Part shown: in pieces, positions 1 through 64,000 of the stretch
Layout: each line of letters opens with the position of its first letter
How positions within the stretch are numbered: position 1 is the first letter of the stretch
Source: Escherichia phage Pollock
Reading direction: 5' to 3' (one strand)
Sequence record: NC_027381.1
DNA: 64,000 nt
Program-made: the position numbers and the translations under genes
Notes under the pieces: model-generated
What the model was told of the DNA's origin: nothing
The model's input: only the letters and a program-made list of their open reading frames with translations
Database searches by the model: none

Positions 1-60
1 AATGCACACAATCATTCTGTAAGCAAAGTACTCCCCCCCCCCCATACTTCACACATTGAT

Positions 61-85
61 GAGTCTTCGACTCTAGTGGAGCAAT
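61..85 (+). promoter_or_regulatory. Hairpin promoter-like motif copy 1 (candidate virion-RNAP early promoter)
   Basis: Inverted repeat gagtc-TTC-gactc (5-bp stem, 3-nt loop) followed by tagtggagcaat; same architecture recurs at 1501, 1551 and 3828; lies about 45 nt upstream of ORF 119..454. N4 vRNAP promoters are small DNA hairpins with 3-nt loops. Confidence 0.5.
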
Positions 86-118
86 GGTGCTCTACTTAAT
101 CATGATTAGGAGTATGTT

Positions 119-454
119 ATGAAACCTGTTAACTCTATCGGTATCTTTGGTGCTGTATCTTCCTCTACTGTATCTGCATTGAATGCAATTGAACGTGGTG
201 CAGTAGCTGTAGCTAATACTGCTAACATGGCAGTAGCTCTTACTGAATGGGGTAATGAGGAGATTGAGAACCTTCGTCATCATCGTGCTATGAAGCGTGA
301 AGTAGAAGGTGAAATCTTCCGAACCAAGTATGTAATGGAAGCAGCTAAAGAAGTAGCTGAAGTACATGCAGAAGCCAATAAAGCTATGGAGAGTGCATCT
401 CCCGAAGTTAAAGCAGTATTTGATGCATTAGTAGCTAAGCATCTCAACAAGTAA
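119..454 (+). CDS. Early hypothetical protein, Ala-rich, 111 aa
   Basis: ORF directly downstream of hairpin motif copy 1; followed by hairpin plus T-run terminator at 463..487; no recognisable domain. Confidence 0.5.
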   Translation: MKPVNSIGIFGAVSSSTVSALNAIERGAVAVANTANMAVALTEWGNEEIENLRHHRAMKREVEGEIFRTKYVMEAAKEVAEVHAEANKAMESASPEVKAVFDALVAKHLNK

Positions 455-462
455 TTACTAAG

Positions 463-487
463 CCTACTCTTCGGAGTAGGTTTAAAA
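463..487 (+). terminator. Rho-independent terminator
   Basis: cctactc-ttcg-gagtagg stem-loop followed by TTT, immediately after the stop of ORF 119..454. Confidence 0.6.
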
Positions 488-696
488 ATTCTAATTCACA
501 CATTACACATCAGATAGATAGTATGTACATAAACACATGTGTATCCATACATATCGCTATAACGCTCTAGGAAGCTCTACAATGAGATTAAGGGTAGAGG
601 TAATAGGGTAACTCATGTTGATTTAATTCAATTGATTCTAGCTATGCTAGAAGACTTATACATTACTTACTTCTTAAGCTTCTCACTTCGTGAGTA

Positions 697-1035
697 ATGG
701 GTAGAAGTAAAAGGAGTATTTCAATGGCTATCATCAAATCAATCATAGGTTCTAATACAGAACCAGAAACACTTGTAGTAAACAAATACAAAGAGCCATA
801 CGATGTATACATCGGTAGAGGTTCAATATGGGGGAATCCCTTTACAATTCAAGAATATGGTAGAGGCAGATGTATAGCCATGTATGAGCAATACATACGT
901 CAAAGACTACATCAAGAACCAGACCTATACCTTCAATTACTTGAGCTTAAAGGTAAGCGATTAGGATGCTTCTGCAAACCTAAAGCATGTCATGGAGACA
1001 TACTTATTAAGCTTATCCAAGAGTACTCAAACTAA
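697..1035 (+). CDS. DUF4326-like protein
   Basis: Motifs YDVYIGRGSIWGNPF and C-terminal GCFCKPKACHGD resemble the DUF4326 family signature. Confidence 0.5.
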   Translation: MGRSKRSISMAIIKSIIGSNTEPETLVVNKYKEPYDVYIGRGSIWGNPFTIQEYGRGRCIAMYEQYIRQRLHQEPDLYLQLLELKGKRLGCFCKPKACHGDILIKLIQEYSN

Positions 1036-1500
1036 TATCCTAATTTTCCTTATTTTCAATAAATATACTATAGAACACCTAAAGACTATCTAGATATTTA
1101 AAAGGGTTATTTATGGTTACTCAAATCACAGTAGCTGAATGCGTTCGATTGGAATGGGAAAGTCATTATTACTTACCATTTATTGAACGTTACAAACTAA
1201 TCTCATTAATCAAAAGAATACTGGAGAACTAAATGGAATGGTGGAAAGCAGAACTAATCCAGTCAGTAATTGGAGCAATTATTGGTTTAGTTGTTGTCTA
1301 TGCAATGGTTAAGTTTGGAGGAGATGAAGATGCGTAAATCATTAATCATGGGTACTAAAGCTGATGTTATTAAGATGAAAGCTAAACGTCAGATGTATAA
1401 AACAGTGACTTTTGCAGAACGTTATAGTACATCTGAACCAGTGAATCGTATTGTTACTTTCAATCATCCAATCCTTAAAACTATGTAACCCTTTTCATCA

Positions 1501-1525
1501 CCGTCTTCGACGGTGGTGGAGTAAT
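1501..1525 (+). promoter_or_regulatory. Hairpin promoter-like motif copy 2
   Basis: ccgtc-TTC-gacgg followed by tggtggagtaat. Confidence 0.5.
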
Positions 1526-1550
1526 CCTCAAGATTCTCCTTCGTTTGTAA

Positions 1551-1577
1551 GAGCGACTTCGTCGCTGGTGGAATAAT
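1551..1577 (+). promoter_or_regulatory. Hairpin promoter-like motif copy 3
   Basis: agcgac-TTC-gtcgct followed by ggtggaataat; about 40 nt upstream of ORF 1607..2020. Confidence 0.5.
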
Positions 1578-1606
1578 CCAATTAATTAACTATCGAGGTA
1601 TATATC

Positions 1607-2020
1607 ATGGCTATTCTGAATGGAAATAACGCTTCTTCTATCATCGGTGCTGCTCTGAATGGTAAAGCTACAAACAATACTCAACGTCCTCAAGCTGAAA
1701 TCTTTCTGAATGTAGGTATTACTGTTCAGTTACCTAACGAAGAAGGAGAAATGGTTGATACTTTCCTGTCTCTGCCATTTGGTTTACCACTGGATACTAT
1801 GAATGAATTAGTAATTCGCGGTAGTAACGCTCAATGGAATGGGCAAGCTGCTGCTCGTAATGAGTTACTGAAGGCTTTGATGAAAATGGGTGAATCTCTG
1901 GAAGCTGGTAGTGGTACAGAGTTACCTAAACTTCAGGTTCAATTATATCGTCGTAAAGCACAGGAAGAACATATTGCAAGCAACAATGCAATGTCTCAAA
2001 TCCTTGCTGCATTAAGCTAA
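1607..2020 (+). CDS. Early hypothetical protein, 137 aa
   Basis: ORF downstream of tandem hairpin motifs; codon choice (CTG, CGT, GGT) differs from neighbouring AT-rich ORFs, suggesting high expression; terminator follows. Confidence 0.5.
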   Translation: MAILNGNNASSIIGAALNGKATNNTQRPQAEIFLNVGITVQLPNEEGEMVDTFLSLPFGLPLDTMNELVIRGSNAQWNGQAAARNELLKALMKMGESLEAGSGTELPKLQVQLYRRKAQEEHIASNNAMSQILAALS

Positions 2021-2028
2021 TACTAATC

Positions 2029-2053
2029 GGGGAGCCTTCGGGTTCCCCTTTTA
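2029..2053 (+). terminator. Rho-independent terminator
   Basis: ggggagcc-ttcg-ggttcccc stem-loop followed by TTTT. Confidence 0.7.
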
Positions 2054-2055
2054 AA

Positions 2056-2250
2056 TTGGAGGTAGGTATGAAGATATTAGCAGTGTTTCTATTGTTCTTA
2101 TTACTGCTTAGTAATGTATTACTGGAAGTACTTGATAAGGATACAGTGCAATATCAACAACAAATGGAATGCATTAAGAAGAAAATATCTCATGGCATTC
2201 CACGTAGTTCAATCCAGTTAACAGACAGTTCTTGTAAGGTGATTAAATGA
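2056..2250 (+). CDS. Small membrane or secreted protein, 64 aa
   Basis: N-terminal hydrophobic stretch ILAVFLLFLLLLSNVLL. Confidence 0.35.
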   Translation: MEVGMKILAVFLLFLLLLSNVLLEVLDKDTVQYQQQMECIKKKISHGIPRSSIQLTDSSCKVIK

Positions 2251-2426
2251 GTATCTTTATTGTAGTTTTATTTTTCTTTCTTCTTCTCCCTTCTTTTAGA
2301 AGATTAGTATTTAAAGCACTTCGTGCTCTTCTCAGAGTATTTGGATTTGTTTTATTTATTCCAGTAATTATATGTACTGTTATTTATGCATCAATAAAAG
2401 AAGCAAATCATAAAAGAAGATATTAA
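2247..2426 (+). CDS. Small hydrophobic protein, 59 aa (hand-called, below ORF-track cutoff)
   Basis: ATG overlapping the upstream stop (ATGA); product largely hydrophobic (IFIVVLFFFLLLP, FGFVLFIPVIICTVIY). Confidence 0.3.
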   Translation: MSIFIVVLFFFLLLPSFRRLVFKALRALLRVFGFVLFIPVIICTVIYASIKEANHKRRY

Positions 2427-2476
2427 ATAACAGCTCCCAATTAAGGGAGCTTATTAAACTATTAAAGAGATAGTCG

Positions 2477-2722
2477 ATGAATAAAGAATTAATATTTATT
2501 CTTAGTTGCATACGTGAATCAATGTGTGATTACACAGAAGATGAATATGAAAATGATACATCTCAATATACGAAAACAGATGACTTATGTCTTGAAGTAA
2601 TGCTCCATAAATGTTCTTCCTTTCCTAAAGAAGAAAAAAATTGTAATGCTTGCCTATTAACTTATAAAAATAATATTGGGTATTCATCTCAAATAACAAT
2701 AGTTATTCAAAAATTAATCTAA
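2477..2722 (+). CDS. Small Cys-rich protein, paralog family member (MNKELIxIL N-terminus)
   Basis: N-terminus MNKELIFILSCI shared with ORFs at 3044, 3214, 3387, 3599, 4381, 5732 and 5923; several Cys in C-x(n)-C ... C-x2-C spacing. Confidence 0.45.
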   Translation: MNKELIFILSCIRESMCDYTEDEYENDTSQYTKTDDLCLEVMLHKCSSFPKEEKNCNACLLTYKNNIGYSSQITIVIQKLI

Positions 2723-2795
2723 AGATTATCAATATTGGTAGTCCAATATTAATGTCTCTTTAGATAGTTACTCGTTAATCCAAAAGGATATCAAT

Positions 2796-3035
2796 ATGTC
2801 AAAGAAACCTAAATCACTTAAACTGCAAGAAGTTAAATTAGGAGATGTTCCTGATTATTTAGTTACTTATAGTCGTGTAGACCGTATCTGGGGAGTACAT
2901 ATTAATGGTACTTCTGTATATATTCTTAAACGATTAGTAGGTAAAAAGTACATGTATTATGTAGGTAGTCGTTATTTTAAGACACTACGTAATGCAATAT
3001 TTAGTGTTGTATTAGGAAATTCACTTCCTTTCTAG
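2796..3035 (+). CDS. Hypothetical protein, 79 aa
   Basis: ORF with AAGGA upstream; no recognisable domain. Confidence 0.35.
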   Translation: MSKKPKSLKLQEVKLGDVPDYLVTYSRVDRIWGVHINGTSVYILKRLVGKKYMYYVGSRYFKTLRNAIFSVVLGNSLPF

Positions 3036-3043
3036 GAGAAGTA

Positions 3044-3217
3044 TTGAACCAAGAATTAATACTTATTCTCTCATCTATAAGTAAATCAAAACTTTGGTGT
3101 AATTGTTATCCTATAGCATGTACTGGAGTACATTGTTTTCATTGCGTTTTGTATGAGGATATCCAACCTAGTATGTATATTGCTAAAATTTTAAAAATAG
3201 GTGAGAGAATACTATGA
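3044..3217 (+). CDS. Small Cys-rich protein, paralog family member (TTG start, hand-called)
   Basis: Translation LNQELILILSSISKSKLWCNCYPIACTGVHCFHCVLYED; AGGAG about 7 nt upstream of the TTG; stop overlaps the next paralog start. Confidence 0.4.
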   Translation: MNQELILILSSISKSKLWCNCYPIACTGVHCFHCVLYEDIQPSMYIAKILKIGERIL

Positions 3218-3390
3218 ATAAAGAATTGATAGCTATTCTTAATTATATAGAATCATGTCCAAATTTGTGTATTCACCTAACTCCACATATTGCTTGTAAT
3301 AATATTTCATGTACTTGTTGTCCTATGTTTAGAGTAATTAGAAGAACTTACTTTAAAGACATAGCAAAAGTAGTAGAAAGAATAGTATGA
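3214..3390 (+). CDS. Small Cys-rich protein, paralog family member (hand-called, 58 aa)
   Basis: Translation MNKELIAILNYIESCPNLCIHLTPHIACNNISCTCCPMF...; ATGA overlaps with both neighbours. Confidence 0.45.
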   Translation: MNKELIAILNYIESCPNLCIHLTPHIACNNISCTCCPMFRVIRRTYFKDIAKVVERIV

Positions 3391-3602
3391 ATCAGGAATT
3401 AATACTTATTCTTAAATCTCTGTGTAATATAGAAGATTACTCAATAAGAGGAATTCTATGTACAGTCATAATAGCAAAACCAAATGAAATAGGATGTGAA
3501 CACATATCATGTAGTAATTGTTATTTTGTTAGAACAGGGCCTGTAAAACACGAATATAAATTAAAAATTAGAGAAACAATTGAGAACTTTAAAACAATAT
3601 GA
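3387..3602 (+). CDS. Small Cys-rich protein, paralog family member
   Basis: MNQELILILKSL N-terminus; CEHISCSNCYF Cys cluster; 4-nt overlap with the next paralog. Confidence 0.5.
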   Translation: MNQELILILKSLCNIEDYSIRGILCTVIIAKPNEIGCEHISCSNCYFVRTGPVKHEYKLKIRETIENFKTI

Positions 3603-3805
3603 ATAAGGAATTATTATTAATAATTCAATCACTAGTTAATTTAATTTATCTTTATCATAAGAATATGCTTTGTAAAGAAATAAGAGGAAAAGCTCCGAAA
3701 TTACACTGTATCGGTGTAGAGTGCGCTAATTGCTATTATTCTTTGTCTTCTCCTGTAGAAAAAAGATATGGCTTAAAGATAGAAACCACCATTAAACAAT
3801 TCTAA
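3599..3805 (+). CDS. Small Cys-rich protein, paralog family member
   Basis: MNKELLLIIQSL N-terminus; CIGVECANCYY Cys cluster. Confidence 0.5.
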   Translation: MNKELLLIIQSLVNLIYLYHKNMLCKEIRGKAPKLHCIGVECANCYYSLSSPVEKRYGLKIETTIKQF

Positions 3806-3827
3806 TTCTCTTTGTCGCTTCGCTCCT

Positions 3828-3852
3828 CTGCCTTCGGCAGTTCTGGGGTAAT
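3828..3852 (+). promoter_or_regulatory. Hairpin promoter-like motif copy 4
   Basis: ctgcc-TTC-ggcag followed by ttctggggtaat; about 30 nt upstream of macro-domain ORF 3870. Confidence 0.45.
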
Positions 3853-3869
3853 TTCATTTAGAGGTACTT

Positions 3870-4373
3870 ATGTTAGAAGCTCGCGGTAATATGCTTGAGA
3901 TGGATTGTGATGCTCTATGCATTACTACTAATGGATTTGTTAAAAGCAATGGTGCATCAGTTATGGGTGCAGGTATTGCTAAACAAGTTCGAATAGCTAT
4001 TCCGGGAATTGATAAGATTTTAGGACAGAAAATTGCTCGTGAAGGCAATAACGTTCATCCAATCATTAACCATAATAATATCTGGATAGTATCCTTTCCT
4101 GTTAAACCAATAACTGAAATCAGTAATGGGAGTAACTTCGTAAAACATAAATATTTCCCTGAAGGGACAACAGTTCCGGGATGGGCATGTAAAGCGAATA
4201 TCAACTTGATAGTACGTTCCTGTCATCAGTTAGTAAAACTAGCTAATCAGTATGGTTGGCAGAAAGTATTACTACCTAGACCGGGATGTGGTGCTGGAGA
4301 ACTTAACTGGAATTATGTGAAAAAGGTTATCGAACCTTTATTAGATGACAGATTTATTGTCTGTACTTATTAA
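3870..4373 (+). CDS. Macro-domain-like protein (putative ADP-ribose binding or hydrolysing)
   Basis: N-terminal DALCITTNGFVKSNGASVMGAGIAKQ resembles the macro-domain DA-x-V-N-A-A-N ... G-G-G-V motif region; C-terminal LLPRPGCGAGEL resembles the second glycine-rich loop. Confidence 0.5.
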   Translation: MLEARGNMLEMDCDALCITTNGFVKSNGASVMGAGIAKQVRIAIPGIDKILGQKIAREGNNVHPIINHNNIWIVSFPVKPITEISNGSNFVKHKYFPEGTTVPGWACKANINLIVRSCHQLVKLANQYGWQKVLLPRPGCGAGELNWNYVKKVIEPLLDDRFIVCTY

Positions 4374-4380
4374 AATATTT

Positions 4381-4587
4381 ATGAAAGATGAATTAATCAT
4401 CATTTTAAATGAAATATGGTCATTACCAGAATACCAAAATATACGTGGTCCTAAGGAAGAATTATGTAGAAGAATAACATGTACCGGAGTTCACTGTACA
4501 AATTGTCCTCTTGGTTATTTCTTAAAAGACGAAGATTACGTCTCTCAAATCCATAAAATATTGGAAGTCATTAATCATGAAATATGA
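4381..4587 (+). CDS. Small Cys-rich protein, paralog family member
   Basis: MKDELIIILNEI N-terminus; CTGVHCTNCPLGYF Cys cluster (same CTGVHC as ORF 3044). ORF track begins at 4345; ATG 4381 after the macro-domain stop is the likelier start. Confidence 0.5.
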   Translation: MKDELIIILNEIWSLPEYQNIRGPKEELCRRITCTGVHCTNCPLGYFLKDEDYVSQIHKILEVINHEI

Positions 4588-5500
4588 AACTCAACTCCTG
4601 ATTGAATCTATGTTCAACCGTCATCAAGAACGTGAACTCATTAGAAATGAATTAAGAAGTTCACCTGAAATTATGGAGTTAGTTAATGCTGCTGTTAGTA
4701 AAGCATTGGAATGGGTTAAAGGAGATTACTTTGAAAGTAAGAATAAACGTTTAGCTTTATTAGATACCAATATTTTAGAAGATTTTTATATTGATGTTGC
4801 TGGTTCATTGGCTCAGTTTGGTAAAGCTAAGTATACCCAAGTAGTAGGTATGGTGTCTGGGATGATAACTACTATGTCTCAGAAAGAGGCTATACGTACT
4901 GCTGGCGAGTTAATTTCATTAGCAGCTATGGTAGACCTAGTTGATGTGATTCCTGCGTCTATGAGCATTACAGGCTCTATGGAATTGGTTTCTCGTATTC
5001 AACTTGAACCAAAAACATTAGAACTGATTGACCAGTATCAGTATCTTCCTCCAATGATTGTTCCACCTGAACCAGTTAAATCAAATACTGGTAGTGGATA
5101 CCTGTCTATTAAATGGGATTCGTTAATTCTTAAAAAGAATCATCATGAACATGATATCTGTTTAGATAATATCAATAGATTCAATTCTGTAGCATTTTGT
5201 CTGAATGAACGAGTTATCCGTAATATTCGAGATAATCGTAAACATCTGGATAGTGCTAAAGCAGATGAGACTGCTGATGAGTTTAAAGCACGAGTAGAGT
5301 CATTCCTAAAAATGGAAAAAGAATCTATGAAAGTATTTGCAATGCTCATCAATGAAGGAAATAGATTTTATCTAACTCATAAATATGACAAACGAGGACG
5401 TACTTACTGTCAAGGTTACCATGTCTCCTACCAAGGTAATACGTATCGTAAAGCTATTCTTGAATTAGCTGATAAAGAAATAGTACCTATTGAGGAATAA
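4577..5500 (+). CDS. Phage RNA polymerase II subunit 1 (N-terminal portion of a T7-like RNAP; N4 RNAP II small-subunit analog)
   Basis: C-terminal DKRGRTYCQGYHVSYQGNTYRKAILELADKE aligns with T7 RNAP DWRGRVYAVSMFNPQGNDMTKGLLTLAKGK; upstream of the catalytic subunit ORF as in N4-like phages. Confidence 0.7.
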   Translation: MKYETQLLIESMFNRHQERELIRNELRSSPEIMELVNAAVSKALEWVKGDYFESKNKRLALLDTNILEDFYIDVAGSLAQFGKAKYTQVVGMVSGMITTMSQKEAIRTAGELISLAAMVDLVDVIPASMSITGSMELVSRIQLEPKTLELIDQYQYLPPMIVPPEPVKSNTGSGYLSIKWDSLILKKNHHEHDICLDNINRFNSVAFCLNERVIRNIRDNRKHLDSAKADETADEFKARVESFLKMEKESMKVFAMLINEGNRFYLTHKYDKRGRTYCQGYHVSYQGNTYRKAILELADKEIVPIEE

Positions 5501-5502
5501 TT

Positions 5503-5739
5503 ATGGCTGAATTATCTAAACCAGAACAACTCATTAAGATTACGTTATTACTCCGTAATATTCCAAATGAGTTAGATACGCATTTTTGTAGTACTCATCC
5601 TGCATGTGAAAAATTATGTGGACCTAAACATGATAAAAGTAAATGTGCTTTATTTACATGCTCTGAAGAAGAGATTAAGAAAACTATCTTTGGATTAGAT
5701 GCAGCAGGGAGAATGTTAGGAATTATCCCTGATGAATAA
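5503..5739 (+). CDS. Small Cys-rich protein, 78 aa (divergent)
   Basis: Multiple Cys (CSTHPAC, CGPKHDKSKC, FTC); lies between the two RNAP subunit genes. Confidence 0.4.
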   Translation: MAELSKPEQLIKITLLLRNIPNELDTHFCSTHPACEKLCGPKHDKSKCALFTCSEEEIKKTIFGLDAAGRMLGIIPDE

Positions 5740-5926
5740 AGAATTAGTTTTAATCCTTAAAGAAATAAAAAGAGTATCTGAAACTTCTAAACATGGATGT
5801 ACTGGTAGTAAATTTAAAGAATTATTTCGTTGTTTAAATGTATCTTGTGGAGTATGTATATTAAATAATATACAAAATCCAAAAAAGTATAATTATCAAA
5901 TATTCTCTATTCCAATAAATCTATGA
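5732..5926 (+). CDS. Small Cys-rich protein, paralog family member
   Basis: MNKELVLILKEI N-terminus; CLNVSCGVC cluster. Confidence 0.5.
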   Translation: MNKELVLILKEIKRVSETSKHGCTGSKFKELFRCLNVSCGVCILNNIQNPKKYNYQIFSIPINL

Positions 5927-6135
5927 ATAAACAATTTATTCTTATATTGGATTCAATTAGGGATTGGGCAAAATCAGAATTTTCTTGTAAGGGTGGACTG
6001 TTAACTATACGCGATACATATATAAATGAACATTTATGTGGGTATTTATGTACCTCATGCCCTATTGTTCAAGTAAGAAGTAAACAACTTTATCCCGACC
6101 AAATCATTCAAACTTCCTCTCAACTAATTAAGTGA
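5923..6135 (+). CDS. Small Cys-rich protein, paralog family member
   Basis: MNKQFILILDSI N-terminus; CGYLCTSCP cluster; 4-nt overlap with the RNAP catalytic subunit start. Confidence 0.5.
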   Translation: MNKQFILILDSIRDWAKSEFSCKGGLLTIRDTYINEHLCGYLCTSCPIVQVRSKQLYPDQIIQTSSQLIK

Positions 6136-7370
6136 GACTCAATATGCAACAGTTTACAGCTTTCCAATATATCAAATTAGATATTGCTAACTCTTTTGGT
6201 TTAGATAAAGAACTGTTTGATGACCGTATCAAATGGTTTGAAGAAAACAAAAATAATTTAGCTAATTTGGTAAATGATGCAGATGAACCTGCTCAATTCT
6301 ACGCAGGTATGTTGGCATACCAAGATGTACTGGAAGGTAAACCAATTGGTTATTTAGTAGGTATGGATGCTACTGCATCTGGATTGCAGTGTATGGCTGC
6401 ATTAACTGGCTGTAAGACTACCGCTGAAACAGTAAATCTTATTGACCCTAATTGTCGTAAAGATGCTTATACCGATGGCTATAAAGTCATGGGAGAACTA
6501 CTTAATGGCAAGATTGATAAGATTGACCGTAAGGATTTGAAGGGAGCTATTATGACTCACTTCTATGGTTCTCAAGCAAATCCTAGAAGTGTATTTGGTG
6601 AAAATACTATAGAACTACAAAAGTTCTATGAAACTGTTCAAACCATTGCTCCCGGTGCAAATATGCTACGAGATGATTTAATCAATCTCTGGCAACCAAA
6701 AGCACTTCAACATTTATGGGAATTACCAGATGGCTTTACTGCTGTCGTTAAAGTAATGACCATGAAAGAAGAAAGCTTTGAAGTAAATGAATTAAATAGT
6801 TCCTTTACTCATCGTTATTGGGTTAATGAGGGTCAGGATTTTGGTTTATCACTTGCTGCTAATGTTGTTCACTCTGTAGATGGGATGGTAGTACGTGAGA
6901 TGAATCGTCGTGCTAACTACGATGAAACCAAAATACAGCGTGTATATGAGCTTCTGACTGGTTCAAACAATACAGGTATTGTGGACTATACAGTAGATGA
7001 TAAACAGCTTAAGAGAGCTATTGAGCTTGCTGAAAGACATCGTTTTGTTTCTACTGTGATGATTGAGTTCATTAACCATGAGAATGTACATATGATTCCT
7101 TTATGGATTAAGAACCAACTCATCGAAATTATTGAGAAGATGTTGGCTCATAAACCATATGCATTAATTGCAATTCATGATTGCTTTAAATGCCATCCTC
7201 TGTATATGAATAACGTGCGTCAGAACTACATTGATATCTTTGCTCAGATTGCAGATAGCACAATGCTTCAAGCAATTGCATCTCAAATCTCTGGTAAACG
7301 TATTCCAGTAACTAAACTGTCTAATGACCTTTCAACATACATTCGTAAATCCAACTACATGCTTAGTTAA
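6132..7370 (+). CDS. Phage RNA polymerase II catalytic subunit (T7-like single-subunit RNAP palm and fingers)
   Basis: Motif A-like GMDATASGLQC (T7 DGSCSGIQH), motif B-like RKDLKGAIMTHFYGS (T7 KRSVMTLAYGS), NVVHSVDGMVVRE (T7 NFVHSQDGSHLRK), motif C-like IAIHDCF (T7 LIHDSF). Confidence 0.85.
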   Translation: MRLNMQQFTAFQYIKLDIANSFGLDKELFDDRIKWFEENKNNLANLVNDADEPAQFYAGMLAYQDVLEGKPIGYLVGMDATASGLQCMAALTGCKTTAETVNLIDPNCRKDAYTDGYKVMGELLNGKIDKIDRKDLKGAIMTHFYGSQANPRSVFGENTIELQKFYETVQTIAPGANMLRDDLINLWQPKALQHLWELPDGFTAVVKVMTMKEESFEVNELNSSFTHRYWVNEGQDFGLSLAANVVHSVDGMVVREMNRRANYDETKIQRVYELLTGSNNTGIVDYTVDDKQLKRAIELAERHRFVSTVMIEFINHENVHMIPLWIKNQLIEIIEKMLAHKPYALIAIHDCFKCHPLYMNNVRQNYIDIFAQIADSTMLQAIASQISGKRIPVTKLSNDLSTYIRKSNYMLS

Positions 7371-7379
7371 GGAACTTCT

Positions 7380-7760
7380 ATGTCCATTTTCACTAATGTA
7401 ACTATTACCATTGACCCATTAGGTCATTACGTATCTATACCTCGTGACCGTATCCGTGATTCTTTAGGATACATTCCTCAAATTGTGGAACGTGGAGTAC
7501 GTCAAGCCAAAGATGAAAAAGATGCTGGTTTCTGGATTTGGACAATTTATCAGTATGGTAATCCTCTAAATCCACCTGAAACCAAATTGAAATTTAAAGA
7601 TGGTATTCTGACCTATCCAAAAGAAGAACCAAAATATCCAATAGCTGTTTATCACCTTAATAATGTTGCCGGATTAGATATCCGGTTTTGGCAATATGAA
7701 CATGCTATGACTGTATATACAGTTAATGGTAAAGCAATTTTATTCGGGAGAATGGATTAA
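7380..7760 (+). CDS. Hypothetical protein, 126 aa
   Basis: ORF only; no recognisable motif. Confidence 0.45.
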   Translation: MSIFTNVTITIDPLGHYVSIPRDRIRDSLGYIPQIVERGVRQAKDEKDAGFWIWTIYQYGNPLNPPETKLKFKDGILTYPKEEPKYPIAVYHLNNVAGLDIRFWQYEHAMTVYTVNGKAILFGRMD

Positions 7761-8101
7761 TGATTAAAGTAGGTAATATGGTCAGAATGGTCTTTACTAA
7801 AGACCCAGAACAACATACATCCAATGTAATAATCAAAGGGTTATACATGGATAAAGCATGGGTAATGTATGAACAGTCAGGTAAAGATGAAATTATTGAT
7901 TTAGCTGACGTAAGCTTTGGCAACCCTATTCCAGAAGAACCTGCAAATCATTCTTTTGTAGCCAGAGACTATAGTGGTAATTGGCTATATTGGGACCATA
8001 AAAAAGGTTACTGGTATGAATGCAATGACCCAACACAACACGAAGAACAAGAAGTCTCTTTACCGATTAATCAAAGCAAGCCAACTCAACCCATTTACTA
8101 A
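7760..8101 (+). CDS. Hypothetical protein, 113 aa
   Basis: ORF with ATGA overlap to the upstream gene. Confidence 0.45.
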   Translation: MIKVGNMVRMVFTKDPEQHTSNVIIKGLYMDKAWVMYEQSGKDEIIDLADVSFGNPIPEEPANHSFVARDYSGNWLYWDHKKGYWYECNDPTQHEEQEVSLPINQSKPTQPIY

Positions 8102-8224
8102 AATCTGGTTAAATGGGCGTCATTATGACGTCCATAATGTCTTTGATAAAGGGGAATATATTCAAGCTTACTTATGGACAGGCTGGGTATATTCCCCCTG
8201 CTTATTTAATAAAGAGGATTATAT

Positions 8225-8476
8225 ATGGCATTTAGTAAATTATGGAAAGCTATCCTAGTATTCACTTTTTTGTTAATTGGTAGTGCTTATAGTAAGGAAC
8301 ACACATTAAATCCTATATCTGAAGAAATGGATGTTCAAAGAATCCATGATGATGAAGCAGGCGTTACTTGCTGGATTTTATATGTTCCTAATACATCTAG
8401 ATATCAAATGCCTGACCATTACAGTATGAGTTGTTTACCTAATACTGTAATCAAACCAGAAGCAATTAAAAAATAA
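8225..8476 (+). CDS. Small secreted protein, 83 aa
   Basis: N-terminal signal-peptide-like stretch AILVFTFLLIGSAYS. Confidence 0.4.
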   Translation: MAFSKLWKAILVFTFLLIGSAYSKEHTLNPISEEMDVQRIHDDEAGVTCWILYVPNTSRYQMPDHYSMSCLPNTVIKPEAIKK

Positions 8477-8502
8477 ATAATTAAAACTTATAACTTCATA
8501 CT

Positions 8503-8532
8503 AAGCCTCCTTTTATGGAGGCTTTTAGTTTT
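8503..8532 (+). terminator. Rho-independent terminator
   Basis: aagcctcc-ttttat-ggaggctt stem-loop followed by a T-rich run. Confidence 0.65.
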
Positions 8533-8579
8533 ATACAAATGCTTCTTATACAGGAGCATCTTTATAAAACTATGTAGGA

Positions 8580-9035
8580 TTGGATATGAAAGTTAAACTG
8601 AAAGTACTTCCATTTAATAACACCAATATGAGCTTACCTAAACCAGCAACAGATGGTTCTGCTGGTATTGATTTACGAGCCAATACAGTTATGCCATTCG
8701 AACTTAAACCGGGAGAAACTACTCTGGTAAATACTGGTTTAGCTATCCATCTGGATGATGTTCACTATGCAGGTATGATTTTACCTCGTTCTGGGTTAGG
8801 GCATAAACATGGTATTGTGCTTGGAAATCTTACAGGTCTCATTGATAGTGATTATCAAGGGGAACTGATGGTAAGCCTCTGGAATCGCTCTACAAAGCCT
8901 TTTACTATTAATCCAGGTGACCGTATTGCTCAGTTAGTTATTGTGCCTGTAATGCAGCCTGAATTTGTTATAGTAGACTCTTTTGAAGCTACTGAAAGAG
9001 GCGAAGGTGGTTTCAACTCTACTGGAGTTAAGTGA
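8580..9035 (+). CDS. dut: dUTP pyrophosphatase (dUTPase)
   Basis: Conserved trimeric dUTPase motifs: [33 protein letters not shown], and C-terminal glycine-rich motif. Confidence 0.85.
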
Positions 9036-9208
9036 TGACTGAACCAATGAGTAAGTTTGAGCTAGAAAGACATATCCATAATCTTAAGGAATATGATTCC
9101 AAGATTGCTGGTCATGAATCTGAAGTAGTTCGTCTACAAGAAGAACGTCGAGAGTACATTAATCGACACAATCTTAACAAGATTGCAGAGAAGGTATTTC
9201 CTGCTTAA
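9035..9208 (+). CDS. Small hypothetical protein, 57 aa (hand-called)
   Basis: ATG overlapping the dUTPase stop; charged helical sequence. Confidence 0.3.
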   Translation: MTEPMSKFELERHIHNLKEYDSKIAGHESEVVRLQEERREYINRHNLNKIAEKVFPA

Positions 9209-9234
9209 GCGCCTACGGCGCTCTCTTTGGTTAT
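9209..9234 (+). promoter_or_regulatory. Second-class hairpin motif (TAC loop plus TCTCTTTGG)
   Basis: gcgcc-TAC-ggcgc followed by tctctttggttat; similar elements at 10011 and 18161; function unknown. Confidence 0.3.
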
Positions 9235-9263
9235 AGCTACCTTCGGGTAGCTTTTTATTTTTT
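9235..9263 (+). terminator. Rho-independent terminator
   Basis: agctacc-ttcg-ggtagct stem-loop followed by TTTTTATTTTTT. Confidence 0.75.
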
Positions 9264-9582
9264 GGGGAAAATGATGGCTAAAGAACCAATCTCCAAACTA
9301 TGTATTCCTATTGGAGATAAATATGAAATTACCTCTAATGGGTATTCATATGTATTAGTTGAGAAAAGAACTGTTCAATCAGGAGTTAAAGCTGGGACTA
9401 CTGCTTCCAGTAATGTTGGTTATTTTCAGACTTTAGGTTCTCTTGCTAAACAGTTAATTAATAAAGAAGTATGTGAAACTAACATTACTTCTTTACAACA
9501 ATTAAATGAGCGTATCGAAGAACTAGGTATTGGTATAGCTCAGTTACTTGAACAACTTGTTAAACAAAATGAAGGTAAATGA
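9262..9582 (+). CDS. Hypothetical protein (likely true start ATG at 9271)
   Basis: ORF after a terminator; C-terminal coiled-coil-like sequence. Confidence 0.4.
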   Translation: MGKMMAKEPISKLCIPIGDKYEITSNGYSYVLVEKRTVQSGVKAGTTASSNVGYFQTLGSLAKQLINKEVCETNITSLQQLNERIEELGIGIAQLLEQLVKQNEGK

Positions 9583-10006
9583 AATGGCACTAACCAATGA
9601 ACAAAAGCAAGCACTTGAAATTGTAGCTGACTTGATTAAACAACAAGAGAATCCTCTAGTTGTTTCGGCTGGATTGGCTTTGCTGTTTAAATTGGAAATT
9701 TCCAATATGTCTCCTCGTGAAGTATTGGAACAGATTGGTAAAGAACTTAAAGCTGAACATGACCATGATTCAGGATGTACTTGTCTTGAACGTCATCATT
9801 TCTTATTGAACGTTCTGAACAATCTGGAAAAACAGAAGTTCAATGATGAAGTTACTTATAAATTGTTGAGTACTGCTGAAGATGCTTGGGACACGTTTGA
9901 AGAACGTTATGAACGTATTCCTACTGTTACCTATACACCTTCGCAATTCACCATTCAAACTGGTGTACCGGGTATTTATTTTATTCACCCTGCTGTACAG
10001 AAGTAA
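9548..10006 (+). CDS. Hypothetical protein, about 140 to 152 aa
   Basis: ORF; the start may be the downstream in-frame Met (MALTNEQ). Confidence 0.45.
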   Translation: MNNLLNKMKVNEMALTNEQKQALEIVADLIKQQENPLVVSAGLALLFKLEISNMSPREVLEQIGKELKAEHDHDSGCTCLERHHFLLNVLNNLEKQKFNDEVTYKLLSTAEDAWDTFEERYERIPTVTYTPSQFTIQTGVPGIYFIHPAVQK

Positions 10007-10010
10007 TTCT

Positions 10011-10030
10011 CGCACTTCGTGCGTCTCTTA
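10011..10030 (+). promoter_or_regulatory. Second-class hairpin motif (TTC loop plus TCTCTT)
   Basis: cgcac-TTC-gtgcg followed by tctcttagg, then a terminator-like hairpin. Confidence 0.3.
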
Positions 10031-10053
10031 GGAGTCATTTTGGCTCCTTTTTA
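10031..10053 (+). terminator. Rho-independent terminator
   Basis: ggagtca-ttt-tggctcc stem-loop followed by TTTTT. Confidence 0.6.
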
Positions 10054-10078
10054 TTAACATCTGAAAGAGGAATTTATT

Positions 10079-10528
10079 ATGGGTTTATTTGGTTTTGGTA
10101 AGAAAAAAGTTAGTCAGAAAGTAGAACAAATGCGAGCTACCGCTGGAAAGATGGAAAATAAAGATATCGTTGAAGCAGGTATCGCTGTAATGGTTGGTGT
10201 AGCATTTGCAGATAAATCTTGCTCTGATGAAGAAATTGAAATTCTGGAAAATATCATTGAATCTGATGACACCTTTGCAGAATGGCGTTCTGAAACTCAG
10301 GCAATGACTAATAAATGGATAAGCAAATTCCAGAAATTCCATCGTGGTGCAATGATGGATTTGGAAAAAGAATTTAACGACCTGAAAGGAGACCCTGCTG
10401 GTCAGAAACGTGCTTTGCTGTGTGGTATTGCCGTAGCAGAAGATGATGAAGGCATGGGTGCAGAAGAAAAAGCTTTTCTTGAAAAAGTTGCAGGTTGGGC
10501 AGGCATCCGTTTGGATACTTTACTGTAA
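10079..10528 (+). CDS. TerB-like protein (tellurite-resistance TerB domain)
   Basis: Two-repeat architecture comparable to TerB: AGIAVMVGVAFADKSCSDEEIEILENII and ALLCGIAVAEDDEGMGAEEKAFLEKVA, length about 150 aa. Confidence 0.55.
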   Translation: MGLFGFGKKKVSQKVEQMRATAGKMENKDIVEAGIAVMVGVAFADKSCSDEEIEILENIIESDDTFAEWRSETQAMTNKWISKFQKFHRGAMMDLEKEFNDLKGDPAGQKRALLCGIAVAEDDEGMGAEEKAFLEKVAGWAGIRLDTLL

Positions 10529-10690
10529 ATGGCACTGAAATTACGAGGAATAATAGTAGCCGTATTATTGTTCCTTGTAGTTGCTATCGACTTCACTAGT
10601 AAGGTGATGTCGATACTAGCAGACGGTGTATTAGTTGCTGCTGTAATAGCAATAATGTGGCCTGTATTTAAAAGGACTAACAATGAGTAA
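10529..10690 (+). CDS. Small membrane protein, 53 aa (hand-called)
   Basis: Start overlaps the TerB-like stop; hydrophobic IIVAVLLFLVVAI and VLVAAVIAIMW segments. Confidence 0.3.
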   Translation: MALKLRGIIVAVLLFLVVAIDFTSKVMSILADGVLVAAVIAIMWPVFKRTNNE

Positions 10691-11015
10691 ACCAAAAATT
10701 GAAATTGAAAAGATTGATGCTTTACGTAATGCATTTAATGCAATGTACGTATCTCATCAAGAAATATCTGTAGGTGATATTGTTATTCTACACCCTTCAG
10801 TTCCGGGAATTTTTAAAGTTCCTACTGAAGAACGTCCGGGTATCGTTACTAAATTTCTACCAAAACCAATGTATGCGTATGAAATGGCTGACGATACACG
10901 TCCAAGCCATCCTTCTTCAGCAATACAATATGATTGTGTAATCAATATCATTAATGACGATGGTGAAATTGTTCCATTCTTAATGGATTCTCGTCGCCTC
11001 CTTAAAGTTAATTAA
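10683..11015 (+). CDS. Hypothetical protein, 110 aa
   Basis: ORF; terminator follows at 11021..11050. Confidence 0.45.
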   Translation: MSKPKIEIEKIDALRNAFNAMYVSHQEISVGDIVILHPSVPGIFKVPTEERPGIVTKFLPKPMYAYEMADDTRPSHPSSAIQYDCVINIINDDGEIVPFLMDSRRLLKVN

Positions 11016-11020
11016 TCTAT

Positions 11021-11050
11021 AAGCCTACTTAGTAGTAGGCTTTCATTTTT
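11021..11050 (+). terminator. Rho-independent terminator
   Basis: aagcctact-tagt-agtaggctt stem-loop followed by a T-rich run. Confidence 0.7.
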
Positions 11051-11069
11051 CATCTGTAAAGGTAATCCT

Positions 11070-11153
11070 ATGCGTCCTACAGCTATTAAAAAAGCTATTG
11101 AAAGAGCTTTTGCAGCAGGACTTGTTCCTTTTATTAAAGGTAGTCCGGGTATT
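11070..11153 (+). CDS. MoxR-like AAA+ ATPase, exon 1 (N4 gp24-like)
   Basis: Encodes MRPTAIKKAIERAFAAGLVPFIKGSPGI, ending in the first half of a Walker A motif (GSPGI) right before an in-frame TGA. Confidence 0.65.
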
Positions 11154-11543
11154 TGATTTTACAAGATACCCTAAGCAGTGATGCTTAGTAAAAAATCCCT
11201 TGAATTGCTGGAAACCCTTAAAGCTGAATTAACTACTGCGAGTTGAAAAACAAAGCCAATGTTTAAAAATAATTCAGATATGTAGGCAATCAGCAGCCAA
11301 GCTCCTAAGGTTTAGGATATTAAGCTATGGAGAAGGTTCAACGACTAGGCGTAAGCCGTACACTCAAGTGAGTGGAAGTGGGGGACTCTTTACAAACTTA
11401 CCACCATGGAATACCTTTTGTATTTGCAAAGAAAGGTCTATGTCGTAAATGTAGTAAAGATGAAGATATAGTCTCGTCTTATGTGAAAGCATAAGCTGTT
11501 TAATAAACAGAGGGTAGCTTAACGAACTACCCTGAAGATTACG
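11154..11543 (+). ncRNA. Group I intron, ORF-less (intron 1 of the MoxR-like ATPase gene)
   Basis: Contains td-type core elements: P-like AATTGCTGGAAA, Q-like AATCAGCAGCC, R-like GTTCAACGACTAG, S-like AAGATATAGTCT; 5-prime exon ends in U and intron ends in G; splicing restores Walker A GSPGIGKS. Confidence 0.7.
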
Positions 11544-11786
11544 GGTAAATCTGCAATTATTCGTCAAATTGCAAAAGAAGCTAAATTATTGGTTATTGAC
11601 CTTCGTTTAGGTCAATGTGACCCAACTGATTTATTGGGATTTCCAAATATTGAGAATGGACGGTCTGTATATCATCCACCAAAAGATATTCCAATTATTG
11701 GGGATGAAATTCCTAAAGGATATAACGGTTGGCTGTTATTCCTTGATGAAATGAATACAGCACCTAAAGCTGTTCAGGCTGCTGCT
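11544..11786 (+). CDS. MoxR-like AAA+ ATPase, exon 2
   Basis: Encodes GKSAIIRQIAKEAKLLVIDLRL...GWLLFLDEMNTAPKAVQAAA: Walker A completion plus Walker B LLFLDEMN, matching MoxR LLADEINRAPPKTQSALLE. Confidence 0.7.
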
Positions 11787-12630
11787 TAAATTAATAGGCA
11801 TTTATGGGGGAAACCTCATATCTAAAGCTACTTAAAACGGGGAACTCTTAGTAGTGTATATACACTAAAGACAATCCGTTGCTAAATAGGAATTAAGATG
11901 CAAGAAGTTTGGAAAGCTATTCCCGGATATGAGAAAGAATATGAAATTTCTACTCATGGACGGATTAAGAGTTTAGATAGAGTCGTTCCTTGTAAACATG
12001 GCACTCGCCTTGTTAAAGGAAAATTATTAAAAACCTATATTAATCGAAAAGGGTATTTAATTGTTACTTTATCTAAAGAAAATAAACTGAAAACATATAC
12101 CGTACATCAGTTAGTTGCTCTTACATTTATTCCAAATTTCATTAAAGGCACAGAAATTAATCATAAAGACGGTAATAAATCCAATCCAGTATTAGATAAT
12201 TTAGAAATTAGCAACCCTAGCCATAACCAGTTACATGCTATAGCTACAGGTCTTAAAGCAAAGGTTGGTAAGAGTAAATACCACAATGTAACTTACATTA
12301 AAAACCCACGGGCTAAGAAAAAGTGGGCTGCAAGTATAAGTTATAATGGGGAAAAATCTTTTGGATGGAAAACATTTATGACAGAAGAAGAAGCTGCAAG
12401 ATATGTAGATAAACTTCTTGATGAAATAGGTGATACTTCCCGTTTAAGAAATTTCTAATTAATTCCTTAAATGCCCAACGACTAGTCGAAAGACGTAGGC
12501 TCAAGTGAGTCGAAAAAGTAGCTCCCCAAACAAGTAAAGTTGTGGGGATTGATATAGTCTGCTCTATATAGAAATATATAGCTGGATTAATTATCCGGGT
12601 AATGATTAACGACCATTACTGAACATAAGG
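11787..12630 (+). mobile_element. Group I intron carrying an HNH homing endonuclease (intron 2 of the MoxR-like ATPase gene)
   Basis: R-like CAACGACTAG and S-like GATATAGTCT elements downstream of the HNH ORF; exon ends in U, intron ends in G; splicing yields AVQAAAYKLLDRMVGQT, matching MoxR QSALLEAMQERQVTIGGQT. Confidence 0.7.
11898..12458 (+). CDS. Intron-encoded HNH homing endonuclease
   Basis: N-terminal WKAIPGYEKEYEISTHGRIKS (NUMOD4-like), HNH core HQLVALTF...NHKDGNKSNPVLDNLE...HNQLH, C-terminal AP2-like WAASISYNGEKSFGWKTFMTEEEAARYVD. Confidence 0.8.
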   Translation: MQEVWKAIPGYEKEYEISTHGRIKSLDRVVPCKHGTRLVKGKLLKTYINRKGYLIVTLSKENKLKTYTVHQLVALTFIPNFIKGTEINHKDGNKSNPVLDNLEISNPSHNQLHAIATGLKAKVGKSKYHNVTYIKNPRAKKKWAASISYNGEKSFGWKTFMTEEEAARYVDKLLDEIGDTSRLRNF

Positions 12631-13320
12631 TATAAACTGTTGGACCGTATGGTAGGACAAACCAAATTACATCCTAGTGTTTATATTGCTGCTGCTGGTA
12701 ACAAAGATACAGATGGAGCAATTACTACTACTATGAGTAGTGCAACTCTATCTCGTATTGTTAGTATGGAACTAGAAGTTAACTTTAATGATTGGGCTGT
12801 ATGGGCATTAGCCAATAACATTGACCATCGCATCATGGGATATCTTCAGTTCAAACCAGAAGCATTCCATAAATTTGACCCTAAAAATCTTAAAGAACCT
12901 TTTCCATGCCCACGTACATGGGAGTTCATTAACCGTGCTATTAATGGATTAGATGTATCTTTAAATTCTGATTTGGGTTTATTGTCTGGAATTATTGGTA
13001 ATGGCACTGCTCGTGAATTTATTGAGTATTGTGCTATCTATGGTGAGATTGCTTCCTTTGAAGAAATTATGTCTAATCCAGAAAGCATTGTCATCAAAGA
13101 CAGACCAGACATTAAGTATGCATATGCTGGTTTTGTAGCTTCTCGCATTACCCCTGAAAATGCATCTCAATTAATGAAATTCATTAATCGACTGCCCGTT
13201 GAATTTCAGATTGTAACTTTGAGTAATGCTTTTAAAGCTAAACCTCTCATTTCTCAAGTTCCAGAAATAATGGAATGGATTACTCGTTATGCCAACGAGT
13301 CAGGTGAAGGGATGCTCTAA
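12631..13320 (+). CDS. MoxR-like AAA+ ATPase, exon 3
   Basis: Encodes YKLLDRMVGQTKLHPSVYIAAAGNKDTDGA..., the sensor and C-terminal region of an AAA_5/MoxR ATPase; an in-frame stop lies a few codons upstream of 12631. Confidence 0.7.
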   Translation, partial: YKLLDRMVGQTKLHPSVYIAAAGNKDTDGAITTTMSSATLSRIVSMELEVNFNDWAVWALANNIDHRIMGYLQFKPEAFHKFDPKNLKEPFPCPRTWEFINRAINGLDVSLNSDLGLLSGIIGNGTAREFIEYCAIYGEIASFEEIMSNPESIVIKDRPDIKYAYAGFVASRITPENASQLMKFINRLPVEFQIVTLSNAFKAKPLISQVPEIMEWITRYANESGEGML

Positions 13321-14434
13321 TAAGGAGTTTCCTATGGATAAGAATAAAGCACTGGATTTAGCCAAAGTAGATTTATTTGCCCGTAAACAAAATACTTTTA
13401 TTTGTTCCATCTTTTGCTCACTTCAGCTTAAGTGGGACGATACCATCCCTACAGCTTGTACTGATGGTTTGAGTATCTTGATAAATCCAGATTATTTTAT
13501 GGATTTACCACGTCCAATGCGAGTGACACTTCTTGCTCATGAGACGTGGCATGTTGCTTTAAAACATGTCTTAAGGGTTACGGGAAGAAATCCAAAATTA
13601 TGGAATTATGCTTGTGATTATTACATCAATAATATGCTTGATGATGCTAAGTATGTTATTGGTACTGGTTGGCTATTAGACCATCAGTATGATGGCATGA
13701 GTGCTCCAGAAATCTATAACAAGCTACAAAAATCCAGTAAAAACCTGCCTCAAAATTTATTAGGTATGGATATTAAACCCTGTCCTTCTTCATCAGAAGA
13801 AGCTATTGAATCACAAATTGATTCTATGCTTATTCGTGGCTCTATTGCTGCAAAGCAAGGAGGACAAGCTGGAAGTATCCCCGGAGATATCCAAGCATAT
13901 ATTGATGAGCTTCTGAATCCTAAATTACCTTGGAACGATATTCTCAGAAATTTTATTAATGAGATGACTCGTAATGACTACACTTGGGCTAAACCTAATA
14001 AACGGTATTTGCCTGATATTTATTTACCTTCTCTAAATTCTGAAGGTCTAGAACATATCATTTTTTATACTGATATTTCTGGTTCAGTATCTGATACACA
14101 ATTTGGTGTGTATATCAGTGAAATTCATGCAATTAAAACAACATTGAATCCAAAACGAATTACAGTATGTACGTTCGATACAAAGATTCATGAAGTGTAT
14201 GAATTAGAAGAAGGAGATGATATTAGTAAGTGTACGTTTACAGGTAGAGGAGGTACATCTCTTACTTGTGTGTATGAACATGCTAAGAAAGAGAAACCAG
14301 AACTCATCGTAATATTTTCTGATTTGGATTGTGCTCCAATGAAGGAACAACCTACACCTAATGTCATTTGGGTATGTTTGGACAATCCAACAAAAACAGT
14401 TGATTTTGGTCAACTGATTCATGTGAAAAGTTAA
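13289..14434 (+). CDS. VWA-domain protein with HExxH motif (MoxR partner; N4 gp25-like)
   Basis: HExxH-like LLAHETWHVALKH in the N-terminal half; MIDAS-like FYTDISGSVSD in the C-terminal half; sits directly downstream of the MoxR-like ATPase. Confidence 0.65.
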   Translation: MPTSQVKGCSNKEFPMDKNKALDLAKVDLFARKQNTFICSIFCSLQLKWDDTIPTACTDGLSILINPDYFMDLPRPMRVTLLAHETWHVALKHVLRVTGRNPKLWNYACDYYINNMLDDAKYVIGTGWLLDHQYDGMSAPEIYNKLQKSSKNLPQNLLGMDIKPCPSSSEEAIESQIDSMLIRGSIAAKQGGQAGSIPGDIQAYIDELLNPKLPWNDILRNFINEMTRNDYTWAKPNKRYLPDIYLPSLNSEGLEHIIFYTDISGSVSDTQFGVYISEIHAIKTTLNPKRITVCTFDTKIHEVYELEEGDDISKCTFTGRGGTSLTCVYEHAKKEKPELIVIFSDLDCAPMKEQPTPNVIWVCLDNPTKTVDFGQLIHVKS

Positions 14435-14477
14435 TCTGCATGAGTAGGTAAATTTTAATTTACCTTTCAGATGTTTT

Positions 14478-14506
14478 TGCCCTCTTTGTGAGGGCATCTT
14501 TTTTTG
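14478..14506 (+). terminator. Rho-independent terminator
   Basis: tgccctc-tttgtg-agggca stem-loop followed by TCTTTTTTT. Confidence 0.75.
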
Positions 14507-14516
14507 GAGTTGTCTC

Positions 14517-14921
14517 ATGTTTAATATTCATAAAGCTGTACGTGATGCAGCTAATTCTATGTACCCAAAGAAAATTAAAATGGAAGTACCAAGTAATCTT
14601 CCTTTATCTAATAACCGTTGTCATTACAACGCTGTACAAGCAGTTAAAAATAATTTAGCTGCTGGAATATTAGAAGTAGTTATTATTTATAAAAATGACT
14701 GTACAGTTCATTATGTAAATGTATTACCTAATGGTACTTGTGTAGATTTCACATTAGGAGTCATGTGTATAAATGATGATTATCGTTTTATACGTCATGT
14801 TTCTCCTAATGAATATGACACCATTAATAAAACTTTAAAAAATGCTAAGGATAAGTTATATGCTTCAACCCCTTGGTACATACAGAAATTAATAAAACTT
14901 TCTGGTAAAGATTGGTGTTAA
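14517..14921 (+). CDS. Hypothetical protein, 134 aa
   Basis: ORF; Cys-containing; no recognisable family. Confidence 0.45.
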   Translation: MFNIHKAVRDAANSMYPKKIKMEVPSNLPLSNNRCHYNAVQAVKNNLAAGILEVVIIYKNDCTVHYVNVLPNGTCVDFTLGVMCINDDYRFIRHVSPNEYDTINKTLKNAKDKLYASTPWYIQKLIKLSGKDWC

Positions 14922-15736
14922 TAATGAAAGAACAAGAACAACTTAGAAAAGATATTTCTCGTATCTTTTCAATCTTTAAAGCCAGTGAATGTAAATTACG
15001 TCCTCATTTCATTCTTACTGGAGAAAGTGGTACTGGAAAAACTTTCTTAATTAAGTCTTTAACTGAACAGCATAAAATGGATTATATTGAAATTAATGCT
15101 GCTCAGCTAACTAAAGAAGGTTTATCGGGAAATAGCTTAAGTAAGGCACTTGCTCCTTTACGCCAAGCTAATGGTAATCCTGTCATCTGTTTTGTAGATG
15201 AATTCGATAAATTATTTATCGCAGGGAATAACAATAGTGAATTAGCTCATGAATCTACCAATGGAGTTCAAAACGAATTCCTTAAGATTCTTGAATCTGA
15301 ATGTACTTCTGTATTTGGTGATTATGGTAAATATGTAGATGTTCCTGTAAATAATGTTCTATTTGTATTTGCAGGAGCATTCAATGGTGAACCAAATATC
15401 ACTTTAGATAAGCTACGTACTTTTGGTGTTAAAACTGAATTTTTAGGTCGTGTGGGTTTAGTTTATAACACTGTCAAAATTAGCTTAGAAAGTCTTATTC
15501 AAGTCTTAAAAGATTCAGACACTCTCACTATGTATCTGGATTTATTTCCAGAAGTTAAACGAGAGAAAGCCATCAAAGATATCTCAGCATTTATCAAAGA
15601 TAATTATGAGATGAATACTTTGGGTATTCGTATGGTTAATACGTTAATTACTCAATATTTCATTCAAGATGGAAAACTCACCCGAGATGAAGTTAAAACC
15701 AGTACTTTCCAAAATAAACTTAAATTTGGTGAGTAG
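14912..15736 (+). CDS. AAA+ ATPase, ClpX/HslU-like nucleotide-binding domain
   Basis: Walker A GESGTGKT; TKEGLSGNSL resembles ClpX TEAGYVGEDV; Walker B ICFVDEFDK resembles ClpX IDEIDK. Confidence 0.55.
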   Translation: MVLIMKEQEQLRKDISRIFSIFKASECKLRPHFILTGESGTGKTFLIKSLTEQHKMDYIEINAAQLTKEGLSGNSLSKALAPLRQANGNPVICFVDEFDKLFIAGNNNSELAHESTNGVQNEFLKILESECTSVFGDYGKYVDVPVNNVLFVFAGAFNGEPNITLDKLRTFGVKTEFLGRVGLVYNTVKISLESLIQVLKDSDTLTMYLDLFPEVKREKAIKDISAFIKDNYEMNTLGIRMVNTLITQYFIQDGKLTRDEVKTSTFQNKLKFGE

Positions 15737-15871
15737 TACGTCTAAATCTCCTATTGCATGGGATATCTTTCGTATCCCTTCAAAACATGTATGTCGAACC
15801 AAGAAACGCACTGTAGCCACTATTGCTCGTAATAAGGGTTATCGTGTGATTCCTGTGTTCGGAAGAAGTTA

Positions 15872-15888
15872 AAGCCCCTTCGGGGCTT
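15872..15888 (+). terminator. Hairpin, possible terminator or RNA processing site
   Basis: aagcccc-ttcg-gggctt perfect stem-loop but no clear T-run. Confidence 0.35.
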
Positions 15889-15966
15889 GCCTCGGAAAGA
15901 AAGAGGAATTAATCCTCTTCAAATTAAACTCTATTTTTAATCCCAATCTGAAAAGGTAAATGAAAA

Positions 15967-17409
15967 ATGGCTAAGACTCTTGAAAATGAAGAAAAGAAAG
16001 TTCACGTTGCTGACGTTGTTAAACACGGTGAGAAACTGATTCTCCCTGAAAACATGTCTATGTCTGATGCAATTGATTTGCTGAAGCGTCGTCAGAAGTA
16101 CGAAGAAGAAGAAGTAATTGTTCGTCGTACTTATAACGTATTCCCATGGGATGGTGCTCATGCACTGATGCTGGCTCTGACTGAACGTTATGGTTGGGCT
16201 GCTGCTGAAGCAACTCCGGGATTCTTTGGTTCTAACCCTCCGCAAATGCTGGATGTTCAGGTTGGTTATGGTCAAACCAAGAAAGTACCTTGGGGTCGTT
16301 TCTCTTTGCCTCAAGTAGATGGATTTGTTCAGTGCTCTGCACAGAAGAAAGATGGTCGTATTAGCTTTGAACTAGTTGGTAAAGTTCTGCGTAAAGACGA
16401 AAAGACCATCGAACTGCTATTTGATACTGTAGAAAAAACTCTGCGTACTAATTCCATTTATATGGGTCAGGCTATCAAAATTCGTTTCCGTGATAACGAT
16501 GGTGAACTGTTGGAAATGCCTGAACCAGAATTTATGGATTTACGTGGTATCAGCCGTAATTCTCTGGTTTATTCTGATGATGTTCAAAATCTGATTGAAA
16601 CTAATCTGTTTACTCCGATTGAGCGTGTAGCAGATTGCATCATCAATGAAATTCCAGTTAAACGTGGTGTACTGCTTGGTGGACCATATGGTACTGGTAA
16701 AACTATGGCTGCAACTGTTGCTGCTTCTCTGGCTACCAGCGTTGGTGTTACTTACGTATATGTACCTCGTTGTGATGAACTGTCTGATGCAATTCAGTTT
16801 GCTAAGCAGTATAGCGATAAAGCGTGTGTAATCTTCTGCGAAGATATTGACCGTGCTGTATCTGGTGAACGTAGTGTTAAGATGGATGACATCCTGAATA
16901 TTCTGGATGGTATTGATACTAAAACGTCTCGCATCATCACTGTTCTGACTACTAACCATCTGGAAAATATTAACCCAGCAATGCTGCGTCCGGGTCGTCT
17001 GGATGCAATCATTGATGTTACTCCGCCAGATGCTAAAGCAGTTGAAAAACTGGTACGTCTGTATGGTCGTGATACCATTGCTGCTGATGCAGACCTGACT
17101 CTGGTTGGTGAAGCTCTGGCAGGTACTATCCCTGCGGTAATTGCAGAAGTTGTTAAACGTGCTAAGTTGCACCAACTTCAGTATCAAGAGCCGGGTACTA
17201 TGATTAAAGAAATCAGTGGTCAAGCTCTGCTGGATTCTGCTCTGACTATTCAAGCACAGCGTAAGCTGCTGGAAGAACAGTCTAAACCAAAAGTTAAAGA
17301 ACCTACCTTTAACGAAACTATTGCTTCTGCCGTTGCTCCTGCAATTGAAGCTGCGGTAAGCAAAGTTACTAATCAGGTATCTGAACTGCACGAGCGCATC
17401 TGCGACTGA
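15967..17409 (+). CDS. AAA-family ATPase, 480 aa, codon usage suggests high expression
   Basis: Walker A GGPYGTGKT; Walker B VIFCEDIDR; second region of homology NPAMLRPGRLD typical of classic AAA proteins; strong preference for CTG, CGT and GGT codons unlike most neighbours. Confidence 0.65.
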   Translation: MAKTLENEEKKVHVADVVKHGEKLILPENMSMSDAIDLLKRRQKYEEEEVIVRRTYNVFPWDGAHALMLALTERYGWAAAEATPGFFGSNPPQMLDVQVGYGQTKKVPWGRFSLPQVDGFVQCSAQKKDGRISFELVGKVLRKDEKTIELLFDTVEKTLRTNSIYMGQAIKIRFRDNDGELLEMPEPEFMDLRGISRNSLVYSDDVQNLIETNLFTPIERVADCIINEIPVKRGVLLGGPYGTGKTMAATVAASLATSVGVTYVYVPRCDELSDAIQFAKQYSDKACVIFCEDIDRAVSGERSVKMDDILNILDGIDTKTSRIITVLTTNHLENINPAMLRPGRLDAIIDVTPPDAKAVEKLVRLYGRDTIAADADLTLVGEALAGTIPAVIAEVVKRAKLHQLQYQEPGTMIKEISGQALLDSALTIQAQRKLLEEQSKPKVKEPTFNETIASAVAPAIEAAVSKVTNQVSELHERICD

Positions 17410-17435
17410 ATCATATTCGTTAAGTGATTCTCTAA

Positions 17436-17460
17436 TAGCCCTTCAATGAGGGGCTATTTT
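17436..17460 (+). terminator. Rho-independent terminator
   Basis: tagccc-ttcaatga-ggggcta stem-loop followed by TTTT. Confidence 0.6.
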
Positions 17461-17479
17461 AGTTATCACTGGAGGAATC

Positions 17480-18160
17480 ATGAAAAATCTTTATCAGAAG
17501 ATTAATGGAAGCCAGTACAACCGAATCTTCGTTGTGGGAGATTTACATGGTTGTTTCGATGCTCTTCAAAAAGAAATGTGGGCTGTTCAATTTAATACTG
17601 AAACAGACCTTATTATATCTGTAGGTGATTTAATTGACCGTGGTACTCAAAACGTAGAGTGTTTACGTCTATTAAAAGAACCTTGGTTTAAAGCTGTTTT
17701 AGGTAATCATGAAGTAATGGCATTGAATGCCTTATCTTCTGAACTTGACAGTGAAGAATCCAACTTAGCCTATTATAACTGGTTTAGTAATGGGGGTAGT
17801 TGGATTATGGATATTACGGAAGAACAGAAACCAGAAGTATTAGAGTTATTTGGTCTGGTAGCTGAATTACCGGGAATCATCGAAATCTCTGTAGATGATA
17901 AAACTATTGTTGTTTGTCATGCAGACTACCCTTCAAATCAGTATGAATTCAATAAACCTATTGATGAAAATACCCTTATTTGGGGAAGAGGACGTATTGT
18001 TCTAAACCAAAATAAAAAAGGTACTGTTATTGAAGGTGCTGATGAATTCTATTTTGGACATACCCCAGTTAAAGAACCTACTAAATTCTATAATCAAAAC
18101 TATATTGATACAGGAGCAGTATTTCCTGTTGGTCAATTAAGTATGATTCAAATCAAATAA
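17480..18160 (+). CDS. Ser/Thr protein phosphatase (calcineurin-like metallophosphoesterase)
   Basis: Motifs GDLHG, GDLIDRG, GNHE and a later histidine motif, as in lambda-type phosphatases. Confidence 0.8.
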   Translation: MKNLYQKINGSQYNRIFVVGDLHGCFDALQKEMWAVQFNTETDLIISVGDLIDRGTQNVECLRLLKEPWFKAVLGNHEVMALNALSSELDSEESNLAYYNWFSNGGSWIMDITEEQKPEVLELFGLVAELPGIIEISVDDKTIVVCHADYPSNQYEFNKPIDENTLIWGRGRIVLNQNKKGTVIEGADEFYFGHTPVKEPTKFYNQNYIDTGAVFPVGQLSMIQIK

Positions 18161-18187
18161 CTGCCTACGGCAGTTTCTTTGGTTAAT
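18161..18187 (+). promoter_or_regulatory. Second-class hairpin motif (TAC loop plus TTTCTTTGG)
   Basis: ctgcc-TAC-ggcag followed by tttctttggttaat, upstream of ORF 18203. Confidence 0.3.
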
Positions 18188-18202
18188 TTCACATCTGTAT
18201 AG

Positions 18203-18517
18203 GTGCTCAATATGAATATTCAAAAATTTGGGGAGATTACATTTATTGGTAAATCTAATTTACCTGCAATGACTAACTTTGTTTTTGAAGTAGAAAACAA
18301 AGCAGAATCTGAAATGATTGAAAATCATCAAGTTAAAACATTGCTTATGTTAACTGCTGTACGAAATCATTTCGATAGTGTAATCAGTATGGTTCAAAAC
18401 AAGCTTGATAAAGCTTCTATAAGTGATTTTGAGGACTTTTCTGTACCAGTAGGTAAAAGTGATAAGTCTCCTAAAGAAATCGTATTAGAGAGCCTCTCAC
18501 GAATTATGAATAAGTAG
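18203..18517 (+). CDS. Hypothetical protein, 104 aa
   Basis: ORF only. Confidence 0.4.
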   Translation: MLNMNIQKFGEITFIGKSNLPAMTNFVFEVENKAESEMIENHQVKTLLMLTAVRNHFDSVISMVQNKLDKASISDFEDFSVPVGKSDKSPKEIVLESLSRIMNK

Positions 18518-18545
18518 TATTGAGCCTCTATAGTTAAGGGGGTTT

Positions 18546-18809
18546 ATGTCAGATTCTTCAAACAATACATATCGTGGAAACATGATGTGTATTAAGTTTT
18601 CCTATGACTTTAAGATAATCCTCCCTATTGAAGATGGTAAAGCCTTACTAGAATTATTGAGTAAAGCTGAACTCTTCAAAGAAGAGTATCAAAAAGAACC
18701 TCATATTGAACCAATGGATAAAGACATTGATATTAGGTTCTTAGCAAGAACTACATATGAACGTCTTAAACTTAACTTTTTAAGGTCTGATAATAATGAG
18801 CCTGACTAG
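18546..18809 (+). CDS. Hypothetical protein, 87 aa
   Basis: ORF only. Confidence 0.4.
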   Translation: MSDSSNNTYRGNMMCIKFSYDFKIILPIEDGKALLELLSKAELFKEEYQKEPHIEPMDKDIDIRFLARTTYERLKLNFLRSDNNEPD

Positions 18810-20040
18810 TTGCCAAGAGCAAGCAGCTAAACAGTTCTTATCGTTTCTTTGTACTTCAGAGAAACATATGGTTATTTCAGGTCCTCCCGGAGTAGGCAAA
18901 ACATTCATGCTTAATCACATGATTGAGATGTTGCCTAGTAGCAGGCGTATTACAACTATTATGGGAGCAGAACCTCTTCATAATATTGCTATAACAGCTA
19001 CTACTAATAAAGCTGCTGAAGTACTTCAGGAAAGATTCCCTGATAGACAAGTAACAACAATTCATTCAAAGCTAGGGCTTACAGTAAGAGATGATTACCG
19101 TACAGGTAAAACATTTACTGATAAGAGTAAAGGCTTTACACCTCTATCCGACACTCTCGTCTTAATGGACGAATCTTCAATGGCGGATACTCAATTACTG
19201 AAATTGATTGATGAAGGTACTTCTAAAAACTGTAAGATAGTTTTTATTGGAGACCATTGTCAGTTAGCTCCAGTGTCAGAAACAATGAGTCCAGTCTTCA
19301 ACTCGGGCTACATTACTTCATATCTAAATACCCAAATGCGTACTAGTAATAGTCCTGCATTAACTTTGCTGAATGAACAATTGCGTCAAACAGTAGAAAC
19401 GGGTGTCTTCAGACCAATTACTCCTGTTCCCGGTACTATCGAATTCGTTGATGACGATACGATGAGACAATTGATGAATGCTAATTTCATCTCACAGGAA
19501 ACTCCCGGTCACAAAATCCTTGCATACACAAACAATGGGGTTCAAGAATACAACACGTATATTCGAACCAAAAAGAATCTACCTCCGACATTAATAGTTG
19601 GTGATACTGTTGTATCAAACAATAGTATTGAGACTGCTGGTTCTCGAACAATTATTGAAAAAGCATACAATGTATATCATGTATCTGAAATCCAATATGA
19701 TGATGTAATTCCTTATTACTTAGTTGATATTGGAGTTGGTGGTTTAGTAAAACAACCAGTTAACTTTTCACAGCTACAAACTCATATCAGAGAAGAAGCC
19801 AGTGAAAAGAATTGGGTAGAGTATTTCCGTTTAAAGAATGAATTTGCTGACCTACGGTTTGCATATGCATCAACGGTTCATAAATCTCAAGGTTCAACCT
19901 TTGATACTGTATATATAGATTTAACTGATTTATGTATCTGTAAAGACATGAATCAATTAGCCCGTATGCTTTATGTAGCTGTAAGTCGTGCTACTACTCG
20001 TGTTGTGTTCTATGGTAATCCTCCTCATTTTATGAGGTGA
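18796..20040 (+). CDS. SF1 DNA helicase (Dda/RecD-like)
   Basis: Walker A GPPGVGKT, Walker B LVLMDESSM, C-terminal ASTVHKSQGSTFDTVYID and YVAVSRATTRV motifs typical of Dda/RecD-type helicases. Confidence 0.8.
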   Translation: MSLTSCQEQAAKQFLSFLCTSEKHMVISGPPGVGKTFMLNHMIEMLPSSRRITTIMGAEPLHNIAITATTNKAAEVLQERFPDRQVTTIHSKLGLTVRDDYRTGKTFTDKSKGFTPLSDTLVLMDESSMADTQLLKLIDEGTSKNCKIVFIGDHCQLAPVSETMSPVFNSGYITSYLNTQMRTSNSPALTLLNEQLRQTVETGVFRPITPVPGTIEFVDDDTMRQLMNANFISQETPGHKILAYTNNGVQEYNTYIRTKKNLPPTLIVGDTVVSNNSIETAGSRTIIEKAYNVYHVSEIQYDDVIPYYLVDIGVGGLVKQPVNFSQLQTHIREEASEKNWVEYFRLKNEFADLRFAYASTVHKSQGSTFDTVYIDLTDLCICKDMNQLARMLYVAVSRATTRVVFYGNPPHFMR

Positions 20041-20516
20041 TTATGTCTTCATATACAGAACCAACAAAATTACAGAAAGAGATTCTTATAGATTGGTTAT
20101 TAAACTCAATTACAGATAGTTTCTGTACTTTTGTTTATAACAGGGAAAAACAACTCTGTATTGATAATGATGCTCCTAATGGATTTATGTTTAATAACAT
20201 GGTCTTTAGGGAATCATCTAATATGGTTTTTTACTGTAAACCAGAATTAGTTGAAACAGCTAAAGAAGTGTGGAAACTCAAACAAAAAGTTAAAAGAGAT
20301 TGGTTATATCTCGAAAACTATTTTAGAAAAGTTTTTGCACGAATAACTCACTACGGTCAGTTGTATTGTTATGTTCCTTCATTCATGCATAAAAACTTAG
20401 ATAAAGTATTCTCTACTACTGTTTTAGGGGAGAAGACTATTATCGAAGGATTAATGCCTGATGAATCTATGCATAAGTTAATCTCTTTCTATGTAATGAC
20501 ACGATTGGTTATTTAA
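20037..20516 (+). CDS. Hypothetical protein, 159 aa
   Basis: ORF with start overlapping the helicase stop. Confidence 0.45.
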   Translation: MIMSSYTEPTKLQKEILIDWLLNSITDSFCTFVYNREKQLCIDNDAPNGFMFNNMVFRESSNMVFYCKPELVETAKEVWKLKQKVKRDWLYLENYFRKVFARITHYGQLYCYVPSFMHKNLDKVFSTTVLGEKTIIEGLMPDESMHKLISFYVMTRLVI

Positions 20517-20761
20517 TGGATATCGCATTTGTAGTTTCCAAATTGATTGTTACAGAGTACACGTTGCTTAGACAATGGTGGCCTGAACAATTACGTCAAT
20601 CCAGATATGTAGATAATGGAATGACTAGAACTTACTTCTTAGATACACATCCATCCCCTGAACTTCAAGAACTCATAGAAGAGTTACATAAGTTTGGGAG
20701 AGAGTATCGACTTATAGATTTAAGAGGAGTGGAAATAGATAATGCGTCATATAATCTTTGA
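20516..20761 (+). CDS. Hypothetical protein, 81 aa
   Basis: ORF only. Confidence 0.4.
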   Translation: MDIAFVVSKLIVTEYTLLRQWWPEQLRQSRYVDNGMTRTYFLDTHPSPELQELIEELHKFGREYRLIDLRGVEIDNASYNL

Positions 20762-22688
20762 ACAAAATCAAAGATATCCAATCGCCATTCTTATTAAACC
20801 TCAACAACTAAAGAAGAAAGAGATATTAGAAGCTTATATCAATCCTACTGGAATCAAGCCAAATCAATTTATTGCATTTGACCTTGAGTACAATGGGAAA
20901 AAAGCTCCTGTATCTATGCAGAAAGACTATCTTAAAGTCTTACTACCAGAGCTTTGTAATTTAAGAACAGAATATATTCTGTGCTGTGATAGTGCATATT
21001 TCAAAACCTTAACCAAGCAATCTAAAGCAGAACCTCATTGTGGTTATGTATTGCCTTGTGTCATTCCTGGTTTTGAACATCTAAATATTATTTTCTGTCC
21101 TAATTATGCTCAGATTTTCTATGACCCTTCTGTACAGGATAAAGTTAATCTGGCTCTCAAAGTTCTAGTAGATAAGGTAAATGGTCAATACCAAGAGATT
21201 GGTAAGAACATTATCCATACTGCTTACTATCCTTCTACAGTTGAAGAAATTGAAGCTTGGCTTGAATCTCTACATCAATATCCAATTCTAGCTTCAGATA
21301 TAGAGGCATTTAGTCTTAAATTCTATAAAGCAGGTGTAGGTACTATTGGATTTGCATGGGACCAACACAATGGAGGAGCATTCGCTGTTGATTATACGAA
21401 TGAACCAGACAAGGCTGAAAGAATTAGGCAGGCTCTTAAGAAGTTTTTTGAAACTTATGAAGGCAAACTGATTTGGCATAACTCAAGTTATGACTTAACA
21501 GTGCTTATTTACCAGCTTTGGATGAATGGTTTAGTAGACCAAAAAGGATTGCTTAAGGGTTTGCACATCATGTGTCGTAATTTTCACGATACTAAGATTG
21601 TGACATATCTGGCTACAAACTCTTGTGCAGGTAATGAGTTAGGGCTAAAAGCTCAAGCTCATGAATTTGCAGGAAACTATGCACAAGAAGATATTGATGA
21701 TATTACTAAAATCCCATTACCAGACCTTCTGGAGTACAACTTAATTGACTGTCTAAGTACTTGGTATGTTGCAGACAAACATGCAGATACTATGGTATTG
21801 GATGAACAATGGGAAATTTATAATACTCTGATGTTACCTTCGCTGAAGAATATTATTCAGATGCAATTAACTGGTATGCCTATTGATATGGCAGAGGTTA
21901 AGAAGGTTAAAGCAGAAATGATTAAAGAGCGAGATGGTTATCTTAGAGCCATCAAGTCATTTGCAGTAGTAGATTTGTTAGTTAACAACCTACGTAAACA
22001 ACATGTTGCTACTAGAAATGCTACGCTCAAAACCAAGCAAATTACAATGTCTGATGAGGAGACATTAGCAATAGAGTTTAATCCAAACTCTAACCCTCAA
22101 ATGCAGGAACTTTTGTATGAAATTATGGGATTACCTGTAATTGATTTAACTGATTCTAAGCAGCCTGCTACTGGTGCAGATACTCTAGAAAAGTTAATTC
22201 ATCATACAGATGATGATAGACAGAAAAAGATTCTTGAATGCCTTATTAAATATTCTAAGGTAGAAAAAATTCTTTCTGCATTTATACCTGCATTCGAAGA
22301 AGCACCTTTAGCTGAAGATGGTACTCATTATTTATTCGGAAGCTATAACTTAGGTGGTACTGTATCTGGTCGTTTGAGTTCATCAAAACCAAACATGCAA
22401 CAAATTCCTTCCTCTAAGAGTCCTTACGCCAAACCTATAAAACGATGTTTTAAAGCTGGTAAAGGTTGGCTTCTTATTGGATTAGATTTTGCATCTCTTG
22501 AAGACCGTATTTCTGCTCTAACAACCAAAGACCCTAATAAATTGAAAGTGTATATGGGGGTGAATGTTTATACGGTTACTATAGAGGGGGTTGACCATCA
22601 TATTCGAGATGACGATACAATCATTTATGATGGTAAAACTTACACTGGTGAAGAGTTCTATGATGCTTTTACCTGTGGCCTTCTATGA
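20742..22688 (+). CDS. Family A DNA polymerase, N-terminal segment (3-prime to 5-prime exonuclease domain through polymerase motif A)
   Basis: Pol I-type motifs SGRLSSSKPNMQQIP and motif A LDFASLEDR; the ORF then runs about 45 codons further to a stop; motifs B and C lie in a different frame downstream of an HNH ORF. Confidence 0.8.
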   Translation: MRHIIFEQNQRYPIAILIKPQQLKKKEILEAYINPTGIKPNQFIAFDLEYNGKKAPVSMQKDYLKVLLPELCNLRTEYILCCDSAYFKTLTKQSKAEPHCGYVLPCVIPGFEHLNIIFCPNYAQIFYDPSVQDKVNLALKVLVDKVNGQYQEIGKNIIHTAYYPSTVEEIEAWLESLHQYPILASDIEAFSLKFYKAGVGTIGFAWDQHNGGAFAVDYTNEPDKAERIRQALKKFFETYEGKLIWHNSSYDLTVLIYQLWMNGLVDQKGLLKGLHIMCRNFHDTKIVTYLATNSCAGNELGLKAQAHEFAGNYAQEDIDDITKIPLPDLLEYNLIDCLSTWYVADKHADTMVLDEQWEIYNTLMLPSLKNIIQMQLTGMPIDMAEVKKVKAEMIKERDGYLRAIKSFAVVDLLVNNLRKQHVATRNATLKTKQITMSDEETLAIEFNPNSNPQMQELLYEIMGLPVIDLTDSKQPATGADTLEKLIHHTDDDRQKKILECLIKYSKVEKILSAFIPAFEEAPLAEDGTHYLFGSYNLGGTVSGRLSSSKPNMQQIPSSKSPYAKPIKRCFKAGKGWLLIGLDFASLEDRISALTTKDPNKLKVYMGVNVYTVTIEGVDHHIRDDDTIIYDGKTYTGEEFYDAFTCGLL

Positions 22689-23205
22689 ACAACGGTATAA
22701 GATTTTTGATGAAGGTTTCATCTTAAATCTTGCAAACAATCAACTCCTAAAACCAATTCTCAATTCTAATGGATACCTTAAAGTTGGATTAGCTAATGGT
22801 GATGGTACTCATCATCAAGAGCTACTTCATATTCTGGTAGCTAAACACTTCATTCTAAATCCTTATGGCTACAAACAGGTAAACCATAAAGATGGTAATA
22901 AACTGCATTGCCATAAGGACAATCTGGAATTGTGTTCTGCTACTCAGAACGTCAAACATGCATTTAAAACAGGACTACGCCCCGGTTATATGTCTGCTGA
23001 TGATAAAGAGAAATATCTCTTTGAGGTACTAGCAGGCAAGCAAGTTAAGGACATTGCTTTTGAAATAGGCAGACGTCCTGAAACTCTGCACAAGATGCTT
23101 AGAATCACTGCTGACCGACTTGGTATCCGAAATGAATGGGACGATGTTATGAGGAGAAATAGAAAAGATGTTGCTTTACGACAGCTTGCCAAAATCAACT
23201 CATGA
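22591..23205 (+). CDS. HNH homing endonuclease inserted in the DNA polymerase gene (true start probably downstream of 22591)
   Basis: HNH_3-type core NGYLKVGLANGDGTHHQELLHILVAKHF...VNHKDGNKLHCHKDNLE...NVKH; paralogous to the intron-encoded HNH at 11898. Confidence 0.7.
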   Translation: MTIIFEMTIQSFMMVKLTLVKSSMMLLPVAFYEQRYKIFDEGFILNLANNQLLKPILNSNGYLKVGLANGDGTHHQELLHILVAKHFILNPYGYKQVNHKDGNKLHCHKDNLELCSATQNVKHAFKTGLRPGYMSADDKEKYLFEVLAGKQVKDIAFEIGRRPETLHKMLRITADRLGIRNEWDDVMRRNRKDVALRQLAKINS

Positions 23206-24028
23206 CTTCACTGGCAAGAAAATTGACAACGTAGTCAAGGCTGGTAATTCGTCAGGGTATGATGGTCATAGTTTGAGGGCATTTGCTTACTTTGGCGACC
23301 AGATGCCTGATATTGTAGATACTGTGGAAAGTATCAATAGTATTCAGGAATTATATAAGGACTTTAGACAAGACTCTAAAGCTCCTACTTTTGCATTAAC
23401 TTATCAAGGTACTTATCACACATTAATGGCTAACTGTGGTTTCCCAGAGGATAAAGCCAAAATGGTTGAGAAGAGGTATCACGAACTCTACTTCGTATCT
23501 GACCAATGGGTAAACGCTAAATTAACTCAAGCCAGTAAAGATGGATATATCACTGCTGCATTTGGATTAAGAATCCGTACTCCATTACTTAAAAATGTTG
23601 TCTGGGGAATTAAACAAACTCCTTATGAAGCTAAAGCTGAAGGCAGAACTGCTGGAAATGCTTTAGGTCAATCATGGTGTTTATTAAATAACAGGGCAGC
23701 AAATGAATTTATGGAACGAGTATGGAATTCTCCATACGCATATGTAATTAAACCATGTGCTCAAATCCATGATGCTCAATATTATCTGGTTCCAGATAAC
23801 ATCGACATTGTTCATTGGGTTAATGAAAATTTAGTCGAATGTATTGAGTGGCAAAACCATCCTGATATTTATCACGATAAAGTGAAATTAGGAGGGGAAT
23901 TAAGCGTCTTTTATCCATCATGGGCTAATGATATTTCATTGAAAAATGGAGCCTCTAAAGAGGAAATCTTAAGCACATGTGAAATTGGATTAGATAAGTA
24001 TCTTTACCCGGAGAAATATAAAAAATGA
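23168..24028 (+). CDS. Family A DNA polymerase, C-terminal segment (motifs B and C)
   Basis: DGHSLRAFAYFG (Pol I DIHRATAAEVFG), motif B RQDSKAPTFALTYQG (Pol I RRSAKAINFGLIYG), motif C CAQIHDAQ (Pol I VHDE); GAGGAG lies about 10 nt upstream of ATG 23168. Confidence 0.8.
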   Translation: MLLYDSLPKSTHDFTGKKIDNVVKAGNSSGYDGHSLRAFAYFGDQMPDIVDTVESINSIQELYKDFRQDSKAPTFALTYQGTYHTLMANCGFPEDKAKMVEKRYHELYFVSDQWVNAKLTQASKDGYITAAFGLRIRTPLLKNVVWGIKQTPYEAKAEGRTAGNALGQSWCLLNNRAANEFMERVWNSPYAYVIKPCAQIHDAQYYLVPDNIDIVHWVNENLVECIEWQNHPDIYHDKVKLGGELSVFYPSWANDISLKNGASKEEILSTCEIGLDKYLYPEKYKK

Positions 24029-24402
24029 ATATCTTACAGTCACCTATTGATAATGCTCCTGCAATTTTACAGGAAGCAAGTCGTTGTATTGCTGCCAGAG
24101 CACATGAACGAGATAAAGAATCTGAACGTTCAATGTCTCGTTGTGTAGCGGCTTTTAATGCCATGTATGATTTAAATTTAACAGAAGAACAAGGTTGGAT
24201 GTTCATGGTTTTTTTGAAAGCTGCTAGAGCATCAGGAGGTGCATTTAAACTTGATGATTATGTTGATGGTTCTGCTTACTTTGCATTAGCTGGTGAAGCT
24301 GCTATCCCACATCCTCAAATGAAATTATCTCTATCTACCTCAGAATTAGTTAAAAAACATATGGAACATTTTGGTATTCCAGCAAGTAAGGAACAAATTT
24401 AA
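24025..24402 (+). CDS. Hypothetical protein, 125 aa
   Basis: ORF only. Confidence 0.45.
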   Translation: MNILQSPIDNAPAILQEASRCIAARAHERDKESERSMSRCVAAFNAMYDLNLTEEQGWMFMVFLKAARASGGAFKLDDYVDGSAYFALAGEAAIPHPQMKLSLSTSELVKKHMEHFGIPASKEQI

Positions 24403-25034
24403 TGCAAGTTAAATTAATTACTGTAACTCCTGATGCAGAAAAAATCATTGGTTATATTGCTCGTGTATCCAATCCAGATAACCAAGATAATCCATCTGTA
24501 GCTGGTTTACTTCGTTACTGTATTAAACATGCTCATTGGAGTGTGTTTGAACAAGCAGACATGACTCTTGAGATTGAAACTACTCGTGCTATTTCTGCAC
24601 AAATTATTCGTCATCGTAGTTTTACTTTCCAAGAATTTAGTCAGCGATATGCAGAAGTTAAACAAATTCCTGCTGTTTTTGATTTACGTTCTCAGGATGA
24701 AAAGAATCGTCAAAATTCTATCGACAATATTCCTGCCGATTTAAAAGCTGACCTTCAAACCAAGATTCAAACTCACATTGTAGAAACTCAACGTTTGTAT
24801 GAAGAGTTATTGGCTCAAGGTGTAGCTAAAGAATGTGCTCGTATGATTCTGCCAATGTGTACTCCAACTAAGATTTACATGAAAGGTAATATTCGTAGCT
24901 GGATTACATATATTCAATTACGTAGTGCAAATGGTACTCAGAAAGAACATATGGAAATTGCTTTAGCTGCTAAAGAAATTTTCAAAACACAATTCCCAAT
25001 TATCTCTGAAGCCCTAGGATGGGATAAGGATTAA
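24402..25034 (+). CDS. thyX: Flavin-dependent thymidylate synthase ThyX
   Basis: ThyX signature RHR-x7-S motif (IRHRSFTFQEFSQRY); length about 210 aa. Confidence 0.85.
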   Translation: MQVKLITVTPDAEKIIGYIARVSNPDNQDNPSVAGLLRYCIKHAHWSVFEQADMTLEIETTRAISAQIIRHRSFTFQEFSQRYAEVKQIPAVFDLRSQDEKNRQNSIDNIPADLKADLQTKIQTHIVETQRLYEELLAQGVAKECARMILPMCTPTKIYMKGNIRSWITYIQLRSANGTQKEHMEIALAAKEIFKTQFPIISEALGWDKD

Positions 25035-25037
25035 TTT

Positions 25038-25670
25038 ATGTCTGTACGCTTAACTAATGCTGCTCGTGATGAAATTATAAAAGCTGCCCTAGATAAATCT
25101 GGTTTTCCTGAACGTCTCAAAGAAGCCCGAGATGAAGTAGAAAAAGTTAAAATGGAATGTCTGATTGCATCTTTTGGTGGGTTAAAAGCATATCGTCGTA
25201 TTTGCGATAAATTTAAAACTATTGAAGATAAAATTGATGCTCTCTCTAAAGAAGGAATCTTAGTTAAATCTTCTCGTGATTACAGTACTTGGAATGCAGA
25301 TAAAATGAATTTGGGGGGTATGAATGTGTACTATCCAAATCATTCTGCATTAAGTGGTGAGTTTGAAGATTTGATGATAATCCATTTAAGTAATGGAGTA
25401 AAACCAACTTTACCTGCTGATAATTCTTTGGTTCAAAAATTTCTTGATGCAGAAGCAAAAGTAAAAGAACTGGATTCTAGTATTAAAACTATTAGAGAAA
25501 ACGTAAGAGCAGTAGTTTATTCAGTAACTACTGTTAAACGTTTAATTGAAGTATGGCCTGAATCTGCGGAATTAATCCCAAAGGAAGTTGAAGTAGTCCG
25601 TGCAGGACTACCAGCAATTAATTTCGAAAGTCTTAATGCTGCTATCGGTATTCCCTCTAAAAAGGCTTAA
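25038..25670 (+). CDS. Hypothetical protein, 210 aa
   Basis: ORF only. Confidence 0.45.
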   Translation: MSVRLTNAARDEIIKAALDKSGFPERLKEARDEVEKVKMECLIASFGGLKAYRRICDKFKTIEDKIDALSKEGILVKSSRDYSTWNADKMNLGGMNVYYPNHSALSGEFEDLMIIHLSNGVKPTLPADNSLVQKFLDAEAKVKELDSSIKTIRENVRAVVYSVTTVKRLIEVWPESAELIPKEVEVVRAGLPAINFESLNAAIGIPSKKA

Positions 25671-25672
25671 TC

Positions 25673-26659
25673 ATGAAGTTAACCAATAACACTAACATCG
25701 CATTGTCGATGGCAGTATGGTTAGCTCAAGATGATTATGACTATATTGAAAAACCTAACTACATCTCTGCTACCAGTCTATTAAAGAGTGTTCGACAGTT
25801 AGTTCTAATGAAACGTCTTACAAGCGTTTCTAACGCATCAACTGATGTAGCTGACCGAATCTCTAATCGTATGGGTTCTGCCTTTCATGATGCGATTGAA
25901 AGAGCGTGGAAGGGTAATTATCAACAGTCTCTTAATGCTCTTGGTTATCCAAAAAGGGTTATTGAATCAATTCGTATTAACCCAACTCCTGAAGAGTTAA
26001 ATGAAGATGTAATTCCTATTTGGTTAGAACAGCGGGTTGAAAAGGAATTCAAAGGATGGATTATCGGAGGAAAGTTCGACATGGTTATGGAATATCGCTT
26101 AAGAGATGTTAAGTCTACTAGCGTATTCACATACATGAACAAATCCAATGATGAAAAATTCCGTATACAAGGAAGTATTTATCGTTGGCTCAATCCAGAA
26201 AAAATCAAACATGATTACATGTACATAGATTATCTCTTTACTGATTGGTCAGCTAATCAAGCCAAAAGTAATAAGGATTACCCACAGCAGAAGATTTTAG
26301 AATACCCCTTACAGTTGAAATCAGTACATGAAACGGAGCAGTATATTGCCTCCAAACTTGCTGCTTTGGAGAAGTATAAAGACTCTCCTGAACCAGAGTT
26401 ACCTGAATGTACAGAAGAAGAGTTATGGCGTGCTAAACCAGTTTATAAGTACTACAAAAATCCTAATTCAACGGGACGTAGTACAAAGAACTTTGACAAC
26501 CTGCACGATGCCAATTTGAGATTAGCTCAGGATGGTGGAGTAGGAATTGTTGTTACAGTTCCGGGTGAAGTTAAAGCTTGTAAACACTGTCCTGTCTATT
26601 CTCTTTGTACACAAAAAGATAGGTATCTGGCATCAGGAGAACTTGTCATTTCAGATTGA
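25673..26659 (+). CDS. Putative PD-(D/E)XK-type nuclease with C-terminal Cys cluster
   Basis: D...E-x-K-like segment GGKFDMVMEYRLRDVKS; C-terminal CKHCPVYSLC plus upstream PECTEEE Cys; placement in the replication module. Family assignment uncertain. Confidence 0.35.
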   Translation: MKLTNNTNIALSMAVWLAQDDYDYIEKPNYISATSLLKSVRQLVLMKRLTSVSNASTDVADRISNRMGSAFHDAIERAWKGNYQQSLNALGYPKRVIESIRINPTPEELNEDVIPIWLEQRVEKEFKGWIIGGKFDMVMEYRLRDVKSTSVFTYMNKSNDEKFRIQGSIYRWLNPEKIKHDYMYIDYLFTDWSANQAKSNKDYPQQKILEYPLQLKSVHETEQYIASKLAALEKYKDSPEPELPECTEEELWRAKPVYKYYKNPNSTGRSTKNFDNLHDANLRLAQDGGVGIVVTVPGEVKACKHCPVYSLCTQKDRYLASGELVISD

Positions 26660-28830
26660 GGAATCCAATGTTTGACCTATCATCAGCCACATACCATCCA
26701 ATCTCAGAAGAGATTGTAGATGTGCTATGTAAAAAAACCCTTAATAGTAATCGCTTGTTCTTTAGAGTTCAGGTTAGTTACTTTCTGGCTAAGATGGCAT
26801 CCAGTATGCGTTGTACTCTGGATACATTAGACAGAGGAAAGATTCCTGTTAATGTTTATGCCCTTAACTTAGCTCCATCAGGTTCAGGTAAAGGGCATTC
26901 CACTAATATCATTGAAGGTCAGTTCCTGAATCAATTTAAGGGTACTTTCCTTCAGGATACATTTCCATATATAGCTAAACAGAATCTTATAGATGTAGCT
27001 GCTAAAAGAGCAGGTAAAAATGGTACAGACCCAGCAGATGAACTTGTTAAGGTAGAAAAGGAATTTGCTAGTACGGGTGCTTTAGCATTTTCGTTTGATA
27101 GTGGTACTGTTCCTGCCCTTAAACAATTACGTCATAAGTTACTTTTAGCAGGAATTGGTGCTGCATCTTTTGAATGTGATGAGTTAGGTAAAAACTTAAT
27201 TGCAAACATGGATTTGTTAACAGCTTTTTTAGAGTTGTATGACCAAGGACTTATCAAACAAAAGTTAACCAAAAATACAGCAGACTCTCAACGAATGGAG
27301 GAATTAGAGGGGAAAACCCCAACTAATATGCTTCTGTTTGGTACTCCAAATAGTTTGCTGAATGGTGGTAAAGAAGAAGATGAATTCTATGCATTGTTAA
27401 TAGCAGGCTATGCAAGACGTTGTTTATTTGGATATTCTCGTAAAGAGGATTTTCAAAAAGACATGTCTCCTGAAGAAGTCTTCGATATGCTTACCGATTC
27501 TACGTCTAATGCTACTGTAGCTAGACTATCTCAGCATTTTGGTATGTTGGCTGATGTAGCCAAATATAACCAACATATAGCAGTTAACAGAGATGTAAGT
27601 ATTAAACTTATTGCTTATAAACTTCACTGCGAACAAATAGCTGATAAGCTTCCTGACCATGAAGAAATTCGTAAAGCTGAATTACGACACCGTTATTTCA
27701 AAGCATTGAAGTTAGCAGGCGTATATGCATTTGTAGATGAAACTCCAGAAGTAACTGAAACTCAATTACTATCTGCAATTAAATTAGTTGAAGAGTCTGG
27801 TGAAGCTTTTAATAAAATTCTCAGTCGTGAGAAGAATTATGTGAAGCTTGCTAATTATATTGCAGAAATAGGAAAAGAAGTTACTCATGTAGATTTGGTA
27901 GAAGACTTACCATTCTATAAAGGGAGTAATGCACAGAAGCAAGAGCTTATGAATTTGGCTATTGCTTATGGGTATAAGCATCACATTATTATTAAGAAAA
28001 CATATATTGATGGTATTGAGTTCTTTAAAGGTGAAGCTCTTAAACCAACTGACCTCAATAAACTTATTGTTTCTTATAGTAATCATATAGCCTATAACTA
28101 TCTCTCAGAGACGATATCCTTTAGTAACCTAGAATCCTTATGCAAGATGGAAGACATGCATTGGATTAATCATGCATTGGTTAAAGGTGCTAGTGGGGAT
28201 GGTCACAGAGAAGGTGGAAATATCATTCCTGGTTTTAATGTTATCGTCATTGATGTTGATGGAGGAACATCTCTGGATGAAGTTAGAGTATTGATGAAAG
28301 ACTATACGTATATCATCCATACTACTAAACGGCATCAAACAGAAGGATATGGCGATAGATTCAGATTAATTATACCTATCAACTATCATCTAAAATTAGA
28401 TGAGAATGAATTCAAAGAATTTATGTCAAATATCTTTGAATGGCTTCCATTTAAAGTAGATGAACAGACTAGTCAACGTGCTCGTAAATGGGCAACACAT
28501 CCGGGTATTTCATTTTCTAATGAAGGTGAAATCTTAGATGCTTTAGCTTTCATTCCAAAAACCAGTAAGAATGATGAGCTAAAGAAAACTATGGTTGATT
28601 TAGGTAATCTGGATAATCTTGAACGTTGGTTTGCTCAACGTATGGGCAACGGAAACCGAAACAATCAACTGCTAAAATTTGCTATGATGCTTGCAGATAC
28701 TGGTATGAATTATCAAGATATTCTGCATAAGGTAATTGATTTCAATTCTAAATTGAGTAATAGCCTTCCAGAGATTGAAATCCATAACACTATCATGCGT
28801 AGCGTCAGCAAAAAGTTATCAGAAAAATAA
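26656..28830 (+). CDS. Replication protein with primase-polymerase (AEP)-like C-terminal domain
   Basis: C-terminal NVIVIDVDGG ... YIIHTTKRH ... motifs resemble AEP primase-polymerase motifs I and II; 724 aa; in the replication module. Confidence 0.45.
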   Translation: MRNPMFDLSSATYHPISEEIVDVLCKKTLNSNRLFFRVQVSYFLAKMASSMRCTLDTLDRGKIPVNVYALNLAPSGSGKGHSTNIIEGQFLNQFKGTFLQDTFPYIAKQNLIDVAAKRAGKNGTDPADELVKVEKEFASTGALAFSFDSGTVPALKQLRHKLLLAGIGAASFECDELGKNLIANMDLLTAFLELYDQGLIKQKLTKNTADSQRMEELEGKTPTNMLLFGTPNSLLNGGKEEDEFYALLIAGYARRCLFGYSRKEDFQKDMSPEEVFDMLTDSTSNATVARLSQHFGMLADVAKYNQHIAVNRDVSIKLIAYKLHCEQIADKLPDHEEIRKAELRHRYFKALKLAGVYAFVDETPEVTETQLLSAIKLVEESGEAFNKILSREKNYVKLANYIAEIGKEVTHVDLVEDLPFYKGSNAQKQELMNLAIAYGYKHHIIIKKTYIDGIEFFKGEALKPTDLNKLIVSYSNHIAYNYLSETISFSNLESLCKMEDMHWINHALVKGASGDGHREGGNIIPGFNVIVIDVDGGTSLDEVRVLMKDYTYIIHTTKRHQTEGYGDRFRLIIPINYHLKLDENEFKEFMSNIFEWLPFKVDEQTSQRARKWATHPGISFSNEGEILDALAFIPKTSKNDELKKTMVDLGNLDNLERWFAQRMGNGNRNNQLLKFAMMLADTGMNYQDILHKVIDFNSKLSNSLPEIEIHNTIMRSVSKKLSEK

Positions 28831-28855
28831 CCCCTTAATTGGGGTTTTCTTATTT
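28829..28855 (+). terminator. Rho-independent terminator
   Basis: aacccc-ttaatt-ggggtt stem-loop followed by a T-rich run. Confidence 0.7.
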
Positions 28856-28869
28856 AAGCAGGAGATACA

Positions 28870-29598
28870 ATGTCAGAACCAATTAAAGATTTGGTATTGA
28901 TTGCAGGTGCATCCTCTTCAGGTAAATCATCTTCATTGATGAATTTGCCAGACCATCCGGGAGTGATGTATTTAAACTGTGAATCAGGTAAACGTCTGCC
29001 ATTTCCAAACAAGTTTGATAAATATGTAATCACTGACCCACTTCAAGTATACGAAGCATTTGATGCTGCTGAACAGATGCCTCATATTCATACCATTGTT
29101 GTAGATTCACTTACATTCTTGATGGATATGTTTGAATCTCTTTATGTAGTTGGTTCTACCAATACCATGAAGGGATGGGCAGATTATAACCAATATTTTA
29201 AAAACTTGATGCAGGATAAAGTAGCTAAGTCTACTAAACGTGTAATTTTCACTGCTCATACTCTATCTCAATTAAATGAGAATGAGATGATTATTGAAAC
29301 TAAAATTCCGATTAAAGGTGCTTTAAAGAACCAAGGAATTGAAGCGTATTTTACCTGCATTGTTTATGCCAAGAAGATGCAGCTTAAGCATCTGAAACCA
29401 TATGAAAATGACTTATTAGTCATTACTCCTGAAGAGGAAATTCTTGGCTATAAGCATGTATTTCAAACATGTATCACTAAAGATACTGTGCATGAACGTA
29501 TTCGTTCTCCACGCTTTATGTGGAAGATGAATGAAAGTTTCATTGATAATGATGTAACTAAAGTATTGGACCGTATTAAAGAATTCTACGAAGAGTAA
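28870..29598 (+). CDS. RecA-fold P-loop NTPase (AAA_24/Sak4-like)
   Basis: Walker A AGASSSGKSS near the N-terminus, Walker B-like IVVDSLTFLMD; about 240 aa as typical for phage Sak4-type ATPases. Confidence 0.5.
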   Translation: MSEPIKDLVLIAGASSSGKSSSLMNLPDHPGVMYLNCESGKRLPFPNKFDKYVITDPLQVYEAFDAAEQMPHIHTIVVDSLTFLMDMFESLYVVGSTNTMKGWADYNQYFKNLMQDKVAKSTKRVIFTAHTLSQLNENEMIIETKIPIKGALKNQGIEAYFTCIVYAKKMQLKHLKPYENDLLVITPEEEILGYKHVFQTCITKDTVHERIRSPRFMWKMNESFIDNDVTKVLDRIKEFYEE

Positions 29599-29607
29599 GG
29601 AATAAAT

Positions 29608-30348
29608 ATGTCTCTGTTAAAAAATCTGGAAACTAAAGCTGGTGTTGAAGGTGAAAAGGATACCCTAGGTGGAGGTGGTGTACTTGACTCTGGTCTGTAT
29701 GACCTGATTGTAAAAGTAGCTTATATCTCTGCTTCTAGTGGTGGTGCTTTAGCTCTAAATACTATCTTTGATTATGATGGTAAAGAAGTACGTCAGCAGT
29801 TCTGGATGACTTCTGGCAATGATAAAGGCAATAAGAACACCTATATCGGTAAAGATAATAAAGAACATTATCTACCGGGTTTCTTAGCTGCTAATAGTTT
29901 GGCTCTTTTGACTGTTGGTAAAGAAATTAGCCAACTGGAATTGGAAGAGAAAACTATCAAGCTGTATGACTATGAGGCTAAAGCTGAAGTACCTACTAAG
30001 GTACAGGTATTTGTTGAATTAACTGGTCAAAAAATTACTGCTGGTATTCAGAAACAGACCGTTGATAAGAACATTGATTCTGGTCAGGTTGACGGTAATG
30101 GTAGAAAAATTTATGTAGCATCTGGTGAAACTCGTGATATTAACGAAGTAGTTAAATTCTTCCGTCACGATGATGGTTTGACTGTACCTGAAATTGAAGC
30201 TGGTAAAACTGAGGCTCAATTTAAAAATGATTGGGATGCTAAATTTACTGGTAAAACCATCAATAAAGCTAAAGGCTCTAAGGATGGTGTAACAGCAGGT
30301 GCTCCATCAGCAACAGCAAAACCAACTAAATCCCTATTTGCTAAATAA
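29608..30348 (+). CDS. Putative single-stranded DNA-binding protein (by position; N4 SSB analog)
   Basis: Gly/Lys-rich 246-aa protein between replication genes and the vRNAP gene; ends in tail KPTKSLFAK shared with ORF 31002; strong terminator follows. No direct OB-fold motif recognised. Confidence 0.4.
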   Translation: MSLLKNLETKAGVEGEKDTLGGGGVLDSGLYDLIVKVAYISASSGGALALNTIFDYDGKEVRQQFWMTSGNDKGNKNTYIGKDNKEHYLPGFLAANSLALLTVGKEISQLELEEKTIKLYDYEAKAEVPTKVQVFVELTGQKITAGIQKQTVDKNIDSGQVDGNGRKIYVASGETRDINEVVKFFRHDDGLTVPEIEAGKTEAQFKNDWDAKFTGKTINKAKGSKDGVTAGAPSATAKPTKSLFAK

Positions 30349-30352
30349 AAAA

Positions 30353-30377
30353 GAAGCCCTCTACGGAGGGCTTTTTA
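30353..30377 (+). terminator. Rho-independent terminator
   Basis: aagccctc-tac-ggagggctt stem-loop followed by TTTT. Confidence 0.75.
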
Positions 30378-30389
30378 ATAGGTATTTTT

Positions 30390-30623
30390 ATGACAATCAA
30401 AGTAAGAATGTTCCAAAATGTCTCTGGTACAGCTTATCAGAAAGTGTCATATAAAATCATTCAAGGGATTATAGAAAATCCTAATGATAAAGAAATTGAT
30501 GTTCTTCTTACTGGTTGGGAACATGCTAGTTCTAAATCAGTAATGAGAACTAAAATTTTACAACAACTAGAGTGGTTTAAGTCTCAAGGGTACACTGTCA
30601 TTTTTAATAATGAGAGACTTTAA
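30390..30623 (+). CDS. Hypothetical protein, 77 aa
   Basis: ORF only. Confidence 0.4.
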   Translation: MTIKVRMFQNVSGTAYQKVSYKIIQGIIENPNDKEIDVLLTGWEHASSKSVMRTKILQQLEWFKSQGYTVIFNNERL

Positions 30624-30625
30624 TC

Positions 30626-31009
30626 ATGTATAAACTTATTGCCCCTCTTCGAGTACACAAATCTAAAAATAAGTTATTTAGTCTCAATTTGAATGCATAC
30701 AGGAATGAGAATAGATTTGCTTTGGACAATGCCAAAGTTAATTTTAAAAAGGTTATGGAAGAACAAATTAGTGAGTTACCTGAGTTCACTAAAGTTCATA
30801 TTACATATGTCTTTTATCCTGGAACCAAACATTTAAGTGATATTGGTAATGCGTGCTCGATAGTTGATAAGTTTTTTGCAGATGCTTTAGTTGAACTAGG
30901 GAAACTCCCAGATGACAATTATCTTTATATTCCTGAATTGGTTTTTCGGTTTGGGGCTGTAGACCAAAAAAATCCACGAGTAGAAATCTTTATTAAGGAA
31001 ATTGAATAA
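30626..31009 (+). CDS. RusA-like Holliday junction resolvase
   Basis: SDIGNACSIVDKFFADALVELGKLPDDNYL aligns with the RusA catalytic region [25 protein letters not shown]; about 125 aa. Confidence 0.6.
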   Translation: MYKLIAPLRVHKSKNKLFSLNLNAYRNENRFALDNAKVNFKKVMEEQISELPEFTKVHITYVFYPGTKHLSDIGNACSIVDKFFADALVELGKLPDDNYLYIPELVFRFGAVDQKNPRVEIFIKEIE

Positions 31010-31433
31010 TATGCAAATTACTCTGAACCAAGATGAAATTCTTGAAGCTCTGAAGAACTATGCTTTCTCTGTTATCAACGTAGCTCCGGGTAATGATATT
31101 ACTATCGACCTGAAAGCTGGTCGTGGTGAGAACGGATATTCTGCTACTTTAGAAATTACTCCTCAACGTAAAGAAGTAAAAACTTCCAACGTACATACAG
31201 GTTCTACTGAAAATACTGTAGGACTTCGTACAGAAGTTGTAGAACGTACTGTTGAATCTGATAAAAGAGTTATGCATGAAGTAACTCCAGAACTTCCAGT
31301 AGAAGGAGTAGACATTATAGATACTGAAGCTAAAGACCCTGCTGCAGACATGACTGAAGAAGAAGTTGATGCAGAAGTAGATGCATTTATGGCTACCCAG
31401 AATCCAACTAAATCACTCTTCGCTCGTAATTAA
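31002..31433 (+). CDS. Acidic hypothetical protein with SSB-like C-terminal tail
   Basis: Asp/Glu-rich; C-terminus NPTKSLFARN nearly identical to the C-terminus of ORF 29608. Confidence 0.45.
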   Translation: MNNMQITLNQDEILEALKNYAFSVINVAPGNDITIDLKAGRGENGYSATLEITPQRKEVKTSNVHTGSTENTVGLRTEVVERTVESDKRVMHEVTPELPVEGVDIIDTEAKDPAADMTEEEVDAEVDAFMATQNPTKSLFARN

Positions 31434-31446
31434 TTAAGGAGCTAAA

Positions 31447-31596
31447 ATGAAAGCACTTAAAGCTGCTTTCATTACTGCTCTCATAGTAGGGGTCTTTTTT
31501 ACATGGCCCCTAGTATTAACAGTAGCTGTGATAGCAGGATTATTTTGGTTTATCTATATGGCTCTGATTCAAACAGAAGAGGAAGAAGATAATTGA
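31447..31596 (+). CDS. Small membrane protein, 49 aa (hand-called)
   Basis: Hydrophobic ALIVGVFFTWPLVLTVAVIAGLFWFIYMAL followed by an acidic tail. Confidence 0.3.
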   Translation: MKALKAAFITALIVGVFFTWPLVLTVAVIAGLFWFIYMALIQTEEEEDN

Positions 31597-31823
31597 TTGT
31601 TTGGATTGTAATTGGATTAATTGTAGTCATTTGTCGTCTATCAATTTTTAGACAAAATGACCCAAAAGTAAAGAAAACTATGAGGAATGTTAAAATAGCC
31701 TTTGAAGATGAAAGACTTTATTGGGCTATCATTACTCCTTCTTTAATATTTTGGAGCATTATACTAGCTATATTTTGGCCTGTTGTAGTGTATACAAGAT
31801 TTTTCTACAAACAGAAAAAATAA
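31593..31823 (+). CDS. Small membrane protein, 76 aa
   Basis: Two hydrophobic segments (IVWIVIGLIVVI and IITPSLIFWSIILAIFWPVVV). Confidence 0.35.
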   Translation: MIVWIVIGLIVVICRLSIFRQNDPKVKKTMRNVKIAFEDERLYWAIITPSLIFWSIILAIFWPVVVYTRFFYKQKK

Positions 31824-31828
31824 ATAAT

Positions 31829-31855
31829 AAGCCTCTTCCATGAGGCTTTTTCTTT
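31829..31855. terminator. Bidirectional terminator between convergent transcription units
   Basis: aagcctc-ttccatg-aggctt stem-loop flanked by an A-run upstream and a T-run downstream; sits between the plus-strand block and the minus-strand vRNAP gene. Confidence 0.7.
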
Positions 31856-34800
31856 TAGTACAGACTTACTAAAGGATGGATAGTAAATCCATTTAGTGCT
31901 GTACCCATTCCAACGTTATAACTTAAGCTACCTGTTGCTAAGTTTGCTTCCATGATATTAGGTAATCCAGATTCAGCAGTATTACCAAACATAAGGAATA
32001 ATGCTCTTAATGGGTTTTCCCTAATCGTTCTTAAGATAATTTTCTGAATACGAATCTTATAGTTTAAGAACCATGTTAAACCAATAGCATCCAAATAGAA
32101 TCTGGTGCGACTAGGTAATATGTCATAGTTCACAAACTCATCCATTACTCTATTCAATGCACTATCTTTATCCATTGGATTACGAGAACGAGTAGTTAAA
32201 TGCTTATATAGAGAGTATTTAGCAACGAAGTCACCATACTGAATTGAACGATTCAATAAGAAGTACACATTACTATCTCTAGATAAAGTGATTTCTTTAG
32301 CAACACGTTTAACACTATCTGGAATACCAGAAGTGTACTCATCCATTTTAGTAAGTAGTTTATCCTTCAAAGAGTAATCATCCTGCTGACCTAAATCTTC
32401 TGCGATAGTTGGTAACAAACCAGCTTTAATTAAATCAGCTACTGGGTTACGAGCTTGAGAATCTTTAAGTTCAGATATTTTTCTCTGATACTCTTCAGCC
32501 ATTCTTGGATTATGGTTTACAGCCAGATAATGAGAATACTCGTTAATTAATTTCTCATTTCTTCTGTACTCCTCAGCAGCCAGTACAGCAGTAGACATAT
32601 CTTTAGCCATAGTAATTGGGCTAATACCTACCGTAGCCAAATGTACCATGTTAGATAAGATATTCCCTGCGGATACAACTACTGAACGAACTACAATCCA
32701 GTCCTTCATTTCCTTCACAAATTCCATCAAACCACGTTCACCAAGTCTTAGATAGCGTGCAGCATTCTTACCTAAGAATGTTTCTGCAATGTTTACAAAT
32801 GCTTTCTGAAACTCTTTAGAGAAATTGGTTTGACCAGTCCATAGATTCAGTACAGAAGGTTCACGATAACCAAATGCATTATTCAGTAAATCCTTACGTA
32901 CTTTAATTTTCCCATTAGGCCAAATACGTTTGGCTGCTTCTTTCATCTCAATAGGCATCAGTTCATAGATTTCTTTTAACTGATGGTCTGTAGAGTTTTC
33001 ATCTATAGTGATGTATTGATATGCTTTTCCTTCTCTAGCATCCTTCTTATAGATTTCACCAAGTCTTTCTAAAAGCATCTCATTGTATTTGGCAGCCTGA
33101 ATCTCTTCAGCAATACGACCTTCCCAAGCAGCTAATACTTTAGTGAAGTCATTATCTACATTTAATTGAGCTTCTCTATTAGCTCTTGGCATTTGGTACG
33201 AGTATCCCATTATTGAACCAGCGCGGTTTAAAACAGGCTGCATCTGTCCATCATAGTTCTGAGGCATTGGTTTAGAAGCATCAAATAAATCATTGATAGC
33301 AGCTTGTTTATTAGCTGATACCTTGTTCTTTTCTGATGTCTTCCATGCACCCGGGGTCATAGAACCATTAACACTTCTGCCTGTAATTGGGTTTACTCCA
33401 CCTACGGTGCTTTGCAGGGTACTCATTACACCAGCAATCCAACGAGGTTCACCACCATTGTTAGAATGGTAGTAGTACATTGGAGTTTTATCTGTATCTG
33501 CTGGGTCACGTTTAACTTGAGCACCTCTGGTATAGCCTCTACGAGATAAGCTTGGTTCATCCTTAATGGATGCAATAATTACTTTTTTGTTTGGGTCAGT
33601 GATAGTAGGAGTAAATCCTTTAACTGCTGCCAAAGAATAGTTATTACCAGATTTAGCTAACTCAGCGCCTTTAAGGCTTTCATAGTATTTGAGAGTAAAA
33701 GTCATACCATTATTATCTGGTTCACCTTTAGTCATCTCTCTACTGATTACATTACTTACTGTTTCTTTATCTGCTTGAGATAATTCAGTAAGAGCACTCA
33801 ATGAAGCCAAGGTATCAATTAACTGAGTAGCTATTTCAACAGCATCATTTGATGGTCTTTCTCTACCAGTACCAATCAAACGTGCAATAGCAGCAGCATT
33901 TGATAATTGGTATGCCAGTGGAGATACTCCATGCACCATCTGTTTAGCTAAACCATGAGCAGATTTAATATAGAATGCAGAGTTTTGAGCACCTGCTTTT
34001 TGTAACTGAGATTCTATTAAATCTATCTCTTTAGCTAACTCATTTGGATTAGTTAATAATTCATTTAAACGAACCAAGTCATACCCATTAGCAAACAGGT
34101 ATGCCATATCTGTATTGGCAACTACTCTCTGAATAGCCTCTTTCTCATTTTGGTTTAAAGAAACAAACGTTTTTTCAATCATACCCGGAACCATCTCACG
34201 AATAATCTGACGTGCTCTATCAGCAGCCATATTTTTCTGAGTTAATAAGGTATGAATACTACTGTTGGTTTCATTAGAACCAATAAATTCATTAATGAGT
34301 TCAGCGATAGTACCTAGTTTTCCATCCTGATGAATGGTCATATAAATGTGAGTTATAGCCTCACGTACATCATGAGCATCTTGTTCATTAAATACTGCTG
34401 CTCCAACAGTAATACCAAATGCTACAGACTTAGGTACTTTCTTCTCTACTTTGCTTAACTGCTTACGAATAGAGTTACCAAAAGCTCTCAACCTATCTTG
34501 AGTAGCTTCAGTGATTTCTTCTGTACCTCTACCAATTCTGGTAAAGAGATTATCTCTTGCCTGACTATCTACATGACTAATGTTCTTAGCCAGTTTAGAT
34601 AAACGAGAAGCAATATTTGTATCTCTTAAAGATTTAGTAGCTAAGCCAGATAACCAAGTAAGAATCATATTAGTTAAATCACCAATACGTTCTCTAAGAG
34701 ATGTAGCCTGATTCTGTCTGGTACGTTTAACACTAATTTGAGACAGCTTATTTCTTAATTGTTCATTGGTTTCAGCCAATGCAATAAAGTTAGCAAGTCT

Positions 34801-37800
34801 GTTAGTACGACCAGTAGCATCAGTAGTAATAGCTGTATTGCCAAATACTGCATCATATCTTTGTTTAGCTAATGCCATTTCATTAGCAGAACGATTGTTA
34901 GGGTCAGTTAAGAAATCTTCTACTTTTAAGTTTTCTCTGGCTTGCGAGTACAAACTACGTGCAACCAGAACACTTGGAGAAAAGTTCTCTAACCCATATT
35001 TCATAGATACTTGCAGCATCTTGAATACAAATGCTTCTTTCTCACTCATGTTAAAACCATGAGCAATTAATGCATTTGGTGAGTCATCAATTTCTGGGTC
35101 AATGCTATCTACCAAAAGTTTATCTTGGTAATGCTCTAAACCAGATATTTGCTGACCAGTATTTTTAATTACTTTAATGATATTGGATTGTAAGTAATCC
35201 AGAGTATCTGTTAGATGATTTACATGTTCCTGAGATGCTTTACCTGCATCCAATTTATTAAATAATGTTTCTGCATCTAATCTATTAATGTTGTTAGCAT
35301 TTTGCTGAGCATAGCTTGTTGTATCTCTGGATTTAACAGGATTGGTAGCATCAGCCAAAGCAACGGTATGGCCTAACAAACGAGTCCAGTAAGAAGTAAT
35401 GTCTGGATTAGAGCCAATAGCAAACAGACGTTTAATAGATTCAGCTAATTGCTTAAGTACCTTTGTTACAGTTCCTGTAATAGTTTTTTTAGTCATTGCA
35501 TCAATCATCCTTGGGTTAACAAGACCCCATGCAATGAATTCAGCAGTAGCCTGAGCCATATCACCAGAAGCAATATGATTATTAATCAAGTCTACAACAC
35601 TATCTGTTTCAGGATTCGTACTAGAATACTCATTAACAAATTTAGTCATGAGTGCTTCTATTGAAGCAATCTCTACTTTTTGAGCAGGAGTTAATGCTTC
35701 TGGATTACTGTAATAATTGTGAACAGCATTAGCAGTAGCAGCATGAATTAACTCATGCATTACAGTCTCAATAGACTGAGAACCAATATAGATATTCTGT
35801 CCCTGTGTAAGCCCTAAGAATGAGTTATTAAACTCAACCTTAGTATCAGGTGTCATTTCCTGTTGAACGGCTGAGAGAGCTTCTGGAGAGCCTACATACA
35901 CATTAATATCTTCAGGAATAGAGTTAGCAATCTTATCTAATACGAAGCTAGTAATTCTATTTTGACGAGAAGGTAAAGATTTAGCTGCTTCTTTAATAGC
36001 AGCAATCACATCACCTTTAGACAGTACTTTAATTCCATCATGTCCTGATACATTTCTTCCATTTTTAGCCAATGCTTCAATCATTTGACGAGTAGGAGGA
36101 ATAGTTACTCTACCTTTAGGGAGAGATACTGATTCCATAGTAGGAAGTTCTGTATTAGCAATTAACTGTTCTAAAGGAGTTCTGGTATCAATTGCTTCTT
36201 TATCAGTCTGCTTACCATTCTGAACATTGAATGGAATATTAGCCCCGGTCATTTGGTTAATAGAAGTAACTGCTTCTCCTCCTAATAAACCTTGTTTAAT
36301 AGCAGTTTGAGTAGCAGCTTCTTTTTTAAGAAGTGTAGTAAATGCTTCTAACACTTCTGGGCTAGTAGGTGAATTGGTTTCATCTGCTCCAATCATTTCC
36401 ATAATTCCACGGAAAGATTGTTCCAAACGTGTATCTGCATCTGGACCTAATTCTTCAGTTAGATTTACTCCTTCCATCGCTTGCTCAAAACGATTAGTAA
36501 AATCTTGAAGTAAATCAAATTCATTCCAACTTTGCAGAACACCTTGGTTAATAGCTTGAGAACCAGTATCTAAATGAGCTACAGCATTAATATAACCATC
36601 AAATACGTTAAGGGCATTGTTAGGGTTAATATCACGAGCAATAGCCTGCATAGCTGCTTCTACAGATTGAACCAATAAAGGCATTACACGAGTACCTGGT
36701 TCAGTATAAGTAGGAGTATCTACACCAAAAGTAGCACGACGCATTTTACCATCCAGATTTCTACGTCCTCTGGATTCCATACGATAAATATCAAATGTGA
36801 CTCTACCTTCTTCACTCAGAAGAATACCTTCATTTAATTTAGCTGCATCAGTATTACCAGCAGTAAACCAAGAGTTAAAGATAGGCATCTGAGTAATCAG
36901 TTCTCTCTTAATCTCGTTATATTGCTGCTGAGAAAGAGATTCATACTTAGATAATTTACCTGCTTCTCTAAGTTCTTTTTCTTTAGCTTCTACTACTTTA
37001 TTCCAACGAGACATGAATACTTCATGCATTACAGCAGCAGCATAAACCATCATCTTGCCGCGATTGATTACAGTACCAAATTCATTAGCAATTGATTCAT
37101 TTACTGCTGCACCAATACCAATTTTGATGTTTTGGGTAATTGCTTCAATCTGCTCGCTAGTAAACTCAAATTTAGTTACATCTTTTCCTAAATTGATAGG
37201 AGCACCAATTTTTACCCAAGAACCATTACGAAATACTTGAGCAGTAGTTAATTCATTAGTTGTATTGGTCAAATCATTAATATGAGCAATTGCAGCATCT
37301 CTATCTTCCTGATTAGTAGCTGAATCTACTGCTCTTAATGCTTCTGTGATTGCTTCGTAATAACCATTAGCAATACCCATAGCAATCTTTCTATTGATTG
37401 CATTAGCACCACCAGAATAAACAGTAACTGTTACTGGATTTTTAAGTAATCCTCGACCTATTTGGATTGGATGTTCTACATCCTCTCCTTCAACAATATT
37501 TACATCACCAATTAGTTTTGATGCAGCAAGAGTTACCCTTACCTGATTTTTCAAGCGTTCAATATCTCTCATCTCTTTTTGTTGGAATTGTCGAGATTTA
37601 TTTTTAAGGGCAGCTAACCTGTTAGGGATATTACTGTAAGCATCCATCATGTTGTTGATGTATTGCTGTGAGCCAGCAGCAGCAGTTTTATACAGGTCTA
37701 AGAATCCCGGTTCTTCAGCAGCATCATTGTATAGACGGTCTGATTGCCCATAGAACAAACCACCTTTCTCTAACTTATTCAGTAAATCTTGGTTCACGTC

Positions 37801-40800
37801 TTTTAAACCAAGCTGAACAATAGAGTTAAATGGTCCATTAGTTACACCATCAAGCTCCAGCATCACATGAGTCTGGAATGAGGATTTACCTTGTTCTACT
37901 GCTAATTCATATTGAGCTTGTGCATATAAAGCATGGAGTGTTTTAGTTTTCTCCTTACCTGCTTTTACAGCTTCTAAAAGAACCTCTGCATCAGCATCAC
38001 TAATTGAATCTTGGTTTTCAGCAGCTTTTAGAATATTGATAGCATCTCTAAATAAACCAGTACTGATAGCTTTATTTAGCTTATCTCTGGCAGTCTCAGA
38101 AGAGAGTTTATCAACAGCAATATCCAATCCTTGAGCAATAGCATAATCAAGAAATGCACCATGTTGAGGATTGTTGAGTTCAATAGTAGAAGGTTCAACA
38201 GTAATTAATTCACGATGTAATTTAGCTGACTGAGGGTTTAAATCCCCTGAGTTAAGCATCATACGGAAGTTACTAATTACGTTATATGCAAAATAAATAG
38301 GTGTATTAGCCAGAGGTAATCCAGCTTCTGACATACGAGTTAAACCGTTAATCAGAGTATTAATATCTCTTTCAATAGTACGGTTAGAACCTTGAATGGA
38401 TTTCAGATGAGCACCATTAGCATTCTCTTCTGATTGAATGCCTAACATTCTACCAATCCATTCTGTACCTAATTTATCCAGCATAAGGTCATGAAGACCC
38501 ATGTTGATATAATGAGGTTGTTTACTGGCTTTGTTACGTGCAGCAAGCATCTTTTCAGGAATATCCTGACCACCACCATTTTTAACTTTAGTGCTCTGAC
38601 CTTTTGGTGGAGTACCAAAGTATGCTCCTGCTTTTTCTCTCTGAGGATTAGTTAATTGACCTAAGAGGTCATTGGAATCCTTCATTAAGTCTACTAAACG
38701 TTTAGCAGCTTCAGATTCTTCATTCATACGAATGAATATACGAGAGTTTTTAATGTTGGATTCATTTACTTTAGTAGAACCAACAGCAGCTAATTCACTG
38801 TTTTTAACAACAGATTCTTGAACCAGATTAGCATTAATCATTACGTTCAATACTTCAGTTGCTAGTGCTTTAGATACAGCATCACGAACAGAGATAGGAG
38901 TATTAGGGTCAGCATTAATACCTAAGATTCCAAAAATCTCTCTGCTTAAATAATCAATAACATTTTGCCGGTCTGTACCTACATTACGTAATAAATCTGT
39001 TTGCTCTACAGTAGGTTTAGTTTTGTTATCTAAACCAAGAATATCCATTACTGTACGGTCATCATTGAATGTAGTTTCAACTGCATTACGTACAAACCAC
39101 TGCATCATACCAGCAGTCATTGCTTCAATTACTGGCTGAGGTAAGAAGTAAACATTTTCACCATTGATATTTCTTACTTCACTAAAATATTCGACAGGGT
39201 ATGTTTCCCAGAAGATACGTTGACCTTCAGGAGTTAATTTACCCCAAGATTGAATTAACGATTGTTCAATAGCAGGGACTAAACCAGCAAATTGACGTAG
39301 TACTTTTACTTCTTTCTCTGTTACTTGTTCTGGTTTAATAAATCCTTTAAACAGATTTTGAATCTGAGTAATAGGATTAGAACCATTGGTAAAAATGTTA
39401 TTAAGTCTTCCAGAGAAATTAGAAGTTCTCAGGAATGCAGAACGTTTACCTGTAGGTTTAAACCATTTTTTAACTTGGTTAGTAGCCTGATAGTTCTTAT
39501 CTGCTTCTGAAGTAGATTTAGCATCAGAACGTACAGTTTCTGATTGCAGACTACTCAGAATATCGAAATTAACACCTTTATCTAAACCAAGTTCTAATTG
39601 AGACTCATCCATTAAATCAGTCTCAACTTCAGTTGGTTTTTCCTGAATCTGAATTTCAGATTCAACTACATCTGGTTTCTCAAATAGTTCTCCTTGAACT
39701 GGAGTACTAGTAGGAGCTTCTGTAACAGCTTCTGGCTGTGTTTCTACAGTCTCAGAAGGTGTTTGTACCTGTTCTTCAGAAACCTGTGCAGAAGCCTCTA
39801 TAGGAGCTTCTGATTCTTGAGTTGAGACTAATTCCTCTGTAGCAACTGGAGCAGATTGTGCTGGCACAGATACAGGTTTACCATCTACTAATTGACTAGT
39901 AATGGTATGTGCTTGACGAACAGCATTAGCATCATTACGAATTTCTTTGATTAATCCTTTAGAACGTACCGGATGATACGTCATAGGATTTCCATCTAAA
40001 GATAAATATGGTTGTCCTGTAGTTGGATTAATTACTTCTACAGGTTGATTACCAGTAAAGTTTTGAGCAGCCTGTTCAAATGCATTAGCTTTAGTTTCCA
40101 TGTGCTCTGCAAAACGGTTTAAATGGTCTAATAAACCTTGAGCACGAGCAGTATCCCCTAAAGATAATGCACGGAAGATACCTTGCTGATACTGTTGAAT
40201 ACCAATAAATCCATCAGAACCTTTACGTACATCTTCTCCTACTTGGCTCATTGCTTTACCAGTAGCAGAGATAATTTTTAATTTATCTACATCCTGCTGG
40301 TTCAAACCAATGGTTTCTGCTGAATTAACTAAACGGTCAGCAACTTCTGGAGTAATAGAAGATGCATCTAAATTCATTTGAGCCAGAACAGATTTAATGT
40401 TCTTTTGTACTTCAGGAGATTTATAAGTTTCTGGAGTAATTTCAGAAGGTAAAGACTCCATAATCTTATTCATTTCTTCTGGAGTCAGTCTGAAGCTTTC
40501 AGCAGTAGTTTTAACTGCTTGTACATCAGGATGGTTCAGCACAGCATTGATATTATCAATAGCTGTTTGATACTGAGCTTTCTCTTCTTCTGGTGCAACT
40601 TCCATCTGTGCTTGAATTTGAGGTAAAGCTTCCTCATAAGCAGAGATAACATTATTACCTACAACAGCTAAATCTCTACGAGAAGCTTCATCCAAATTAC
40701 GTTCTTTAATTGCACGGGAAATTCTCAAAATAGAATCTGGAGAACTAATTTCCTCTTCAGGAATAGCTTTAAATACTTCTTTAGCAGCAGGTTCAGTAAC

Positions 40801-42468
40801 AGCATCAACAGCTTTAACTACAGTTGGTTCTGCTACTGCTTCAGCATCTGTTTGTTGTACTGTTTGTTTAACTGATTCATTAGCAGCAGATACAGTATTC
40901 CTAAAAGATTGTGCTCTGGATTCTGCTTTACGGGCTTCTCTTGCTTCAAATGCTTCACGACCTTGTTGAGCACCTTCTTGAATTGCTCTAGGTGTTTCAC
41001 TGATAGCCGAGCCAAAAGCACCCATACCCGCACCAGCAATAGCAGACTCAACAGCGTTTGAACCAATGTCTTCAGCAAGGGACTGAGATTCATCAGCAGA
41101 AGTCCGTATGCCGAGGTTAGAAGCAAATTGACCAGTAATCCCTTGGGAGGTTTCTTCAATAGTTTCTTTGAAAGCATTGTTAAGAACTCGTGAGGAAGCA
41201 CTAAAGAATCCCGTACCTTCAAGTAAGGAAGGAGTGAATATACGAGATTCAAATGGAGCAGCAACCTTACCAGTCAGAGCACCAAGAGTACCTGCTACCA
41301 AAGCAGTGACATTACCTGTTTGAGTACGTACTTGTCTTCTGGCTTGCTCTGGAGACATACCATCAGCAATTAAATCACGATACATAGGTGATTTTTCTGC
41401 TAATTGCTTATCAGTCATTCCATCAATCTGGTCTAATGTTTGTTGGGCATTAGAACCTGCTTCTTGGAAACCTACATAACCAACCAATGCTCTTTCAGCA
41501 GCATCCTGAAGACGTTTTCTACCATACTGAGTTGAAGCTAGCTTGGTAGCAAAATCTGCACCATATTCTTCAGCTAATTGTTTAAATGCTCCACGAGAAG
41601 CAATCTTACCTACTAAACCACCAGTTAATATATCTGGAGCAGATTCAGCAATAAGTGTAGTTAATGCTCCCGGAGCACCACCATATTGTTCAGCAGTATT
41701 AACAAACTGACGTAATTGTTCTTTAGCCCCTGCAACTAAAGGATTATCACCTTTAGCTATATCAGCAGCTTCACGAGCTTCAGCACCTTGTTTAAATCTC
41801 TCTTTTTCTGCTTCAATTACAGATTGTTCATATTGAACACGCGGAGAATATTGAGAACGTTGTTCTTCAACATACTGTTTTAATGGTACATCAATACCCA
41901 CTTGTTCTAATAAAGTAGGTTGTCCTAATTGTTCTTCTTGACCAGTAACATTAGCAATTAAATCTTGAGTATTTTGTAATGCTAAGTTACCCAAACCAGT
42001 AACAAATCTAGCTGTATTACCTGCCCATATCTGTGCAGCATTACCTACATCAGATAATTCTATAGGAGCATTTTCAAATATATCTGTATTGGCTTGAGCA
42101 ATATTTAAAGACAGTTTGTCTCTAGCTGCCTGAGGACCATATTTCTGCTGTAATGCAGATAAAGGCATATCTCTTAAATCAGCCAAATATTGCTCAGAAG
42201 GATTAGTTTGAGTAGCAGTAGTAGTAGTTCTTTGTCCAGATAGCATCTGATTCATCTGTTCTCTTGTATATTTAGGACCAGATTCTGCTAACTGGATTGC
42301 TTGCTGTGCTCTTTGATACTGTGGAGAACCTACAGCAAAGTCTATTTCTACCCCGGGTACTGGAGTACCTAACTCTAATTTCTTCTGTTGAGTAGCTATA
42401 TTTAATTGTTGTGTTTTTTGTAAGGCAGCATTAGCTAATTCTTGCTGTTTCTCAAATCCGGTGGCCAT
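31855..42468 (-). CDS. Virion-encapsidated RNA polymerase (vRNAP; N4 gp50-like), 3537 aa
   Basis: Single 10.6-kb ORF; a protein of about 3500 aa adjacent to the virion-protein block is the hallmark of N4-like podophages; synteny with the downstream late genes matches N4. Confidence 0.85.
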   Translation of the reverse strand: MATGFEKQQELANAALQKTQQLNIATQQKKLELGTPVPGVEIDFAVGSPQYQRAQQAIQLAESGPKYTREQMNQMLSGQRTTTTATQTNPSEQYLADLRDMPLSALQQKYGPQAARDKLSLNIAQANTDIFENAPIELSDVGNAAQIWAGNTARFVTGLGNLALQNTQDLIANVTGQEEQLGQPTLLEQVGIDVPLKQYVEEQRSQYSPRVQYEQSVIEAEKERFKQGAEAREAADIAKGDNPLVAGAKEQLRQFVNTAEQYGGAPGALTTLIAESAPDILTGGLVGKIASRGAFKQLAEEYGADFATKLASTQYGRKRLQDAAERALVGYVGFQEAGSNAQQTLDQIDGMTDKQLAEKSPMYRDLIADGMSPEQARRQVRTQTGNVTALVAGTLGALTGKVAAPFESRIFTPSLLEGTGFFSASSRVLNNAFKETIEETSQGITGQFASNLGIRTSADESQSLAEDIGSNAVESAIAGAGMGAFGSAISETPRAIQEGAQQGREAFEAREARKAESRAQSFRNTVSAANESVKQTVQQTDAEAVAEPTVVKAVDAVTEPAAKEVFKAIPEEEISSPDSILRISRAIKERNLDEASRRDLAVVGNNVISAYEEALPQIQAQMEVAPEEEKAQYQTAIDNINAVLNHPDVQAVKTTAESFRLTPEEMNKIMESLPSEITPETYKSPEVQKNIKSVLAQMNLDASSITPEVADRLVNSAETIGLNQQDVDKLKIISATGKAMSQVGEDVRKGSDGFIGIQQYQQGIFRALSLGDTARAQGLLDHLNRFAEHMETKANAFEQAAQNFTGNQPVEVINPTTGQPYLSLDGNPMTYHPVRSKGLIKEIRNDANAVRQAHTITSQLVDGKPVSVPAQSAPVATEELVSTQESEAPIEASAQVSEEQVQTPSETVETQPEAVTEAPTSTPVQGELFEKPDVVESEIQIQEKPTEVETDLMDESQLELGLDKGVNFDILSSLQSETVRSDAKSTSEADKNYQATNQVKKWFKPTGKRSAFLRTSNFSGRLNNIFTNGSNPITQIQNLFKGFIKPEQVTEKEVKVLRQFAGLVPAIEQSLIQSWGKLTPEGQRIFWETYPVEYFSEVRNINGENVYFLPQPVIEAMTAGMMQWFVRNAVETTFNDDRTVMDILGLDNKTKPTVEQTDLLRNVGTDRQNVIDYLSREIFGILGINADPNTPISVRDAVSKALATEVLNVMINANLVQESVVKNSELAAVGSTKVNESNIKNSRIFIRMNEESEAAKRLVDLMKDSNDLLGQLTNPQREKAGAYFGTPPKGQSTKVKNGGGQDIPEKMLAARNKASKQPHYINMGLHDLMLDKLGTEWIGRMLGIQSEENANGAHLKSIQGSNRTIERDINTLINGLTRMSEAGLPLANTPIYFAYNVISNFRMMLNSGDLNPQSAKLHRELITVEPSTIELNNPQHGAFLDYAIAQGLDIAVDKLSSETARDKLNKAISTGLFRDAINILKAAENQDSISDADAEVLLEAVKAGKEKTKTLHALYAQAQYELAVEQGKSSFQTHVMLELDGVTNGPFNSIVQLGLKDVNQDLLNKLEKGGLFYGQSDRLYNDAAEEPGFLDLYKTAAAGSQQYINNMMDAYSNIPNRLAALKNKSRQFQQKEMRDIERLKNQVRVTLAASKLIGDVNIVEGEDVEHPIQIGRGLLKNPVTVTVYSGGANAINRKIAMGIANGYYEAITEALRAVDSATNQEDRDAAIAHINDLTNTTNELTTAQVFRNGSWVKIGAPINLGKDVTKFEFTSEQIEAITQNIKIGIGAAVNESIANEFGTVINRGKMMVYAAAVMHEVFMSRWNKVVEAKEKELREAGKLSKYESLSQQQYNEIKRELITQMPIFNSWFTAGNTDAAKLNEGILLSEEGRVTFDIYRMESRGRRNLDGKMRRATFGVDTPTYTEPGTRVMPLLVQSVEAAMQAIARDINPNNALNVFDGYINAVAHLDTGSQAINQGVLQSWNEFDLLQDFTNRFEQAMEGVNLTEELGPDADTRLEQSFRGIMEMIGADETNSPTSPEVLEAFTTLLKKEAATQTAIKQGLLGGEAVTSINQMTGANIPFNVQNGKQTDKEAIDTRTPLEQLIANTELPTMESVSLPKGRVTIPPTRQMIEALAKNGRNVSGHDGIKVLSKGDVIAAIKEAAKSLPSRQNRITSFVLDKIANSIPEDINVYVGSPEALSAVQQEMTPDTKVEFNNSFLGLTQGQNIYIGSQSIETVMHELIHAATANAVHNYYSNPEALTPAQKVEIASIEALMTKFVNEYSSTNPETDSVVDLINNHIASGDMAQATAEFIAWGLVNPRMIDAMTKKTITGTVTKVLKQLAESIKRLFAIGSNPDITSYWTRLLGHTVALADATNPVKSRDTTSYAQQNANNINRLDAETLFNKLDAGKASQEHVNHLTDTLDYLQSNIIKVIKNTGQQISGLEHYQDKLLVDSIDPEIDDSPNALIAHGFNMSEKEAFVFKMLQVSMKYGLENFSPSVLVARSLYSQARENLKVEDFLTDPNNRSANEMALAKQRYDAVFGNTAITTDATGRTNRLANFIALAETNEQLRNKLSQISVKRTRQNQATSLRERIGDLTNMILTWLSGLATKSLRDTNIASRLSKLAKNISHVDSQARDNLFTRIGRGTEEITEATQDRLRAFGNSIRKQLSKVEKKVPKSVAFGITVGAAVFNEQDAHDVREAITHIYMTIHQDGKLGTIAELINEFIGSNETNSSIHTLLTQKNMAADRARQIIREMVPGMIEKTFVSLNQNEKEAIQRVVANTDMAYLFANGYDLVRLNELLTNPNELAKEIDLIESQLQKAGAQNSAFYIKSAHGLAKQMVHGVSPLAYQLSNAAAIARLIGTGRERPSNDAVEIATQLIDTLASLSALTELSQADKETVSNVISREMTKGEPDNNGMTFTLKYYESLKGAELAKSGNNYSLAAVKGFTPTITDPNKKVIIASIKDEPSLSRRGYTRGAQVKRDPADTDKTPMYYYHSNNGGEPRWIAGVMSTLQSTVGGVNPITGRSVNGSMTPGAWKTSEKNKVSANKQAAINDLFDASKPMPQNYDGQMQPVLNRAGSIMGYSYQMPRANREAQLNVDNDFTKVLAAWEGRIAEEIQAAKYNEMLLERLGEIYKKDAREGKAYQYITIDENSTDHQLKEIYELMPIEMKEAAKRIWPNGKIKVRKDLLNNAFGYREPSVLNLWTGQTNFSKEFQKAFVNIAETFLGKNAARYLRLGERGLMEFVKEMKDWIVVRSVVVSAGNILSNMVHLATVGISPITMAKDMSTAVLAAEEYRRNEKLINEYSHYLAVNHNPRMAEEYQRKISELKDSQARNPVADLIKAGLLPTIAEDLGQQDDYSLKDKLLTKMDEYTSGIPDSVKRVAKEITLSRDSNVYFLLNRSIQYGDFVAKYSLYKHLTTRSRNPMDKDSALNRVMDEFVNYDILPSRTRFYLDAIGLTWFLNYKIRIQKIILRTIRENPLRALFLMFGNTAESGLPNIMEANLATGSLSYNVGMGTALNGFTIHPLVSLY

Positions 42469-42513
42469 TTGAAATCCTCTAAAGGAATGTAACTGGATAG
42501 GAGTGTACTAAAA

Positions 42514-42537
42514 GAAATCCCTCACTAGGAGGGATTT
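42514..42537 (-). terminator. Hairpin between virion gene and vRNAP gene (possible terminator or attenuator)
   Basis: aaatccctc-n5-gagggattt inverted repeat with a T-rich run on the minus strand. Confidence 0.4.
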
Positions 42538-42542
42538 TGTCA

Positions 42543-43958
42543 TTATCTCGTAGATTTATTCACTTTTGGATTACCTAATGTATCCTCAAGGAACTTTCTT
42601 AACTGTTGTCGTTGTCCACTGTAATCAGGAACAACTGGTTGGAATGATTCCACAGGAGTACCAGAAATATTAGCTCTAGGTAGTTTTCTCTGAAACTCAA
42701 TTAAAGGAGCATTTGCTTCTTTAAGAAGTGATTCTTGAGATTTATCTACCAGTCTTAATGCATCAGTTAAAGCTTGTTTAGCAGCAGCATTACTTGCTGT
42801 TTTCTTAGCTTGTTCTGCATTTCTTTCTACAGTACCAAATGAAATAGATACCCCATCTGTAAACCAATTAGGAGATAACGATTGTTCCATGATATACCCA
42901 ACAGTGGCTGGCGTAGCATTGGGGTATTTTTTCTTAATACGAGTATATGCTTCTGTAGCTTCATCTGGGTCTGATAATCTAGACTGAAAGCTTTTGATAA
43001 CATCATCTGCTTTAGTCTTCTTATCATCCTGTAGATTGAATACAGTAGGGTCAATACCAGAACTAAGAAATGCAGCATTAACTTCCTGTATTGCATCCTG
43101 CTTGTATTGGTCTGCTGCTTCTTTATTAAGAACACTTTGGTTCTGAATAATAGTTGCTTGTTCAGGAGTAGGAGCACCTAATGTACTAATGTTCTGGGAT
43201 ACAGCAGTAGCAACCTGATTACCAGTAACAGGGTTAACATTAAATTTCTTCTGCAATTCAGCAGCTTTAGCCCCAATAGGTTTATCTGGATTATCCAATA
43301 CCCATTGGTTTAATTCCTGAGCATAATTTCTTAAACCAATACGTTCTTCAGCAGCAAGCTTTCTTTCTGCATTTGCAGATGCTCTGGTAGCACGAGATTC
43401 AGCTAGTTGTGCCTGTCTTAAACCAAGCTCTGCTAATTGCTGTCTACGATTAGTTAAATCACCATATAGTTGACGAGCATTAGCAAAATTAGCTTCATTT
43501 TGTCTAAGGAATGCTTCTGCCTGATTAGGATTACTAGCCAATAAAGAATAGAACTGGTTCTCATATGGTTGAGATGCCTGTTCTTTCTGTAGATTCTCTA
43601 ATTGAATCTGACCAGAAATATCTTGTCTTAACTGCCCCGGTCTTGTAGCTAAAATTTGGTTAATAGCTGATTGGTCTACAGCAGCACCAAATCTACTTCT
43701 TAAATTATCAGCAGCAAACTGTTGTCTGGCTGCTTCTAATGAAGCAGGGTCAGTAAAACCAAGTAATTCATTTTGTAATGCAGCAGTGTTTTGAGTACGT
43801 GCAGTATTAAAATTGATATTACTTAGTTCTTGCTGTCGTTGGACAGGAGCCAATAAACCAGAAAGAGCATCTCTGATGCTTTGAGCACCTACTTGTTGGA
43901 GTCTTGCTATTCCTGTTAAATCAGGAGCATCAATATTTCTCCATGTTATCTGAGCCAT
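42543..43958 (-). CDS. Virion structural protein (N4 gp51 position)
   Basis: Gln/Ala-rich 471-aa ORF in the late block upstream of the vRNAP gene. Confidence 0.45.
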   Translation of the reverse strand: MAQITWRNIDAPDLTGIARLQQVGAQSIRDALSGLLAPVQRQQELSNINFNTARTQNTAALQNELLGFTDPASLEAARQQFAADNLRSRFGAAVDQSAINQILATRPGQLRQDISGQIQLENLQKEQASQPYENQFYSLLASNPNQAEAFLRQNEANFANARQLYGDLTNRRQQLAELGLRQAQLAESRATRASANAERKLAAEERIGLRNYAQELNQWVLDNPDKPIGAKAAELQKKFNVNPVTGNQVATAVSQNISTLGAPTPEQATIIQNQSVLNKEAADQYKQDAIQEVNAAFLSSGIDPTVFNLQDDKKTKADDVIKSFQSRLSDPDEATEAYTRIKKKYPNATPATVGYIMEQSLSPNWFTDGVSISFGTVERNAEQAKKTASNAAAKQALTDALRLVDKSQESLLKEANAPLIEFQRKLPRANISGTPVESFQPVVPDYSGQRQQLRKFLEDTLGNPKVNKSTR

Positions 43959-43967
43959 GATTACTCC

Positions 43968-44432
43968 TTAGAGACGATTTTTATTTAAGTAGGCTTGAAC
44001 GTCTTCTTCTTTACCAGCGTAATCAGAAGTACGTCCTCTGATTCTGTCTTCAAGGGCTGTGTTATATGCTTGTCTTTGGTTTGCTAGATTAGTGTTATAT
44101 GCGTTTCTTTGGAAATTTAACTGGTCTTTAGCTAAACCAAGATTCTGCATACCTGACCATGCTTGGAATATAGAACCTAATCCTTGTAAGGTAGGGGAGA
44201 TGATTCCTTGACTCTGAAATCCAGTTGACGGGTCAGTACCACCAAATAAAGTGCGTGCAGTATCCCCATTCAACCAATCAGAGAATGCAGAAAACATTCC
44301 TGAATTACCTAATGCAGAAGTATCTACAGTAGATAAAGGTGTGTTTAATATACTACTTTGTGTTGGATTATAGTTTTGGTAAACCAAAGGTAATTGCTGT
44401 TGGTTCATACCAAAGTTTAAATCAAAAGCCAT
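43968..44432 (-). CDS. Virion structural protein (N4 gp52 position)
   Basis: Late-block ORF; position only. Confidence 0.45.
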   Translation of the reverse strand: MAFDLNFGMNQQQLPLVYQNYNPTQSSILNTPLSTVDTSALGNSGMFSAFSDWLNGDTARTLFGGTDPSTGFQSQGIISPTLQGLGSIFQAWSGMQNLGLAKDQLNFQRNAYNTNLANQRQAYNTALEDRIRGRTSDYAGKEEDVQAYLNKNRL

Positions 44433-44434
44433 AG

Positions 44435-46810
44435 TTAACTCCTCATAGAATTTAAGTCAGTAGGTAATGTTAAAGCATAATCAACATAATTCTCTATACT
44501 TTCTAAGGTAACAACACCTGGATTTGTACTTAAAGTTCTAGTAAAGAATTCATCTGGCTGTTCAAATAAATTAAAGAATGCAGAGTTAATTAATGCATCT
44601 ATATCAATATTAGGATTTATAGTTCCTAAAGCATCCATAGCATCTTCAATCTCTTCCATCTGCTTCTTATAGTTTTCAGCATTCTTCTGCATCTCTTTAA
44701 CGATATTTTGTAAATCTTGCTGTAGACGCATTTGAGCACCCTTAGCAACTGAAGGTACTAAATTCATTACTTCAGTAGCATAAGGGAGTCCTTTGTTACC
44801 TGTAGTACCATACGATTGATATGCAGATACTGCTCCATAGGTAAGCATTGCAATAGTAGCAATGAACATAATATTTGGACTAACAAACTTAGCTAAAATA
44901 GAAACACCAAAACTAATAGCTAAACCAATAGCTACTTGAGTAGTGATGTATACAGCTACAGCAGCAGCAACAGAAGTACCAGCAGCAGTAGCAGCACTTG
45001 CAGCAGCAGTAATACCAGCAGATAAAGTACCCAATGAATACACAGCAATTACTACAGCAATAGCTATAGTAACTACTTTAAATATTCCAGATTGATACCA
45101 CTTAGCTTTAGTAACTTGATATGAGTTAACTACAATATGTAAGCAGTCATATGTCATCTGAGTACGATGAACAATTTGTTGTGCATCTACAATATTTGCA
45201 CATAAGGGAATAAGAAATCCTTCATTATCTGGGTCAGATAAACTAGCTTCTCCAGTAATATTTACTGAATGCCCTTTGTATATATAGTTGATATGTTCTA
45301 ATCCACATATCTCTACTTCTTCATATTGAGTTTCAGATATCTGTTTTCTGAACAAGATAGTAGAAACATCAGCAGTCATTTCTACTGATGCATTAAGTAT
45401 GTTTACTACATTGATTGTAGCCTTATTACCTACGCTTCTAGTTACAGTACCAATACTGCCAATGCTTCCATTTTTTACAGTAAGGTCTGAATATTGATAT
45501 GCAATGGTAATATCATAAGGGTCTTGTCTTAGGCTTAATCTGTTAACAGGAGGTTTGCTATCAGTGTTAGAAATAGTACCTTCTTCATTAACATTCTCTG
45601 TATACCATTTAATATAATTTTCTTTATCGTTAGGAGATACCTGAGCCAGATATTTAAAGAACTCATGTAAGTAATCTATGGAAGATTCATACTTTGAATT
45701 TAAAGAAATACCCATTACAAAGAATGCATGGTCTATATCTTTAATATCTGGATTCTCATTTAAGGTATCCCCTAAATCTGTAAATCTGAGATTCAATTTA
45801 TTAAGTAGAGTTTTACTGGTTTTGAATTGTTCTGCACTGACATTATTTGGGTCAGTTAAATCTGTATTATTTACTCTTAAAGGTACAACAGGATAATAGG
45901 CAGAATCCCTAACTACATCAGTTAAGATTTTATCCAGTATAGGATAAGTTCCTGAACCAGCTTCATAAATAAAATATTTTTTACGAGATAGAGTACTTAC
46001 AACAACTGTAGTTGTAATAGTGGTTTCAGTCTTATCTTCATTAATAGTTGCCTGTACTGTAGTAACAGTTGAAGTTATTAAACCAAAATTATTATTAATG
46101 GTTTCATCAGTAGTAGTACCTTCTTCATCTCCTTCTTCATATGCTCTGGTTTCTGTAGTTACTTCAGGAGTACCCGGAGTACGTACACGATAAATTACCT
46201 GATAGTATTCAGAACCATAGTTAATATCTGAGAAGGAAACTTGTTCTGTAAAATCAATTTCAGAACCAGTACCCATTGTAATGGTGACTACACCATTATT
46301 ATCAATAGACCAGTCAATGGTAGCTGTAGAAGCTACTCCTGCTGGTGGATTACCCATACCACCATAGTCTGCATCCCAATCATATGTATTAGTCAGATAC
46401 CGTTCTATCCAATAAGATAGGTCAGCTACGTTATAATCTGACATTACAATAGATACTTCTTTTCCTTCATTTAATGAAGAAAGTACAGTCATCAAATCAT
46501 CGTAGTTAGGTACAACATAAAAAATAGAACCATCTGGTAATCCTAATGAATAATAATCTCTACCATATCTATATGCTTGTCTAATCTGAGTACCCATACC
46601 ATTCAAGTATGCTTGGTTTAAAGTACTTCCAATACCACTACCATTCATAACAGCAGTGGTAATAGTTTTCTGTAAAAAGTTTTCAGCATCATCTCCAGCT
46701 AAATTAACTGTAACTGAAGATACTGAAATAATTTTCTTTCTACTAAATAATCCCATATACATTAAAGGGGGCTTTCGCCCCCTCTCCTTAATATGTAACA
46801 CTAACTCCAT
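44435..46810 (-). CDS. Large virion protein with long hydrophobic segment (N4 gp53 position)
   Basis: 791 aa; contains an extended Ala/Val/Ile-rich hydrophobic stretch (VVTIAIAVVIAVYSLG...VAIGLAISFGVSILAKF). Confidence 0.45.
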   Translation of the reverse strand: MELVLHIKERGRKPPLMYMGLFSRKKIISVSSVTVNLAGDDAENFLQKTITTAVMNGSGIGSTLNQAYLNGMGTQIRQAYRYGRDYYSLGLPDGSIFYVVPNYDDLMTVLSSLNEGKEVSIVMSDYNVADLSYWIERYLTNTYDWDADYGGMGNPPAGVASTATIDWSIDNNGVVTITMGTGSEIDFTEQVSFSDINYGSEYYQVIYRVRTPGTPEVTTETRAYEEGDEEGTTTDETINNNFGLITSTVTTVQATINEDKTETTITTTVVVSTLSRKKYFIYEAGSGTYPILDKILTDVVRDSAYYPVVPLRVNNTDLTDPNNVSAEQFKTSKTLLNKLNLRFTDLGDTLNENPDIKDIDHAFFVMGISLNSKYESSIDYLHEFFKYLAQVSPNDKENYIKWYTENVNEEGTISNTDSKPPVNRLSLRQDPYDITIAYQYSDLTVKNGSIGSIGTVTRSVGNKATINVVNILNASVEMTADVSTILFRKQISETQYEEVEICGLEHINYIYKGHSVNITGEASLSDPDNEGFLIPLCANIVDAQQIVHRTQMTYDCLHIVVNSYQVTKAKWYQSGIFKVVTIAIAVVIAVYSLGTLSAGITAAASAATAAGTSVAAAVAVYITTQVAIGLAISFGVSILAKFVSPNIMFIATIAMLTYGAVSAYQSYGTTGNKGLPYATEVMNLVPSVAKGAQMRLQQDLQNIVKEMQKNAENYKKQMEEIEDAMDALGTINPNIDIDALINSAFFNLFEQPDEFFTRTLSTNPGVVTLESIENYVDYALTLPTDLNSMRS

Positions 46811-47432
46811 CCGCTACCTTTTTGGTAAATGCATCAACTGCACTTGTATCAAATCCTGTAGGTAGAGGAGTGCCATCATCAACCGTCTTACGAGTAATCC
46901 AAGTATCAGCAATTATCTTCAGAGCTTTCTGTTCAGCATCTCGTAAGAAACCTTCTTTCTGCTGTTTATATAAAGCTACCTGAGCACCAATAATTCCTGT
47001 TACTGAAGTACCATCAACTGTATCAGATATTTGAGCTATCTCAGTTTTAACCTTTTGAGCAATAAGGTCAGCATTAAGCTGTTGAAGTTCAATTTGTTTA
47101 TCTAACAATTGAAGTTCTTTATCTGCTTTCTCAAGTTCTTTATCTGCTAATTCAATTTGTTTATTAGCCAGATTAATTTGAGATTCAACTAAAAGGTTAT
47201 TGAGATAGGTCTTATCCTTTTCAATAAGAAAAGTGACAGCTTGAGCTAGTACTGCTGTTAACTGGCCTAAATATACTTCTGCATATTGAGTACCAGTAAT
47301 TCTGTCTTTATCCCACTGGTTATCTAGATGAGCATTGGCTGCTGACATCAACTCATCAAAGATACCAGAACCACCAACTACCTTAGTAGTTAGGTCTTCA
47401 TTTGTAATTGGATTGATAACAACAGCCATCAT
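46788..47432 (-). CDS. Virion structural protein with coiled-coil region (N4 gp54 position)
   Basis: Heptad-like repeat region LANKQIELADKELEKADKELQLLDKQIELQQ. Confidence 0.45.
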   Translation of the reverse strand: MMAVVINPITNEDLTTKVVGGSGIFDELMSAANAHLDNQWDKDRITGTQYAEVYLGQLTAVLAQAVTFLIEKDKTYLNNLLVESQINLANKQIELADKELEKADKELQLLDKQIELQQLNADLIAQKVKTEIAQISDTVDGTSVTGIIGAQVALYKQQKEGFLRDAEQKALKIIADTWITRKTVDDGTPLPTGFDTSAVDAFTKKVADGVSVTY

Positions 47433-47439
47433 CTATTCC

Positions 47440-47991
47440 TTAGTCAATAGACTTAGCAGCAGCTTGTTTAGCTTTAAGGTCAGCAAGCTCTTGTGCAGTC
47501 AGTTGAGGGAGTACCTGAATGCTGTATGCATTGGCTTGGATGTTCTGTTGAGTATCACCTTTAGGACCTTTAATGGTTTTAATAGATGAATACTTACGGT
47601 CTCTCAGGAATTTATAAATGATGTTTGGTACATGGTAACCATCTTCATAGAACTCTTCACGATACGGTACAAAGACTTTAACGTTACCTACTACGTCATT
47701 ACCTACAGTAATGATTTCACCATGATAATCAGCTTTAGATGGGTCCATACAGGTAAGACGAATACGTACAAGCTTCATAGCTTCACTATAGGCTTCAGCA
47801 CGTAATTGAGAAGCAGTTTTAGCTTTAGTAATAAACTCAGAATTATCAGCTTCTTCTGTTACATTGGCTTGACCTGACAATTTAGCTTGTACTTTTTCAC
47901 GTAATTTATCTACACCAATATTTGGATGGTAAGAAATACCTAATTGGTCAGCACGTTGTTTCAGTAAATCAAGTTCATTTAATTCGGACAT
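47440..47991 (-). CDS. Virion structural protein (N4 gp55 position)
   Basis: Late-block ORF; position only. Confidence 0.45.
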   Translation of the reverse strand: MSELNELDLLKQRADQLGISYHPNIGVDKLREKVQAKLSGQANVTEEADNSEFITKAKTASQLRAEAYSEAMKLVRIRLTCMDPSKADYHGEIITVGNDVVGNVKVFVPYREEFYEDGYHVPNIIYKFLRDRKYSSIKTIKGPKGDTQQNIQANAYSIQVLPQLTAQELADLKAKQAAAKSID

Positions 47992-48064
47992 AAATATTTT
48001 CCTTTTAACTTTCTGGGTGGAACCAGTTTTATATGGTCTCGGTAAGTTTACCGTATTTTAAGGA

Positions 48065-48092
48065 TAAAAAAAGAGTGGGTTTCCCCACTCTC
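48065..48092 (-). terminator. Rho-independent terminator after the major capsid gene
   Basis: On the minus strand agagtggg-gaaa-cccactct stem-loop followed by TTTTTTT, immediately downstream of the capsid stop. Confidence 0.7.
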
Positions 48093-48107
48093 TTTGCACT
48101 TACTGCA

Positions 48108-49295
48108 TTACATCTGAGCTACAGTTTTGTACAAACCAATCCACTCAGGACGCAGAATCAGAGAACCGTAGTACCACTTGATAGAAGTGAAACCTAATTC
48201 ACCGAATGGGTCAGAGTAAGATGCAGTAGCTTCACCCGGTTTTTTAGTGTAGGTAACAAACTTAACAGTCTTACCATCAGTCTGGAAGCCAATAGTAGTA
48301 AAGGAACCAGAACCAACACACAGCATTGGGAATACGTCATACTTATCATCAGTAGCGTAGTAACCCGGATTGATAGTTACAGAATCACCTGCACCTGCCC
48401 ATTTCATCATCTTAGGTACAACGATGATACGGAAAGAAGCAATAGAACCAATCTCACCTTTTAACAGATTACCTGCATCTGCATAATGCTGTACTGGAAT
48501 GAATGCTGCATTACCAAATGGGTCTTGCATCTTACGTAACATCAGTTCCAGTTCAGAACCAATATACAGAGCACGAGCACCTGGGATAACACGAGTATCA
48601 GTCATTAGAGAACCTTTAATCATCTTCGTCTGAAGAGGACACAGGTTATCGTTTAAAGTGATACCTAACTTAACCAGACCATCATAGGTAACTACGTTAG
48701 GAGAATTACCTTCACCAGTCATTTCACTGTTTTCTGTAGCTGTACCCGGATAGCGGATAACACCAGCACCATTCAACAGGTCAATCTGTAACTGGTCTTC
48801 AGTGATTTCATTAGCACCTTTAACAGCTTCCTGAATCAAATGCATATCCAATTCTTCATCAGAATCGAAATCCATTGATTCTTGGGTCCATTCATAGAAG
48901 AAACCAAATTTCTTAATAGTGCCTTCTAATTGAATACGTGTAAAACCAACACGGTTAACACGACCACCATTCTCAGTCAGAGTTGGTAGTTTACCCGGAA
49001 TAGTACCAATGTCTTTACTAGAGCCGTACAGGTTACCTTTATTATCAGAGGTAGTACCATCAGCATTAATACCTTGGTCATTCATGTTACGGTCATCCAG
49101 TAACGGAACATAATGGTACATCTTAATTTTTTTACCCATATGCTTTGGCATAGCAGTGACATCAGCAAGCTGGCTGAAGTACATTTCTTTTGCTGCATCT
49201 ACCAAAGCCTTCTTATAGTAATAATCCAGACGAATCTGAGGACCAATGGTAGAAGCCTTTGGACTGGAATCAGCTCCGGGGGTATTGTACTGCAT
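48108..49295 (-). CDS. Major capsid protein (N4 gp56 position)
   Basis: 395-aa ORF with highly-expressed codon usage, followed by a strong terminator, preceded by an acidic scaffold-like gene and the portal gene. Confidence 0.6.
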   Translation of the reverse strand: MQYNTPGADSSPKASTIGPQIRLDYYYKKALVDAAKEMYFSQLADVTAMPKHMGKKIKMYHYVPLLDDRNMNDQGINADGTTSDNKGNLYGSSKDIGTIPGKLPTLTENGGRVNRVGFTRIQLEGTIKKFGFFYEWTQESMDFDSDEELDMHLIQEAVKGANEITEDQLQIDLLNGAGVIRYPGTATENSEMTGEGNSPNVVTYDGLVKLGITLNDNLCPLQTKMIKGSLMTDTRVIPGARALYIGSELELMLRKMQDPFGNAAFIPVQHYADAGNLLKGEIGSIASFRIIVVPKMMKWAGAGDSVTINPGYYATDDKYDVFPMLCVGSGSFTTIGFQTDGKTVKFVTYTKKPGEATASYSDPFGELGFTSIKWYYGSLILRPEWIGLYKTVAQM

Positions 49296-49311
49296 AGATT
49301 ATCATCCTATT

Positions 49312-50385
49312 TTAACGAAATTTTAATTTAAACGTTTTTTCAAACTCTTCATCATCCATAGCCAAAGGACTTACTTCTTGCTCTTTAGCTTTGTTTGAAG
49401 GTTTGGTTGGACTTGCAGCTTTACGCTTTGCAGCCCTCTCAGAGTCTTCTTGCGTTGGAATACGAGGTTTAACTTCTACAGGTTGTTTAGGAGTTGCTTT
49501 ATTAAAGGCTCCTTTAGCTGCTAGTTCTTTACCTACATATTCATACGCTTGTAAATCTGAAAGACCACTCAAATTACCCAATGCTCTTTGCTTCGTTATT
49601 TCCGTAGCGATTGTATCAAAGATTCCATTTGCTACATGCTCGTTAATAAGTGGAATAAGAGTTGGTTCATTTGCAAGTGCACGTTTACTATTATCATCCC
49701 ATTCGTCAAGAATGACGGTCATTGTCCGATTGTATGTTGGAGTATGTTCAATACTATCCAACACCATATCTAGATTAACCTGTGCATCTGGAACAGAATA
49801 ATCTCTAGGTGTGTACTTTGGTTCTTCCTGAGTATTTACATCTAGTGGGTCAATCCCACTTTCACGAATAAGTTTACTAATTGCTTCAGGATTCTTCTTA
49901 TCTAAATCTATTAAATAAGAAAGTTTCTGTTCATCTAATAAACCATTATTTTCAAGCATCTTAAGAACTTTCAAAGATGGTTTCAAGGCTTCCATCTTCT
50001 TATTATAGTTTGCTCCTTTTTGCATGAGCTTAATAGCGTCATCAACATTATCAATTTGAATGTCTCGACCATTAGCTTTAAAAGGAGAAAACAGTTTCTT
50101 AAGCTGTTCCTCTGCATTAGTAATTTTTACTTCTTCAGTCTGATTTTCTTCAGACTCTTCAGTAGATTCTGTTTCTTTATTTTCTTCTACTGATTCATCA
50201 GAAGTATTAATTTCTTCTTCAGAAGTATTTTCTTCAGTAGTTAATGCTTCTTCTTCAGTATCTTGTTCCTGAGTATTTTCCTGTTGCTCAAATGAAGATG
50301 CCGACTCGAAAGTCGGCATTGGAGCATTCAGGAAATCAGCATCAGACATACCAAGAATAGATTGTTCAACACTGTTTCCAGACAT
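49312..50385 (-). CDS. Scaffolding-like acidic protein
   Basis: Highly acidic Glu-rich N-terminal half (EEEALTTEENTSEEEINTSDESVEENKETESTEESEEN); directly upstream of the capsid gene. Confidence 0.45.
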   Translation of the reverse strand: MSGNSVEQSILGMSDADFLNAPMPTFESASSFEQQENTQEQDTEEEALTTEENTSEEEINTSDESVEENKETESTEESEENQTEEVKITNAEEQLKKLFSPFKANGRDIQIDNVDDAIKLMQKGANYNKKMEALKPSLKVLKMLENNGLLDEQKLSYLIDLDKKNPEAISKLIRESGIDPLDVNTQEEPKYTPRDYSVPDAQVNLDMVLDSIEHTPTYNRTMTVILDEWDDNSKRALANEPTLIPLINEHVANGIFDTIATEITKQRALGNLSGLSDLQAYEYVGKELAAKGAFNKATPKQPVEVKPRIPTQEDSERAAKRKAASPTKPSNKAKEQEVSPLAMDDEEFEKTFKLKFR

Positions 50386-50391
50386 AAGCTA

Positions 50392-50730
50392 TTACTCCTG
50401 TACTTCTTCTTCTAACAGTTCGACCTGAGTCTCTTCATCTGCTGGCAAGGAATTACGTGCCTGTTCAGCAAACATTTCAGTACGACCTAAGAAGTTACGG
50501 AAATATGCAATAGCTAACATCTGATTGCGAATTTCAGTCTGGGAAACTTCATCCTGCATATTTGGATGAGCCAACAGAGATACAAGACGCTTAGGTTCAT
50601 TCTCAAAGAACTCAGTATCAATTAGACGTTTCCAATCACGGTTCTTAGTGAGACGTGATACAGAATCACCTAAAGCAATCATCTCTTTTTTTTGTTCGAT
50701 AGTAATACGAATTTGTTCAATCTGACTCAT
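50392..50730 (-). CDS. Hypothetical virion-associated protein, 112 aa
   Basis: ORF between the portal and scaffold-like genes. Confidence 0.4.
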   Translation of the reverse strand: MSQIEQIRITIEQKKEMIALGDSVSRLTKNRDWKRLIDTEFFENEPKRLVSLLAHPNMQDEVSQTEIRNQMLAIAYFRNFLGRTEMFAEQARNSLPADEETQVELLEEEVQE

Positions 50731-50753
50731 ACGTGTGTCCTCATAATGAGATA

Positions 50754-52874
50754 TTAAATTTCACTTAATGGCTTACCAGATTTAAGAATGTAATCAACAA
50801 TCTTAGTTTGAGTTTGACTTTCAGCTTGTGCAGAAATCTTCTCAACATCTCTGGCTTGTTTAACCCCAGACTCTTGTTCAATATAATCCAAGTTTTTAAG
50901 GTCTGTATCACTTTGAACATTTTGAGCTTGGGTAGCTTTATACCCTGCATTAGCTCTGTTTTCAATTGCTTTAGATTGCTTCTCAGCGATTTCAGCTTCT
51001 AAAAGTGCAATTTCTAGTTCAGCTTTACGTTGTGCTAATGGGTCAGGTTGTGGCTGATAGGATTCAATTCTTTTAGCTAAGTCAGGCATATTTCTTAAAC
51101 GAGCAATATCACTTAATACCATTTGAGTCATTTCAAAAGGCATACTATTACCCATTGTTTGTAGCATAAATGCCAATTCTTGAGCTTTTTGGTTATCAGC
51201 TTCAGCAGTAGAGATACTTAGTTTAAGGTCAAAATCACCAGCTAATTCATCTCTTCGTACTCTAACAAATTCATCATTAGTAATACGTACTACTTCTTCC
51301 TCAGATAAGAACTCAGCATTCATAGAAACAAACTTACGTCCAATTTCTATAATACCTTGAGCCAATCTACGTAAAATTCCTAATTCACGTTTAGAAGCTG
51401 CATCTAATGCACCACGAATACCAGCAGCAACATCACCTAATGCTTGTGATGCAATACCTTGAGAGAAGGATTTAACACCTGTAAGAGATTCTGCTTCATT
51501 ATTCTGATACTGAATCATTACAGCAGCAGATTGAGGAATCTCAGGGGCTGTATGCATGTAGATACCTTGTCTTGGGTCTACGTTAGCATTGAACTCATAA
51601 TCCTCACCCTTATCAAACTTACGTCTGTTGGTAATATCCAGCATGTCTTTACGAATACCAGTTTGACCGTTAGCACTACGAGCCAAGATATCAATCATTG
51701 CTCTAGTAGTAGCTCCAATAATCTTCTGGTTATCTTCCAGTAATGCACCATCTGGTTCACCATATACAGAACGAGTAACAGGTAAATATGGAACCACAAT
51801 AAATGGAATTTGTTTATCTGGATAAGGATTCTCTTCAAGACGAATCATAGTATTACCTACAAAAGTAGCTACTATAGGTACAGTCTTACCATTACCTGAA
51901 ATATCCCACCAACCCCAATACTCATAAGCTACAAATTTCTTACGAGGTTCATCTTTAAAATTAAAACCAGATGAATCTTCAGTTTCATGGTCAGGGGTAT
52001 TTAAAGGGCTAGTTGAAGATACAGAAATCTTATCCAGATTCTTATATCTACCATCTTTCTCTAAATCGGATTTAGAAGTTTCAAAACTATAGATAACAAA
52101 CTGTGCCTGAGAAATATCACCATTACATGTTGGGTCAATTACTACGTTTTGAGGATTAACTACTTCAACAGTAGGATGGTTTTTAATAACTTTCTCATAC
52201 TCAATTTCTTCAGTACCAGTTTGTACTGCTACATATGCACCATTGTTCTCATATGAGTAATCTACTGAAGCAATAATATCATCAGGAAGATTATGATATT
52301 CATTTGGATTATTAACTTTAAGTTGTAGAGCTTCTTGAATAGCCTGTACTTGGTCTTCATTCTCAGCAGGATAATAAGCATATACAGGTACAGTTTCTTT
52401 AACTGTTTCTGTTTGACTTACCCAACCAACTCTAGCAATAACAGTCCCTTCATTAACAGCAGCACGTACATACTCATCAATGAAACGAACCTTATTTATC
52501 TTTATATTGAATTGGTAATTAAGAACTAACTGGTTTTGAATAGCAGCATCTCTGTCTTCCCATGTAGCAGGAGAAACAGTAAATAATTCATCAGTACTTA
52601 AGAAGGGTTCTGTAAGAGCAGAGTATCTCCACTCAGCTTGCTTACGAATAAGCATAGGTTGAACAGAAGAACGTCCCGGACTTTTCTTTGGTTTGGCTGA
52701 ACCTTCAATCTTTAGGTTATTAAGCCAAGTAGTGATTTGGGACATCTGAGCACTATGAGAGCTATATGCAGCATTATAGTCTGCCCTCAAATCTGAGACT
52801 GTAGGTTCATTTTTCCAGTCTGTTAGATTGCTGGTTTCTTCTGGGTTTACTATACGTAAATCGTCTTTAGACAT
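50754..52874 (-). CDS. Portal protein (N4 gp59 position)
   Basis: 706-aa ORF at the head of the capsid-assembly gene order portal, scaffold, capsid. Confidence 0.55.
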   Translation of the reverse strand: MSKDDLRIVNPEETSNLTDWKNEPTVSDLRADYNAAYSSHSAQMSQITTWLNNLKIEGSAKPKKSPGRSSVQPMLIRKQAEWRYSALTEPFLSTDELFTVSPATWEDRDAAIQNQLVLNYQFNIKINKVRFIDEYVRAAVNEGTVIARVGWVSQTETVKETVPVYAYYPAENEDQVQAIQEALQLKVNNPNEYHNLPDDIIASVDYSYENNGAYVAVQTGTEEIEYEKVIKNHPTVEVVNPQNVVIDPTCNGDISQAQFVIYSFETSKSDLEKDGRYKNLDKISVSSTSPLNTPDHETEDSSGFNFKDEPRKKFVAYEYWGWWDISGNGKTVPIVATFVGNTMIRLEENPYPDKQIPFIVVPYLPVTRSVYGEPDGALLEDNQKIIGATTRAMIDILARSANGQTGIRKDMLDITNRRKFDKGEDYEFNANVDPRQGIYMHTAPEIPQSAAVMIQYQNNEAESLTGVKSFSQGIASQALGDVAAGIRGALDAASKRELGILRRLAQGIIEIGRKFVSMNAEFLSEEEVVRITNDEFVRVRRDELAGDFDLKLSISTAEADNQKAQELAFMLQTMGNSMPFEMTQMVLSDIARLRNMPDLAKRIESYQPQPDPLAQRKAELEIALLEAEIAEKQSKAIENRANAGYKATQAQNVQSDTDLKNLDYIEQESGVKQARDVEKISAQAESQTQTKIVDYILKSGKPLSEI

Positions 52875-53035
52875 TTCAAATATCCTTTAGTTACTTTGCA
52901 AGCAGTATATATGTTTATCCTCTTTCTAAACATACTTTGTCTTCTTGCGTAAGAATTATCTAATATTTCTTTGGATTTCTATTGTATTCTTGACGAACTT
53001 CTAGAGAAGTATTTCTTATTTACTGGAGGATTCTT

Positions 53036-53410
53036 ATGCATGAACCAGTTTCTGGTACAGCTATTACATCAGGACTATGGGCTACTACTCTACTATCCTA
53101 TTGGGCTGGTATACCTTCTGGGGTAATCATTGGTTCTTTTGCAGGTGCAGTTGTCTATGTGTTAACTAACTCTGATGTTCCTATCTTTAAGAGATTAACT
53201 TTTTTCTTAATTTCTTTTCTTGTAGGGATAATAGGAGCAGGATATACAGCTAAAGTTATTGAGGGATTTACTCGTGTATGGACTCAATCAGATGTTCATG
53301 TAGACCACTCTATAGGGGCACTCATAGCAGCAGCACTAGCTATTAAAGTACTATTCAATTTAATAGCTAAAGCTAAGGTTCCCAATGTTTCAGCAGGGGG
53401 AAACCAGTAA
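53036..53410 (+). CDS. Holin-like membrane protein
   Basis: Multiple predicted transmembrane segments; first gene of the plus-strand cassette ending in endolysin and spanins. Confidence 0.45.
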   Translation: MHEPVSGTAITSGLWATTLLSYWAGIPSGVIIGSFAGAVVYVLTNSDVPIFKRLTFFLISFLVGIIGAGYTAKVIEGFTRVWTQSDVHVDHSIGALIAAALAIKVLFNLIAKAKVPNVSAGGNQ

Positions 53411-53700
53411 TGACAATCATAGAGTATTTTGCTTCTTTTTCTCCAATGGAGTTAGTCAATGCATTTGTCTGTATAAGCATTGCTCTAAGATTAATGGTAT
53501 TTAGACAAGGAAATGCCAAACATAAACTAAGTTATTCAATTTTTGCTTATGTTCTTACAGTATCATCTGTTGCAATTGCTATACGTATAATTATGAAGCA
53601 CTATACAAATATTGACCCTTGGGAAGTATTTCTCAACTCGTCAATTTTAATTGGTGTATTTTGTGCTAAAGGTAATGTAGCAAAGTTACTAAGGGTATAA
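53410..53700 (+). CDS. Small membrane protein (holin or antiholin candidate)
   Basis: Hydrophobic segments (FVCISIALRLMVF, LTVSSVAIAIRII, SILIGVFCA); ATGA-coupled between the holin-like gene and the endolysin. Confidence 0.4.
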   Translation: MTIIEYFASFSPMELVNAFVCISIALRLMVFRQGNAKHKLSYSIFAYVLTVSSVAIAIRIIMKHYTNIDPWEVFLNSSILIGVFCAKGNVAKLLRV

Positions 53701-53702
53701 GT

Positions 53703-54203
53703 ATGTCTCGTGATATTTCAAATAATGGATTGAAATTTACTGCTGCTTGGGAACAGTTAAGAACCAAAGCATATAGAGCTACACAAAATGAGAAGTACCT
53801 AACGATAGGGTATGGTCACTACGGTCCTGATGTTAAACCGGGTGACACTATCACTGCTGATGGTGCTTTAAATTTACTGTACAAGGATATGGCTAAAGCT
53901 GTTCGTAAAGCATCAGAATTAGTTCATCCATCTTTTAATCAAGCTCAATTCGATGCCATTGTAGACCTATGTTTTAACGTAGGTATTGGTGTTATCGAAA
54001 AAGATAATGTTCTTGGTGATTTCGATGATGCTGTTCGTTTAGGGGATATTCCCAAAGCCAGAGAAATCATGGGGCAATTTATCTATCAAAATAAAAAACC
54101 ATTATTAGGATTAAAAAGACGAGCAGTAGGACGTATTGCTCTGTTTGATGGTAAGTCTTGGTTAGAAGCAGAAGCTATCGGGAGAGGAGTTAAATCTCTA
54201 TGA
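53703..54203 (+). CDS. Endolysin, GH24 (T4-type lysozyme family)
   Basis: GLKFTAAWEQLRTKAYRATQNEKYLTIGYGH and QAQFDAIVDLCFNVG match lysozyme-family conserved regions (catalytic Glu region, TIGYGH, DALvs.aFN.G). Confidence 0.8.
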   Translation: MSRDISNNGLKFTAAWEQLRTKAYRATQNEKYLTIGYGHYGPDVKPGDTITADGALNLLYKDMAKAVRKASELVHPSFNQAQFDAIVDLCFNVGIGVIEKDNVLGDFDDAVRLGDIPKAREIMGQFIYQNKKPLLGLKRRAVGRIALFDGKSWLEAEAIGRGVKSL

Positions 54204-54748
54204 TAAATAAAACCAAGTTATTAATGCTTGGTTTGACTGCTATAGCTCTCACTTCGGTGGGAGCTTTTTTATCTTGGTATATAGCCAGTAATAAGTATGA
54301 ATATGAAATAGCTATATTAAAGTCAGATTACAGTCTGAAATTAAAAGCTATATCAGATGAAGCAGCATTCAAACTAGGTAATGAAATAGTACGTAATAAC
54401 CAACTACAACAAGAATTGAATGAATTAGATTCTAAATATTATAGAGATTTAGAGTATGAAAAAGAACGTAATAAACAACTTAGCATTGATGTTAGTAATG
54501 GTACTCGTAGGGTGCAATTCGCAGAAACAAGTCTTGCAACCTGTAAGCAATCCAGAAATACAGGAACAATCTCCCCCAGCATGGGTAATGGAACCACCAT
54601 CGAACTCTCTCCAATTGCTGGACAAAACATTCTCAATATCCGAGAAGGAATTATTGCAGACCAAATTAAATTGAGATATTTACAAGATTACATTCGTAAA
54701 GTAGAGGCATCCAGATATGGCAAAACTAACATCCAAACAAAGAAATAA
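54200..54748 (+). CDS. i-spanin (Rz-like)
   Basis: N-terminal transmembrane helix LLMLGLTAIALTSVGAFLSWYIA followed by a charged coiled-coil-like periplasmic domain; directly downstream of the endolysin. Confidence 0.6.
   Translation: MINKTKLLMLGLTAIALTSVGAFLSWYIASNKYEYEIAILKSDYSLKLKAISDEAAFKLGNEIVRNNQLQQELNELDSKYYRDLEYEKERNKQLSIDVSNGTRRVQFAETSLATCKQSRNTGTISPSMGNGTTIELSPIAGQNILNIREGIIADQIKLRYLQDYIRKVEASRYGKTNIQTKK
54456..54674 (+). CDS. o-spanin (Rz1-like lipoprotein) embedded in the Rz frame
   Basis: Fully nested in an alternate frame of the Rz-like gene; signal peptide with lipobox LVGC (MKKNVINNLALMLVMVLVGCNS); Pro-rich mature part. Confidence 0.6.
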   Translation: MKKNVINNLALMLVMVLVGCNSQKQVLQPVSNPEIQEQSPPAWVMEPPSNSLQLLDKTFSISEKELLQTKLN

Positions 54749-54917
54749 ACTTCCTGATTCAGCTTTTGCTGGTCCAGATAGGAGTTATCCGGTACATGAT
54801 AAAGCTCATGCAGCTAATGCTAAAGCTAGAGCAACACAGCAATATGAAGCAGGTAATCTCTCTAAGTCACAAAGAGATAAGATTCGAGCCAGAGCTAATA
54901 AAGTTTTATATGGTTAA
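54717..54917 (+). CDS. Small basic protein, 66 aa
   Basis: ORF followed by a strong bidirectional terminator. Confidence 0.35.
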   Translation: MAKLTSKQRNKLPDSAFAGPDRSYPVHDKAHAANAKARATQQYEAGNLSKSQRDKIRARANKVLYG

Positions 54918-54920
54918 AAT

Positions 54921-54946
54921 AAGCCCCCAAATAAGGGGGCTTTTTA
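54921..54946. terminator. Bidirectional terminator between the lysis cassette and tail fiber genes
   Basis: aagccccc-aaataa-gggggctt stem-loop with an A-run upstream and a T-run downstream. Confidence 0.7.
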
Positions 54947-54950
54947 TTAC

Positions 54951-57806
54951 TTACTTATTCTCAAGTGCATCTATTCTACTAACCAATACATTAACAGTTT
55001 CTGCTAATGAATCAATTTGATTAATAGTAGCTCTCAGACACCACCAAAGAAGTTCTTCTTTTCTAAAGCGATATCGAGTACCTGCTTCTAATGCAGGACG
55101 TACTAGAACTTTTTGAGATTCTCTTACAAGTACTAAGGTTGTACCACTTAATAGCTCTCCTTCATCAGAGTAGATAGCAGGTTGTACAGGTACTTCTTCA
55201 TACTCTGCTGGAATCTCTTCATATTCTGCTTCAACAGCATCCCAAGAATCTAAACAGAAAGCACTGTATTTTCTCCAATCCAGTCCATGTTTAGTCATGA
55301 TATCAATTGCTGCTTGCACAGTAGGACCAGAATGTAATCTGGCATCATCACCTTCTTCTTCAATTCGTTGTAACCATCTCCATACAGAAGGTAAACGAGC
55401 TATTTCTGCAAATGCAGCAATCTCTGATGAATTGATATCTCTTGGTTCATCTTTCAATGTTGCATCAGATACAACAGTCGGTGAATTATTAAAGTAAGCA
55501 TTACTGAATGCTTTACTAGAAGAACCAATATTATAGGTATTGTTAGTTGAAGGTAAGAAGTTACCTTTAATATCTGTATCCATCTGCATGAATGCAGTGC
55601 CGTTACTACGGGCTGCAATTACATAAGCGTCAGCAGAATCGTCATAAATACCCAGATTCCCGGATGTTGATACCTGGAAAGCTCCCGCCTTCAGCGTGGT
55701 ACTGATAGTCATGCGCTTCTGGGTTTTGTCATCCGATTTAATATTCACGCCCTGCAGGTATGCCACATTCCAGCGATTTGGCGATGACCCCAGATTCATT
55801 GCCTTGTCCTGGTCGGGATGAAATGACGGCGAGACCGGACTCAATAATACAGACCAGGTCTCGCTGCCATCGGTACAATAAAGCCTTGTGCGCCCCGCCG
55901 ACTGAGTATCGTTCATTGAGTAAAGGTTAATCCCGCCACCGCTCAACAAATTCACGTCAGCGCGTATTTCCAGACAATCGTGCACGGCGTTCAGGCGGTG
56001 TTTCCACTGAACGAAGCGGCCTGTGTATTCTCCGGTTCGGAACGCATCCCCGAACAAACGAAAAACAGCAGCAGAAGTGTCTGTATCCGGAGCCTCCTTT
56101 CTGACCTCAAATAACGGGCGATGCGAGCGCAGATTCTGCTCATAGGCTGCCACCTGGAAGTCTTCATTGGGTGACAGGGCAATATTTACAGCATTGGGAC
56201 ATAGAAAAAGACTGGCATGACTATCAGGATAAGCTACACCAAAAATTGAATACCCAGTACCATCATAAGGTTCTACAGAGACAATAGCTTTAGTACGCTT
56301 TGTTCTTGTACCACGAGTATAAGTCTTTGTTGAATCCCATTGACTTGCATTACTTGTTCCATAAGTAGTAGGTGTCCAATAAGTTGGGTTTACTGGAGAA
56401 TACCCGGAAAAATTAGCTGTTCTTGCAGCAAAGTATTTTCCTTCAAATAAAACAACATCTGCTGTGGCATACCAAAAATCCATATCAAGCAGATATAGTT
56501 TACCTTTATATAAAGCTAATCCTTCTGGTTCTTGTAAACATGGATAACCTAATTCTGCATTACCAAGCATTTTCTCACGTCCATACTTAGCACGCACACC
56601 ATCTACATTAAACCATCTAATAATCTCACCTGTGAATAAATTATAAATAACAATACGGTGGGTTAAGAAAACACCATTGTATCCATAATATACATATAGA
56701 TATTGGTCATCACTTGCCATCCCTTGGAAAGATTGAGCCACCATAGGGATATTATTTATATGAAATCTATATTTAAATGTTAAAGAAACACGGTCAAATA
56801 CATAAATTATACGGTGGTCATCTCTGTTATACTGTACGTGAACAGGCTCACCTATAGTTTCAATAACTAATGTTTTACCACTTTCAGATAATGCAAGTGT
56901 GATAATTTCATCGTTGTTATAGAAGTCTGATTTAAATACTTCTACTCTAGTAATATTTGATGTAGTAGTATCTCTTCCTTTCCAATTAATTATATTGATA
57001 CCTTTACTGTCTTCAGTAGGTAAATACAAAATTACACCACCATTCTCATATATAGCCCCGATACTCTGATGACCTATATCTTCAAATACTGGAGAGAAAG
57101 AAATAACAGTAGGGTTTTCATTGTCCCCTTCTGGATTAAATGTTGTTTCAACAATTCTAACTCCACCTGTTACTGGTTGATGGATAAACATACGTAAACC
57201 ATCTGGAGTTTCACAAATACAGAATCCCTGACTTAAATTTTCTGCACCTTCAAAAATTCCTGAATAATCAATATCATGTACAACTTTATGTTGTAGAGCT
57301 ATATTATCAACAATAGGGTTATGTGTTGCTAAAGTTCCTACAGGAACCCATGCACCAACATGAATACCTCCACTTTTTTCTGGAGTAGAATCTGGTTCAA
57401 CTACTTTAGGTAGTTCTCCATCCCATCTATATAAACCAGAAATACTTGTAAGTACTTCATTCTTAGTAGTTATAGTAGTTCCTGTAGTAAATGAACCAGG
57501 TACAGTTATAAACTCTTCTCGTTGTGCCCCTAATTCACCTAAATCTACAGAACCTTGTGAATGTACAAGTACAGCATCAGTACCAAGACTGATGGCAGTA
57601 GTACCAGAAGAAATGTCAGTAGGTAAGGAATAAGCTCTTTGTGTTGTCTTATCATAAATAACCTTATAACCACCTAAATCTACTCCTTCTGAGAAGTAGA
57701 CTACTTCACTCTGTTTAACACCAAACTTACGAGCAATAGCTTGTTTGTTGGTTAAGATTCCAGTTGAACCTCTACCACCTTGGCTGAACATTTCGTTCAT
57801 ATACAC
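54951..57806 (-). CDS. Tail fiber or tailspike with C-terminal intramolecular chaperone (peptidase S74-like) domain
   Basis: C-terminal region contains SDATLKDE (S-D-x-x-x-K cleavage-site motif) and DDARLHSGPTVQAAIDIM (S74-like core); contains a locally GC-rich internal segment. Confidence 0.6.
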   Translation of the reverse strand: MYMNEMFSQGGRGSTGILTNKQAIARKFGVKQSEVVYFSEGVDLGGYKVIYDKTTQRAYSLPTDISSGTTAISLGTDAVLVHSQGSVDLGELGAQREEFITVPGSFTTGTTITTKNEVLTSISGLYRWDGELPKVVEPDSTPEKSGGIHVGAWVPVGTLATHNPIVDNIALQHKVVHDIDYSGIFEGAENLSQGFCICETPDGLRMFIHQPVTGGVRIVETTFNPEGDNENPTVISFSPVFEDIGHQSIGAIYENGGVILYLPTEDSKGINIINWKGRDTTTSNITRVEVFKSDFYNNDEIITLALSESGKTLVIETIGEPVHVQYNRDDHRIIYVFDRVSLTFKYRFHINNIPMVAQSFQGMASDDQYLYVYYGYNGVFLTHRIVIYNLFTGEIIRWFNVDGVRAKYGREKMLGNAELGYPCLQEPEGLALYKGKLYLLDMDFWYATADVVLFEGKYFAARTANFSGYSPVNPTYWTPTTYGTSNASQWDSTKTYTRGTRTKRTKAIVSVEPYDGTGYSIFGVAYPDSHASLFLCPNAVNIALSPNEDFQVAAYEQNLRSHRPLFEVRKEAPDTDTSAAVFRLFGDAFRTGEYTGRFVQWKHRLNAVHDCLEIRADVNLLSGGGINLYSMNDTQSAGRTRLYCTDGSETWSVLLSPVSPSFHPDQDKAMNLGSSPNRWNVAYLQGVNIKSDDKTQKRMTISTTLKAGAFQVSTSGNLGIYDDSADAYVIAARSNGTAFMQMDTDIKGNFLPSTNNTYNIGSSSKAFSNAYFNNSPTVVSDATLKDEPRDINSSEIAAFAEIARLPSVWRWLQRIEEEGDDARLHSGPTVQAAIDIMTKHGLDWRKYSAFCLDSWDAVEAEYEEIPAEYEEVPVQPAIYSDEGELLSGTTLVLVRESQKVLVRPALEAGTRYRFRKEELLWWCLRATINQIDSLAETVNVLVSRIDALENK

Positions 57807-57852
57807 CTCTTTGTTTTTCTAAAAAAATCCCCTCCGAAGAGGGGAGTAAAGC

Positions 57853-60800
57853 TTAGTAAAATTTCTTTTCAGTAGAAGATTCTAAAACAGAAAGACGTTC
57901 TTCTATTCTTTCTAATCTTCTGCGTAGATAAGCAGCCTCAAGCCATAAGCATTGGTCTGCACGTATTCCCCAACGATTACCAGCCTCTCTTACGAGAACT
58001 TTTTCACCAGTATCATATTCTTCCTCTACTTCTGTTTCCACACCATCAATAATGGTAGATACTTTTCTAGTTGCTAATACTGGCTCATAAGAGTCTTCCC
58101 ATTCGTCATAACAAAGAAGACCAAATTTAGTTCCATCTAAACCATGAGCAAGGAAAGCATCTCTTACCTGTTGAGCTATTACACCAAAATGCCAACGAGC
58201 ATCATCATTTTTAAGTTTGATAGCAGAGAGCCAACGGAAAGCTATGATTCTTACATCTTCCCAAGCATCCAGAATTGCATCTCCATCATATTCTGAAGAC
58301 AGAGATGAGCTAAGTTCACTGGTAGTTACTGGCTCTGTTTTCTCTCTTTCATCAGATGTATTTATTGTTCCAGATACAGCATAAACCTGAGTAGGTCTAT
58401 TATCTGCAACACCAAGACTATAGGAGTTATCCAGATAAGGATGCCAATGACCATTTGGACTTACTTTCCATCTCCATGTGTCATTACTTCCCAAATGTAA
58501 ATCAGCTCCATTTGCAGCCATTAAAGCTACATTGGAAGTGCTCATGTACATCTGGAAATAACCAACGCCTTTTCTCTGCCATTCATAAAGCAAGCCTGTT
58601 TCCTGTTCGTTGTTGAACTTTAATGCTTTTATAGGTGAATTTTCTCCCCATGTTGTATCACCCGAATAAATTACATGAGGAACCACCTCAGGATTATCAG
58701 AGATACATATTTCTTTAGATGGTAGAGATAGCGTTCTTTTATCTCCTGCACCAAGCGCATAAATCAGAATGGTGCGTCTGGTTGCCCCCATAACATCAGA
58801 ATGCTCAGATACTATTGTTACCGATGGATATAGAACACCATCGTAATCAACAAAATGCATTCCTTCTGATTCACGGAATGTAGGAGTAGAACCAATGATT
58901 CTAGGTAAATCAGTATCACCTAAATCAGAGATAGCTTTCCGTACATCATTACCTAACAAGTCACAACTGGATAAGTACTGGGTTTGTCCAAATGTAATAT
59001 TCCCGCAATACATATACAGATGCGAGCCATCAGAACAAAATCCACTAAGTGATGTGGTTTCATCACCACCGACTTGTGAAAGTTGAAGAGTAAACTCATG
59101 AGTACACATAGATGAATAATCACCTTGTGTATCAAAAATATCTGTAGAGAAAATGCGGAATGTTTGATTGTTGTAGTCAGCATTATCAGTAAATCTAACA
59201 ATCAACCATTTACCATCAAGAGAAATAGTAGGTGTAGTTGAGCTACCTGCTGTACGAGTTTCTTCTACAACTCTAAACAATTCAGGCGCATCAATTTCAC
59301 CGTCTGTGTTACTTCTCCAAGAAAATCTAACAATCCCGTGAGAACCGCCTACAGAAAAATCAAAATCAGTATGGGTAGTAGAACCTGCTGGTGTATCTGG
59401 TGCTGTAGTCCATAACTTAATTGCATTATTTAAATTCTGTACTGCTATACCCTGATGACCCAATCTGTCTTCAGGTAACATAAAGTCAGTAGAACTATTA
59501 ATAATTCTTGAGTCAGCAGAATACTTATTCCAGATAGAAACAGTAGTGGCATTACCATCTATTTCTGTATTGTGGTTAGAGTAATAAGCCCTATCTACAG
59601 GGTCATATGTGAATGTCTGTAGTGTTCTTATTTGTCCACGACCCTGAGCAATAGGAATGAATCTTACTGCTGAATTAGATTCTCGACCTATAGTATAAAC
59701 ATCCCATGCTGGCTTCTTATTAGTAAGAAGCTCCCCATTCATAGGAATGGATTTTCCGTTTATAAGCCAAGTACCATTAATATAGATATTTTTAAAGAAG
59801 GTTTTAGTAGTGGCATATACTTTGCCATCCATATCTATAACCTTGGATGTAACATCTGATTCTAGTTGCTCAAATGCACTAGTATCATCAGTAACACCAT
59901 TACCTACTATTCCCCATGCACGAGGGTCATACTCATCTTTCCAACGAGCTATCTGTAAATCAGGATATAAAGTAGCACCATCAGGATTACTAATTTTATC
60001 CTGAAGGTCTAAACCAGTAATTACTTCATCTAAGATAACTACTACGTTACCGGGAGTATAAGTAAGTTTTCCATCTGCTACTGTAGAGATATAAACATTT
60101 CTTAAAGCAGTAGGTAACCTATAGATTTTCTGTTCATCTACAGAATAGATAATAGTTTTATTATCTAATGCCTGACTGGTATTAGTACTTAAAATTACTT
60201 CTGAATTTTTTACATTAGTGGCTCTTGCTACCTCTTGAATAGTACGGTCAGCAATCTCAATAACTTCTTGCTCACCTCCAATCTGAATAATCAAACGGTC
60301 ATTAGCAACCAATGGTTCAGTAAGAGTAATGGTTTGAGCATTAGCATCTACAAAGTAGGATTGAGTTTGTAATCCCTTATAGAATCTCAAACCATTCTTA
60401 AATACCGCAGGAATATCCTGAAAGGTATATGGAATATTGATAGTAGTTTCACCACCAACAGCAGCACCTTCATTGTATAACCAGTTAAAAATAGTCCAGT
60501 TATCAATATTTGGATTATCAGGTACAGCAGGAGTACCACTAAGAAGTAAAACTACTTCATCTCCTTCCTCTAAAGCTTGAGATAATGTAACCAAGTTATT
60601 GGAAATAGAGAATTGAAATCCATAACCAACAGATTGCATGTAGCCATTAACAATAATAAATGGAACACTTACAGTTCCATTGGGTACTGTAATAGTAGTT
60701 TCTCCACCTAAAGCAAAGCCACTCTTATAAACATAAGGAATGTAGGAACCACCACCATTTCCACCAGACGAGGATGTACCTACAACAATCCAACTACCTG

Positions 60801-61119
60801 TAGCTCCAGATTCATTAGGAATGATTCCAGAAGTATCGTTTTCTACATACAAATAATCTGTATAGATTATGTAACTAGAATCAAAAGTATTATAGATACG
60901 TGCATACTTGACAGATACAGGAAGTGCTTTTAATTCATCTTCTGAAGTAACACAAATAAGTACTCCATACTTATTTAGAAATTCATAGATAAAGTGAATT
61001 TCTCCTAAGCTATCATATACAGCTTTAACTACGTCATATGCTGTACCAATAAACTTTTCTACTAATGGAGCATTGTTACCACAACAAGTATTAGTAGTTC
61101 TGATTGACATTATACCCAT
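57853..61119 (-). CDS. Tail fiber or tailspike with C-terminal intramolecular chaperone (peptidase S74-like) domain
   Basis: C-terminal SDEREKTE motif and DDARWHFGVIAQQVRDAF (matches the G-x-IAQEV core of S74 chaperone domains); 1088 aa, Gly/Thr/Ser-rich. Confidence 0.65.
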   Translation of the reverse strand: MGIMSIRTTNTCCGNNAPLVEKFIGTAYDVVKAVYDSLGEIHFIYEFLNKYGVLICVTSEDELKALPVSVKYARIYNTFDSSYIIYTDYLYVENDTSGIIPNESGATGSWIVVGTSSSGGNGGGSYIPYVYKSGFALGGETTITVPNGTVSVPFIIVNGYMQSVGYGFQFSISNNLVTLSQALEEGDEVVLLLSGTPAVPDNPNIDNWTIFNWLYNEGAAVGGETTINIPYTFQDIPAVFKNGLRFYKGLQTQSYFVDANAQTITLTEPLVANDRLIIQIGGEQEVIEIADRTIQEVARATNVKNSEVILSTNTSQALDNKTIIYSVDEQKIYRLPTALRNVYISTVADGKLTYTPGNVVVILDEVITGLDLQDKISNPDGATLYPDLQIARWKDEYDPRAWGIVGNGVTDDTSAFEQLESDVTSKVIDMDGKVYATTKTFFKNIYINGTWLINGKSIPMNGELLTNKKPAWDVYTIGRESNSAVRFIPIAQGRGQIRTLQTFTYDPVDRAYYSNHNTEIDGNATTVSIWNKYSADSRIINSSTDFMLPEDRLGHQGIAVQNLNNAIKLWTTAPDTPAGSTTHTDFDFSVGGSHGIVRFSWRSNTDGEIDAPELFRVVEETRTAGSSTTPTISLDGKWLIVRFTDNADYNNQTFRIFSTDIFDTQGDYSSMCTHEFTLQLSQVGGDETTSLSGFCSDGSHLYMYCGNITFGQTQYLSSCDLLGNDVRKAISDLGDTDLPRIIGSTPTFRESEGMHFVDYDGVLYPSVTIVSEHSDVMGATRRTILIYALGAGDKRTLSLPSKEICISDNPEVVPHVIYSGDTTWGENSPIKALKFNNEQETGLLYEWQRKGVGYFQMYMSTSNVALMAANGADLHLGSNDTWRWKVSPNGHWHPYLDNSYSLGVADNRPTQVYAVSGTINTSDEREKTEPVTTSELSSSLSSEYDGDAILDAWEDVRIIAFRWLSAIKLKNDDARWHFGVIAQQVRDAFLAHGLDGTKFGLLCYDEWEDSYEPVLATRKVSTIIDGVETEVEEEYDTGEKVLVREAGNRWGIRADQCLWLEAAYLRRRLERIEERLSVLESSTEKKFY

Positions 61120-61814
61120 CCTCTCATTTCAGGCTTCATATTAGATTGACCAATGTAAGCATTGTTCAAATCCAAATCCTCTATTCTCTTACACTCTGCT
61201 TCATATCTTTGAGACCATTCAACACCTTTAGCAGCAGTCTCTTGATTTGGTGAGTTAGAGTACAGTTGAGATGCAATGTAATAAGTAAGAGCTTTTTCAT
61301 GACTAGCAGGAATACGAATATCAGTATTTAAATCTGTAGTATCCAAAGGAATCTTTGGATGATTGGCTCTATACGTAACAAACAATGCATTAGTTTCGAT
61401 AGGAGATACTATCTGAATACAATCAAATGATGGAGTCATGATTGAACCACATTGAGGTTCATCATTTAAATAGAGGCAACAACCTACTTCACTAAAAACA
61501 CTCTCTACTCTAATTACATCCTCAGAGAATCTGTCAAAAGGAGTATCTTTAATGTATTTATATGGTTCAGTAGATTCAGTATTCATTTCAGCATACTGAA
61601 CTCTTAGATAGTATTTACTAATGTGTTCATACTGCTGAATGATTACTTCCTTTTCTAGTAAAGGAAATCTTGTATGTAATGCAGTTAAGCCTGCATTAAG
61701 TTGAGCAATAATTTTAGGATAATCTTGTTCACGAATACCCTCTCCATTATTACCTACCCTAATCAGGCTTAACTCACCTACAGACAGCATCTGGAATAGT
61801 TCAGATAATTTCAT
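61110..61814 (-). CDS. Hypothetical virion or assembly protein, 234 aa
   Basis: ORF between the terminase and tail fiber genes; position only. Confidence 0.4.
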   Translation of the reverse strand: MKLSELFQMLSVGELSLIRVGNNGEGIREQDYPKIIAQLNAGLTALHTRFPLLEKEVIIQQYEHISKYYLRVQYAEMNTESTEPYKYIKDTPFDRFSEDVIRVESVFSEVGCCLYLNDEPQCGSIMTPSFDCIQIVSPIETNALFVTYRANHPKIPLDTTDLNTDIRIPASHEKALTYYIASQLYSNSPNQETAAKGVEWSQRYEAECKRIEDLDLNNAYIGQSNMKPEMRGWV

Positions 61815-61857
61815 AATGTAGTCCCATAAATTAATGTCGCTACATTATATGCTTAAC

Positions 61858-63480
61858 CTAAACCAGATAACTATCAATTCCATTGGTTTGATGAGGTGTA
61901 GACATATCCCATATACTATCTTCTTGTACGGCTCCTGAGATGCCCTGAGATGGTTTCCACACCTTCAAACAAGACAACATACTGATGGTATCAATGAAGT
62001 CATCATGCTTACTTTTAAAGCCTTCTACAGTAGCCATACGAAGTTCATCCATAGCTTCAAGCATGATTTTTTCTTCCTTCATTTCTTCAGGGAAGTAAAA
62101 CTTACCTGTTTTAAACCAAGGAAGTACTGTATTGAATCTCACCATCTTATTGGTATTAGGTCTAATACCCGGTCTATTGTTATTGCCTTCAGAAGCAAAG
62201 TTAAACCAGATATTACGTCTCATCATCTCATCCTGAAGTAGAGGGATGAATCCACCTTGTTGACCTGTAACTTCAATACCTACAGATTGAGGTTGGTATT
62301 CAACTACCAATCTAAATAAATCATCGAAGTTTTTATCCATAAGCTGACGTCTACAGATACCATCAACCCAGAACCAGTCACCATTACTATTGATAGCCCA
62401 TACAGATATTACAGAGAAGTCTGCTGATTGCTTATCAGAGGTAGCAAAGTCAGTAGTGATATAAAAATTAAAATGCCCTCTATTCAGTAGTAGAGATTTA
62501 CGTTTATACCACTGAATATCTGACTCAAGAATTAGTCGTTCTTCATCAGAAGTAATACGTAACATCAATTCTTGGTTAAATGCAGCTACCTGTCCTGTAG
62601 ATACAGCAAGGTCATACTGACCTTTAACAAAGTCATAAGAGAATCTGTCTTCCCATGCTCCTACAAATTCTTCTCTCGTACATGGGAATTTCTCACATAT
62701 TGGGAATACGTTGACGTACCAACCCCCAGACTCAACAGCTTCATAAAGAATATCGTTCTTGTTAAAGGGTGTGCCACTGAAAACAATTTTTCTACGAGTA
62801 GGGTCAAGAGCATAGTCTACTCCTTTATACACAGTATCTTTAATTGCCTGCATTGTGCTCTTAGATTTAGCATCATCATCACTAACCAAATCATCAAGCA
62901 CAGCTAAAACAGGACGTTTACCAAAGATTTTAGTACCACGTAAACCAGTTTTAGCACCAAACATACGAACACCTAACTTATGTCCATCAGCATTAGTAAA
63001 TTCTAAGTAGGCATCAGTGAATTTAGCTTCAGGAATGTACTTCTGAAGAAATTCAGAGTTGTTATAGCGATATTCGATGTTTTTTCTTAATGATTTAACC
63101 CCGTTTTCCATAGAATCCGAGATATAAATCATACCCTCGATTTCACCAAATCCATCAATTTCACCATAAAGTGCTATGTATAAAACTAGATACTCACCAA
63201 ATAGAGTAGTTTTAGCCATACCACGAGAACATAGATTAGCTAATCGAGTACGTTTACCTGCTAATTCATCTAACATCTTAAGATGAACTACAGGAGTTAG
63301 ATTTGACTCTCCTGCTTCACCATTAACTAACTTAATAAAGTTAACGTAATTAAGTGCGAATACAGAAGGAACATAATTTCCAGAGTTCAAGGAAGCATAA
63401 TCGACAGAATTAAGCCATTCCTCTACTGTCTTTTTAACCATTGGGTCTTCTTTAATCGACACGTTCTGATTCCCCATCAA
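61858..63480 (-). CDS. Terminase large subunit
   Basis: Walker A-like CSRGMAKTT, Walker B-like VLAVLDDL, C-terminal RNase H-like nuclease acidic residues (ITTDFATSD, KHDDFIDT). Confidence 0.75.
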   Translation of the reverse strand: MMGNQNVSIKEDPMVKKTVEEWLNSVDYASLNSGNYVPSVFALNYVNFIKLVNGEAGESNLTPVVHLKMLDELAGKRTRLANLCSRGMAKTTLFGEYLVLYIALYGEIDGFGEIEGMIYISDSMENGVKSLRKNIEYRYNNSEFLQKYIPEAKFTDAYLEFTNADGHKLGVRMFGAKTGLRGTKIFGKRPVLAVLDDLVSDDDAKSKSTMQAIKDTVYKGVDYALDPTRRKIVFSGTPFNKNDILYEAVESGGWYVNVFPICEKFPCTREEFVGAWEDRFSYDFVKGQYDLAVSTGQVAAFNQELMLRITSDEERLILESDIQWYKRKSLLLNRGHFNFYITTDFATSDKQSADFSVISVWAINSNGDWFWVDGICRRQLMDKNFDDLFRLVVEYQPQSVGIEVTGQQGGFIPLLQDEMMRRNIWFNFASEGNNNRPGIRPNTNKMVRFNTVLPWFKTGKFYFPEEMKEEKIMLEAMDELRMATVEGFKSKHDDFIDTISMLSCLKVWKPSQGISGAVQEDSIWDMSTPHQTNGIDSYLV

Positions 63481-63988
63481 TTATTAGTTTAGTATGAGCA
63501 ACTTCTTTAGCGGAATACAAACCACCTTCAATGAGTTGTTGCTGCTTCGCAGCTAATCTTGAAGTTATTTCTCTTAATTCATTAATAACTCCACCTTCCT
63601 GAATACCAACATTGAGTTCAATCTTACTGGCTTCAGGACGTTTAAGATGATTAAGCAATGAGTTGGCTGCATCACATCTAACTTTTTCACTTTTAGCTGT
63701 CAACATTAAATCAGCTTGTACATTAATAGCTTTCTGGAATATGTCAGCATTAAGTACATGAGTTGGAACCAAAGTTTGCTCATAAATTAAATTAACTAAT
63801 TTATTTTTATTATATGCAGATACATAACAATGAATGTCCTTAGTAGGAGTATTGTTATTTAAGAAGTTCTGATATCTATCAGGGAATGTTTTTATGTAAG
63901 CTTCAAAGTTAGTGTGTCCCATCAGTTTAAAACTTACGTACTTAACAGCAGAGATATAGTCTTCAATCTTAAACCTACCTTCTTTCAT
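63452..63988 (-). CDS. Hypothetical protein upstream of large terminase (possible small terminase; may extend beyond called start)
   Basis: ORF immediately upstream of and overlapping the terminase large subunit start; near the window edge. Confidence 0.35.
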   Translation of the reverse strand: MKEGRFKIEDYISAVKYVSFKLMGHTNFEAYIKTFPDRYQNFLNNNTPTKDIHCYVSAYNKNKLVNLIYEQTLVPTHVLNADIFQKAINVQADLMLTAKSEKVRCDAANSLLNHLKRPEASKIELNVGIQEGGVINELREITSRLAAKQQQLIEGGLYSAKEVAHTKLIIDGESERVD

Positions 63989-64000
63989 GACATGGGTATA

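Follow-up and report, generated by a model that had tools for sequence, protein, structure and literature searches.

Left-terminal region of the genome

The stretch of DNA analysed here, called the window throughout, comprises 64,000 nt of Escherichia phage Pollock (NC_027381.1) and covers a 68,365-bp N4-like phage genome from its left end up to 64 kb. Its GC content is ~36%, in agreement with the AT-rich character already ascribed to it by the first-pass annotation. For the initial 3 kb of the window, matches of up to 83% identity were found in 17 phage records, all of them N4-like podoviruses of the Schitoviridae, mostly Humphriesvirinae (Ithacavirus, Pylasvirus) plus Triduovirus, and by this sequence relationship the window phage is a member of Schitoviridae near Ithacavirus/Pylasvirus. 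Both GC skew and AT skew flip sign at ~32 kb, in keeping with the usual N4-like layout, in which rightward early/middle genes give way to leftward late genes. The features considered below are the following.

1–610, no strand assigned: left copy of the direct terminal repeat (DTR), repeated free of mismatches at the right end of IMGVR_UViG_2706796286_000001 (68,365 bp)
5–11, plus strand: CACACAA box, 4 nt from the left end and invariant in the 12-sequence clade alignment
12–28, plus strand: spacer of kept length and variable sequence (ATCATTCTGTAAGCAAAG, ATCTTTTATTAATCCGAA or ATAAATTTAAGCAATG in the clade), with at most one 1-nt indel
29–43, plus strand: poly-C box TA-(CT)-C11, homopolymer at 33–43, matching the TA-C(6-11) of 14 Schitoviridae
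44–60, plus strand: ATACTTCACACATTGAT between the C-run and the P1 hairpin, near-invariant in the clade alignment
61–85, plus strand: first early-promoter-type hairpin (P1), GAGTC-TTC-GACTC plus TAGTGGAGCAAT, with the form of N4 hairpins and an annotated equivalent in KP8
119–454, plus strand: gp1-like first gene, inside the DTR, with homologues at the left end of relatives and the N4 gp1 family at the same place in other genera
61858–63480, minus strand: large terminase (phrog_38 terminase large subunit, E = 6.5e-99)
63452–63988, minus strand: candidate small terminase (N4 gp69-like), an ORF cut by the window end, whose full-length homologues have ~231 aa

The left-end order in the window reads AATGCACACAATCATTCTGTAAGCAAAGTACT-CCCCCCCCCCC-ATACTTCACACATTGAT-GAGTCTTCGACTC. 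A run of about twelve Cs had previously been reported at 44–55. Such a run does exist and the string given for it (ctcccccccccccatac) is present in the sequence, but the homopolymer consists of 11 Cs and is located at 33–43, directly preceded by CT and hence in a local C-T-C11 context, whereas positions 44–55 hold the sequence that follows it (ATACTTCACACA) and share no base with the run. This C11 is the sole C/G homopolymer of at least 7 nt among the 64,000 bases, the runner-up being one G6. Dinucleotide-preserving shuffles of the window are expected to contain a 9-C word 0.01 times each, and arithmetic from base composition (C = 18%) gives roughly 6e-4 expected C/G runs of at least 11 nt; at such a C content, chance falls far short of accounting for the C11.

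As had also been noticed beforehand, the tract lies just upstream of the first hairpin, GAGTC-TTC-GACTC at 61–73, which begins 17 nt downstream of the run. This hairpin has a 5-bp stem and a TTC loop, with TGG at 77–79 and a transcription start predicted near G78. Hairpins of the same shape are found in N4 (GTTGC-TTC-GCAAC, GAAGC-TCC-GCTTC), and the KP8 record labels the equivalent site 'early promoter'. Altogether, five plus-strand hairpins (61–85, 682–706, 1501–1525, 1553–1577 and 3828–3852) present a 5-bp stem and a TTC loop followed by T..TGG(A/G)G.AAT, and from their sequence they look like N4 virion-RNA-polymerase early promoters. Those at 1501 and 1553 are 52 nt apart.

The tract could accordingly be an upstream element of P1, or else the place on the incoming DNA end where the injected virion RNA polymerase docks or is anchored. 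Its placement 17 nt upstream of the first promoter-type hairpin, the location of early genes at the left end, which the N4 virion polymerase transcribes from hairpin promoters, and the TTC-loop hairpins found downstream of the C box in T7 and T3 as well all speak for such a role. We nevertheless consider it improbable, given that a C-run is found near the first of the five hairpins and not close to those at 682, 1501, 1553 and 3828, that the spacing from run to first promoter-type hairpin varies from 15 to 96 nt over the 14 phages compared below, and that the tract falls at about −46 to −36 relative to the predicted start, outside the N4 promoter, which is reportedly contained within about −18 to +1 (Glucksmann 1992; Davydova 2007). 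The narrower proposal that the tract forms part of an N4-type hairpin promoter, characterized by a 5–7-bp stem and a 3-nt loop ~11 nt before the start, was rejected on the same position, on folding, in which it is not a hairpin, and on the four other promoters without a C-run.

At the opposite end of the window, the gp69-like protein encoded next to the large terminase is highly conserved and all-alpha, carries no annotated function and returned no match in Pfam, a PDB-sequence search or Foldseek; it is a weak candidate for the small terminase. Two tail-spike-type proteins of 951 and 1088 aa are encoded nearby on the minus strand (54951–57806 and 57853–61119), each ending in a Peptidase_S74 intramolecular chaperone domain, the former with an N-terminal TSP1/Gp66 domain.

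Genome end and terminal repeat

Since the last 610 bases of the genome repeat window positions 1–610 exactly, window base 1 is the first DTR base. The C11 starts 32 nt inside it and, sitting within the 610-bp DTR, occurs in both copies. An association of the tract with genome termini, suggested earlier as a possibility, is thereby borne out, the more so as a C-run is similarly placed in 14 Schitoviridae. Window base 1 also aligns exactly with the PhageTerm-predicted DTR start of Klebsiella phage Pylas, 4 nt before the invariant CACACAA, and from the DTR boundary together with this alignment we infer that it is the physical left end. The right boundary of the DTR (window 590–610) is G-rich on the top strand (AAGGGTAGAGGTAATAGGGTA), a feature also present in Pylas, LIT1 and LUZ7 and absent from Axy10/Axy24, in which the DTR terminates within gp1.

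The ends of N4 were reportedly mapped by Ohmori, Haynes and Rothman-Denes in 1988. A passage in PMC3896407, citing Ohmori 1988, describes N4-type genomes as unique at the left end and as having several right ends. A unique left end implies sequence-specific recognition near it.

The tract in close relatives

All close relatives carry the tract in the same context. In an alignment of 12 clade genomes across the junction at the DTR start, the variable spacer gives way to TA, which is invariant, then to the C-run, to AT(T)AC(T/A)TCACACA and finally to the hairpin GAGTCTTCGACTC, accompanied by TAGTGGAGCAATGG. Two conserved boxes held at a fixed distance across a free spacer have the look of a protein-binding site. 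The far side of the left cut, which is the unique right end in a concatemer, is likewise conserved in the 12 genomes. A conserved block immediately outside the left cut, …AGG(G)TT.GAG.A..TTAATAATTATGTCT.ATAG…, occurs as a tandem duplicate in two metagenomic relatives.

The CACACAA box has a near-copy, CACACAT, at window 50–56, just past the C-run. Motifs of the CACAC/TACAC type are also found at the very left end of other Schitoviridae: in Axy10, Pokken, RiverRider, inbricus and G7C, (T/C)ACAC occurs 3–4 times from the end to the C-run and reappears ahead of the P1 hairpin.

The length of the tract differs among relatives, with C9 in FSL SP-076 and two metagenome contigs, C10 in As2, SP154, TR2 and SP-058, and C11 in UTK0002, B2, MY01, Pylas, KpCHEMY26 and others. 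Judging from these sequences, the tract is plausibly prone to length variation, and the C9/C10/C11 differences among near-identically flanked relatives could be real slippage or sequencing error. Differences of 1–2 nt between close relatives and a slippage-prone length are shared with phase-variable homopolymeric tracts, and they would suit either a contingency tract acting as a switch for a gene or promoter or a hypermutable run devoid of function. However, the window tract lies outside any ORF or promoter spacer and its position is kept over family-level divergence. It is non-coding: the ORFs that cross it are mechanical (34 and 38 aa in the junction context) and are not conserved frames, because tracts of 9, 10 and 11 Cs in close relatives break any frame. 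A scan found no sigma-70-like promoter or intrinsic terminator overlapping it, and if the run were neutral, its position, strand and minimum length of 6–7 nt would not be preserved across genera this divergent. Contingency or neutrality is therefore highly improbable as an explanation of the tract, and a phase-variable gene switch in particular is effectively excluded.

An assembly artefact had been contemplated as well, to which a sequencing artefact near the end of a contig may be added. The tract does lie near the contig end, homopolymer length calls are error-prone, and the FSL SP-058, UTK0001 and UTK0002 records begin at it. Yet it is internal in the permuted records of MY01, B2, SP154, SP-076, TR2, IME11, inbricus and several metagenome contigs, and because it is found in more than 25 independent assemblies produced by different technologies, an artefact is not supported and deserves hardly any credence. 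The FSL SP-058 record (KC139517) derives from a circular assembly that was opened at the tract instead of the physical end: both record ends carry the tract and ~20 nt following it (~30 nt overlap), and the true first 30–32 nt of the genome are found at the record's right end.

A left-terminal C box across Schitoviridae

The comparison was extended to 14 phages, namely N4, G7C, KP8, IME11, LIT1, LUZ7, S6, Axy10, Axy24, Pokken, RiverRider, HN05, Pylas and the window phage. All present a top-strand C-run of 6–11 nt with TA before it, starting 29–35 nt from the left end (mean 31.4, SD 1.5). Run lengths and positions from the left end, along with the basis on which that end was placed, are as follows.

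N4: C9, 32–40
G7C: C7, 32–38; record start, terminal repeat annotated
KP8: C7, 35–41; record start
IME11: C7, 33–39; NGS read starts (PMC3896407)
LIT1: C7, 30–36; run-off sequencing
LUZ7: C7, 29–35; run-off sequencing
Erwinia S6: C9, 30–38; record start
Axy24: C8, 31–38; annotated DTR
Axy10: C7, 31–37; annotated DTR
Pokken: C7, 31–37; PhageTerm
RiverRider: C7, 30–36; record start
Burkholderia HN05: C6, 31–36; record start

The flanks of the run are mostly unalignable between genera. Runs of C6–8 are followed by GG(G) and runs of C9–11 by A or T, resulting in an uninterrupted G.C block of 8–12 bp. Most genera have a second box, CTACCCCA(C/T), ~25 nt further in, whereas the window clade and S6 have one long run near the hairpin, as if two boxes had merged. 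Presley is an exception, with an interrupted CCCTCCCCC at 41–49. In JWAlpha and Frozen the run is at 6 and 57, respectively, counted from record starts that may not be physical ends, and the DSS3phi2 record is opened away from its end and so is uninformative on the position of the run.

The window tract shows the elements of this left-terminal C box: it is in the DTR, starts at 33, has TA at 29–30 with an extra CT, and is followed by the hairpin and the gp1-like gene. It is an ordinary, expected member of a family-wide element, of a kind already known from the cis-acting signals that short-DTR podoviruses carry in their terminal repeats.

N4 itself (EF056009) resembles the window in that its C-run is on the top strand, equally far from the unique left end, within the DTR and upstream of the first TTC-loop early-promoter hairpin and a gp1-like gene. 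It differs from it in flanks that cannot be aligned and a gp1 protein that is barely similar, in a second C box (CTACCCCAC) with 49 nt from run to hairpin, as opposed to the single long run and 17 nt of the window clade, and in an inverted repeat around its C9 (GGTGGGGCTACAC / GTGTAGCC..CCCCACC) that is absent in the window.

This inverted repeat is one of several observations that would suit an element of replication, recombination or end maintenance, in which the G-rich 3′-ending strand (poly-G and TG repeats) would serve in fold-back priming, in strand invasion as concatemers form or in shielding the end that is injected first against exonucleases. The left end has a G/T-rich complement whose 3′ end is at the terminus, an element of this type would be expected at a terminus just as much, a link between the long homopolymers of N4-like phages and replication was a speculation of Fouts et al. 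2013 (PMC3670811), and a passage of PMC3896407 cites hairpin priming at the 3′ ends of N4. On the other side, single-stranded folding of the terminal 60–95 nt of the window, N4, G7C, Pokken and T7 is no better than that of shuffles (z from −1.0 to +0.7), the flanking stem AAGTA/TACTT is broken in the B2/SP-058/SP-076 subgroup, a single tract is unable to form an intramolecular G-quadruplex or i-motif, and a spacer of fixed length and variable sequence better fits protein recognition of a duplex. All in all, we deem a replication or end-maintenance role unlikely. A stable terminal fold-back was dropped as the main reading because folding of both strands did no better than shuffles, and a G-quadruplex or i-motif, which takes at least four closely spaced G or C tracts, was likewise rejected, the tract being single and no other C/G run of at least 4 nt occurring within 1–80.

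Likeness to the T7 group

T3, T7 and SP6 are, like the window phage, short-DTR podoviruses with a C-run followed by ATA 26–32 nt from the left end, even though the T7 group belongs to a different family, the Autographiviridae. T3 starts with TCTCATAGTTCAAGAACCCAAAGTA-CCCCCCCC-ATAGCCCC and has C8 at 26–33 (C8-ATA at 26–36), T7 has AAAGTT-CCCCC-ATA-GGGGG-TACC at 26–38 (C5-ATA at 26–33) and SP6 has GT-CCCC-ATA-GGG at 29–38 (C4-ATA at 29–35). By position and sequence, the C11-ATA of the window at 33–46 conforms to this T7-group pattern. AAAGTA-C8-ATAG in T3, AAAGTA(CT)-C11-ATAC in the window and AAAGTA-C11-ATAC in Pylas are nearly the same string. Moreover, the T3 9-mer CCCTACCCC at ~64–72 is the second box of G7C, KP8, IME11 and RiverRider (about 60–75), and in T3, several Enquatrovirinae and RiverRider it comes after the poly-C box and before a TTC/TCC-loop hairpin. 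TTC-loop hairpins are found downstream in T3 (TAACC-TTC-GGTTA) and T7 (GTCAACC-TTC-GGTTGAC).

There are differences too. The T7 and SP6 sites are palindromic (C5-ATA-G5 and C4-ATA-G3), whereas the window and T3 lack the G arm. The terminal repeats of the T7 group harbor the concatemer-junction packaging signal (PacB/PacC). T7 packaging relies on a Pac signal in which PacB is bound by the small terminase gp18 and PacC is cut by gp19 (PMC9860248). The candidate small terminase of the window has no detectable similarity to T7 gp18 (no Pfam match).

It is conceivable, if rather doubtful, that Autographiviridae and Schitoviridae inherited from a common ancestor an old terminal-repeat architecture, namely the succession of left end, ~25–32 nt, C-run(ATA), second box CCCTACCCC and TTC-loop hairpin. 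In it, the C box would be the core of a common packaging and end-processing signal, and in both families the adjoining promoter-type hairpin would couple the phage's single-subunit RNA polymerase to DNA maturation, much as polymerase pausing at the concatemer junction does in T7.

Similar strings are found beyond these phages. A scan of IMG/VR with AAAGTACCCCCCCC returned at least 120 heterogeneous contigs, and AAAGTA-C(8+) occurs in other IMG/VR phage contigs in termini-like contexts, including a 45-kb contig that has it at both ends and a 182-kb contig that has it ~50 nt from an end. One contig harbors the perfect palindrome AAAGTA-C9-TAC-G8-TACTTT, and one group of contigs shows GTACACAT repeats just upstream of AAAGTA-C(8+).

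The C box as a putative packaging signal

The explanation that we favor, tentatively and at slightly less than an even chance, is that the C11 works in cis as a signal at the terminus, setting where terminase makes the left-end cut. The module would comprise the left end, 4 nt, CACACAA, the spacer of fixed length and variable sequence, TA-C(n)-AT and the first early promoter. Within it, the C box would act in cis as a duplex, an uninterrupted G.C block of 8–12 bp, and would be part of the site by which the packaging machinery recognizes replicated concatemers. The recognizing protein would be the large terminase (61858–63480), probably along with the gp69-like protein encoded just upstream of it, and the unique left-end cut would be made at a fixed distance (~31 bp, three helical turns) upstream of the C box. 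We infer both the binding of terminase to the C box and the setting of the cut position by it from four considerations: the constant ~31 bp from run to cut, the variable distance to the promoter, the conserved spacing of the bipartite site and the parallel with the T7 group.

Relation to previous reports and significance

The searchable literature yielded no description of the tract in N4-like phages, and papers on LUZ7/LIT1, a review of the N4 family and reports on UPEC Schitoviridae and on Achromobacter phages do not mention it. The closest observation is that of Fouts et al. 2013, who tabulated homopolymers and found the longest ones in N4-like phages (up to 12 nt in VchO139-I), stating 'significance not clear' and suggesting replication or polymerase slippage; unlike the present analysis, theirs made no tie to the genome terminus, a fixed position or the DTR (PMC3670811). 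The terminal C box would account for the unusually long homopolymers that they saw in these phages.

If the C box is indeed a packaging or end-processing signal, it would be the first concrete candidate for a pac element in N4-like phages. A terminal architecture common to these phages and the T7 group is possible, this link between N4-like and T7-like phages being the more speculative part. As a landmark, TA-C(6-11) upstream of a gp1-like gene predicts the physical left end ~31 nt upstream in any Schitoviridae assembly, which is useful in view of the many assemblies of this family that were deposited circularly permuted or opened at the tract. For the window phage, the tract is genuine and family-typical, and it probably marks a correctly opened genome.

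Follow-up and report, generated by a model that had tools for sequence, protein, structure and literature searches.

The left end of this phage genome carries five small hairpins, designated sites A–E (Table 1), that very probably serve as its early promoters. The window, meaning the whole 64,000-nt stretch of DNA that we analyzed, belongs to an N4-like phage (Schitoviridae, Humphriesvirinae-like), and its position 1 corresponds in alignment to the left terminus that PhageTerm predicts for the relative Pylas. Because the hairpins match the promoters of the coliphage N4 virion RNA polymerase (vRNAP) almost position for position, we consider it highly probable, judging from sequence, that they are promoters for a packaged vRNAP of the type defined in N4. 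An earlier note on this DNA had proposed them as candidate vRNAP promoters, and that proposal is supported by a gp50-homologous vRNAP encoded in the window, by their rightward orientation within the leftmost 3.9 kb, by the geometry of N4 promoter P1, by syntenic copies in seven relatives, and by covarying stems. A hairpin set of the N4 type is an expected feature of such a phage, not a new kind of element. Papers on phages of this clade do not mention promoters.

Table 1. Left-end hairpins of the window, neighboring early features, and the vRNAP gene
Feature	Coordinates	Strand	Description
Site A	61–85	+	Hairpin 61–73, GAGTC-ttc-GACTC; spacer 74–77, tagt; predicted +1 G78; predicted initially transcribed sequence GGAGCAAT
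First early ORF	119–454	+	111 aa; N4 gp1 position
Terminator-like hairpin after first ORF	463–485	+	7-bp stem, TTCG tetraloop (read from sequence)
Site B	682–706	+	Hairpin 682–694, CTCAC-ttc-GTGAG; spacer taat, then GGGTAG; predicted +1 G699
DUF4326 gene, downstream of site B	724–1035	+	Pfam PF14216, E 1.1e-25; BLASTP to N4 gp12, E 1e-15
Site C	1499–1525	+	Hairpin 1501–1513, CCGTC-ttc-GACGG; spacer tggt; predicted +1 G1518
Site D	1552–1577	+	Hairpin 1553–1565, GCGAC-ttc-GTCGC; spacer tggt; predicted +1 G1570
gp2 homolog, downstream of C and D	1607–2020	+	BLASTP to N4 gp2, E 4e-19
Intrinsic-terminator-like hairpin after gp2 homolog	2029–2053	+	8 pairs, TTCG loop, T-run
Site E	3828–3852	+	Hairpin 3828–3840, CTGCC-ttc-GGCAG; spacer ttct; predicted +1 G3845
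Gene block downstream of site E	3870–7370	+	BLASTP to N4 gp15, E 5e-50; Pfam RNA_pol, E 1e-19
Macro-like ORF	3870–4373	+	Pylas ortholog annotated as ADP-ribose binding protein
RNAPII subunit genes	4577–5500 and 6132–7370	+	Within the block 3870–7370
vRNAP gene	31855–42468	-	3537 aa; phmmer match to full-length N4 vRNAP structures, E 1.8e-183

The earlier note had counted four hairpins. Sequence reading and a perfect-stem scan both recover all four, as perfect 5-bp stems with a TTC loop and a C:G closing pair at 61, 1501, 1553, and 3828, each followed by T-N-S-T-G-G-R-R-Y-A-A-T; only the position given for one of them, 1551, was a base off, its 6-bp stem spanning 1552–1566. The count itself was too low, a fifth copy at 682–694 having been missed. 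All five continue T-N-N-T-G-G, and at sequence level the GG stands exactly 4 nt past the stem in every case. The stems of A to E are perfect over 5, 5, 7, 6, and 5 bp, respectively, the 7 bp of site C being reached when 1499–1515 is counted. The pattern CTTCGNNNNTNNTGGRRYAAT has four exact matches in the window and five with at most two mismatches, compared with 0.68 expected, and none of 100 shuffles reached five. The genome-wide scan that the earlier note had suggested finds the refined motif, defined by a perfect 5-bp stem, a CTTCG core, a TNNT spacer, and GG, not scattered but confined to the + strand between 61 and 3852, with five matches in the window and none in 300 first-order Markov simulations. 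Relaxing the scan to four of five pairs, a TTC or TCC loop, and a spacer of 3–5 nt produced no sites beyond these five, with 0.4 expected. No Rfam family matches the five sites, and no listed sigma-70-like site, for which −35 and −10 hexamers stand 16–18 nt apart, overlaps any of them. As a separate observation, sigma-70-like sites are scarce in positions 1–8000, where 21 were found and 39.7 expected.

It is useful to compare these sites with the vRNAP promoters of N4 (Haynes and Rothman-Denes 1985; Glucksmann 1992; Davydova 2007; Gleghorn 2008; reviewed in PMC4496689). Run on N4 bases 1–35000, the same scan found three sites and no more, all on the + strand (90, 559, and 4548), and these fit the published description of P1–P3. 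P1 reads GTTGC-TTC-GCAAC-TTAT-GG and has in common with the window sites its loop, closing pair, stem length, a 4-nt spacer that begins and ends in T (−4 and −1), and the GG at +1 and +2. In both phages the promoter is a 5- to 7-bp inverted repeat whose 3-nt loop is centered at −11, and in P1–P3, as in the window, GG lies 4 nt past the stem and 11 nt from the loop center. The template strands likewise agree in having A at −4 and −1, C at +1, and a loop 3′-A-A/G-G-5′ on a G:C closing pair, which in the window is identical to that of P1. The window sites have the published vRNAP determinants −11A/G, −10G, and +1C and also those of extrusion (−12A, −10G, and the G:C closing pair) (PMC4496689). 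The earlier note had seen a conserved downstream box distinct from N4. The box exists but is not distinct, since in the N4 promoter frame it runs from −4 to +8 and consists of the spacer (−4 to −1) and the presumptive first transcribed bases (+1 to +8). Because both the GG start and the 4-nt spacer recur in N4 P1, the box is not a separate element. Its invariant bases T−4, T−1, G+1, and G+2 also occur in P1–P3, and its +3 to +8 segment, RRYAAT, is only loosely kept in relatives.

The placement of the sites is also that of N4 promoters, which by rule occupy the left end that is injected first (PMC4496689) and, like the window sites, point toward early genes. All five copies are co-oriented with early genes and lie 25–41 nt before start codons (94 nt for the upstream tandem copy). 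Of the four sites in the earlier note, three agree with its stated distance of 30–50 nt to the ORF (46, 41, and 30 nt from hairpin end to ATG); the site at 1501, being the upstream half of the tandem pair C/D, falls outside that range. Predicted starts stand 37 nt ahead of the ATG at 1607 for site D, the downstream member, and 25 nt ahead of the ATG at 3870 for site E, which heads the block with the RNAPII subunit genes. Site B precedes a DUF4326 gene with its ATG at 724 and a ribosome-binding site AAAGGAG, and site A lies upstream of the ORF at 119–454. Neither BLASTP nor Pfam relates this ORF to N4 gp1, so its assignment is by position only. Downstream of C and D, the gp2 assignment is echoed by the SP-058 record, which carries the note “gp2; similar to N4”. 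The downstream genes parallel those of N4, in that the pairs P1-gp1, P2-gp2, and P3-RNAPII correspond to the gp1-position ORF, the gp2 homolog, and the RNAPII genes. N4 has three sites and the window five, including the tandem pair. The earlier note regarded more than three copies as a departure, but such numbers are not unusual, as LUZ7 has nine mapped early starts that include a tandem pair (PMC9163698).

The early promoters of LUZ7, LIT1, and PEV2, N4-like phages of Pseudomonas, were predicted in PMC3715699, with starts mapped by ONT-cappable-seq in PMC9163698. Host and subfamily differ from those of the window phage, yet the LUZ7-type promoters resemble sites A–E in having stems of at least 4 bp, a conserved 3-nt loop, a G start, and more than three copies. 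LUZ7 also has a strong tandem pair before the gene for a single-stranded DNA-binding RNAPII cofactor, Drc there and the gp2 homolog here; N4 gp2 is such a cofactor. The spacing differs, the LUZ7 start lying 13–14 nt from the hairpin center and the conserved GG of the window and N4 at 11 nt. LUZ7 also offers the model for another reading of sites A–E, as promoters for the heterodimeric RNAPII with the gp2 homolog instead of vRNAP, because its middle promoters are GC-rich hairpins with 3- to 4-nt loops and G starts (PMC9163698). This we judge highly improbable. The sites would drive the RNAPII genes and the cofactor homolog, which are needed before RNAPII exists, and all of them lie within the 3.9 kb injected first. 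Moreover, their geometry, with +1 at 11 nt and a purine in the middle of the template loop, is that of N4 vRNAP promoters, not the ∼15-nt spacing of LUZ7 middle promoters.

Conservation among seven relatives (Pylas, MY01, SP-058, SP-076, UTK0002, Shigella B2, and TR2) indicates that pairing is maintained. All orthologous sites within the DNA fetched from these phages are present, at syntenic positions. Site A is identical in all seven, and so is site D including GGAATAATCCAA, whereas sites B, C, and E vary in stem sequence with pairing kept. Site B shows compensatory changes to GTACC/GGTAC in Pylas and MY01 and to CCCTC/GAGGG in TR2; the TR2 ortholog of site C has the stem CTGGC/GCCAG; and relatives carry CAGCC/GGCTG at site E, where A:T replaces T:A in compensation. 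All 90 cells of the combined alignment are paired, a complete score that is partly by construction because the sites were gathered by a perfect-stem scan, and two-sided changes occur at four of the five pairs.

Another reading is that the hairpins work in RNA instead of DNA, as small terminators, attenuators, or processing or stability elements of transcripts begun further upstream. Several features are compatible with such a role: the Pylas record labels the site C ortholog “terminator”; site C as RNA extends to a 10-pair stem with G:U pairs; C and E sit 13 and 23 nt after stop codons; and a related class of hairpins with T-N-C loops directly follows middle-gene stop codons. However, no T-run follows any of the five, the tails being TAGTGGAG, TAATGGGT, TGGTGGAG, TGGTGGAA, and TTCTGGGG. 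The terminator-like hairpins of the region are built differently, that at 463–485 differing from the promoter hairpins by its 7-bp stem and TTCG tetraloop and that at 2029, with 8 pairs and the same loop, also having a T-run. Site A lies ∼60 nt from the physical left end of the genome, with no promoter upstream. Finally, the invariant bases are exactly those that N4 requires at the DNA level, and an RNA role gives no account of why GG always stands at +11 from the loop center. We therefore find an RNA role very unlikely. A rho-independent terminator in particular would have a T-run directly after a GC-rich stem, and the five sites do not fit that description. Of the five, a terminator scan catches only site E, as an offset overlapping stem at 3832–3848 and not as the promoter hairpin.

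How, then, would a vRNAP promoter of this kind operate? The mechanism is borrowed from N4, and for this phage we infer hairpin extrusion, vRNAP as the enzyme, and transcript start at the GG. Negative supercoiling would extrude the inverted repeat as a cruciform, with the other arm melted by host SSB. The template-strand arm would be a 5- to 7-bp stem with the loop 5′-GAA-3′ on a C:G closing pair; at site A, the template strand folds as the hairpin 61–73. Injected vRNAP would bind this hairpin through loop bases −12A, −11A, and −10G. A single-stranded “ruler” of 4 nt, whose template bases at −4 and −1 are A, would separate the stem from the start of the RNA, which would begin with G-G at exactly 11 nt past the loop center. 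Site A would then drive the gp1-position ORF and site B the DUF4326 gene cluster; the tandem pair C/D would drive the gp2 homolog, and site E would drive the operon that contains the RNAPII subunits. The genes so driven would be those needed to set up middle transcription.

The proposed reader, the vRNAP homologous to N4 gp50, has its catalytic residues conserved (K437, R440, E557, D559, Y678, and D951 in mini-vRNAP numbering). The one true departure from N4 concerns hairpin recognition. G7C and KP8 retain residues K114, R119, W129, D901, and R904 of the N4 segments that contact −11, −10, and −8, and Axy22 retains them in part. In the window clade, sequence that cannot be aligned to N4 stands in place of both segments: an aromatic-rich PEGQRIFWETYPVEYF in one case and a specificity-loop region that is longer and basic in the other. 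Because neither the −11 recognition element nor the specificity loop can be aligned, recognition cannot be identical to that of N4. The promoters share in this departure. N4 vRNAP needs template −8G, which is contacted by R904 of mini-vRNAP (PMC4496689), whereas −8 at sites A to E is T, A, T, A, and C; among relatives, −8G occurs only at site C of TR2. Thus, the conserved core shrinks from the N4 heptamer GC-TYC-GC to the pentamer C-TTC-G.

Hairpins with a C:G-closed T-N-C loop number 13 on the + strand against none on the − strand, with ∼0.4 expected, and those outside the early region lack the TNNT-GG continuation. The middle-region members form a conserved, clade-specific class, absent from N4, in which the central base of the loop is free and GG is invariant at 14 nt from the loop center. 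They could be hairpin-type RNAPII middle promoters in an enterobacterial N4-like phage, a kind reported so far only for Pseudomonas phage LUZ7. We raise tentatively, as a somewhat doubtful reading, two linked possibilities: the clade's vRNAP may have changed specificity, and the same hairpin cap may have spread into the middle-gene region as a second class. A vRNAP so changed would drop −8G and read only the C-GAA-G cap plus the bases at −4, −1, +1, and +2, using recognition modules unrelated in sequence to those of N4. If so, it would represent a natural specificity variant of a structurally characterized polymerase–promoter pair.

The d(C-GAA-G) mini-hairpin, which contains a sheared G:A pair, is unusually stable, and the template cap would form its core. 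In the d(GCGAAGC)/d(GCGNAGC) mini-hairpin (Hirao and colleagues; PMC13037366), the loop and closing pair, including the sheared G:A bases, are present as C-GAA-G at all five window sites. However, the second stem pair of the canonical heptamer, G:C, is absent from all five, so the extreme stability of GCGAAGC cannot simply be assumed for sites A–E. Mini-hairpins of the d(GCGAAGC) type also occur at phage replication origins (PMC13037366), and site A adjoins a conserved poly-C tract at the genome end, which would suit a DNA-structure signal for replication priming, packaging, or genome-end recognition whose likeness to N4 is incidental. Such a signal is the least probable of the explanations considered here and extremely unlikely, given five co-oriented copies just before early-gene start codons, a GG start and spacer that match mapped N4 initiation sites, and a gene-by-gene positional parallel to P1, P2, and P3. 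A separate GCTTCGC heptamer lies at 3817–3823, just upstream of site E.

Five hairpins near the left end of the window (sites A to E; see table) share one form: a perfect stem, N4-C-TTC-G-N4, followed by T-N-N-T and G-G. A scan for perfect 5-bp stems around a 3-nt loop recovered the four hairpins that the earlier note had described as candidate early promoters of the virion-packaged RNA polymerase, vRNAP (sites A, C, D and E), although the coordinate 1551 given for site D was one base off (its 6-bp version spans 1552-1566). The same scan raised the copy number from four to five by adding site B, which had been overlooked because its downstream bases differ from the "box" then described. The pattern CTTCGNNNNTNNTGGRRYAAT has four exact matches in the window and, with up to two mismatches, five matches versus 0.68 expected, a count reached in 0 of 100 shuffles. 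Scanned over the whole window, as had been suggested, the refined motif matched five times, always on the + strand and within 61-3852, and in none of 300 simulations from first-order Markov models of the window. A relaxed scan (4/5 pairs, TTC or TCC loop, 3-5 nt spacer) returned no extra site, with 0.4 expected. On the template strand of each site, the expected hairpin is the minimum-free-energy structure (z -2.4 to -4.1; standard DNA folding parameters may underrate the stability of the GAA cap). The d(GCGAAGC) mini-hairpin has this cap at its core (PMC13037366).

Candidate promoters and associated features in the window, with the N4 sites used for comparison
Feature	Position	Strand	Predicted +1	Sequence or form	Context
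Site A	61-73	+	G78		Upstream of ORF 119-454, gp1 position
Site B	682-694	+	G699	CTCAC-ttc-GTGAG-taat-GGGTAG	Upstream of DUF4326 gene (Pfam E 1e-25; similar to N4 gp12)
Site C	1501-1513	+	G1518		Upstream of gp2 homologue 1607-2020, E 4e-19
Site D	1553-1565	+	G1570		Upstream of the same gp2 homologue
Site E	3828-3840	+	G3845		Upstream of macro-like ORF and RNAPII subunit genes
RNAPII subunit gene	4577-5500				Similar to gp15, E 5e-50
RNAPII subunit gene	6132-7370				Pfam RNA_pol
vRNAP homologue	31855-42468	-		3537-aa ORF	E 1.8e-183 vs full-length N4 structures
Class II hairpin	9209-9221	+			0-4 nt after middle-gene stop codon
Class II hairpin	10011-10023	+			0-4 nt after middle-gene stop codon
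Class II hairpin	15874-15886	+			0-4 nt after middle-gene stop codon
Class II hairpin	18161-18173	+			0-4 nt after middle-gene stop codon
Possible class II hairpin	2315-2327				
Terminator-like hairpin	463-480			C(UUCG)G tetraloop, 7-8-bp stem	
Terminator-like hairpin	2029-2048			C(UUCG)G tetraloop, 7-8-bp stem	T-run follows
Terminator-like hairpin	9240-9257			C(UUCG)G tetraloop, 7-8-bp stem	
N4 site	90	+		GTTGC-ttc-GCAAC-ttat-GG	Upstream of gp1
N4 site	559	+		GAAGC-tcc-GCTTC-tttt-GG	Upstream of gp2
N4 site	4548	+		GCTGC-tcc-GCAGC-tttt-GG	Upstream of gp15/16 (RNAPII)

It is useful to compare these sites with the early promoters of coliphage N4. Bases 1-35000 of the N4 reference genome, scanned identically, returned exactly three + strand sites. 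In N4 numbering, the template strands of the window sites carry -13G, -12A, -11A, -10G and -9C, a 4-nt spacer that has A at both ends (-4 and -1), and C at +1 and +2. The bases that N4 vRNAP recognises are -11A/G, -10G, -8G and +1C; extrusion and stability need a G:C closing pair, a loop 3' A and a loop 5' G; and the -1 purine stacks on the initiating nucleotide (PMC4496689). The window sites have every one of these determinants except -8G, which N4 vRNAP requires and contacts through R904; the template base at -8 is instead T, A, T, A and C at sites A to E, respectively. Across an alignment of 18 window, relative and N4 sites, the cap C, T, C and G, T-4, G+1 and G+2 are invariant, and T-1 is ≥90% conserved. 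The "downstream box" (tGGTGGAgTAAT), previously regarded as a distinct element, amounts to positions -4 to +8, that is, the spacer and the first transcribed bases; its RRYAAT part is window-biased, and relatives have GGAGTTCT, GGTGAATT, GGATGAAT and others at orthologous sites. Sequence comparison thus predicts that sites A to E are further examples of the known N4-type hairpin early promoters, with one real variation from N4: the loss of -8G, together with divergent recognition loops in the polymerase.

Gene order in the window parallels the N4 arrangement P1-gp1, P2-gp2 and P3-RNAPII, RNAPII being the second phage RNA polymerase, responsible for middle transcription. For gp1 the equivalence is positional only, ORF 119-454 having no similarity to N4 gp1 by BLASTP or Pfam. 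Sites A to E are unlikely to be promoters read by RNAPII, since they would drive the RNAPII genes themselves. Read as vRNAP promoters, the tandem pair C/D, with predicted starts 52 nt apart, has a precedent in LUZ7, where Drc, an ssDNA-binding RNAPII cofactor, is preceded by two of the strongest early starts, 33 nt from each other (PMC9163698). Nor is it unusual to find more than three promoters, since LUZ7 has nine mapped early starts (PMC9163698). At site B, ATG 697 of the longest DUF4326 ORF (697-1035; so annotated in SP-058 and SP-076) overlaps the transcription start predicted at G699, and ATG 724 (724-1035; the form annotated in Pylas and UTK0002) has AAAGGAG before it. ATG 724 is the likelier start, and ATG 697 is a probable start-codon misannotation. 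Farther downstream, ORF 2796-3035 matches Pfam N4_GP8 (bacteriophage N4 DNA replication inhibitor; E 1.5e-25) and is followed at 3044-3805 by a run of small paralogous-looking ORFs with N-termini MNKELI..., MNQELI... and MNKELL....

The left 4.4 kb of the window matches Salmonella phages FSL SP-058, SP-076, As2 and UTK0002, Shigella phage B2, and Klebsiella phages Pylas, MY01 and KpCHEMY26, with 31-65% of the query aligned at ~77-83% identity. These are all Schitoviridae (N4-like), mainly of subfamily Humphriesvirinae. Window position 1 aligned with the PhageTerm-predicted left terminus of Pylas, which in an N4-like genome places the hairpin sites at the physical left end. Seven relatives carry sites at syntenic positions, the SP-076 locus stopping short of site E. 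Sites A and D are invariant among relatives. For the site B stem, the window and the Ithacavirus phages have CTCAC/GTGAG, Pylas and MY01 have GTACC/GGTAC, and TR2 has CCCTC/GAGGG; site C has CCGTC/GACGG except in TR2 (CTGGC/GCCAG); and site E has CTGCC/GGCAG in the window and CAGCC/GGCTG in the other phages. All 90 cells of the combined alignment pair, a value of 100% that arises partly by construction because a perfect-stem scan collected the sites; two-sided changes occur in four of the five pairs, and the closing pair is always C:G. When the 3' partner is shifted by 1-3 columns, pairing falls to 23-50%. Independently of how the sites were collected, no orthologous site is lost in the relatives.

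The hairpins might instead act at the RNA level, as terminators, attenuators or stabilisers. This has some support: the Pylas record (MH899585, 2545-2577) annotates the site-C orthologue as a "terminator," and a longer stem is possible for site C as RNA. However, none of the five sites has a T-run, nothing lies upstream of site A to be transcribed into it, and the conserved bases are the DNA-level determinants of N4. Because no T-run follows that hairpin, an automated terminator finder probably assigned the Pylas label in error. Loop length alone separates the promoter hairpins (TTC triloop, 5-7-bp stem) from the C(UUCG)G terminator-like hairpins. Predicted 5' UTR folds show no significant stability overall (z about -1.3; site D +0.3), with the exception of the short site-B leader (z -4.6, only -2.4 kcal/mol); small 5'-terminal stems occur at sites A, C and D (GGAGCA/UGCUCU, GGA/UCC). 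Known RNA families were ruled out by scan (Rfam, window 1-8000, E≤1, no match). Sigma-70 promoters and intrinsic terminators were also considered and rejected as readings of the sites: neither scan reports the promoter hairpins themselves, and the only hit in the promoter area is an offset stem overlapping site E. Sigma-70-like matches are under-represented in window 1-8000 (21 vs 39.7 ± 6.3 in shuffles).

The polymerase predicted to use these vRNAP promoters is only ~26% identical to that of N4 in its central/catalytic domain. A homology search with its residues 1031-1500 gave no scored match. We compared vRNAPs by tblastn against a phage collection and a 10-sequence MAFFT alignment, checking the mini-vRNAP numbering offset on the N4 sequence. 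Catalytic residues K437, R440, E557, D559, Y678 and D951 are conserved in all 10 proteins. Only N4, G7C and KP8 fully retain the residues of the -11 element (K114, R119, W129) and the specificity loop (D901, R904), and Axy22 retains them in part; the window clade has instead an aromatic-rich segment (PEGQRIFWETYPVEYF) and a longer, basic loop, respectively. A residue-by-residue mapping of N4 promoter contacts was rejected: since HMMER, pairwise MAFFT and the multiple alignment disagree in these segments, we call them "not alignable" and claim no residue equivalences. Divergence of the specificity loop would fit with the loss of -8G. Despite the low identity of the polymerases, the sites keep the N4 hairpin loop, closing pair, spacing and GG start while lacking -8G, a pattern that suggests which features a promoter owes to DNA physics (hairpin extrusion, stability) and which to protein contact. 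Thus, the N4 vRNAP-promoter crystal structures can usefully be compared with this clade.

N4-like phages, among them LUZ7, LIT1 and PEV2 (PMC3715699), are routinely predicted to carry hairpin early promoters, and in LUZ7 such promoters have been mapped (PMC9163698). They are predicted likewise in Pectobacterium CB1-like phages, and the present discovery is incremental. In a non-exhaustive search, literature on the clade (SP-058/076, TR2, Schitoviridae taxonomy) mentioned no promoters or hairpins; prior description is possible. More broadly, the five predicted promoters and their +1 positions, together with units that would end at the terminator-like hairpins at 463 and 2029, make up a testable early transcription map for poorly annotated N4-like phages of Salmonella, Klebsiella and Shigella, some of them under consideration for biocontrol.

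Several other elements were seen. GCTTCGC at 3817-3823, 5 nt upstream of the site-E hairpin, has the template-strand sequence GCGAAGC, which is both the canonical mini-hairpin and the N4 promoter heptamer; it is without a GG start at the N4 distance. The 12-mer around it, cgcttcgctcct, is invariant at every recovered site-E orthologue (six relatives and the window). The + strand has 13 C:G-closed T-N-C hairpins with a perfect 5-bp stem, sites A to E among them, and the - strand has 0 (~0.4 expected per strand). A second set of T-N-C hairpins, class II, follows middle-gene stop codons, with a free central loop base (A, T or C), a pyrimidine-rich tail and an invariant GG at stem+8/+9, 14 nt from the loop centre. 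SP-058 and Pylas carry these hairpins at syntenic positions, one stem showing a compensatory change (GCCCC to GCGCC), and none occurs in N4 bases 1-35000. Strong UUCG-type terminators lie downstream of two of the four. Class II could represent weak terminators or 3'-end hairpins, or else LUZ7-like hairpin-type RNAPII middle promoters. Finally, a poly-C tract (window 33-45, 11-13 C) lies ~15 nt upstream of promoter A, with CACACA words repeated on both sides (5-10, 51-56). It is kept as C9-C12 in all seven relatives, and the N4 left end has a C9 tract at 34-42; this conserved tract may be a genome-end or packaging feature.

Follow-up and report, generated by a model that had tools for sequence, protein, structure and literature searches.

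Counterparts of the coliphage N4 gp1 and gp2 early genes at the left end of Escherichia phage Pollock

Results

Layout of the left end

The window analysed was the whole 64,000-nucleotide stretch of Escherichia phage Pollock (NC_027381.1), for which the published genome paper reported synteny with N4 and a terminal repeat of 610 bp. ORFs 119..454 and 1607..2020, singled out by the first-pass annotation, were recovered exactly as it had delimited them, and by sequence comparison they are the Pollock versions of coliphage N4 gp1 and gp2. The features considered here, in window coordinates, are the following:

61..80, + strand, hairpin promoter 1, equivalent of N4 P1 (GAGTC-TTC-GACTC, then TAGTGGA; predicted +1 G78)
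119..454, + strand, gp1-like coding sequence (111 aa, 12.0 kDa, pI 6.1; single long alpha-helix predicted by AF2)
459..484, + strand, terminator after gp1 (stem CCTACTC, loop TTCG, stem GAGTAGG, then TTT)
682..701, + strand, hairpin promoter before a DUF4326 gene (CTCAC-TTC-GTGAG, then TAATGGG; predicted +1 G699)
1499..1520, + strand, distal tandem hairpin promoter of gp2 (CACCGTC-TTC-GACGGTG, then GTGGA; predicted +1 G1518)
1552..1572, + strand, proximal tandem hairpin promoter of gp2 (AGCGAC-TTC-GTCGCT, then GGTGGA; predicted +1 G1570)
1607..2020, + strand, gp2-like coding sequence (137 aa, 14.7 kDa, pI 5.1; putative orthologue of an ssDNA-binding RNAPII cofactor)
2029..2052, + strand, terminator after gp2 (stem GGGGAGCC, loop TTCG, stem GGTTCCCC, then TTTT)
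3828..3847, + strand, fifth hairpin promoter (CTGCC-TTC-GGCAG, then TTCTGGG; predicted +1 G3845)
4577..5500, + strand, RNAPII small subunit, N4 gp15 homologue (phrog_2166, E 8e-116; predicted gp2 partner)
6144..7370, + strand, RNAPII large subunit, N4 gp16 homologue (phrog_2051, E 1e-167)
31855..42468, - strand, virion RNA polymerase, vRNAP (3536 aa; phrog_2206, 3214 bits; expected reader of the hairpin promoters)

Hairpin promoters

Both strands of the 64 kb were scanned for mismatch-free stems of 5 bp or more that enclose a TTC loop and are followed by a TGG, its first G positioned 11 nt past the loop centre. Five sites were detected, against 0.05 expected from dinucleotide shuffles, all on the + strand and within the first 3.9 kb (loop centres at 67, 688, 1507, 1559 and 3834); the motif was absent from both strands of the 64 kb beyond that point. 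The two ORFs had been described as the first genes after hairpin copies 1 and 2/3, and ORF 119 does follow the hairpin at 67 and ORF 1607 those at 1507 and 1559, but that numbering passed over the copy at 682-694, which makes five in all. The last of them precedes a phosphatase-like ORF (3870..4373).

N4-type hairpin promoters were defined by a 5-7 bp stem, a 3-nt loop, a C:G closing pair and, on the template strand, a purine at -11, G at -10 and C at +1. All five Pollock sites have this anatomy, which was read directly from the sequence: a coding-strand TTC loop closed by a C...G pair, a G at loop centre +11, and template-strand hairpins that fold with GAA loops. They resemble N4 P1-P3 in stem length, template loop (G-A-A), closing pair, distance of the +1 from the loop centre (11 nt) and clustering at the left end in a single orientation; the geometry matches N4 P1 and P2, the promoter at 61..80 being built as N4 P1 (90-109). 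Pollock differs in having five copies, two in tandem, whereas N4 has three. The N4 template -8 G, contacted by vRNAP R904, was not conserved at the five sites either, where the coding strand reads A, T, A, T and G (C in N4) and the template T, A, T, A and C; this position was equally variable in the Pylas promoters. Among relatives, the distal tandem promoter showed compensatory stem changes in phage TR2, and the proximal one was invariant in 5/5 genomes. A sigma-70 promoter scan yielded sites more rarely than in shuffles, giving no sign of host-RNAP promoters in this region.

Terminators and transcript units

The terminator that the first-pass annotation had placed after each ORF was borne out in both cases. 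The RNA hairpins at 459-484 (-16.2 kcal/mol, z -4.96) and 2029-2052 (-18.9 kcal/mol, z -3.2) are stable, carry UUCG loops and T-rich tails, and are kept in relatives by compensatory changes: the gp1 terminator in MY01 (N4 carries an analogous hairpin), and the gp2 terminator in Pylas, As2, TR2, MY01 and N4, where the stems covary. An Rfam scan of positions 1-2500 returned no RNA family. Promoters and terminators thus flank both genes, as expected of the compact monocistronic units that had been proposed; no terminator was detected between the 682..701 promoter and gp2, however, so that read-through from there would place gp2 on a polycistronic transcript as well.

Codon usage

ORF 1607 had been reported to use CTG, CGT and GGT codons unlike its surroundings. 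This holds for CTG, which makes up 8/18 of its leucine codons against 12% genome-wide (p = 6e-4) and 4/79 in the neighbouring small ORFs, whereas CGT (46%) and GGT (61%) are common throughout the genome and set the gene apart only from its immediate neighbours. Nor is ORF 1607 the one expression-optimised gene of the pair: its frequency of optimal codons (Fop) is 0.60 (rank 7/69 genes), but that of ORF 119 is at least equal, at 0.70 (rank 3/69).

Amino-acid or GC composition, or a foreign origin, could be proposed as the cause in place of selection for expression, given that the GC content of gp1 and gp2 is 0.40-0.41 vs 0.25-0.33 in the neighbours. This is highly improbable: the two genes show no rise in GC3 (0.25-0.26), which makes the bias specific to codons; it recurs in the genes for the major capsid protein and the replicative SSB and in a few others of the window; and gp1 and gp2 belong to the conserved core of the lineage and did not enter it recently.

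The gp2-type gene

The statement that neither protein matches a known family proved wrong for both. The product of ORF 1607, 100% identical to Pollock AIX12365.1 (named 'single-strand DNA-binding protein' in GenBank), shares 37% identity with N4 gp2 (p17; UniProt P15235; BLASTP E 7e-20) and matches the same PHROG (phrog_4099, E 4.6e-41; N4 gp2, E 2.8e-50). Both proteins are acidic (pI 5.1 vs 5.2), and both are encoded by early genes with a vRNAP hairpin promoter 5' and a UUCG-loop terminator 3', in genomes that also encode the heterodimeric RNAPII. An alignment of 21 gp2 sequences, spanning several Schitoviridae subfamilies and genera (Enquatrovirinae, Humphriesvirinae, Rothmandenesvirinae, Erskinevirinae and others), contained invariant motifs. 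A BFVD fold search recovered N4 Gp2 as the best match and only N4-like gp2 proteins among the top matches. All gp2 homologues carry the precomputed Pfam tag PF26984; a local Pfam-A scan of ORF 1607 gave no match, and a sequence search of the PDB returned just a sub-threshold chance match (6ur7, E 0.57).

On this evidence ORF 1607 is a clear orthologue of N4 gp2 and the predicted cofactor of the phage's own RNAPII. In N4, gp2 is an ssDNA-binding protein that brings the heterodimeric RNAPII to middle promoters; the purified protein binds ssDNA without sequence specificity, forms a salt-resistant complex with RNAPII and is needed for middle transcription, and ORF2 mutants have a defect specific to this step (PMC4496689). 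The first-pass annotation had named clear homology to a known housekeeping protein as evidence against its proposal; the homology found is indeed clear and counts against it, although the known protein is a phage transcription factor and has no housekeeping role. Three differences from N4 were observed: the hydrophobic N-terminal extension of 33 aa, annotated for N4 gp2 and conserved among G7C-like phages, is missing from Pollock gp2; the Pollock gene is preceded by two tandem hairpins instead of one; and four genes separate it from gp1, which in N4 it follows directly.

The gp1-type gene

The similarity of ORF 119 to N4 gp1 is remote, since pairwise BLASTP was not significant (E 0.18; only ~17% identity) and a first hhalign comparison of the two profile types gave 23% probability. 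An exhaustive profile search with Pollock-type gp1 found five proteins, among them P0075 and P0076. The first of these (947 aa) matched in seven stretches and seems highly repetitive, and was set aside as a spurious, compositional match. P0076 is tied to both Pollock-type (E 9.8e-12) and N4-type gp1 (E 2.5e-4), and its addition as an intermediate to the Pollock-type profile raised the hhalign result to 81% probability (E 1.2e-5), with 84 collinear columns covering almost the full length. Pollock gp1 (E 8.6e-33) and N4 gp1 (E 1.3e-46) both match phrog_5020, each covering positions 1-105 of 106.

In every left-end record examined, gp1 was the first gene after P1 and had a length of ~108-113 aa (120 aa as annotated in Meara); the P1-gp1-terminator layout is common to N4, Pylas, Axy12 and others, and gp1 and gp2 were both present in 11/11 relatives examined. 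N4 and Pollock gp1 also share a size of ~110 aa and a location in, or largely in, the terminal repeat. ORF 119 falls inside the first 610 bp, the published length of the Pollock repeat, and matches two Pollock accessions (AIX12360.1 and AIX12444.1) for one sequence; the gene is probably duplicated via the repeat.

These data point to a homologue of N4 gp1 that is positional and distant in sequence, remote but consistent. ORF 119 might instead be a mere positional analogue with another job, such as scaffolding the first-injected end at the membrane or during DNA entry: the direct comparisons were weak, long low-complexity helices can inflate alignments, N4 RNAPII and gp2 are membrane-associated (PMC4496689), and small residues (A, S, T, G, V) abound in the N-terminal half of gp1. 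The comparison through P0076, the PHROG authors' own clustering of both gp1 types, and the agreement in size, position and promoter-gene-terminator layout make this unlikely.

No solved or recognisable fold was found for gp1 or gp2, whose AF2 models were of only moderate confidence (pLDDT 67 and 73). For ORF 119, a local Pfam-A scan gave a sub-threshold chance match only and a sequence search of the PDB none; Foldseek found no PDB match for the gp1 model either, a lone long helix being uninformative.

Discussion

The most probable reading, to which we assign a probability of roughly 0.8, is that this left-terminal region of the N4-like phage Pollock enters the cell first and forms its early block, with gp1 and gp2 acting as RNAPII cofactors. 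Both partner polymerases are present in the window, the 4577..5500 product having 37% identity with N4 gp15 (E 1e-50). Early timing, ssDNA binding, RNAPII recruitment and the role of gp1 are extrapolated from the genetics and biochemistry of N4 (PMC4496689, PMC7145618, PMC12633501), where early expression of gp1 and gp2 is established (PMC4496689, PMC12633501) and gp1 is proposed as a second RNAPII cofactor on 'preliminary evidence' only (PMC4496689).

After injection, vRNAP would start at DNA hairpin promoters extruded by supercoiling. The first unit, bounded by the promoter at 61-80 and the terminator at 459-484, would yield the gp1-type protein, while the tandem promoters at 1499-1572 would drive the gp2-type protein, with transcription stopping at 2029-2052. 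Because they combine strong Shine-Dalgarno sequences, short leaders and host-optimal codons, both would probably be made fast and abundantly. The gp2-type protein would then bind ssDNA at melted, AT-rich middle promoters and recruit the heterodimeric, T7-like RNAPII (4577-5500 and 6144-7370) through direct protein contact; the gp1-type protein, predicted to be elongated, all-helical and probably oligomeric, may act at this step as the second cofactor that use of the middle promoters requires. A different possibility, suggested by its being the first gene transcribed, its codon optimisation (one of the strongest in the genome), its location within the published terminal-repeat length, its predicted ~85-residue helix and its lack of a known fold, is that gp1 is the long-sought 'protein X' that would open the AT-rich middle promoters by a non-canonical mechanism, or would serve some other first-minute function; we regard this as doubtful.

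The first-pass annotation had proposed both proteins as candidates for first-wave host takeover. The first-wave part is supported by inference, because the genes lie behind hairpin promoters at what is in N4 the first-injected end, and N4 gp1 and gp2 are early; early and strong expression of the Pollock pair is accordingly probable. Host takeover fared differently. One or both proteins could chiefly serve to shut down some process of the host, for instance by binding up its ssDNA or one of its proteins: no products are made earlier and probably none in larger amounts, the folds of the pair resemble nothing known, the biochemical activity of gp1 is unpublished, and Drc of Pseudomonas phage LUZ7, a functional analogue, is toxic when expressed in the host and annotated 'toxin'. 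Against this stand the clear orthology with N4 gp2, the specific failure of N4 ORF2 mutants at middle transcription and the affinity of the purified protein for ssDNA and RNAPII (PMC4496689), the co-occurrence of gp1 and gp2 with the heterodimeric RNAPII, and the lack of any match of either protein to PADLOC models. An NCBIfam scan of the two proteins returned nothing meaningful. A principal role in host takeover is thus quite unlikely, and the gp1/gp2 module is an ordinary, known trait of N4-like phages, not a novel host-takeover system.

LUZ7 offers a close parallel in organisation. Drc (gp14) has the same role as N4 gp2, being an RNAPII cofactor that binds ssDNA and is made early. No LUZ7 gene is expressed more highly, and it is read from two tandem early hairpin promoters as Pollock gp2 would be; together with the positionally analogous first gene, gp01, it accounts for 90% of early transcripts (PMC9163698). 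The Pollock gp1/gp2 pair, with its tandem promoters and codon optimisation, is reminiscent of this pattern. Drc, however, is basic (pI 9.2), binds supercoiled DNA and is thought to be independent of a gp1-like factor (PMC7145618); it has no sequence similarity to Pollock gp2, which falls outside the Drc family. LUZ7 gp01 and gp02 were considered as hidden gp1 homologues and rejected (hhalign E 0.13 and 0.69), and LUZ7 lacks homologues of both gp1 and gp2. If the parallel is true, over-expression of non-homologous SSB cofactors from tandem promoters might represent a convergent design rule in Schitoviridae.

The discovery value is small, as an N4 gp1/gp2 early module was re-identified in a published genome where one of the genes was already annotated. 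The use of the results lies in corrections to the record: Pollock gp01 can take the label 'N4 gp1-like', to which five vRNAP promoters and two terminators may be added as new features. For work on the structure of gp1 and gp2, the Pollock pair, well conserved and probably highly expressed, could be well suited. For the DUF4326 (Pfam) gene after the 682..701 promoter, the true start is probably ATG 724, the Pylas homologue being 103 aa long, and the annotated start should probably be moved there.

Identity of the two left-end genes

ORFs 119..454 and 1607..2020 were both present as the first-pass annotation had described them. Its statement that neither belongs to a known family was overturned for ORF 1607..2020 by a match to gp2 of phage N4 (37% identity, E 7e-20), with phrog_4099 matched by both proteins, and for ORF 119..454 by a more distant relationship to N4 gp1. 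An alignment of 21 gp2 proteins, from Enquatrovirinae, Humphriesvirinae, Rothmandenesvirinae, Erskinevirinae, Riverridervirus, Pokkenvirus and one unclassified phage, revealed the invariant pattern P-x-A...N-x-G...S-L-P-x-G-x-P-L-D-T...N-x-L...Q-L, and the pI values were 5.1 for ORF 1607 and 5.2 for N4 gp2. No family in the local Pfam-A copy matched the gp2 protein; all gp2 homologues carried the precomputed Pfam tag PF26984.1, and a recent family for N4 gp2-like proteins probably exists. Middle transcription in N4 depends on gp2, which binds ssDNA irrespective of its sequence and brings in RNAPII, the heterodimeric phage polymerase, via a salt-resistant contact (PMC4496689). The polymerase genes in Pollock were:

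4577-5500 and 6144-7370: RNAPII subunits, predicted partner of gp2
31855-42468: virion RNA polymerase (vRNAP)

Pairwise BLASTP between ORF 119 and N4 gp1 was below significance, whereas both spanned phrog_5020 end to end (8.6e-33 and 1.3e-46, respectively). The Pollock-type profile compared with an N4-type gp1 profile from seven genera gave E 8.6e-4 and 23% probability. An exhaustive profile search found a 108-aa intermediate, P0076 (E 9.8e-12), which matched the N4-type profile at E 2.5e-4; with P0076 included, hhalign gave 81% probability (E 1.2e-5) across 84 collinear columns. In all left-end records inspected, gp1 was the first gene, with P1 upstream and a terminator downstream, lay within or overlapped the terminal repeat, and measured about 108-113 aa (120 aa in Meara as annotated). 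Both gp1 and gp2 occurred in 11/11 relatives examined; homologues of neither were found in Pseudomonas phage LUZ7. Since profile matches, position and co-occurrence agree, ORF 119 was accepted as a gp1-family member, by a remote but consistent homology. N4 gp1 has been listed alongside gp2 as an RNAPII cofactor, on evidence termed preliminary (PMC4496689).

The host-takeover role proposed for the two proteins was unsupported. The pair is the known N4 gp1/gp2 module, present in a published genome. Pollock is syntenic with N4, encodes vRNAP, RNAPII and SSB, and has a 610-bp terminal repeat (PMC4319500). Protein searches retrieved ORF 1607..2020 as AIX12365.1 (Pollock, 100% identity) and ORF 119..454 as two identical Pollock accessions, AIX12360.1 and AIX12444.1 (gp01, CPT_Pollock85). 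ORF 119..454 falls inside the first 610 bp, and the listing of a single sequence under two accessions is consistent with gp1 being present at both ends of the genome; the window does not include the right one. Bases 1-4000 were 77-84% identical to Salmonella and Klebsiella N4-like podophages (Schitoviridae) by megablast.

Unlike in N4, a DUF4326 gene and three small ORFs separate gp1 from gp2 in Pollock. The gp2 of N4 and G7C-like phages also bears a 33-aa hydrophobic N-terminal extension (MHPILYEILTFCLGLLTD...) that is absent from Pollock-clade gp2. Across this extension (586-684 in the N4 left-end record, L002; 1189-1287 in a G7C-like phage record, L003) substitutions between N4 and the G7C-like phage were synonymous or conservative; it starts about 10 nt past the predicted +1 and has no Shine-Dalgarno. 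N4 gp2 was reported to be membrane-associated (PMC4496689), for which the extension might account.

Promoters, terminators and codon usage

A motif scan of the 64 kb required a perfectly paired stem of 5 bp or longer, a TTC loop and a TGG whose first G lies 11 nt past the loop centre. Five sites were detected (centres 67, 688, 1507, 1559 and 3834), all on the + strand in the first 3.9 kb and none elsewhere on either strand, against a chance expectation of 0.05 (mean of dinucleotide shuffles of 64 kb). Hairpins thus precede both ORFs, as previously described, although the earlier numbering (copy 1, then 2/3 before ORF 1607) omitted the site at 688. That site and the fifth, at 3834, are:

682-701, + strand: hairpin promoter CTCAC-TTC-GTGAG, predicted +1 at 699, 5' of the DUF4326 gene
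3828-3847, + strand: hairpin promoter CTGCC-TTC-GGCAG, predicted +1 at 3845, 5' of ORF 3870..4373, phosphatase-like (phrog_335)

A generic terminator scan also flagged the bases at 3828-3847. The 682-701 promoter overlaps ATG 697, the start of the DUF4326 ORF as mechanically listed (697-1035); translation probably begins at ATG 724 instead, where an AAGGAG Shine-Dalgarno is present and the product would have 103 aa, as does Pylas_002.

The template strands were predicted to fold into the expected GAA-loop hairpins. Their geometry was shared with N4 P1 (GTTGC-TTC-GCAAC..TGGA) and P2 (AAGAAGC-TCC-GCTTCTT..TGGA), Pylas and a G7C-like phage, whereas the template G at -8, touched by vRNAP in N4, was variable at Pollock sites. 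Pollock has five promoters, two in tandem 5' of gp2, compared with three in N4; the tandem pair was conserved, the proximal copy being unchanged in five phages and the distal one showing compensatory stem changes in TR2.

As first described, each ORF is followed by a terminator, a stable UUCG hairpin conserved in relatives:

3' of gp1: CCTACTC-UUCG-GAGUAGG-UUU, -16.2 kcal/mol, z -5.0
3' of gp2: GGGGAGCC-UUCG-GGUUCCCC-UUUU, -18.9 kcal/mol, z -3.2

Position and loop were kept in Pylas, As2, TR2, MY01 and N4, except for a CUCG loop 3' of N4 gp1, while stems varied compensatorily. This layout of promoters and terminators is genuine and clearly exceeds what chance would give. No terminator was detected between promoter 688 and gp2, so that read-through from this promoter would also place gp2 on a polycistronic transcript.

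An 11-C run was observed at 34-44, about 20 nt 5' of the first hairpin promoter and close to the left terminus; N4 has a similar run at bases 33-41, and such runs may be conserved at the terminus. About 200 non-coding nt separate the gp1 terminator from the promoter that follows (482-681, spanning position 610, where the published terminal repeat would end); they gave neither an Rfam match nor a convincing ORF.

The distinctive codon usage attributed to ORF 1607 stood for CTG (8/18 Leu vs 12% genome-wide, binomial p = 6e-4; 4/79 in neighbouring small ORFs), whereas CGT and GGT were distinctive only against immediate neighbours, their genome-wide shares being 46% and 61%. The frequency of optimal codons (Fop; E. 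coli optimal codons) was 0.70 for ORF 119 (rank 3/69 genes) and 0.60 for ORF 1607 (rank 7), against a genome median of 0.46; similar levels were reached by the major capsid protein, the replicative SSB and a handful of others. Both genes, not one alone, look expression-optimised. Because GC3 was not elevated (0.25-0.26), the bias is codon-specific rather than GC-driven.

The strongest codon optimisation in the window was that of a 479-aa gene at 15967-17409 (phrog_10440, weak ATPase-like matches; CTG 33/44, CGT 24/26, GGT 25/28), preceded by a strong hairpin at 15872-15888. A TerB/TciA-like gene (10079-10528) and ORF 31011 (31011-31433) had comparable bias.

Proposed role and predicted structures

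Early and strong expression of both genes, as first proposed, holds by inference. vRNAP would initiate at the five hairpins, yielding gp1 and gp2 earliest and in abundance; gp2 would coat melted middle-promoter DNA and recruit RNAPII, and gp1 would assist in the same step, the steps after transcription being inferred from N4. A close parallel backing the expression argument is LUZ7, in which the cofactor Drc, not homologous to gp2, is transcribed from two tandem early promoters and, together with gp01, accounts for 90% of early transcripts (PMC9163698). By analogy, the tandem hairpins and codon optimisation of Pollock look like the LUZ7 solution with another protein.

PDB sequence searches returned nothing significant for either protein. 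The AF2 model of gp2 (mean pLDDT 67, core about 80) had residues 1-27 disordered and a core in which a beta-hairpin leads into a 23-residue helix. That of gp1 (pLDDT 73) was a long helix (residues 7-91) and a second, short one, without a PDB match, a modelled shape that suggests an oligomeric coiled coil.

Five small early ORFs were paralogues, one (2477-2722) lying about 320 bp upstream of four abutting in tandem (3044-3217, 3214-3390, 3387-3602 and 3599-3805). All begin MNKEL or MNQEL and conserve Cys positions, CxxC among them, and may form a family of small early proteins that bind zinc.

Follow-up and report, generated by a model that had tools for sequence, protein, structure and literature searches.

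Small four-cysteine paralogs form a fast-evolving, lineage-specific family in the early region of the N4-like Escherichia phage Pollock

Four cysteines within about 60 residues are typical of several small zinc modules, such as the zinc ribbon, the rubredoxin-like knuckles, the C4 fingers of TraR/DksA and the ZAS motif (H-x3-C-x2-C). Escherichia phage Pollock, an N4-like coliphage (Schitoviridae, Humphriesvirinae), encodes a family of proteins with the same features and, as in ZAS and TraR, with a predicted helical context and a distal first ligand. Four Cys with one CxxC in such a short chain imply a putative structural metal site. However, the family differs from these modules by having a single CxxC, its own C1-C4 spacing and no predicted strands. 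Its only database matches are PHROGs of unknown function. Full-length matches to phrog_16571 were obtained for seven Pollock copies out of eight (E = 8.5e-4 to 2.5e-30), and phrog_16571, phrog_32354, phrog_14146 and phrog_28062, all automatically catalogued, represent this same family. The PHROG entries record neither a function nor the Cys4 motif or the paralog array, and the family is split over several of them. The family has no match in NCBIfam, the Pfam search of the copies gave nothing above threshold, neither a sequence relative nor a fold match was found in the PDB, and no mention was found in the literature searched. The family is thus undescribed, as had been suspected in an earlier reading made from the sequence only.

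The N4 gp8 protein (PF25713) occupies the same genome compartment and belongs to the same size class, and a gp8 homolog is located inside the Pollock array. Both gp8 and the family are small, presumably early proteins not needed for the transcription cascade. In contrast to the family, gp8 is single-copy and evolves slowly (72–97% identity across the clade versus 35–56%), and the two have no sequence relationship. The conotoxin/defensin-type, T4 internal protein and poxvirus host-range families, which are secreted, packaged or eukaryotic-viral, also combine a conserved handle and frozen cysteines with nonsynonymous acceleration in loops and birth and death of copies. This likeness is an analogy only: the Pollock proteins are predicted to be cytoplasmic and early, and have no signal or cleavage motif. 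Arrays with an LC-x(n)-C-x-G-h-x-C-x-x-C core, likewise multiplied locally in small-ORF regions, are present in the N4-like contig L041 (8 copies) and in the multi-domain proteins P0136, P0139 and P0152. However, only the Cys core of these aligns with the Pollock family (hhalign probability 31%; hmmsearch E = 2e-4), and the L041 copies conserve a C-terminus, ILEDNPDII..VELLG, and not the N-terminus. Homology of these arrays to the Pollock family is plausible rather than established.

The window analyzed, the whole 64 kb stretch of Pollock DNA, contains exactly eight paralogs of 57–81 aa, all on the + strand and among early genes, where at least eight had been proposed. An HMM built from the eight copies recovers each of them (E = 1e-21 to 1e-28) and no ninth copy anywhere in the 64 kb; its next match has E = 0.16. 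The eight copies are a genuine paralog family. They are listed below with their neighbours.

1607-2020, + strand: homolog of N4 gp2 (RNAP II cofactor); PF26984 Phage_N4_Gp2 in the ortholog of L046, a close relative
2477-2722, + strand: F1, 81 aa; HMM E = 2.4e-21; best PHROG match phrog_32354
2796-3035, + strand: homolog of N4 gp8 (host DNA replication inhibitor family), between F1 and F2; PF25713 N4_GP8, E = 1.5e-25
3044-3217, + strand: F2, 57 aa, TTG start; phrog_16571, E = 4.5e-7
3214-3390, + strand: F3, 58 aa; ORF, HMM match
3387-3602, + strand: F4, 71 aa; phrog_16571, E = 4e-11
3599-3805, + strand: F5, 68 aa; phrog_16571, E = 3e-26
3828-3840, + strand: hairpin resembling N4-type early promoters; 5-bp stem, TTC loop, then TGGGGTAAT
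3870-4373, + strand: macro-domain gene (DarG-like, ADP-ribosyl hydrolase-like), between F5 and F6; NCBIfam antitoxin_DarG, Pylas annotation
4381-4587, + strand: F6, 68 aa from the family-consensus start; HMM match
4577-5500, + strand: RNAP II subunit 1 (RNAP1, N4 gp15 homolog); BLASTP to N4 gp15, 37% identity, E = 1e-50
5503-5739, + strand: conserved Cys-rich ORF, 78 aa; phrog_22821, E = 6e-54
5732-5926, + strand: F7, 64 aa, between RNAP1 and RNAP2; HMM match
5923-6135, + strand: F8, 70 aa; ORF, HMM match
6132-7370, + strand: RNAP II subunit 2 (RNAP2, N4 gp16 homolog); PF00940 RNA_pol, E = 1.1e-19

The TTG start of F2 is preceded by an AGGAG Shine-Dalgarno sequence, and for F6 an alternative ATG at 4345 (GenBank-style call) would give the 80-aa CPT_Pollock15. 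F1 is acidic (pI 4.7) and has the longest linker upstream of C1. ATGA stop/start overlaps, already seen in the first reading, join F2/F3, F3/F4, F4/F5 and F7/F8. The stop of F8 overlaps the GTG start of RNAP2 as GTGA, the 3' end of F6 overlaps the start of RNAP1 by 11 nt, and the ORF at 5503 overlaps F7 by 8 nt. This last ORF was considered as a family member and rejected (hhalign probability 2%); it is 67–92% identical across the clade versus 35–56% for the family. The macro-domain gene, whose interleaving with the array together with the two RNAP II subunit genes was also confirmed, matches antitoxin_DarG with E = 8.7e-11, below the curated cutoff, and its ortholog matches PF01661 (Macro) weakly.

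The array is bounded by the gp2 and gp16 homologs, the N4 counterparts of which are early products (PMC4496689), and has the gp8 and DarG-like macro genes next to its copies. The hairpin at 3828-3840 heads the macro-F6-RNAP1-F7-F8-RNAP2 block. Sister hairpins are present at 61-73, 1499-1515 and 1552-1566, the last one with the variant tail TGGAATAAT, and analogous hairpins are found in N4 at 558 and 4547. Across the 64 kb the promoter-like motif is restricted to three sites (61, 1499-1515 and 3828), all of which are intergenic and lie on the + strand, at the left end. Sigma-70-like promoters are under-represented (22 sites versus 44 expected), and a strong terminator-like hairpin is located at 2029-2048, just after the gp2 homolog. 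Synteny with N4 and the promoter-like motifs suggest that the family is expressed early.

Common to all eight copies are an N-terminal helix (MNxELIxIL), four cysteines and a C-terminal Y..QI helix, which confirms the motif described earlier, a near-identical N-terminal helix followed by a variable four-cysteine body. The cysteines are spaced C1-x4-18-C2-x3-5-C3-x2-C4, with a single CxxC knuckle. The strings first quoted (e.g. CTGVHCTNC) correspond to C2-x4-C3-x2-C4; C1 sits outside them, 4–18 residues upstream. The four Cys show no variation among 28 sequences of three phages and are kept at 97–100% across 173 representatives, which also conserve L5 (99%), I8 (93%) and the Y (90%). In 36 close ortholog pairs substitution is 0% in the Cys columns and 0–11% in the helix core, and reaches 15–45% in the pre-C1 linker, the C2-C3 interior and the post-C4 loop. 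The MNKELILIL codons vary synonymously between copies (TTA/TTG/CTT/CTC, ATA/ATT/ATC), and the DNA repeats among copies are 26–45 nt long and only 64–81% identical. Conservation of the N-terminus thus acts on the protein. The pI of 77 members ranges from 4.4 to 9.9, with 27/77 acidic and 27/77 basic; this lack of a common charge favours diverse partners over one nucleic-acid target.

T4 internal proteins carry a capsid-targeting sequence, and RiPPs are made as leader-core precursors that are post-translationally modified. A conserved N-terminus before a hypervariable Cys-rich body resembles both, and could be a targeting or leader segment of virion-packaged, injected proteins or of RiPP-like precursor peptides; the unrelated phage contig L050 has a radical SAM gene close to distant homologs. 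We regard this as very improbable. Conservation extends to the C-terminal helix and to all four Cys, which is not the pattern of a leader plus a free core, and a signal peptide would be longer and less polar than the 12-residue helix. Moreover, the genes share the early region and the orientation of gp2, gp15 and gp16, and no maturase-like gene was recognized in positions 1-9000 of the window (ORFs profiled up to 8101). The related phage B2 carries family members, yet none is listed among its virion proteins by mass spectrometry (PMC11654681).

AlphaFold2 models of F2 (m811eea52f01a; helices 3-14 and 45-56) and F6 (m020a4af34ce1; helices 2-13, 24-30 and 52-66) are of moderate confidence (both pLDDT 67; pTM 0.40–0.47) and give the order helix, Cys loops, helix, without strands. 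The fold is probably a helical hairpin in which the N- and C-terminal helices pack together. Single-copy prediction thus returned helices and no zinc ribbon, and the initial description as zinc-ribbon-like is not supported: there is one CxxC knuckle and not two, the models contain helices and loops only, and zinc-ribbon families gave no match. The only Pfam matches at E ≤ 1 were for F4, to sub-cutoff RING-type zinc-finger families (E = 0.0016–0.046). The four cysteines probably form a tetra-cysteine metal site, most likely Zn(Cys)4, since the rare subfamilies without C1 or C2 have a His nearby and since proteins of 57–81 aa have few other stabilizing means.

An Fe-S cluster could take the place of zinc in the same scaffold, which would make the proteins small regulators of a redox- or cluster-dependent kind, working like the WhiB-type factors. 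Phage-encoded WhiB-like Fe-S proteins are known and provide a precedent, and the distal Cys followed by a C-x3-5-C-x2-C cluster would be compatible with it, as would the CxxCP ending (46% of members) and the C-x3-C-x2-C spacing (12/77), both of which also occur in Fe-S motifs. However, the WhiB order C-xn-C-x2-C-x5-C is not matched, no family of the Fe-S or WhiB type came up in Pfam at E ≤ 1, Cys-to-His swaps as seen in some subfamilies typify structural zinc sites, and synthesis within minutes of infection would make the proteins dependent on the host Isc/Suf machinery. An Fe-S cluster is therefore improbable.

Profile searches, which returned no known characterized domain, were exhaustive and gave 167 clusters at 50% identity, nearly all of 55–93 aa and all within one narrow phage clade. 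Every related phage examined has 7–13 copies. No copy was found by profile search in phage N4, nor in 35 other N4-like loci, which suggests that the family is dispensable for the core N4 programme.

The idea of a diversifying family was borne out by comparison with L046. The family has pN 0.068 and pS 0.094, versus 0.0097 and 0.068 for neighbouring genes, i.e. a 7-fold higher pN and a pN/pS of 0.73 versus 0.14 (Fisher p = 2e-10), the family ratio being below 1 overall. In F7 and F3 dN exceeds dS; for F7 the values are 0.112 and 0.055, with 16 nonsynonymous and 2 synonymous differences. Relaxed constraint or allele import by recombination could contribute to the elevated ratio, given the raised dS of F2, F6 and F8. 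Ortholog identity is 35–56% for the family versus 77–92% for RNAP1, RNAP2 and the macro gene. The L046 ortholog of F3 is a pseudogene, its Cys motif being interrupted by a TGT>TGA stop, and some family orthogroups are missing from Pollock. Paralogs inside one genome are only 27–40% identical, and the copies are thus old and individually retained. The family is lineage-specific and evolves by birth and death, and such unusually fast evolution fits host-directed effectors.

Near-neutral pN/pS in several copies, the pseudogene in a close relative and the variable copy number could also mean that these ORFs have little or no function and are selfish or drifting cassettes, kept by translational coupling and by unequal recombination between their repeated 5' ends. 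This is less probable again than an Fe-S cluster. Conservation of the four Cys, L5, I8 and Y is 90–100% across the diverged representatives, synonymous variation in the conserved N-terminal codons indicates protein-level selection, the paralogs, although old, have kept their ORFs intact in all genomes, and the short DNA repeats are imperfect.

The position of some copies raises another possibility, as RNAP accessory factors were already put forward in the sequence-only reading. The proteins could assist or regulate the heterodimeric RNAP II as accessory subunits, or act on the early-to-middle transcription switch, with the conserved helices docking on gp15, gp16 or gp2 and the paralogs tuning promoter use. 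F6 overlaps the start of RNAP1, F7 and F8 lie between the subunit genes and F8 runs into RNAP2. F6-type and F8-type orthologs keep these positions, upstream of RNAP1 and RNAP2 respectively, in 8/8 related genomes, and the distant L041 has its own array of similar Cys proteins exactly between RNAP1 and RNAP2. In addition, N4 RNAP II needs cofactors, and the postulated factor 'X' is still without an assigned protein (PMC4496689). The interleaving stands, but what was drawn from it is weakened. Among N4-like phages the RNAP1-RNAP2 gap varies between -24 and 4186 bp, as for a generic insertion hotspot, and N4, in which RNAP II was defined, has no copy, like the 35 other loci; a cofactor role is for these reasons less likely than a host-directed one. 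The family dN is also 5- to 10-fold above that of the subunits it would have to fit, the pI spread is wide, and 5/8 Pollock copies are located elsewhere, around gp8. We consider such a role unlikely for the family as a whole. A phage-internal role would nevertheless fit the F6-type and F8-type copies, as these are fixed in every genome and coupled to the RNAP II genes.

Overall, the first interpretation is partly supported. We favour, with about even confidence, a birth-and-death family of early, host-directed proteins built on a metal-stapled, probably zinc-containing, helical scaffold with variable loops. In this scaffold the amphipathic N-terminal helix (MNxELIxILxxI) would pack on the C-terminal helix (Y..QII), the loops between them being stapled by the tetra-cysteine site, likeliest Zn(Cys)4. 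The scaffold residues would stay frozen, and the Cys flanks and the pre-C1 and post-C4 loops would be free to shift in sequence, length and charge. Transcription of the copies would start from vRNAP-type hairpin promoters in the first wave of phage gene expression, with chains of copies translationally coupled. Host-directed binding, as suggested by these sequence features, would involve the variable loop face of each paralog, each binding a different host protein, and may serve to take over the host, to counter its defences, or both. Diversification and copy turnover in this phage lineage would in that case be driven by an arms race with host targets that themselves vary.

The eight copies of the family, F1 to F8, were all found by ORF calling on the + strand, starting at 2477, 3044, 3214, 3387, 3599, 4381, 5732 and 5923 and encoding proteins of 57–81 aa. 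The sequence-only reading had proposed at least eight paralogs between 2477 and 6135. The number is exactly eight: an HMM of the copies recovered each of them with E values from 1e-21 to 1e-28, and the next match in the 64 kb had an E value of 0.16, leaving no ninth copy. The cluster phrog_16571, which approximates the family, matches seven of the eight (E ≤ 8.5e-4), and F1 is best matched by phrog_32354 (E = 7e-4). The ATGA stop-start overlaps that had been noticed at many junctions are seen at F2/F3, F3/F4, F4/F5 and F7/F8. In addition, F8 overlaps the GTG start of RNAP II subunit 2 (RNAP2), F6 overlaps subunit 1 (RNAP1) by 11 nt, and an ORF starting at 5503 overlaps F7 by 8 nt. Homology also confirmed the identity of the neighbours with which the copies had been said to be interleaved, i.e. 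a macro-domain gene and the two RNAP II subunit genes, homologs of gp15 and gp16. A homolog of N4 gp8 (PF25713), an inhibitor of host replication, lies inside the array as well. The neighbouring genes with known coordinates are as follows.

1607-2020, gp2 homolog, a gene separate from the family copies
3870-4373, DarG-like macro-type gene within the array (NCBIfam antitoxin DarG, E = 8.7e-11, below the curated cutoff)
4577-5500, RNAP1, gp15 homolog
5503-5739, Cys-rich ORF (phrog_22821) between RNAP1 and F7, 78 aa, five Cys, 67–92% identity across the clade
6132-7370, RNAP2, gp16 homolog

DarG is a DNA ADP-ribosyl glycohydrolase, and the macro-domain gene product may, from its sequence, reverse DarT-type ADP-ribosylation. 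This gene stays next to copies of the family even when the metagenomic contig is short, as in L052. The slow-evolving ORF at 5503-5739 was considered as a divergent ninth member and rejected (hhalign probability 2%). Between the gp2 terminator and F1, immediately after the former, two short ORFs (2056-2426) encode hydrophobic products of 64 and 59 aa, probably membrane proteins; within the clade, the second shows poor conservation (33–41% identity). Odd C-terminal tails, ending in YEQRTNSNTSRNARN and NHETRNSTPD, were observed in two ORFs of the phage locus L051 (451-702 and 656-841) and in the F6 orthologs of loci L003 and L005. They were rejected as a motif, NEQRTNSNT and NHETRNSTPD being the conserved 5' codons of the next gene read in another frame; at these places the ATGA stop has been lost, resulting in overlaps of 29–47 nt.

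To describe the anatomy of the proteins, 28 copies from three phages were aligned, then 77, and finally 173 database representatives were compared. The conserved N-terminus, four cysteines and variable body described from the sequence held in all three sets. The conserved residues M1, N2, L5, I8 and L9 lie in an amphipathic N-terminal helix. The cysteines, invariant among the 28 copies and 97–100% conserved among the 173 representatives, follow the order C1-x(4-18)-C2-x(3-5, rarely up to 11)-C3-x2-C4. Strings such as CTGVHCTNC thus correspond to C2-x4-C3-x2-C4, with C1 located 4–18 residues upstream. The last cysteine is often followed by CP-L, and a Y..QII helix is conserved at the C-terminus. 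The remaining positions vary in sequence and length, including the C1-C2 spacing of 4–18 residues, and the predicted pI ranges from 4.4 to 9.9. The codons for MNKELILIL vary at synonymous sites between copies, which indicates selection on the peptide rather than on the DNA. Gene conversion at the 5' ends, a recombination site and an RNA signal were rejected on this ground and because DNA repeats among the copies are short and only 64–81% identical.

AlphaFold2 models computed from the family alignments show, with moderate confidence (pLDDT 67), a helix, the Cys loops and a second helix, without strands (helices at residues 2–13, 24–30 and 52–66 in F6, and 3–14 and 45–56 in F2). The proposal that these are zinc-ribbon-like proteins is not supported. 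Whereas a classical zinc ribbon is a beta-hairpin/three-stranded sheet with two CxxC/CPxC knuckles, the family has a single knuckle (C3-x2-C4) and its models, of pLDDT only 67, consist of helices and coil; the absence of a predicted strand together with the single CxxC argues against a classical zinc ribbon. The four cysteines could also hold an Fe-S cofactor in place of zinc. We consider this improbable from the sequences, since rare subfamilies that lack C1 or C2 carry histidines nearby, and loss of a cysteine with a histidine close by is a pattern typical of structural zinc sites. The order of the cysteines also differs from that of WhiB-like Fe-S proteins (C-xn-C-x2-C-x5-C), being reversed with CxxC last, and Pfam gave no WhiB-like match. 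The family also departs from the H/C-x3-C-x2-C motif of ZAS anti-sigma factors: of 77 members, 49 have four residues between C2 and C3 and just 12 have three. Pfam gave no match to an anti-sigma zinc-finger family at E ≤ 1. A comparison with TraR/DksA motifs was negative as well.

More generally, no match above threshold was obtained in Pfam, NCBIfam or PDB sequences, whether the query was a single copy or a profile, the weak RING-like matches to F4 (E = 0.0016–0.046) being far below cutoffs. Neither PDB nor BFVD contains a fold that matches the predicted models (pLDDT 67). The literature searched does not describe the family, in agreement with the initial impression that it had not been described, and the Pollock genome announcement makes no mention of these genes (PMC4319500). 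The family is PHROG 16571 plus a few sister PHROGs, all without assigned function. Its conserved N-terminus and fixed Cys framework recall toxin-like and immune-evasion multigene families, by analogy and not by membership.

The rate of evolution was estimated by comparing Pollock with L046, a close metagenomic relative in which the neighbouring genes are 93–100% identical at the protein level.

Table. Nonsynonymous and synonymous divergence between Pollock and L046
Gene set; pN; pS; pN/pS
Family copies F1–F8; 0.068; 0.094; 0.73
Neighbouring genes; 0.0097; 0.068; 0.14

The difference between the two gene sets is highly significant (Fisher p = 2e-10) and, with copy numbers of 7–13 per genome, bears out the suggestion of a diversifying family. 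F2, F3, F6, F7 and F8 are 73–82% identical to their L046 orthologs, F7 differing by 16 nonsynonymous and 2 synonymous changes. In the L046 ortholog of F3 (5228-5400, run SRR6474907), a TGT to TGA change creates a premature stop within the Cys motif; this is a family member caught during loss. Across genera, family orthologs are 35–56% identical, versus 77–92% for RNAP1, RNAP2 and the macro-domain protein. Among 36 close ortholog pairs, substitutions amount to 0% at the cysteines and 0–11% in the helix core, versus 15–45% in the linker preceding C1, the C2-C3 interval and the loop following C4. It could be asked whether such fast-changing ORFs are functionless or selfish. This is very unlikely in our opinion, as scaffold residues are 90–100% conserved across the 173 representatives. 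The Pollock paralogs are only 27–40% identical to each other, and for many of them an ortholog is found at the corresponding position in other genera. The duplications must therefore be old and the copies individually retained, besides lineage-specific gains and losses. The pattern is one of birth-and-death evolution, in which a defined surface is under positive selection or under strongly relaxed constraint. Allele exchange by recombination may also contribute, as dS is raised in F2, F6 and F8.

In phage N4, gp1, gp2, gp15 and gp16 are early products of the injected virion RNAP (vRNAP), which uses hairpin promoters (PMC4496689). In Pollock, the gp2 and gp16 homologs flank the family copies, all on one strand. 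In the whole 64 kb, only three places have a hairpin whose stem is 5–7 bp long, with TTC as its loop and TGGRGYAAT after it, and a fourth hairpin of the same type has a variant tail. All four are intergenic and located at the left end.

61-73, + strand, promoter-like hairpin
1499-1515, + strand, promoter-like hairpin
1552-1566, + strand, hairpin of the same type, variant tail TGGAATAAT
3828-3840, + strand, promoter-like hairpin

These hairpins are similar to those of N4 at 558 and 4547 and are probably vRNAP early promoters equivalent to the N4 ones. The one at 61 is conserved in four related loci (L006, L008, L009 and L010), and the one at 3828 heads the block formed by the macro-domain gene, F6, RNAP1, F7, F8 and RNAP2. 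Sigma-70-like promoter sites are depleted in window 1-9500 (22 versus 44 +/- 7 in shuffled sequence), which fits transcription by phage polymerases. Taken together, the position in the early region, the hairpins and the sigma-70 depletion make early expression of the family copies likely. A run of eleven C is present at 33-43, just upstream of the first hairpin. No tRNA gene was detected by ARAGORN in window 1-64000; the four tRNA sequences reported in the genome announcement (PMC4319500) would have to lie in the approximately 4 kb beyond the window or be calls from a different program.

The conserved N-terminus could also be read as a targeting or leader sequence, of the T4 internal-protein or RiPP type. 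This we regard as highly improbable. The genes have an early location, the conservation extends to the four cysteines and the C-terminal helix, and no maturase-like match was obtained for the ORFs profiled (119-8101, the ORFs at 8225-8476 and 8580-9035 being left out). Furthermore, the virion mass-spectrometry table of phage B2, a relative and not Pollock itself, contains no family member (PMC11654681).

Pollock and its nearest GenBank relatives, the Salmonella Ithacavirus phages (about 82% nt identity) and the Klebsiella Pylasvirus phages (about 76%), all belong to the Schitoviridae, subfamily Humphriesvirinae, and the array lies in the early region at the left end of an N4-like podophage genome. 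One family copy is 100% identical to CPT_Pollock15 of phage Pollock, and the IMG/VR version of this genome (L004) agrees with the window in its coordinates. Related loci were gathered with the RNAP1 protein as query. All Humphriesvirinae-like genomes examined carry the family, with 8 copies in Pollock, 13 in SP154, 12 in FSL SP-058, 7 in Pylas, 8 in KpCHEMY26 and 10–12 in three metagenomic relatives. It is absent from N4 by HMM search, the best match in the left 12 kb having an E value of 0.6; on this basis, the family was judged not to be homologous to gp13 or to any other small early protein of N4. A motif scan of 35 other N4-like loci found 0–1 such ORFs in each. A word-indexed search of 5.8 billion proteins returned 35 clusters, none of them named, and an exhaustive profile search returned 167 clusters at 50% identity, nearly all of 55–93 aa. 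Short metagenomic contigs with copies have the same tandem layout, including the macro-domain gene.

The location of the copies had led to the suggestion that they are RNAP accessory factors, and a role with RNAP II is the main rival to a host-directed function. In its favour, F6-type and F8-type copies are fixed in position and translationally coupled to the subunit genes. Moreover, a similar array of eight 80–95-aa ORFs (3063-5163) lies exactly between RNAP1 and RNAP2 in L041, a very divergent N4-like contig whose RNAP2 is at most 40% identical to that of any GenBank phage. However, a survey of about 40 N4-like loci (L002–L045) showed that the inserts between RNAP1 and RNAP2 vary in length from -24 to 4186 bp, which makes the junction a general accessory-gene site (a Schitoviridae hotspot), and the location between the RNAP II genes was then discounted as functional evidence. 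N4 does without the family, and the rate of change of the copies far exceeds that of the polymerase. They are also distinct from the N4 RNAP II cofactors gp1 and gp2, with no N4 match and a separate gp2 homolog. On balance, a role with RNAP II seems unlikely to us.

The L041 ORFs share a C..C-x4-7-C-x2-C core and are conserved at the C-terminus (ILEDNPDII..VELLG), without match among GenBank phages, and only the Cys core aligns with the family (hhalign probability 31%). Distant Cys-core matches were found in other phage contexts, in the two-domain proteins P0136, P0139 and P0152. A wider relationship of the family to L041 and these proteins is plausible from the shared core. P0136 carries this core twice, fused behind DnaJ-like CPxCxGxG half-motifs. 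The unrelated phage-like contig L050 has adjacent small ORFs with an LC..C.G..C..C core (7327-8181 and 11871-12128), and a radical SAM gene (8618-9334) is located nearby in this L050/P0136 context.

We class the family among the rapidly evolving early accessory genes of phages and favor for it a function directed at the host. The proteins would be helical scaffolds stapled by metal, presenting their variable loops to host targets, and binding by the loops would lead to host takeover and/or counter-defence. This model, to which we give an even chance, is preferred because of the frozen scaffold with fast loops, the charge diversity, the turnover of copies, the early host-directed neighbourhood and the dispensability in N4. 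In a bolder version, which is conceivable though doubtful, the array would be a phage-encoded library of mini-binders, built on one new metal-stapled helical-hairpin fold and diversified in an arms race, with each paralog neutralizing a different host immunity or housekeeping protein; L041, L048 and L050, unrelated phages that have related Cys-core modules, would then mark a wider superfamily so far unrecognised. Such an array would be a counterpart to anti-CRISPR loci, but derived from one expandable scaffold.

To our knowledge, lytic phages rarely retain 7–13 paralogs of any gene, and here the copies occupy 2.5–3.5% of a 70 kb genome. With its frozen scaffold, fast loops, early genes and gp8 and DarG-like neighbours, the family is a strong candidate source of new host-takeover or anti-defence activities. 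The phages that carry it have E. coli, Salmonella, Shigella and Klebsiella as hosts and are under consideration for therapy. The size of the proteins suits systematic expression screens and NMR structure determination. If the fold is new, it could provide a compact, evolvable binder scaffold. If the function is internal to the phage, for example the tuning of RNAP II, the family would supply missing components of the N4 transcription paradigm.
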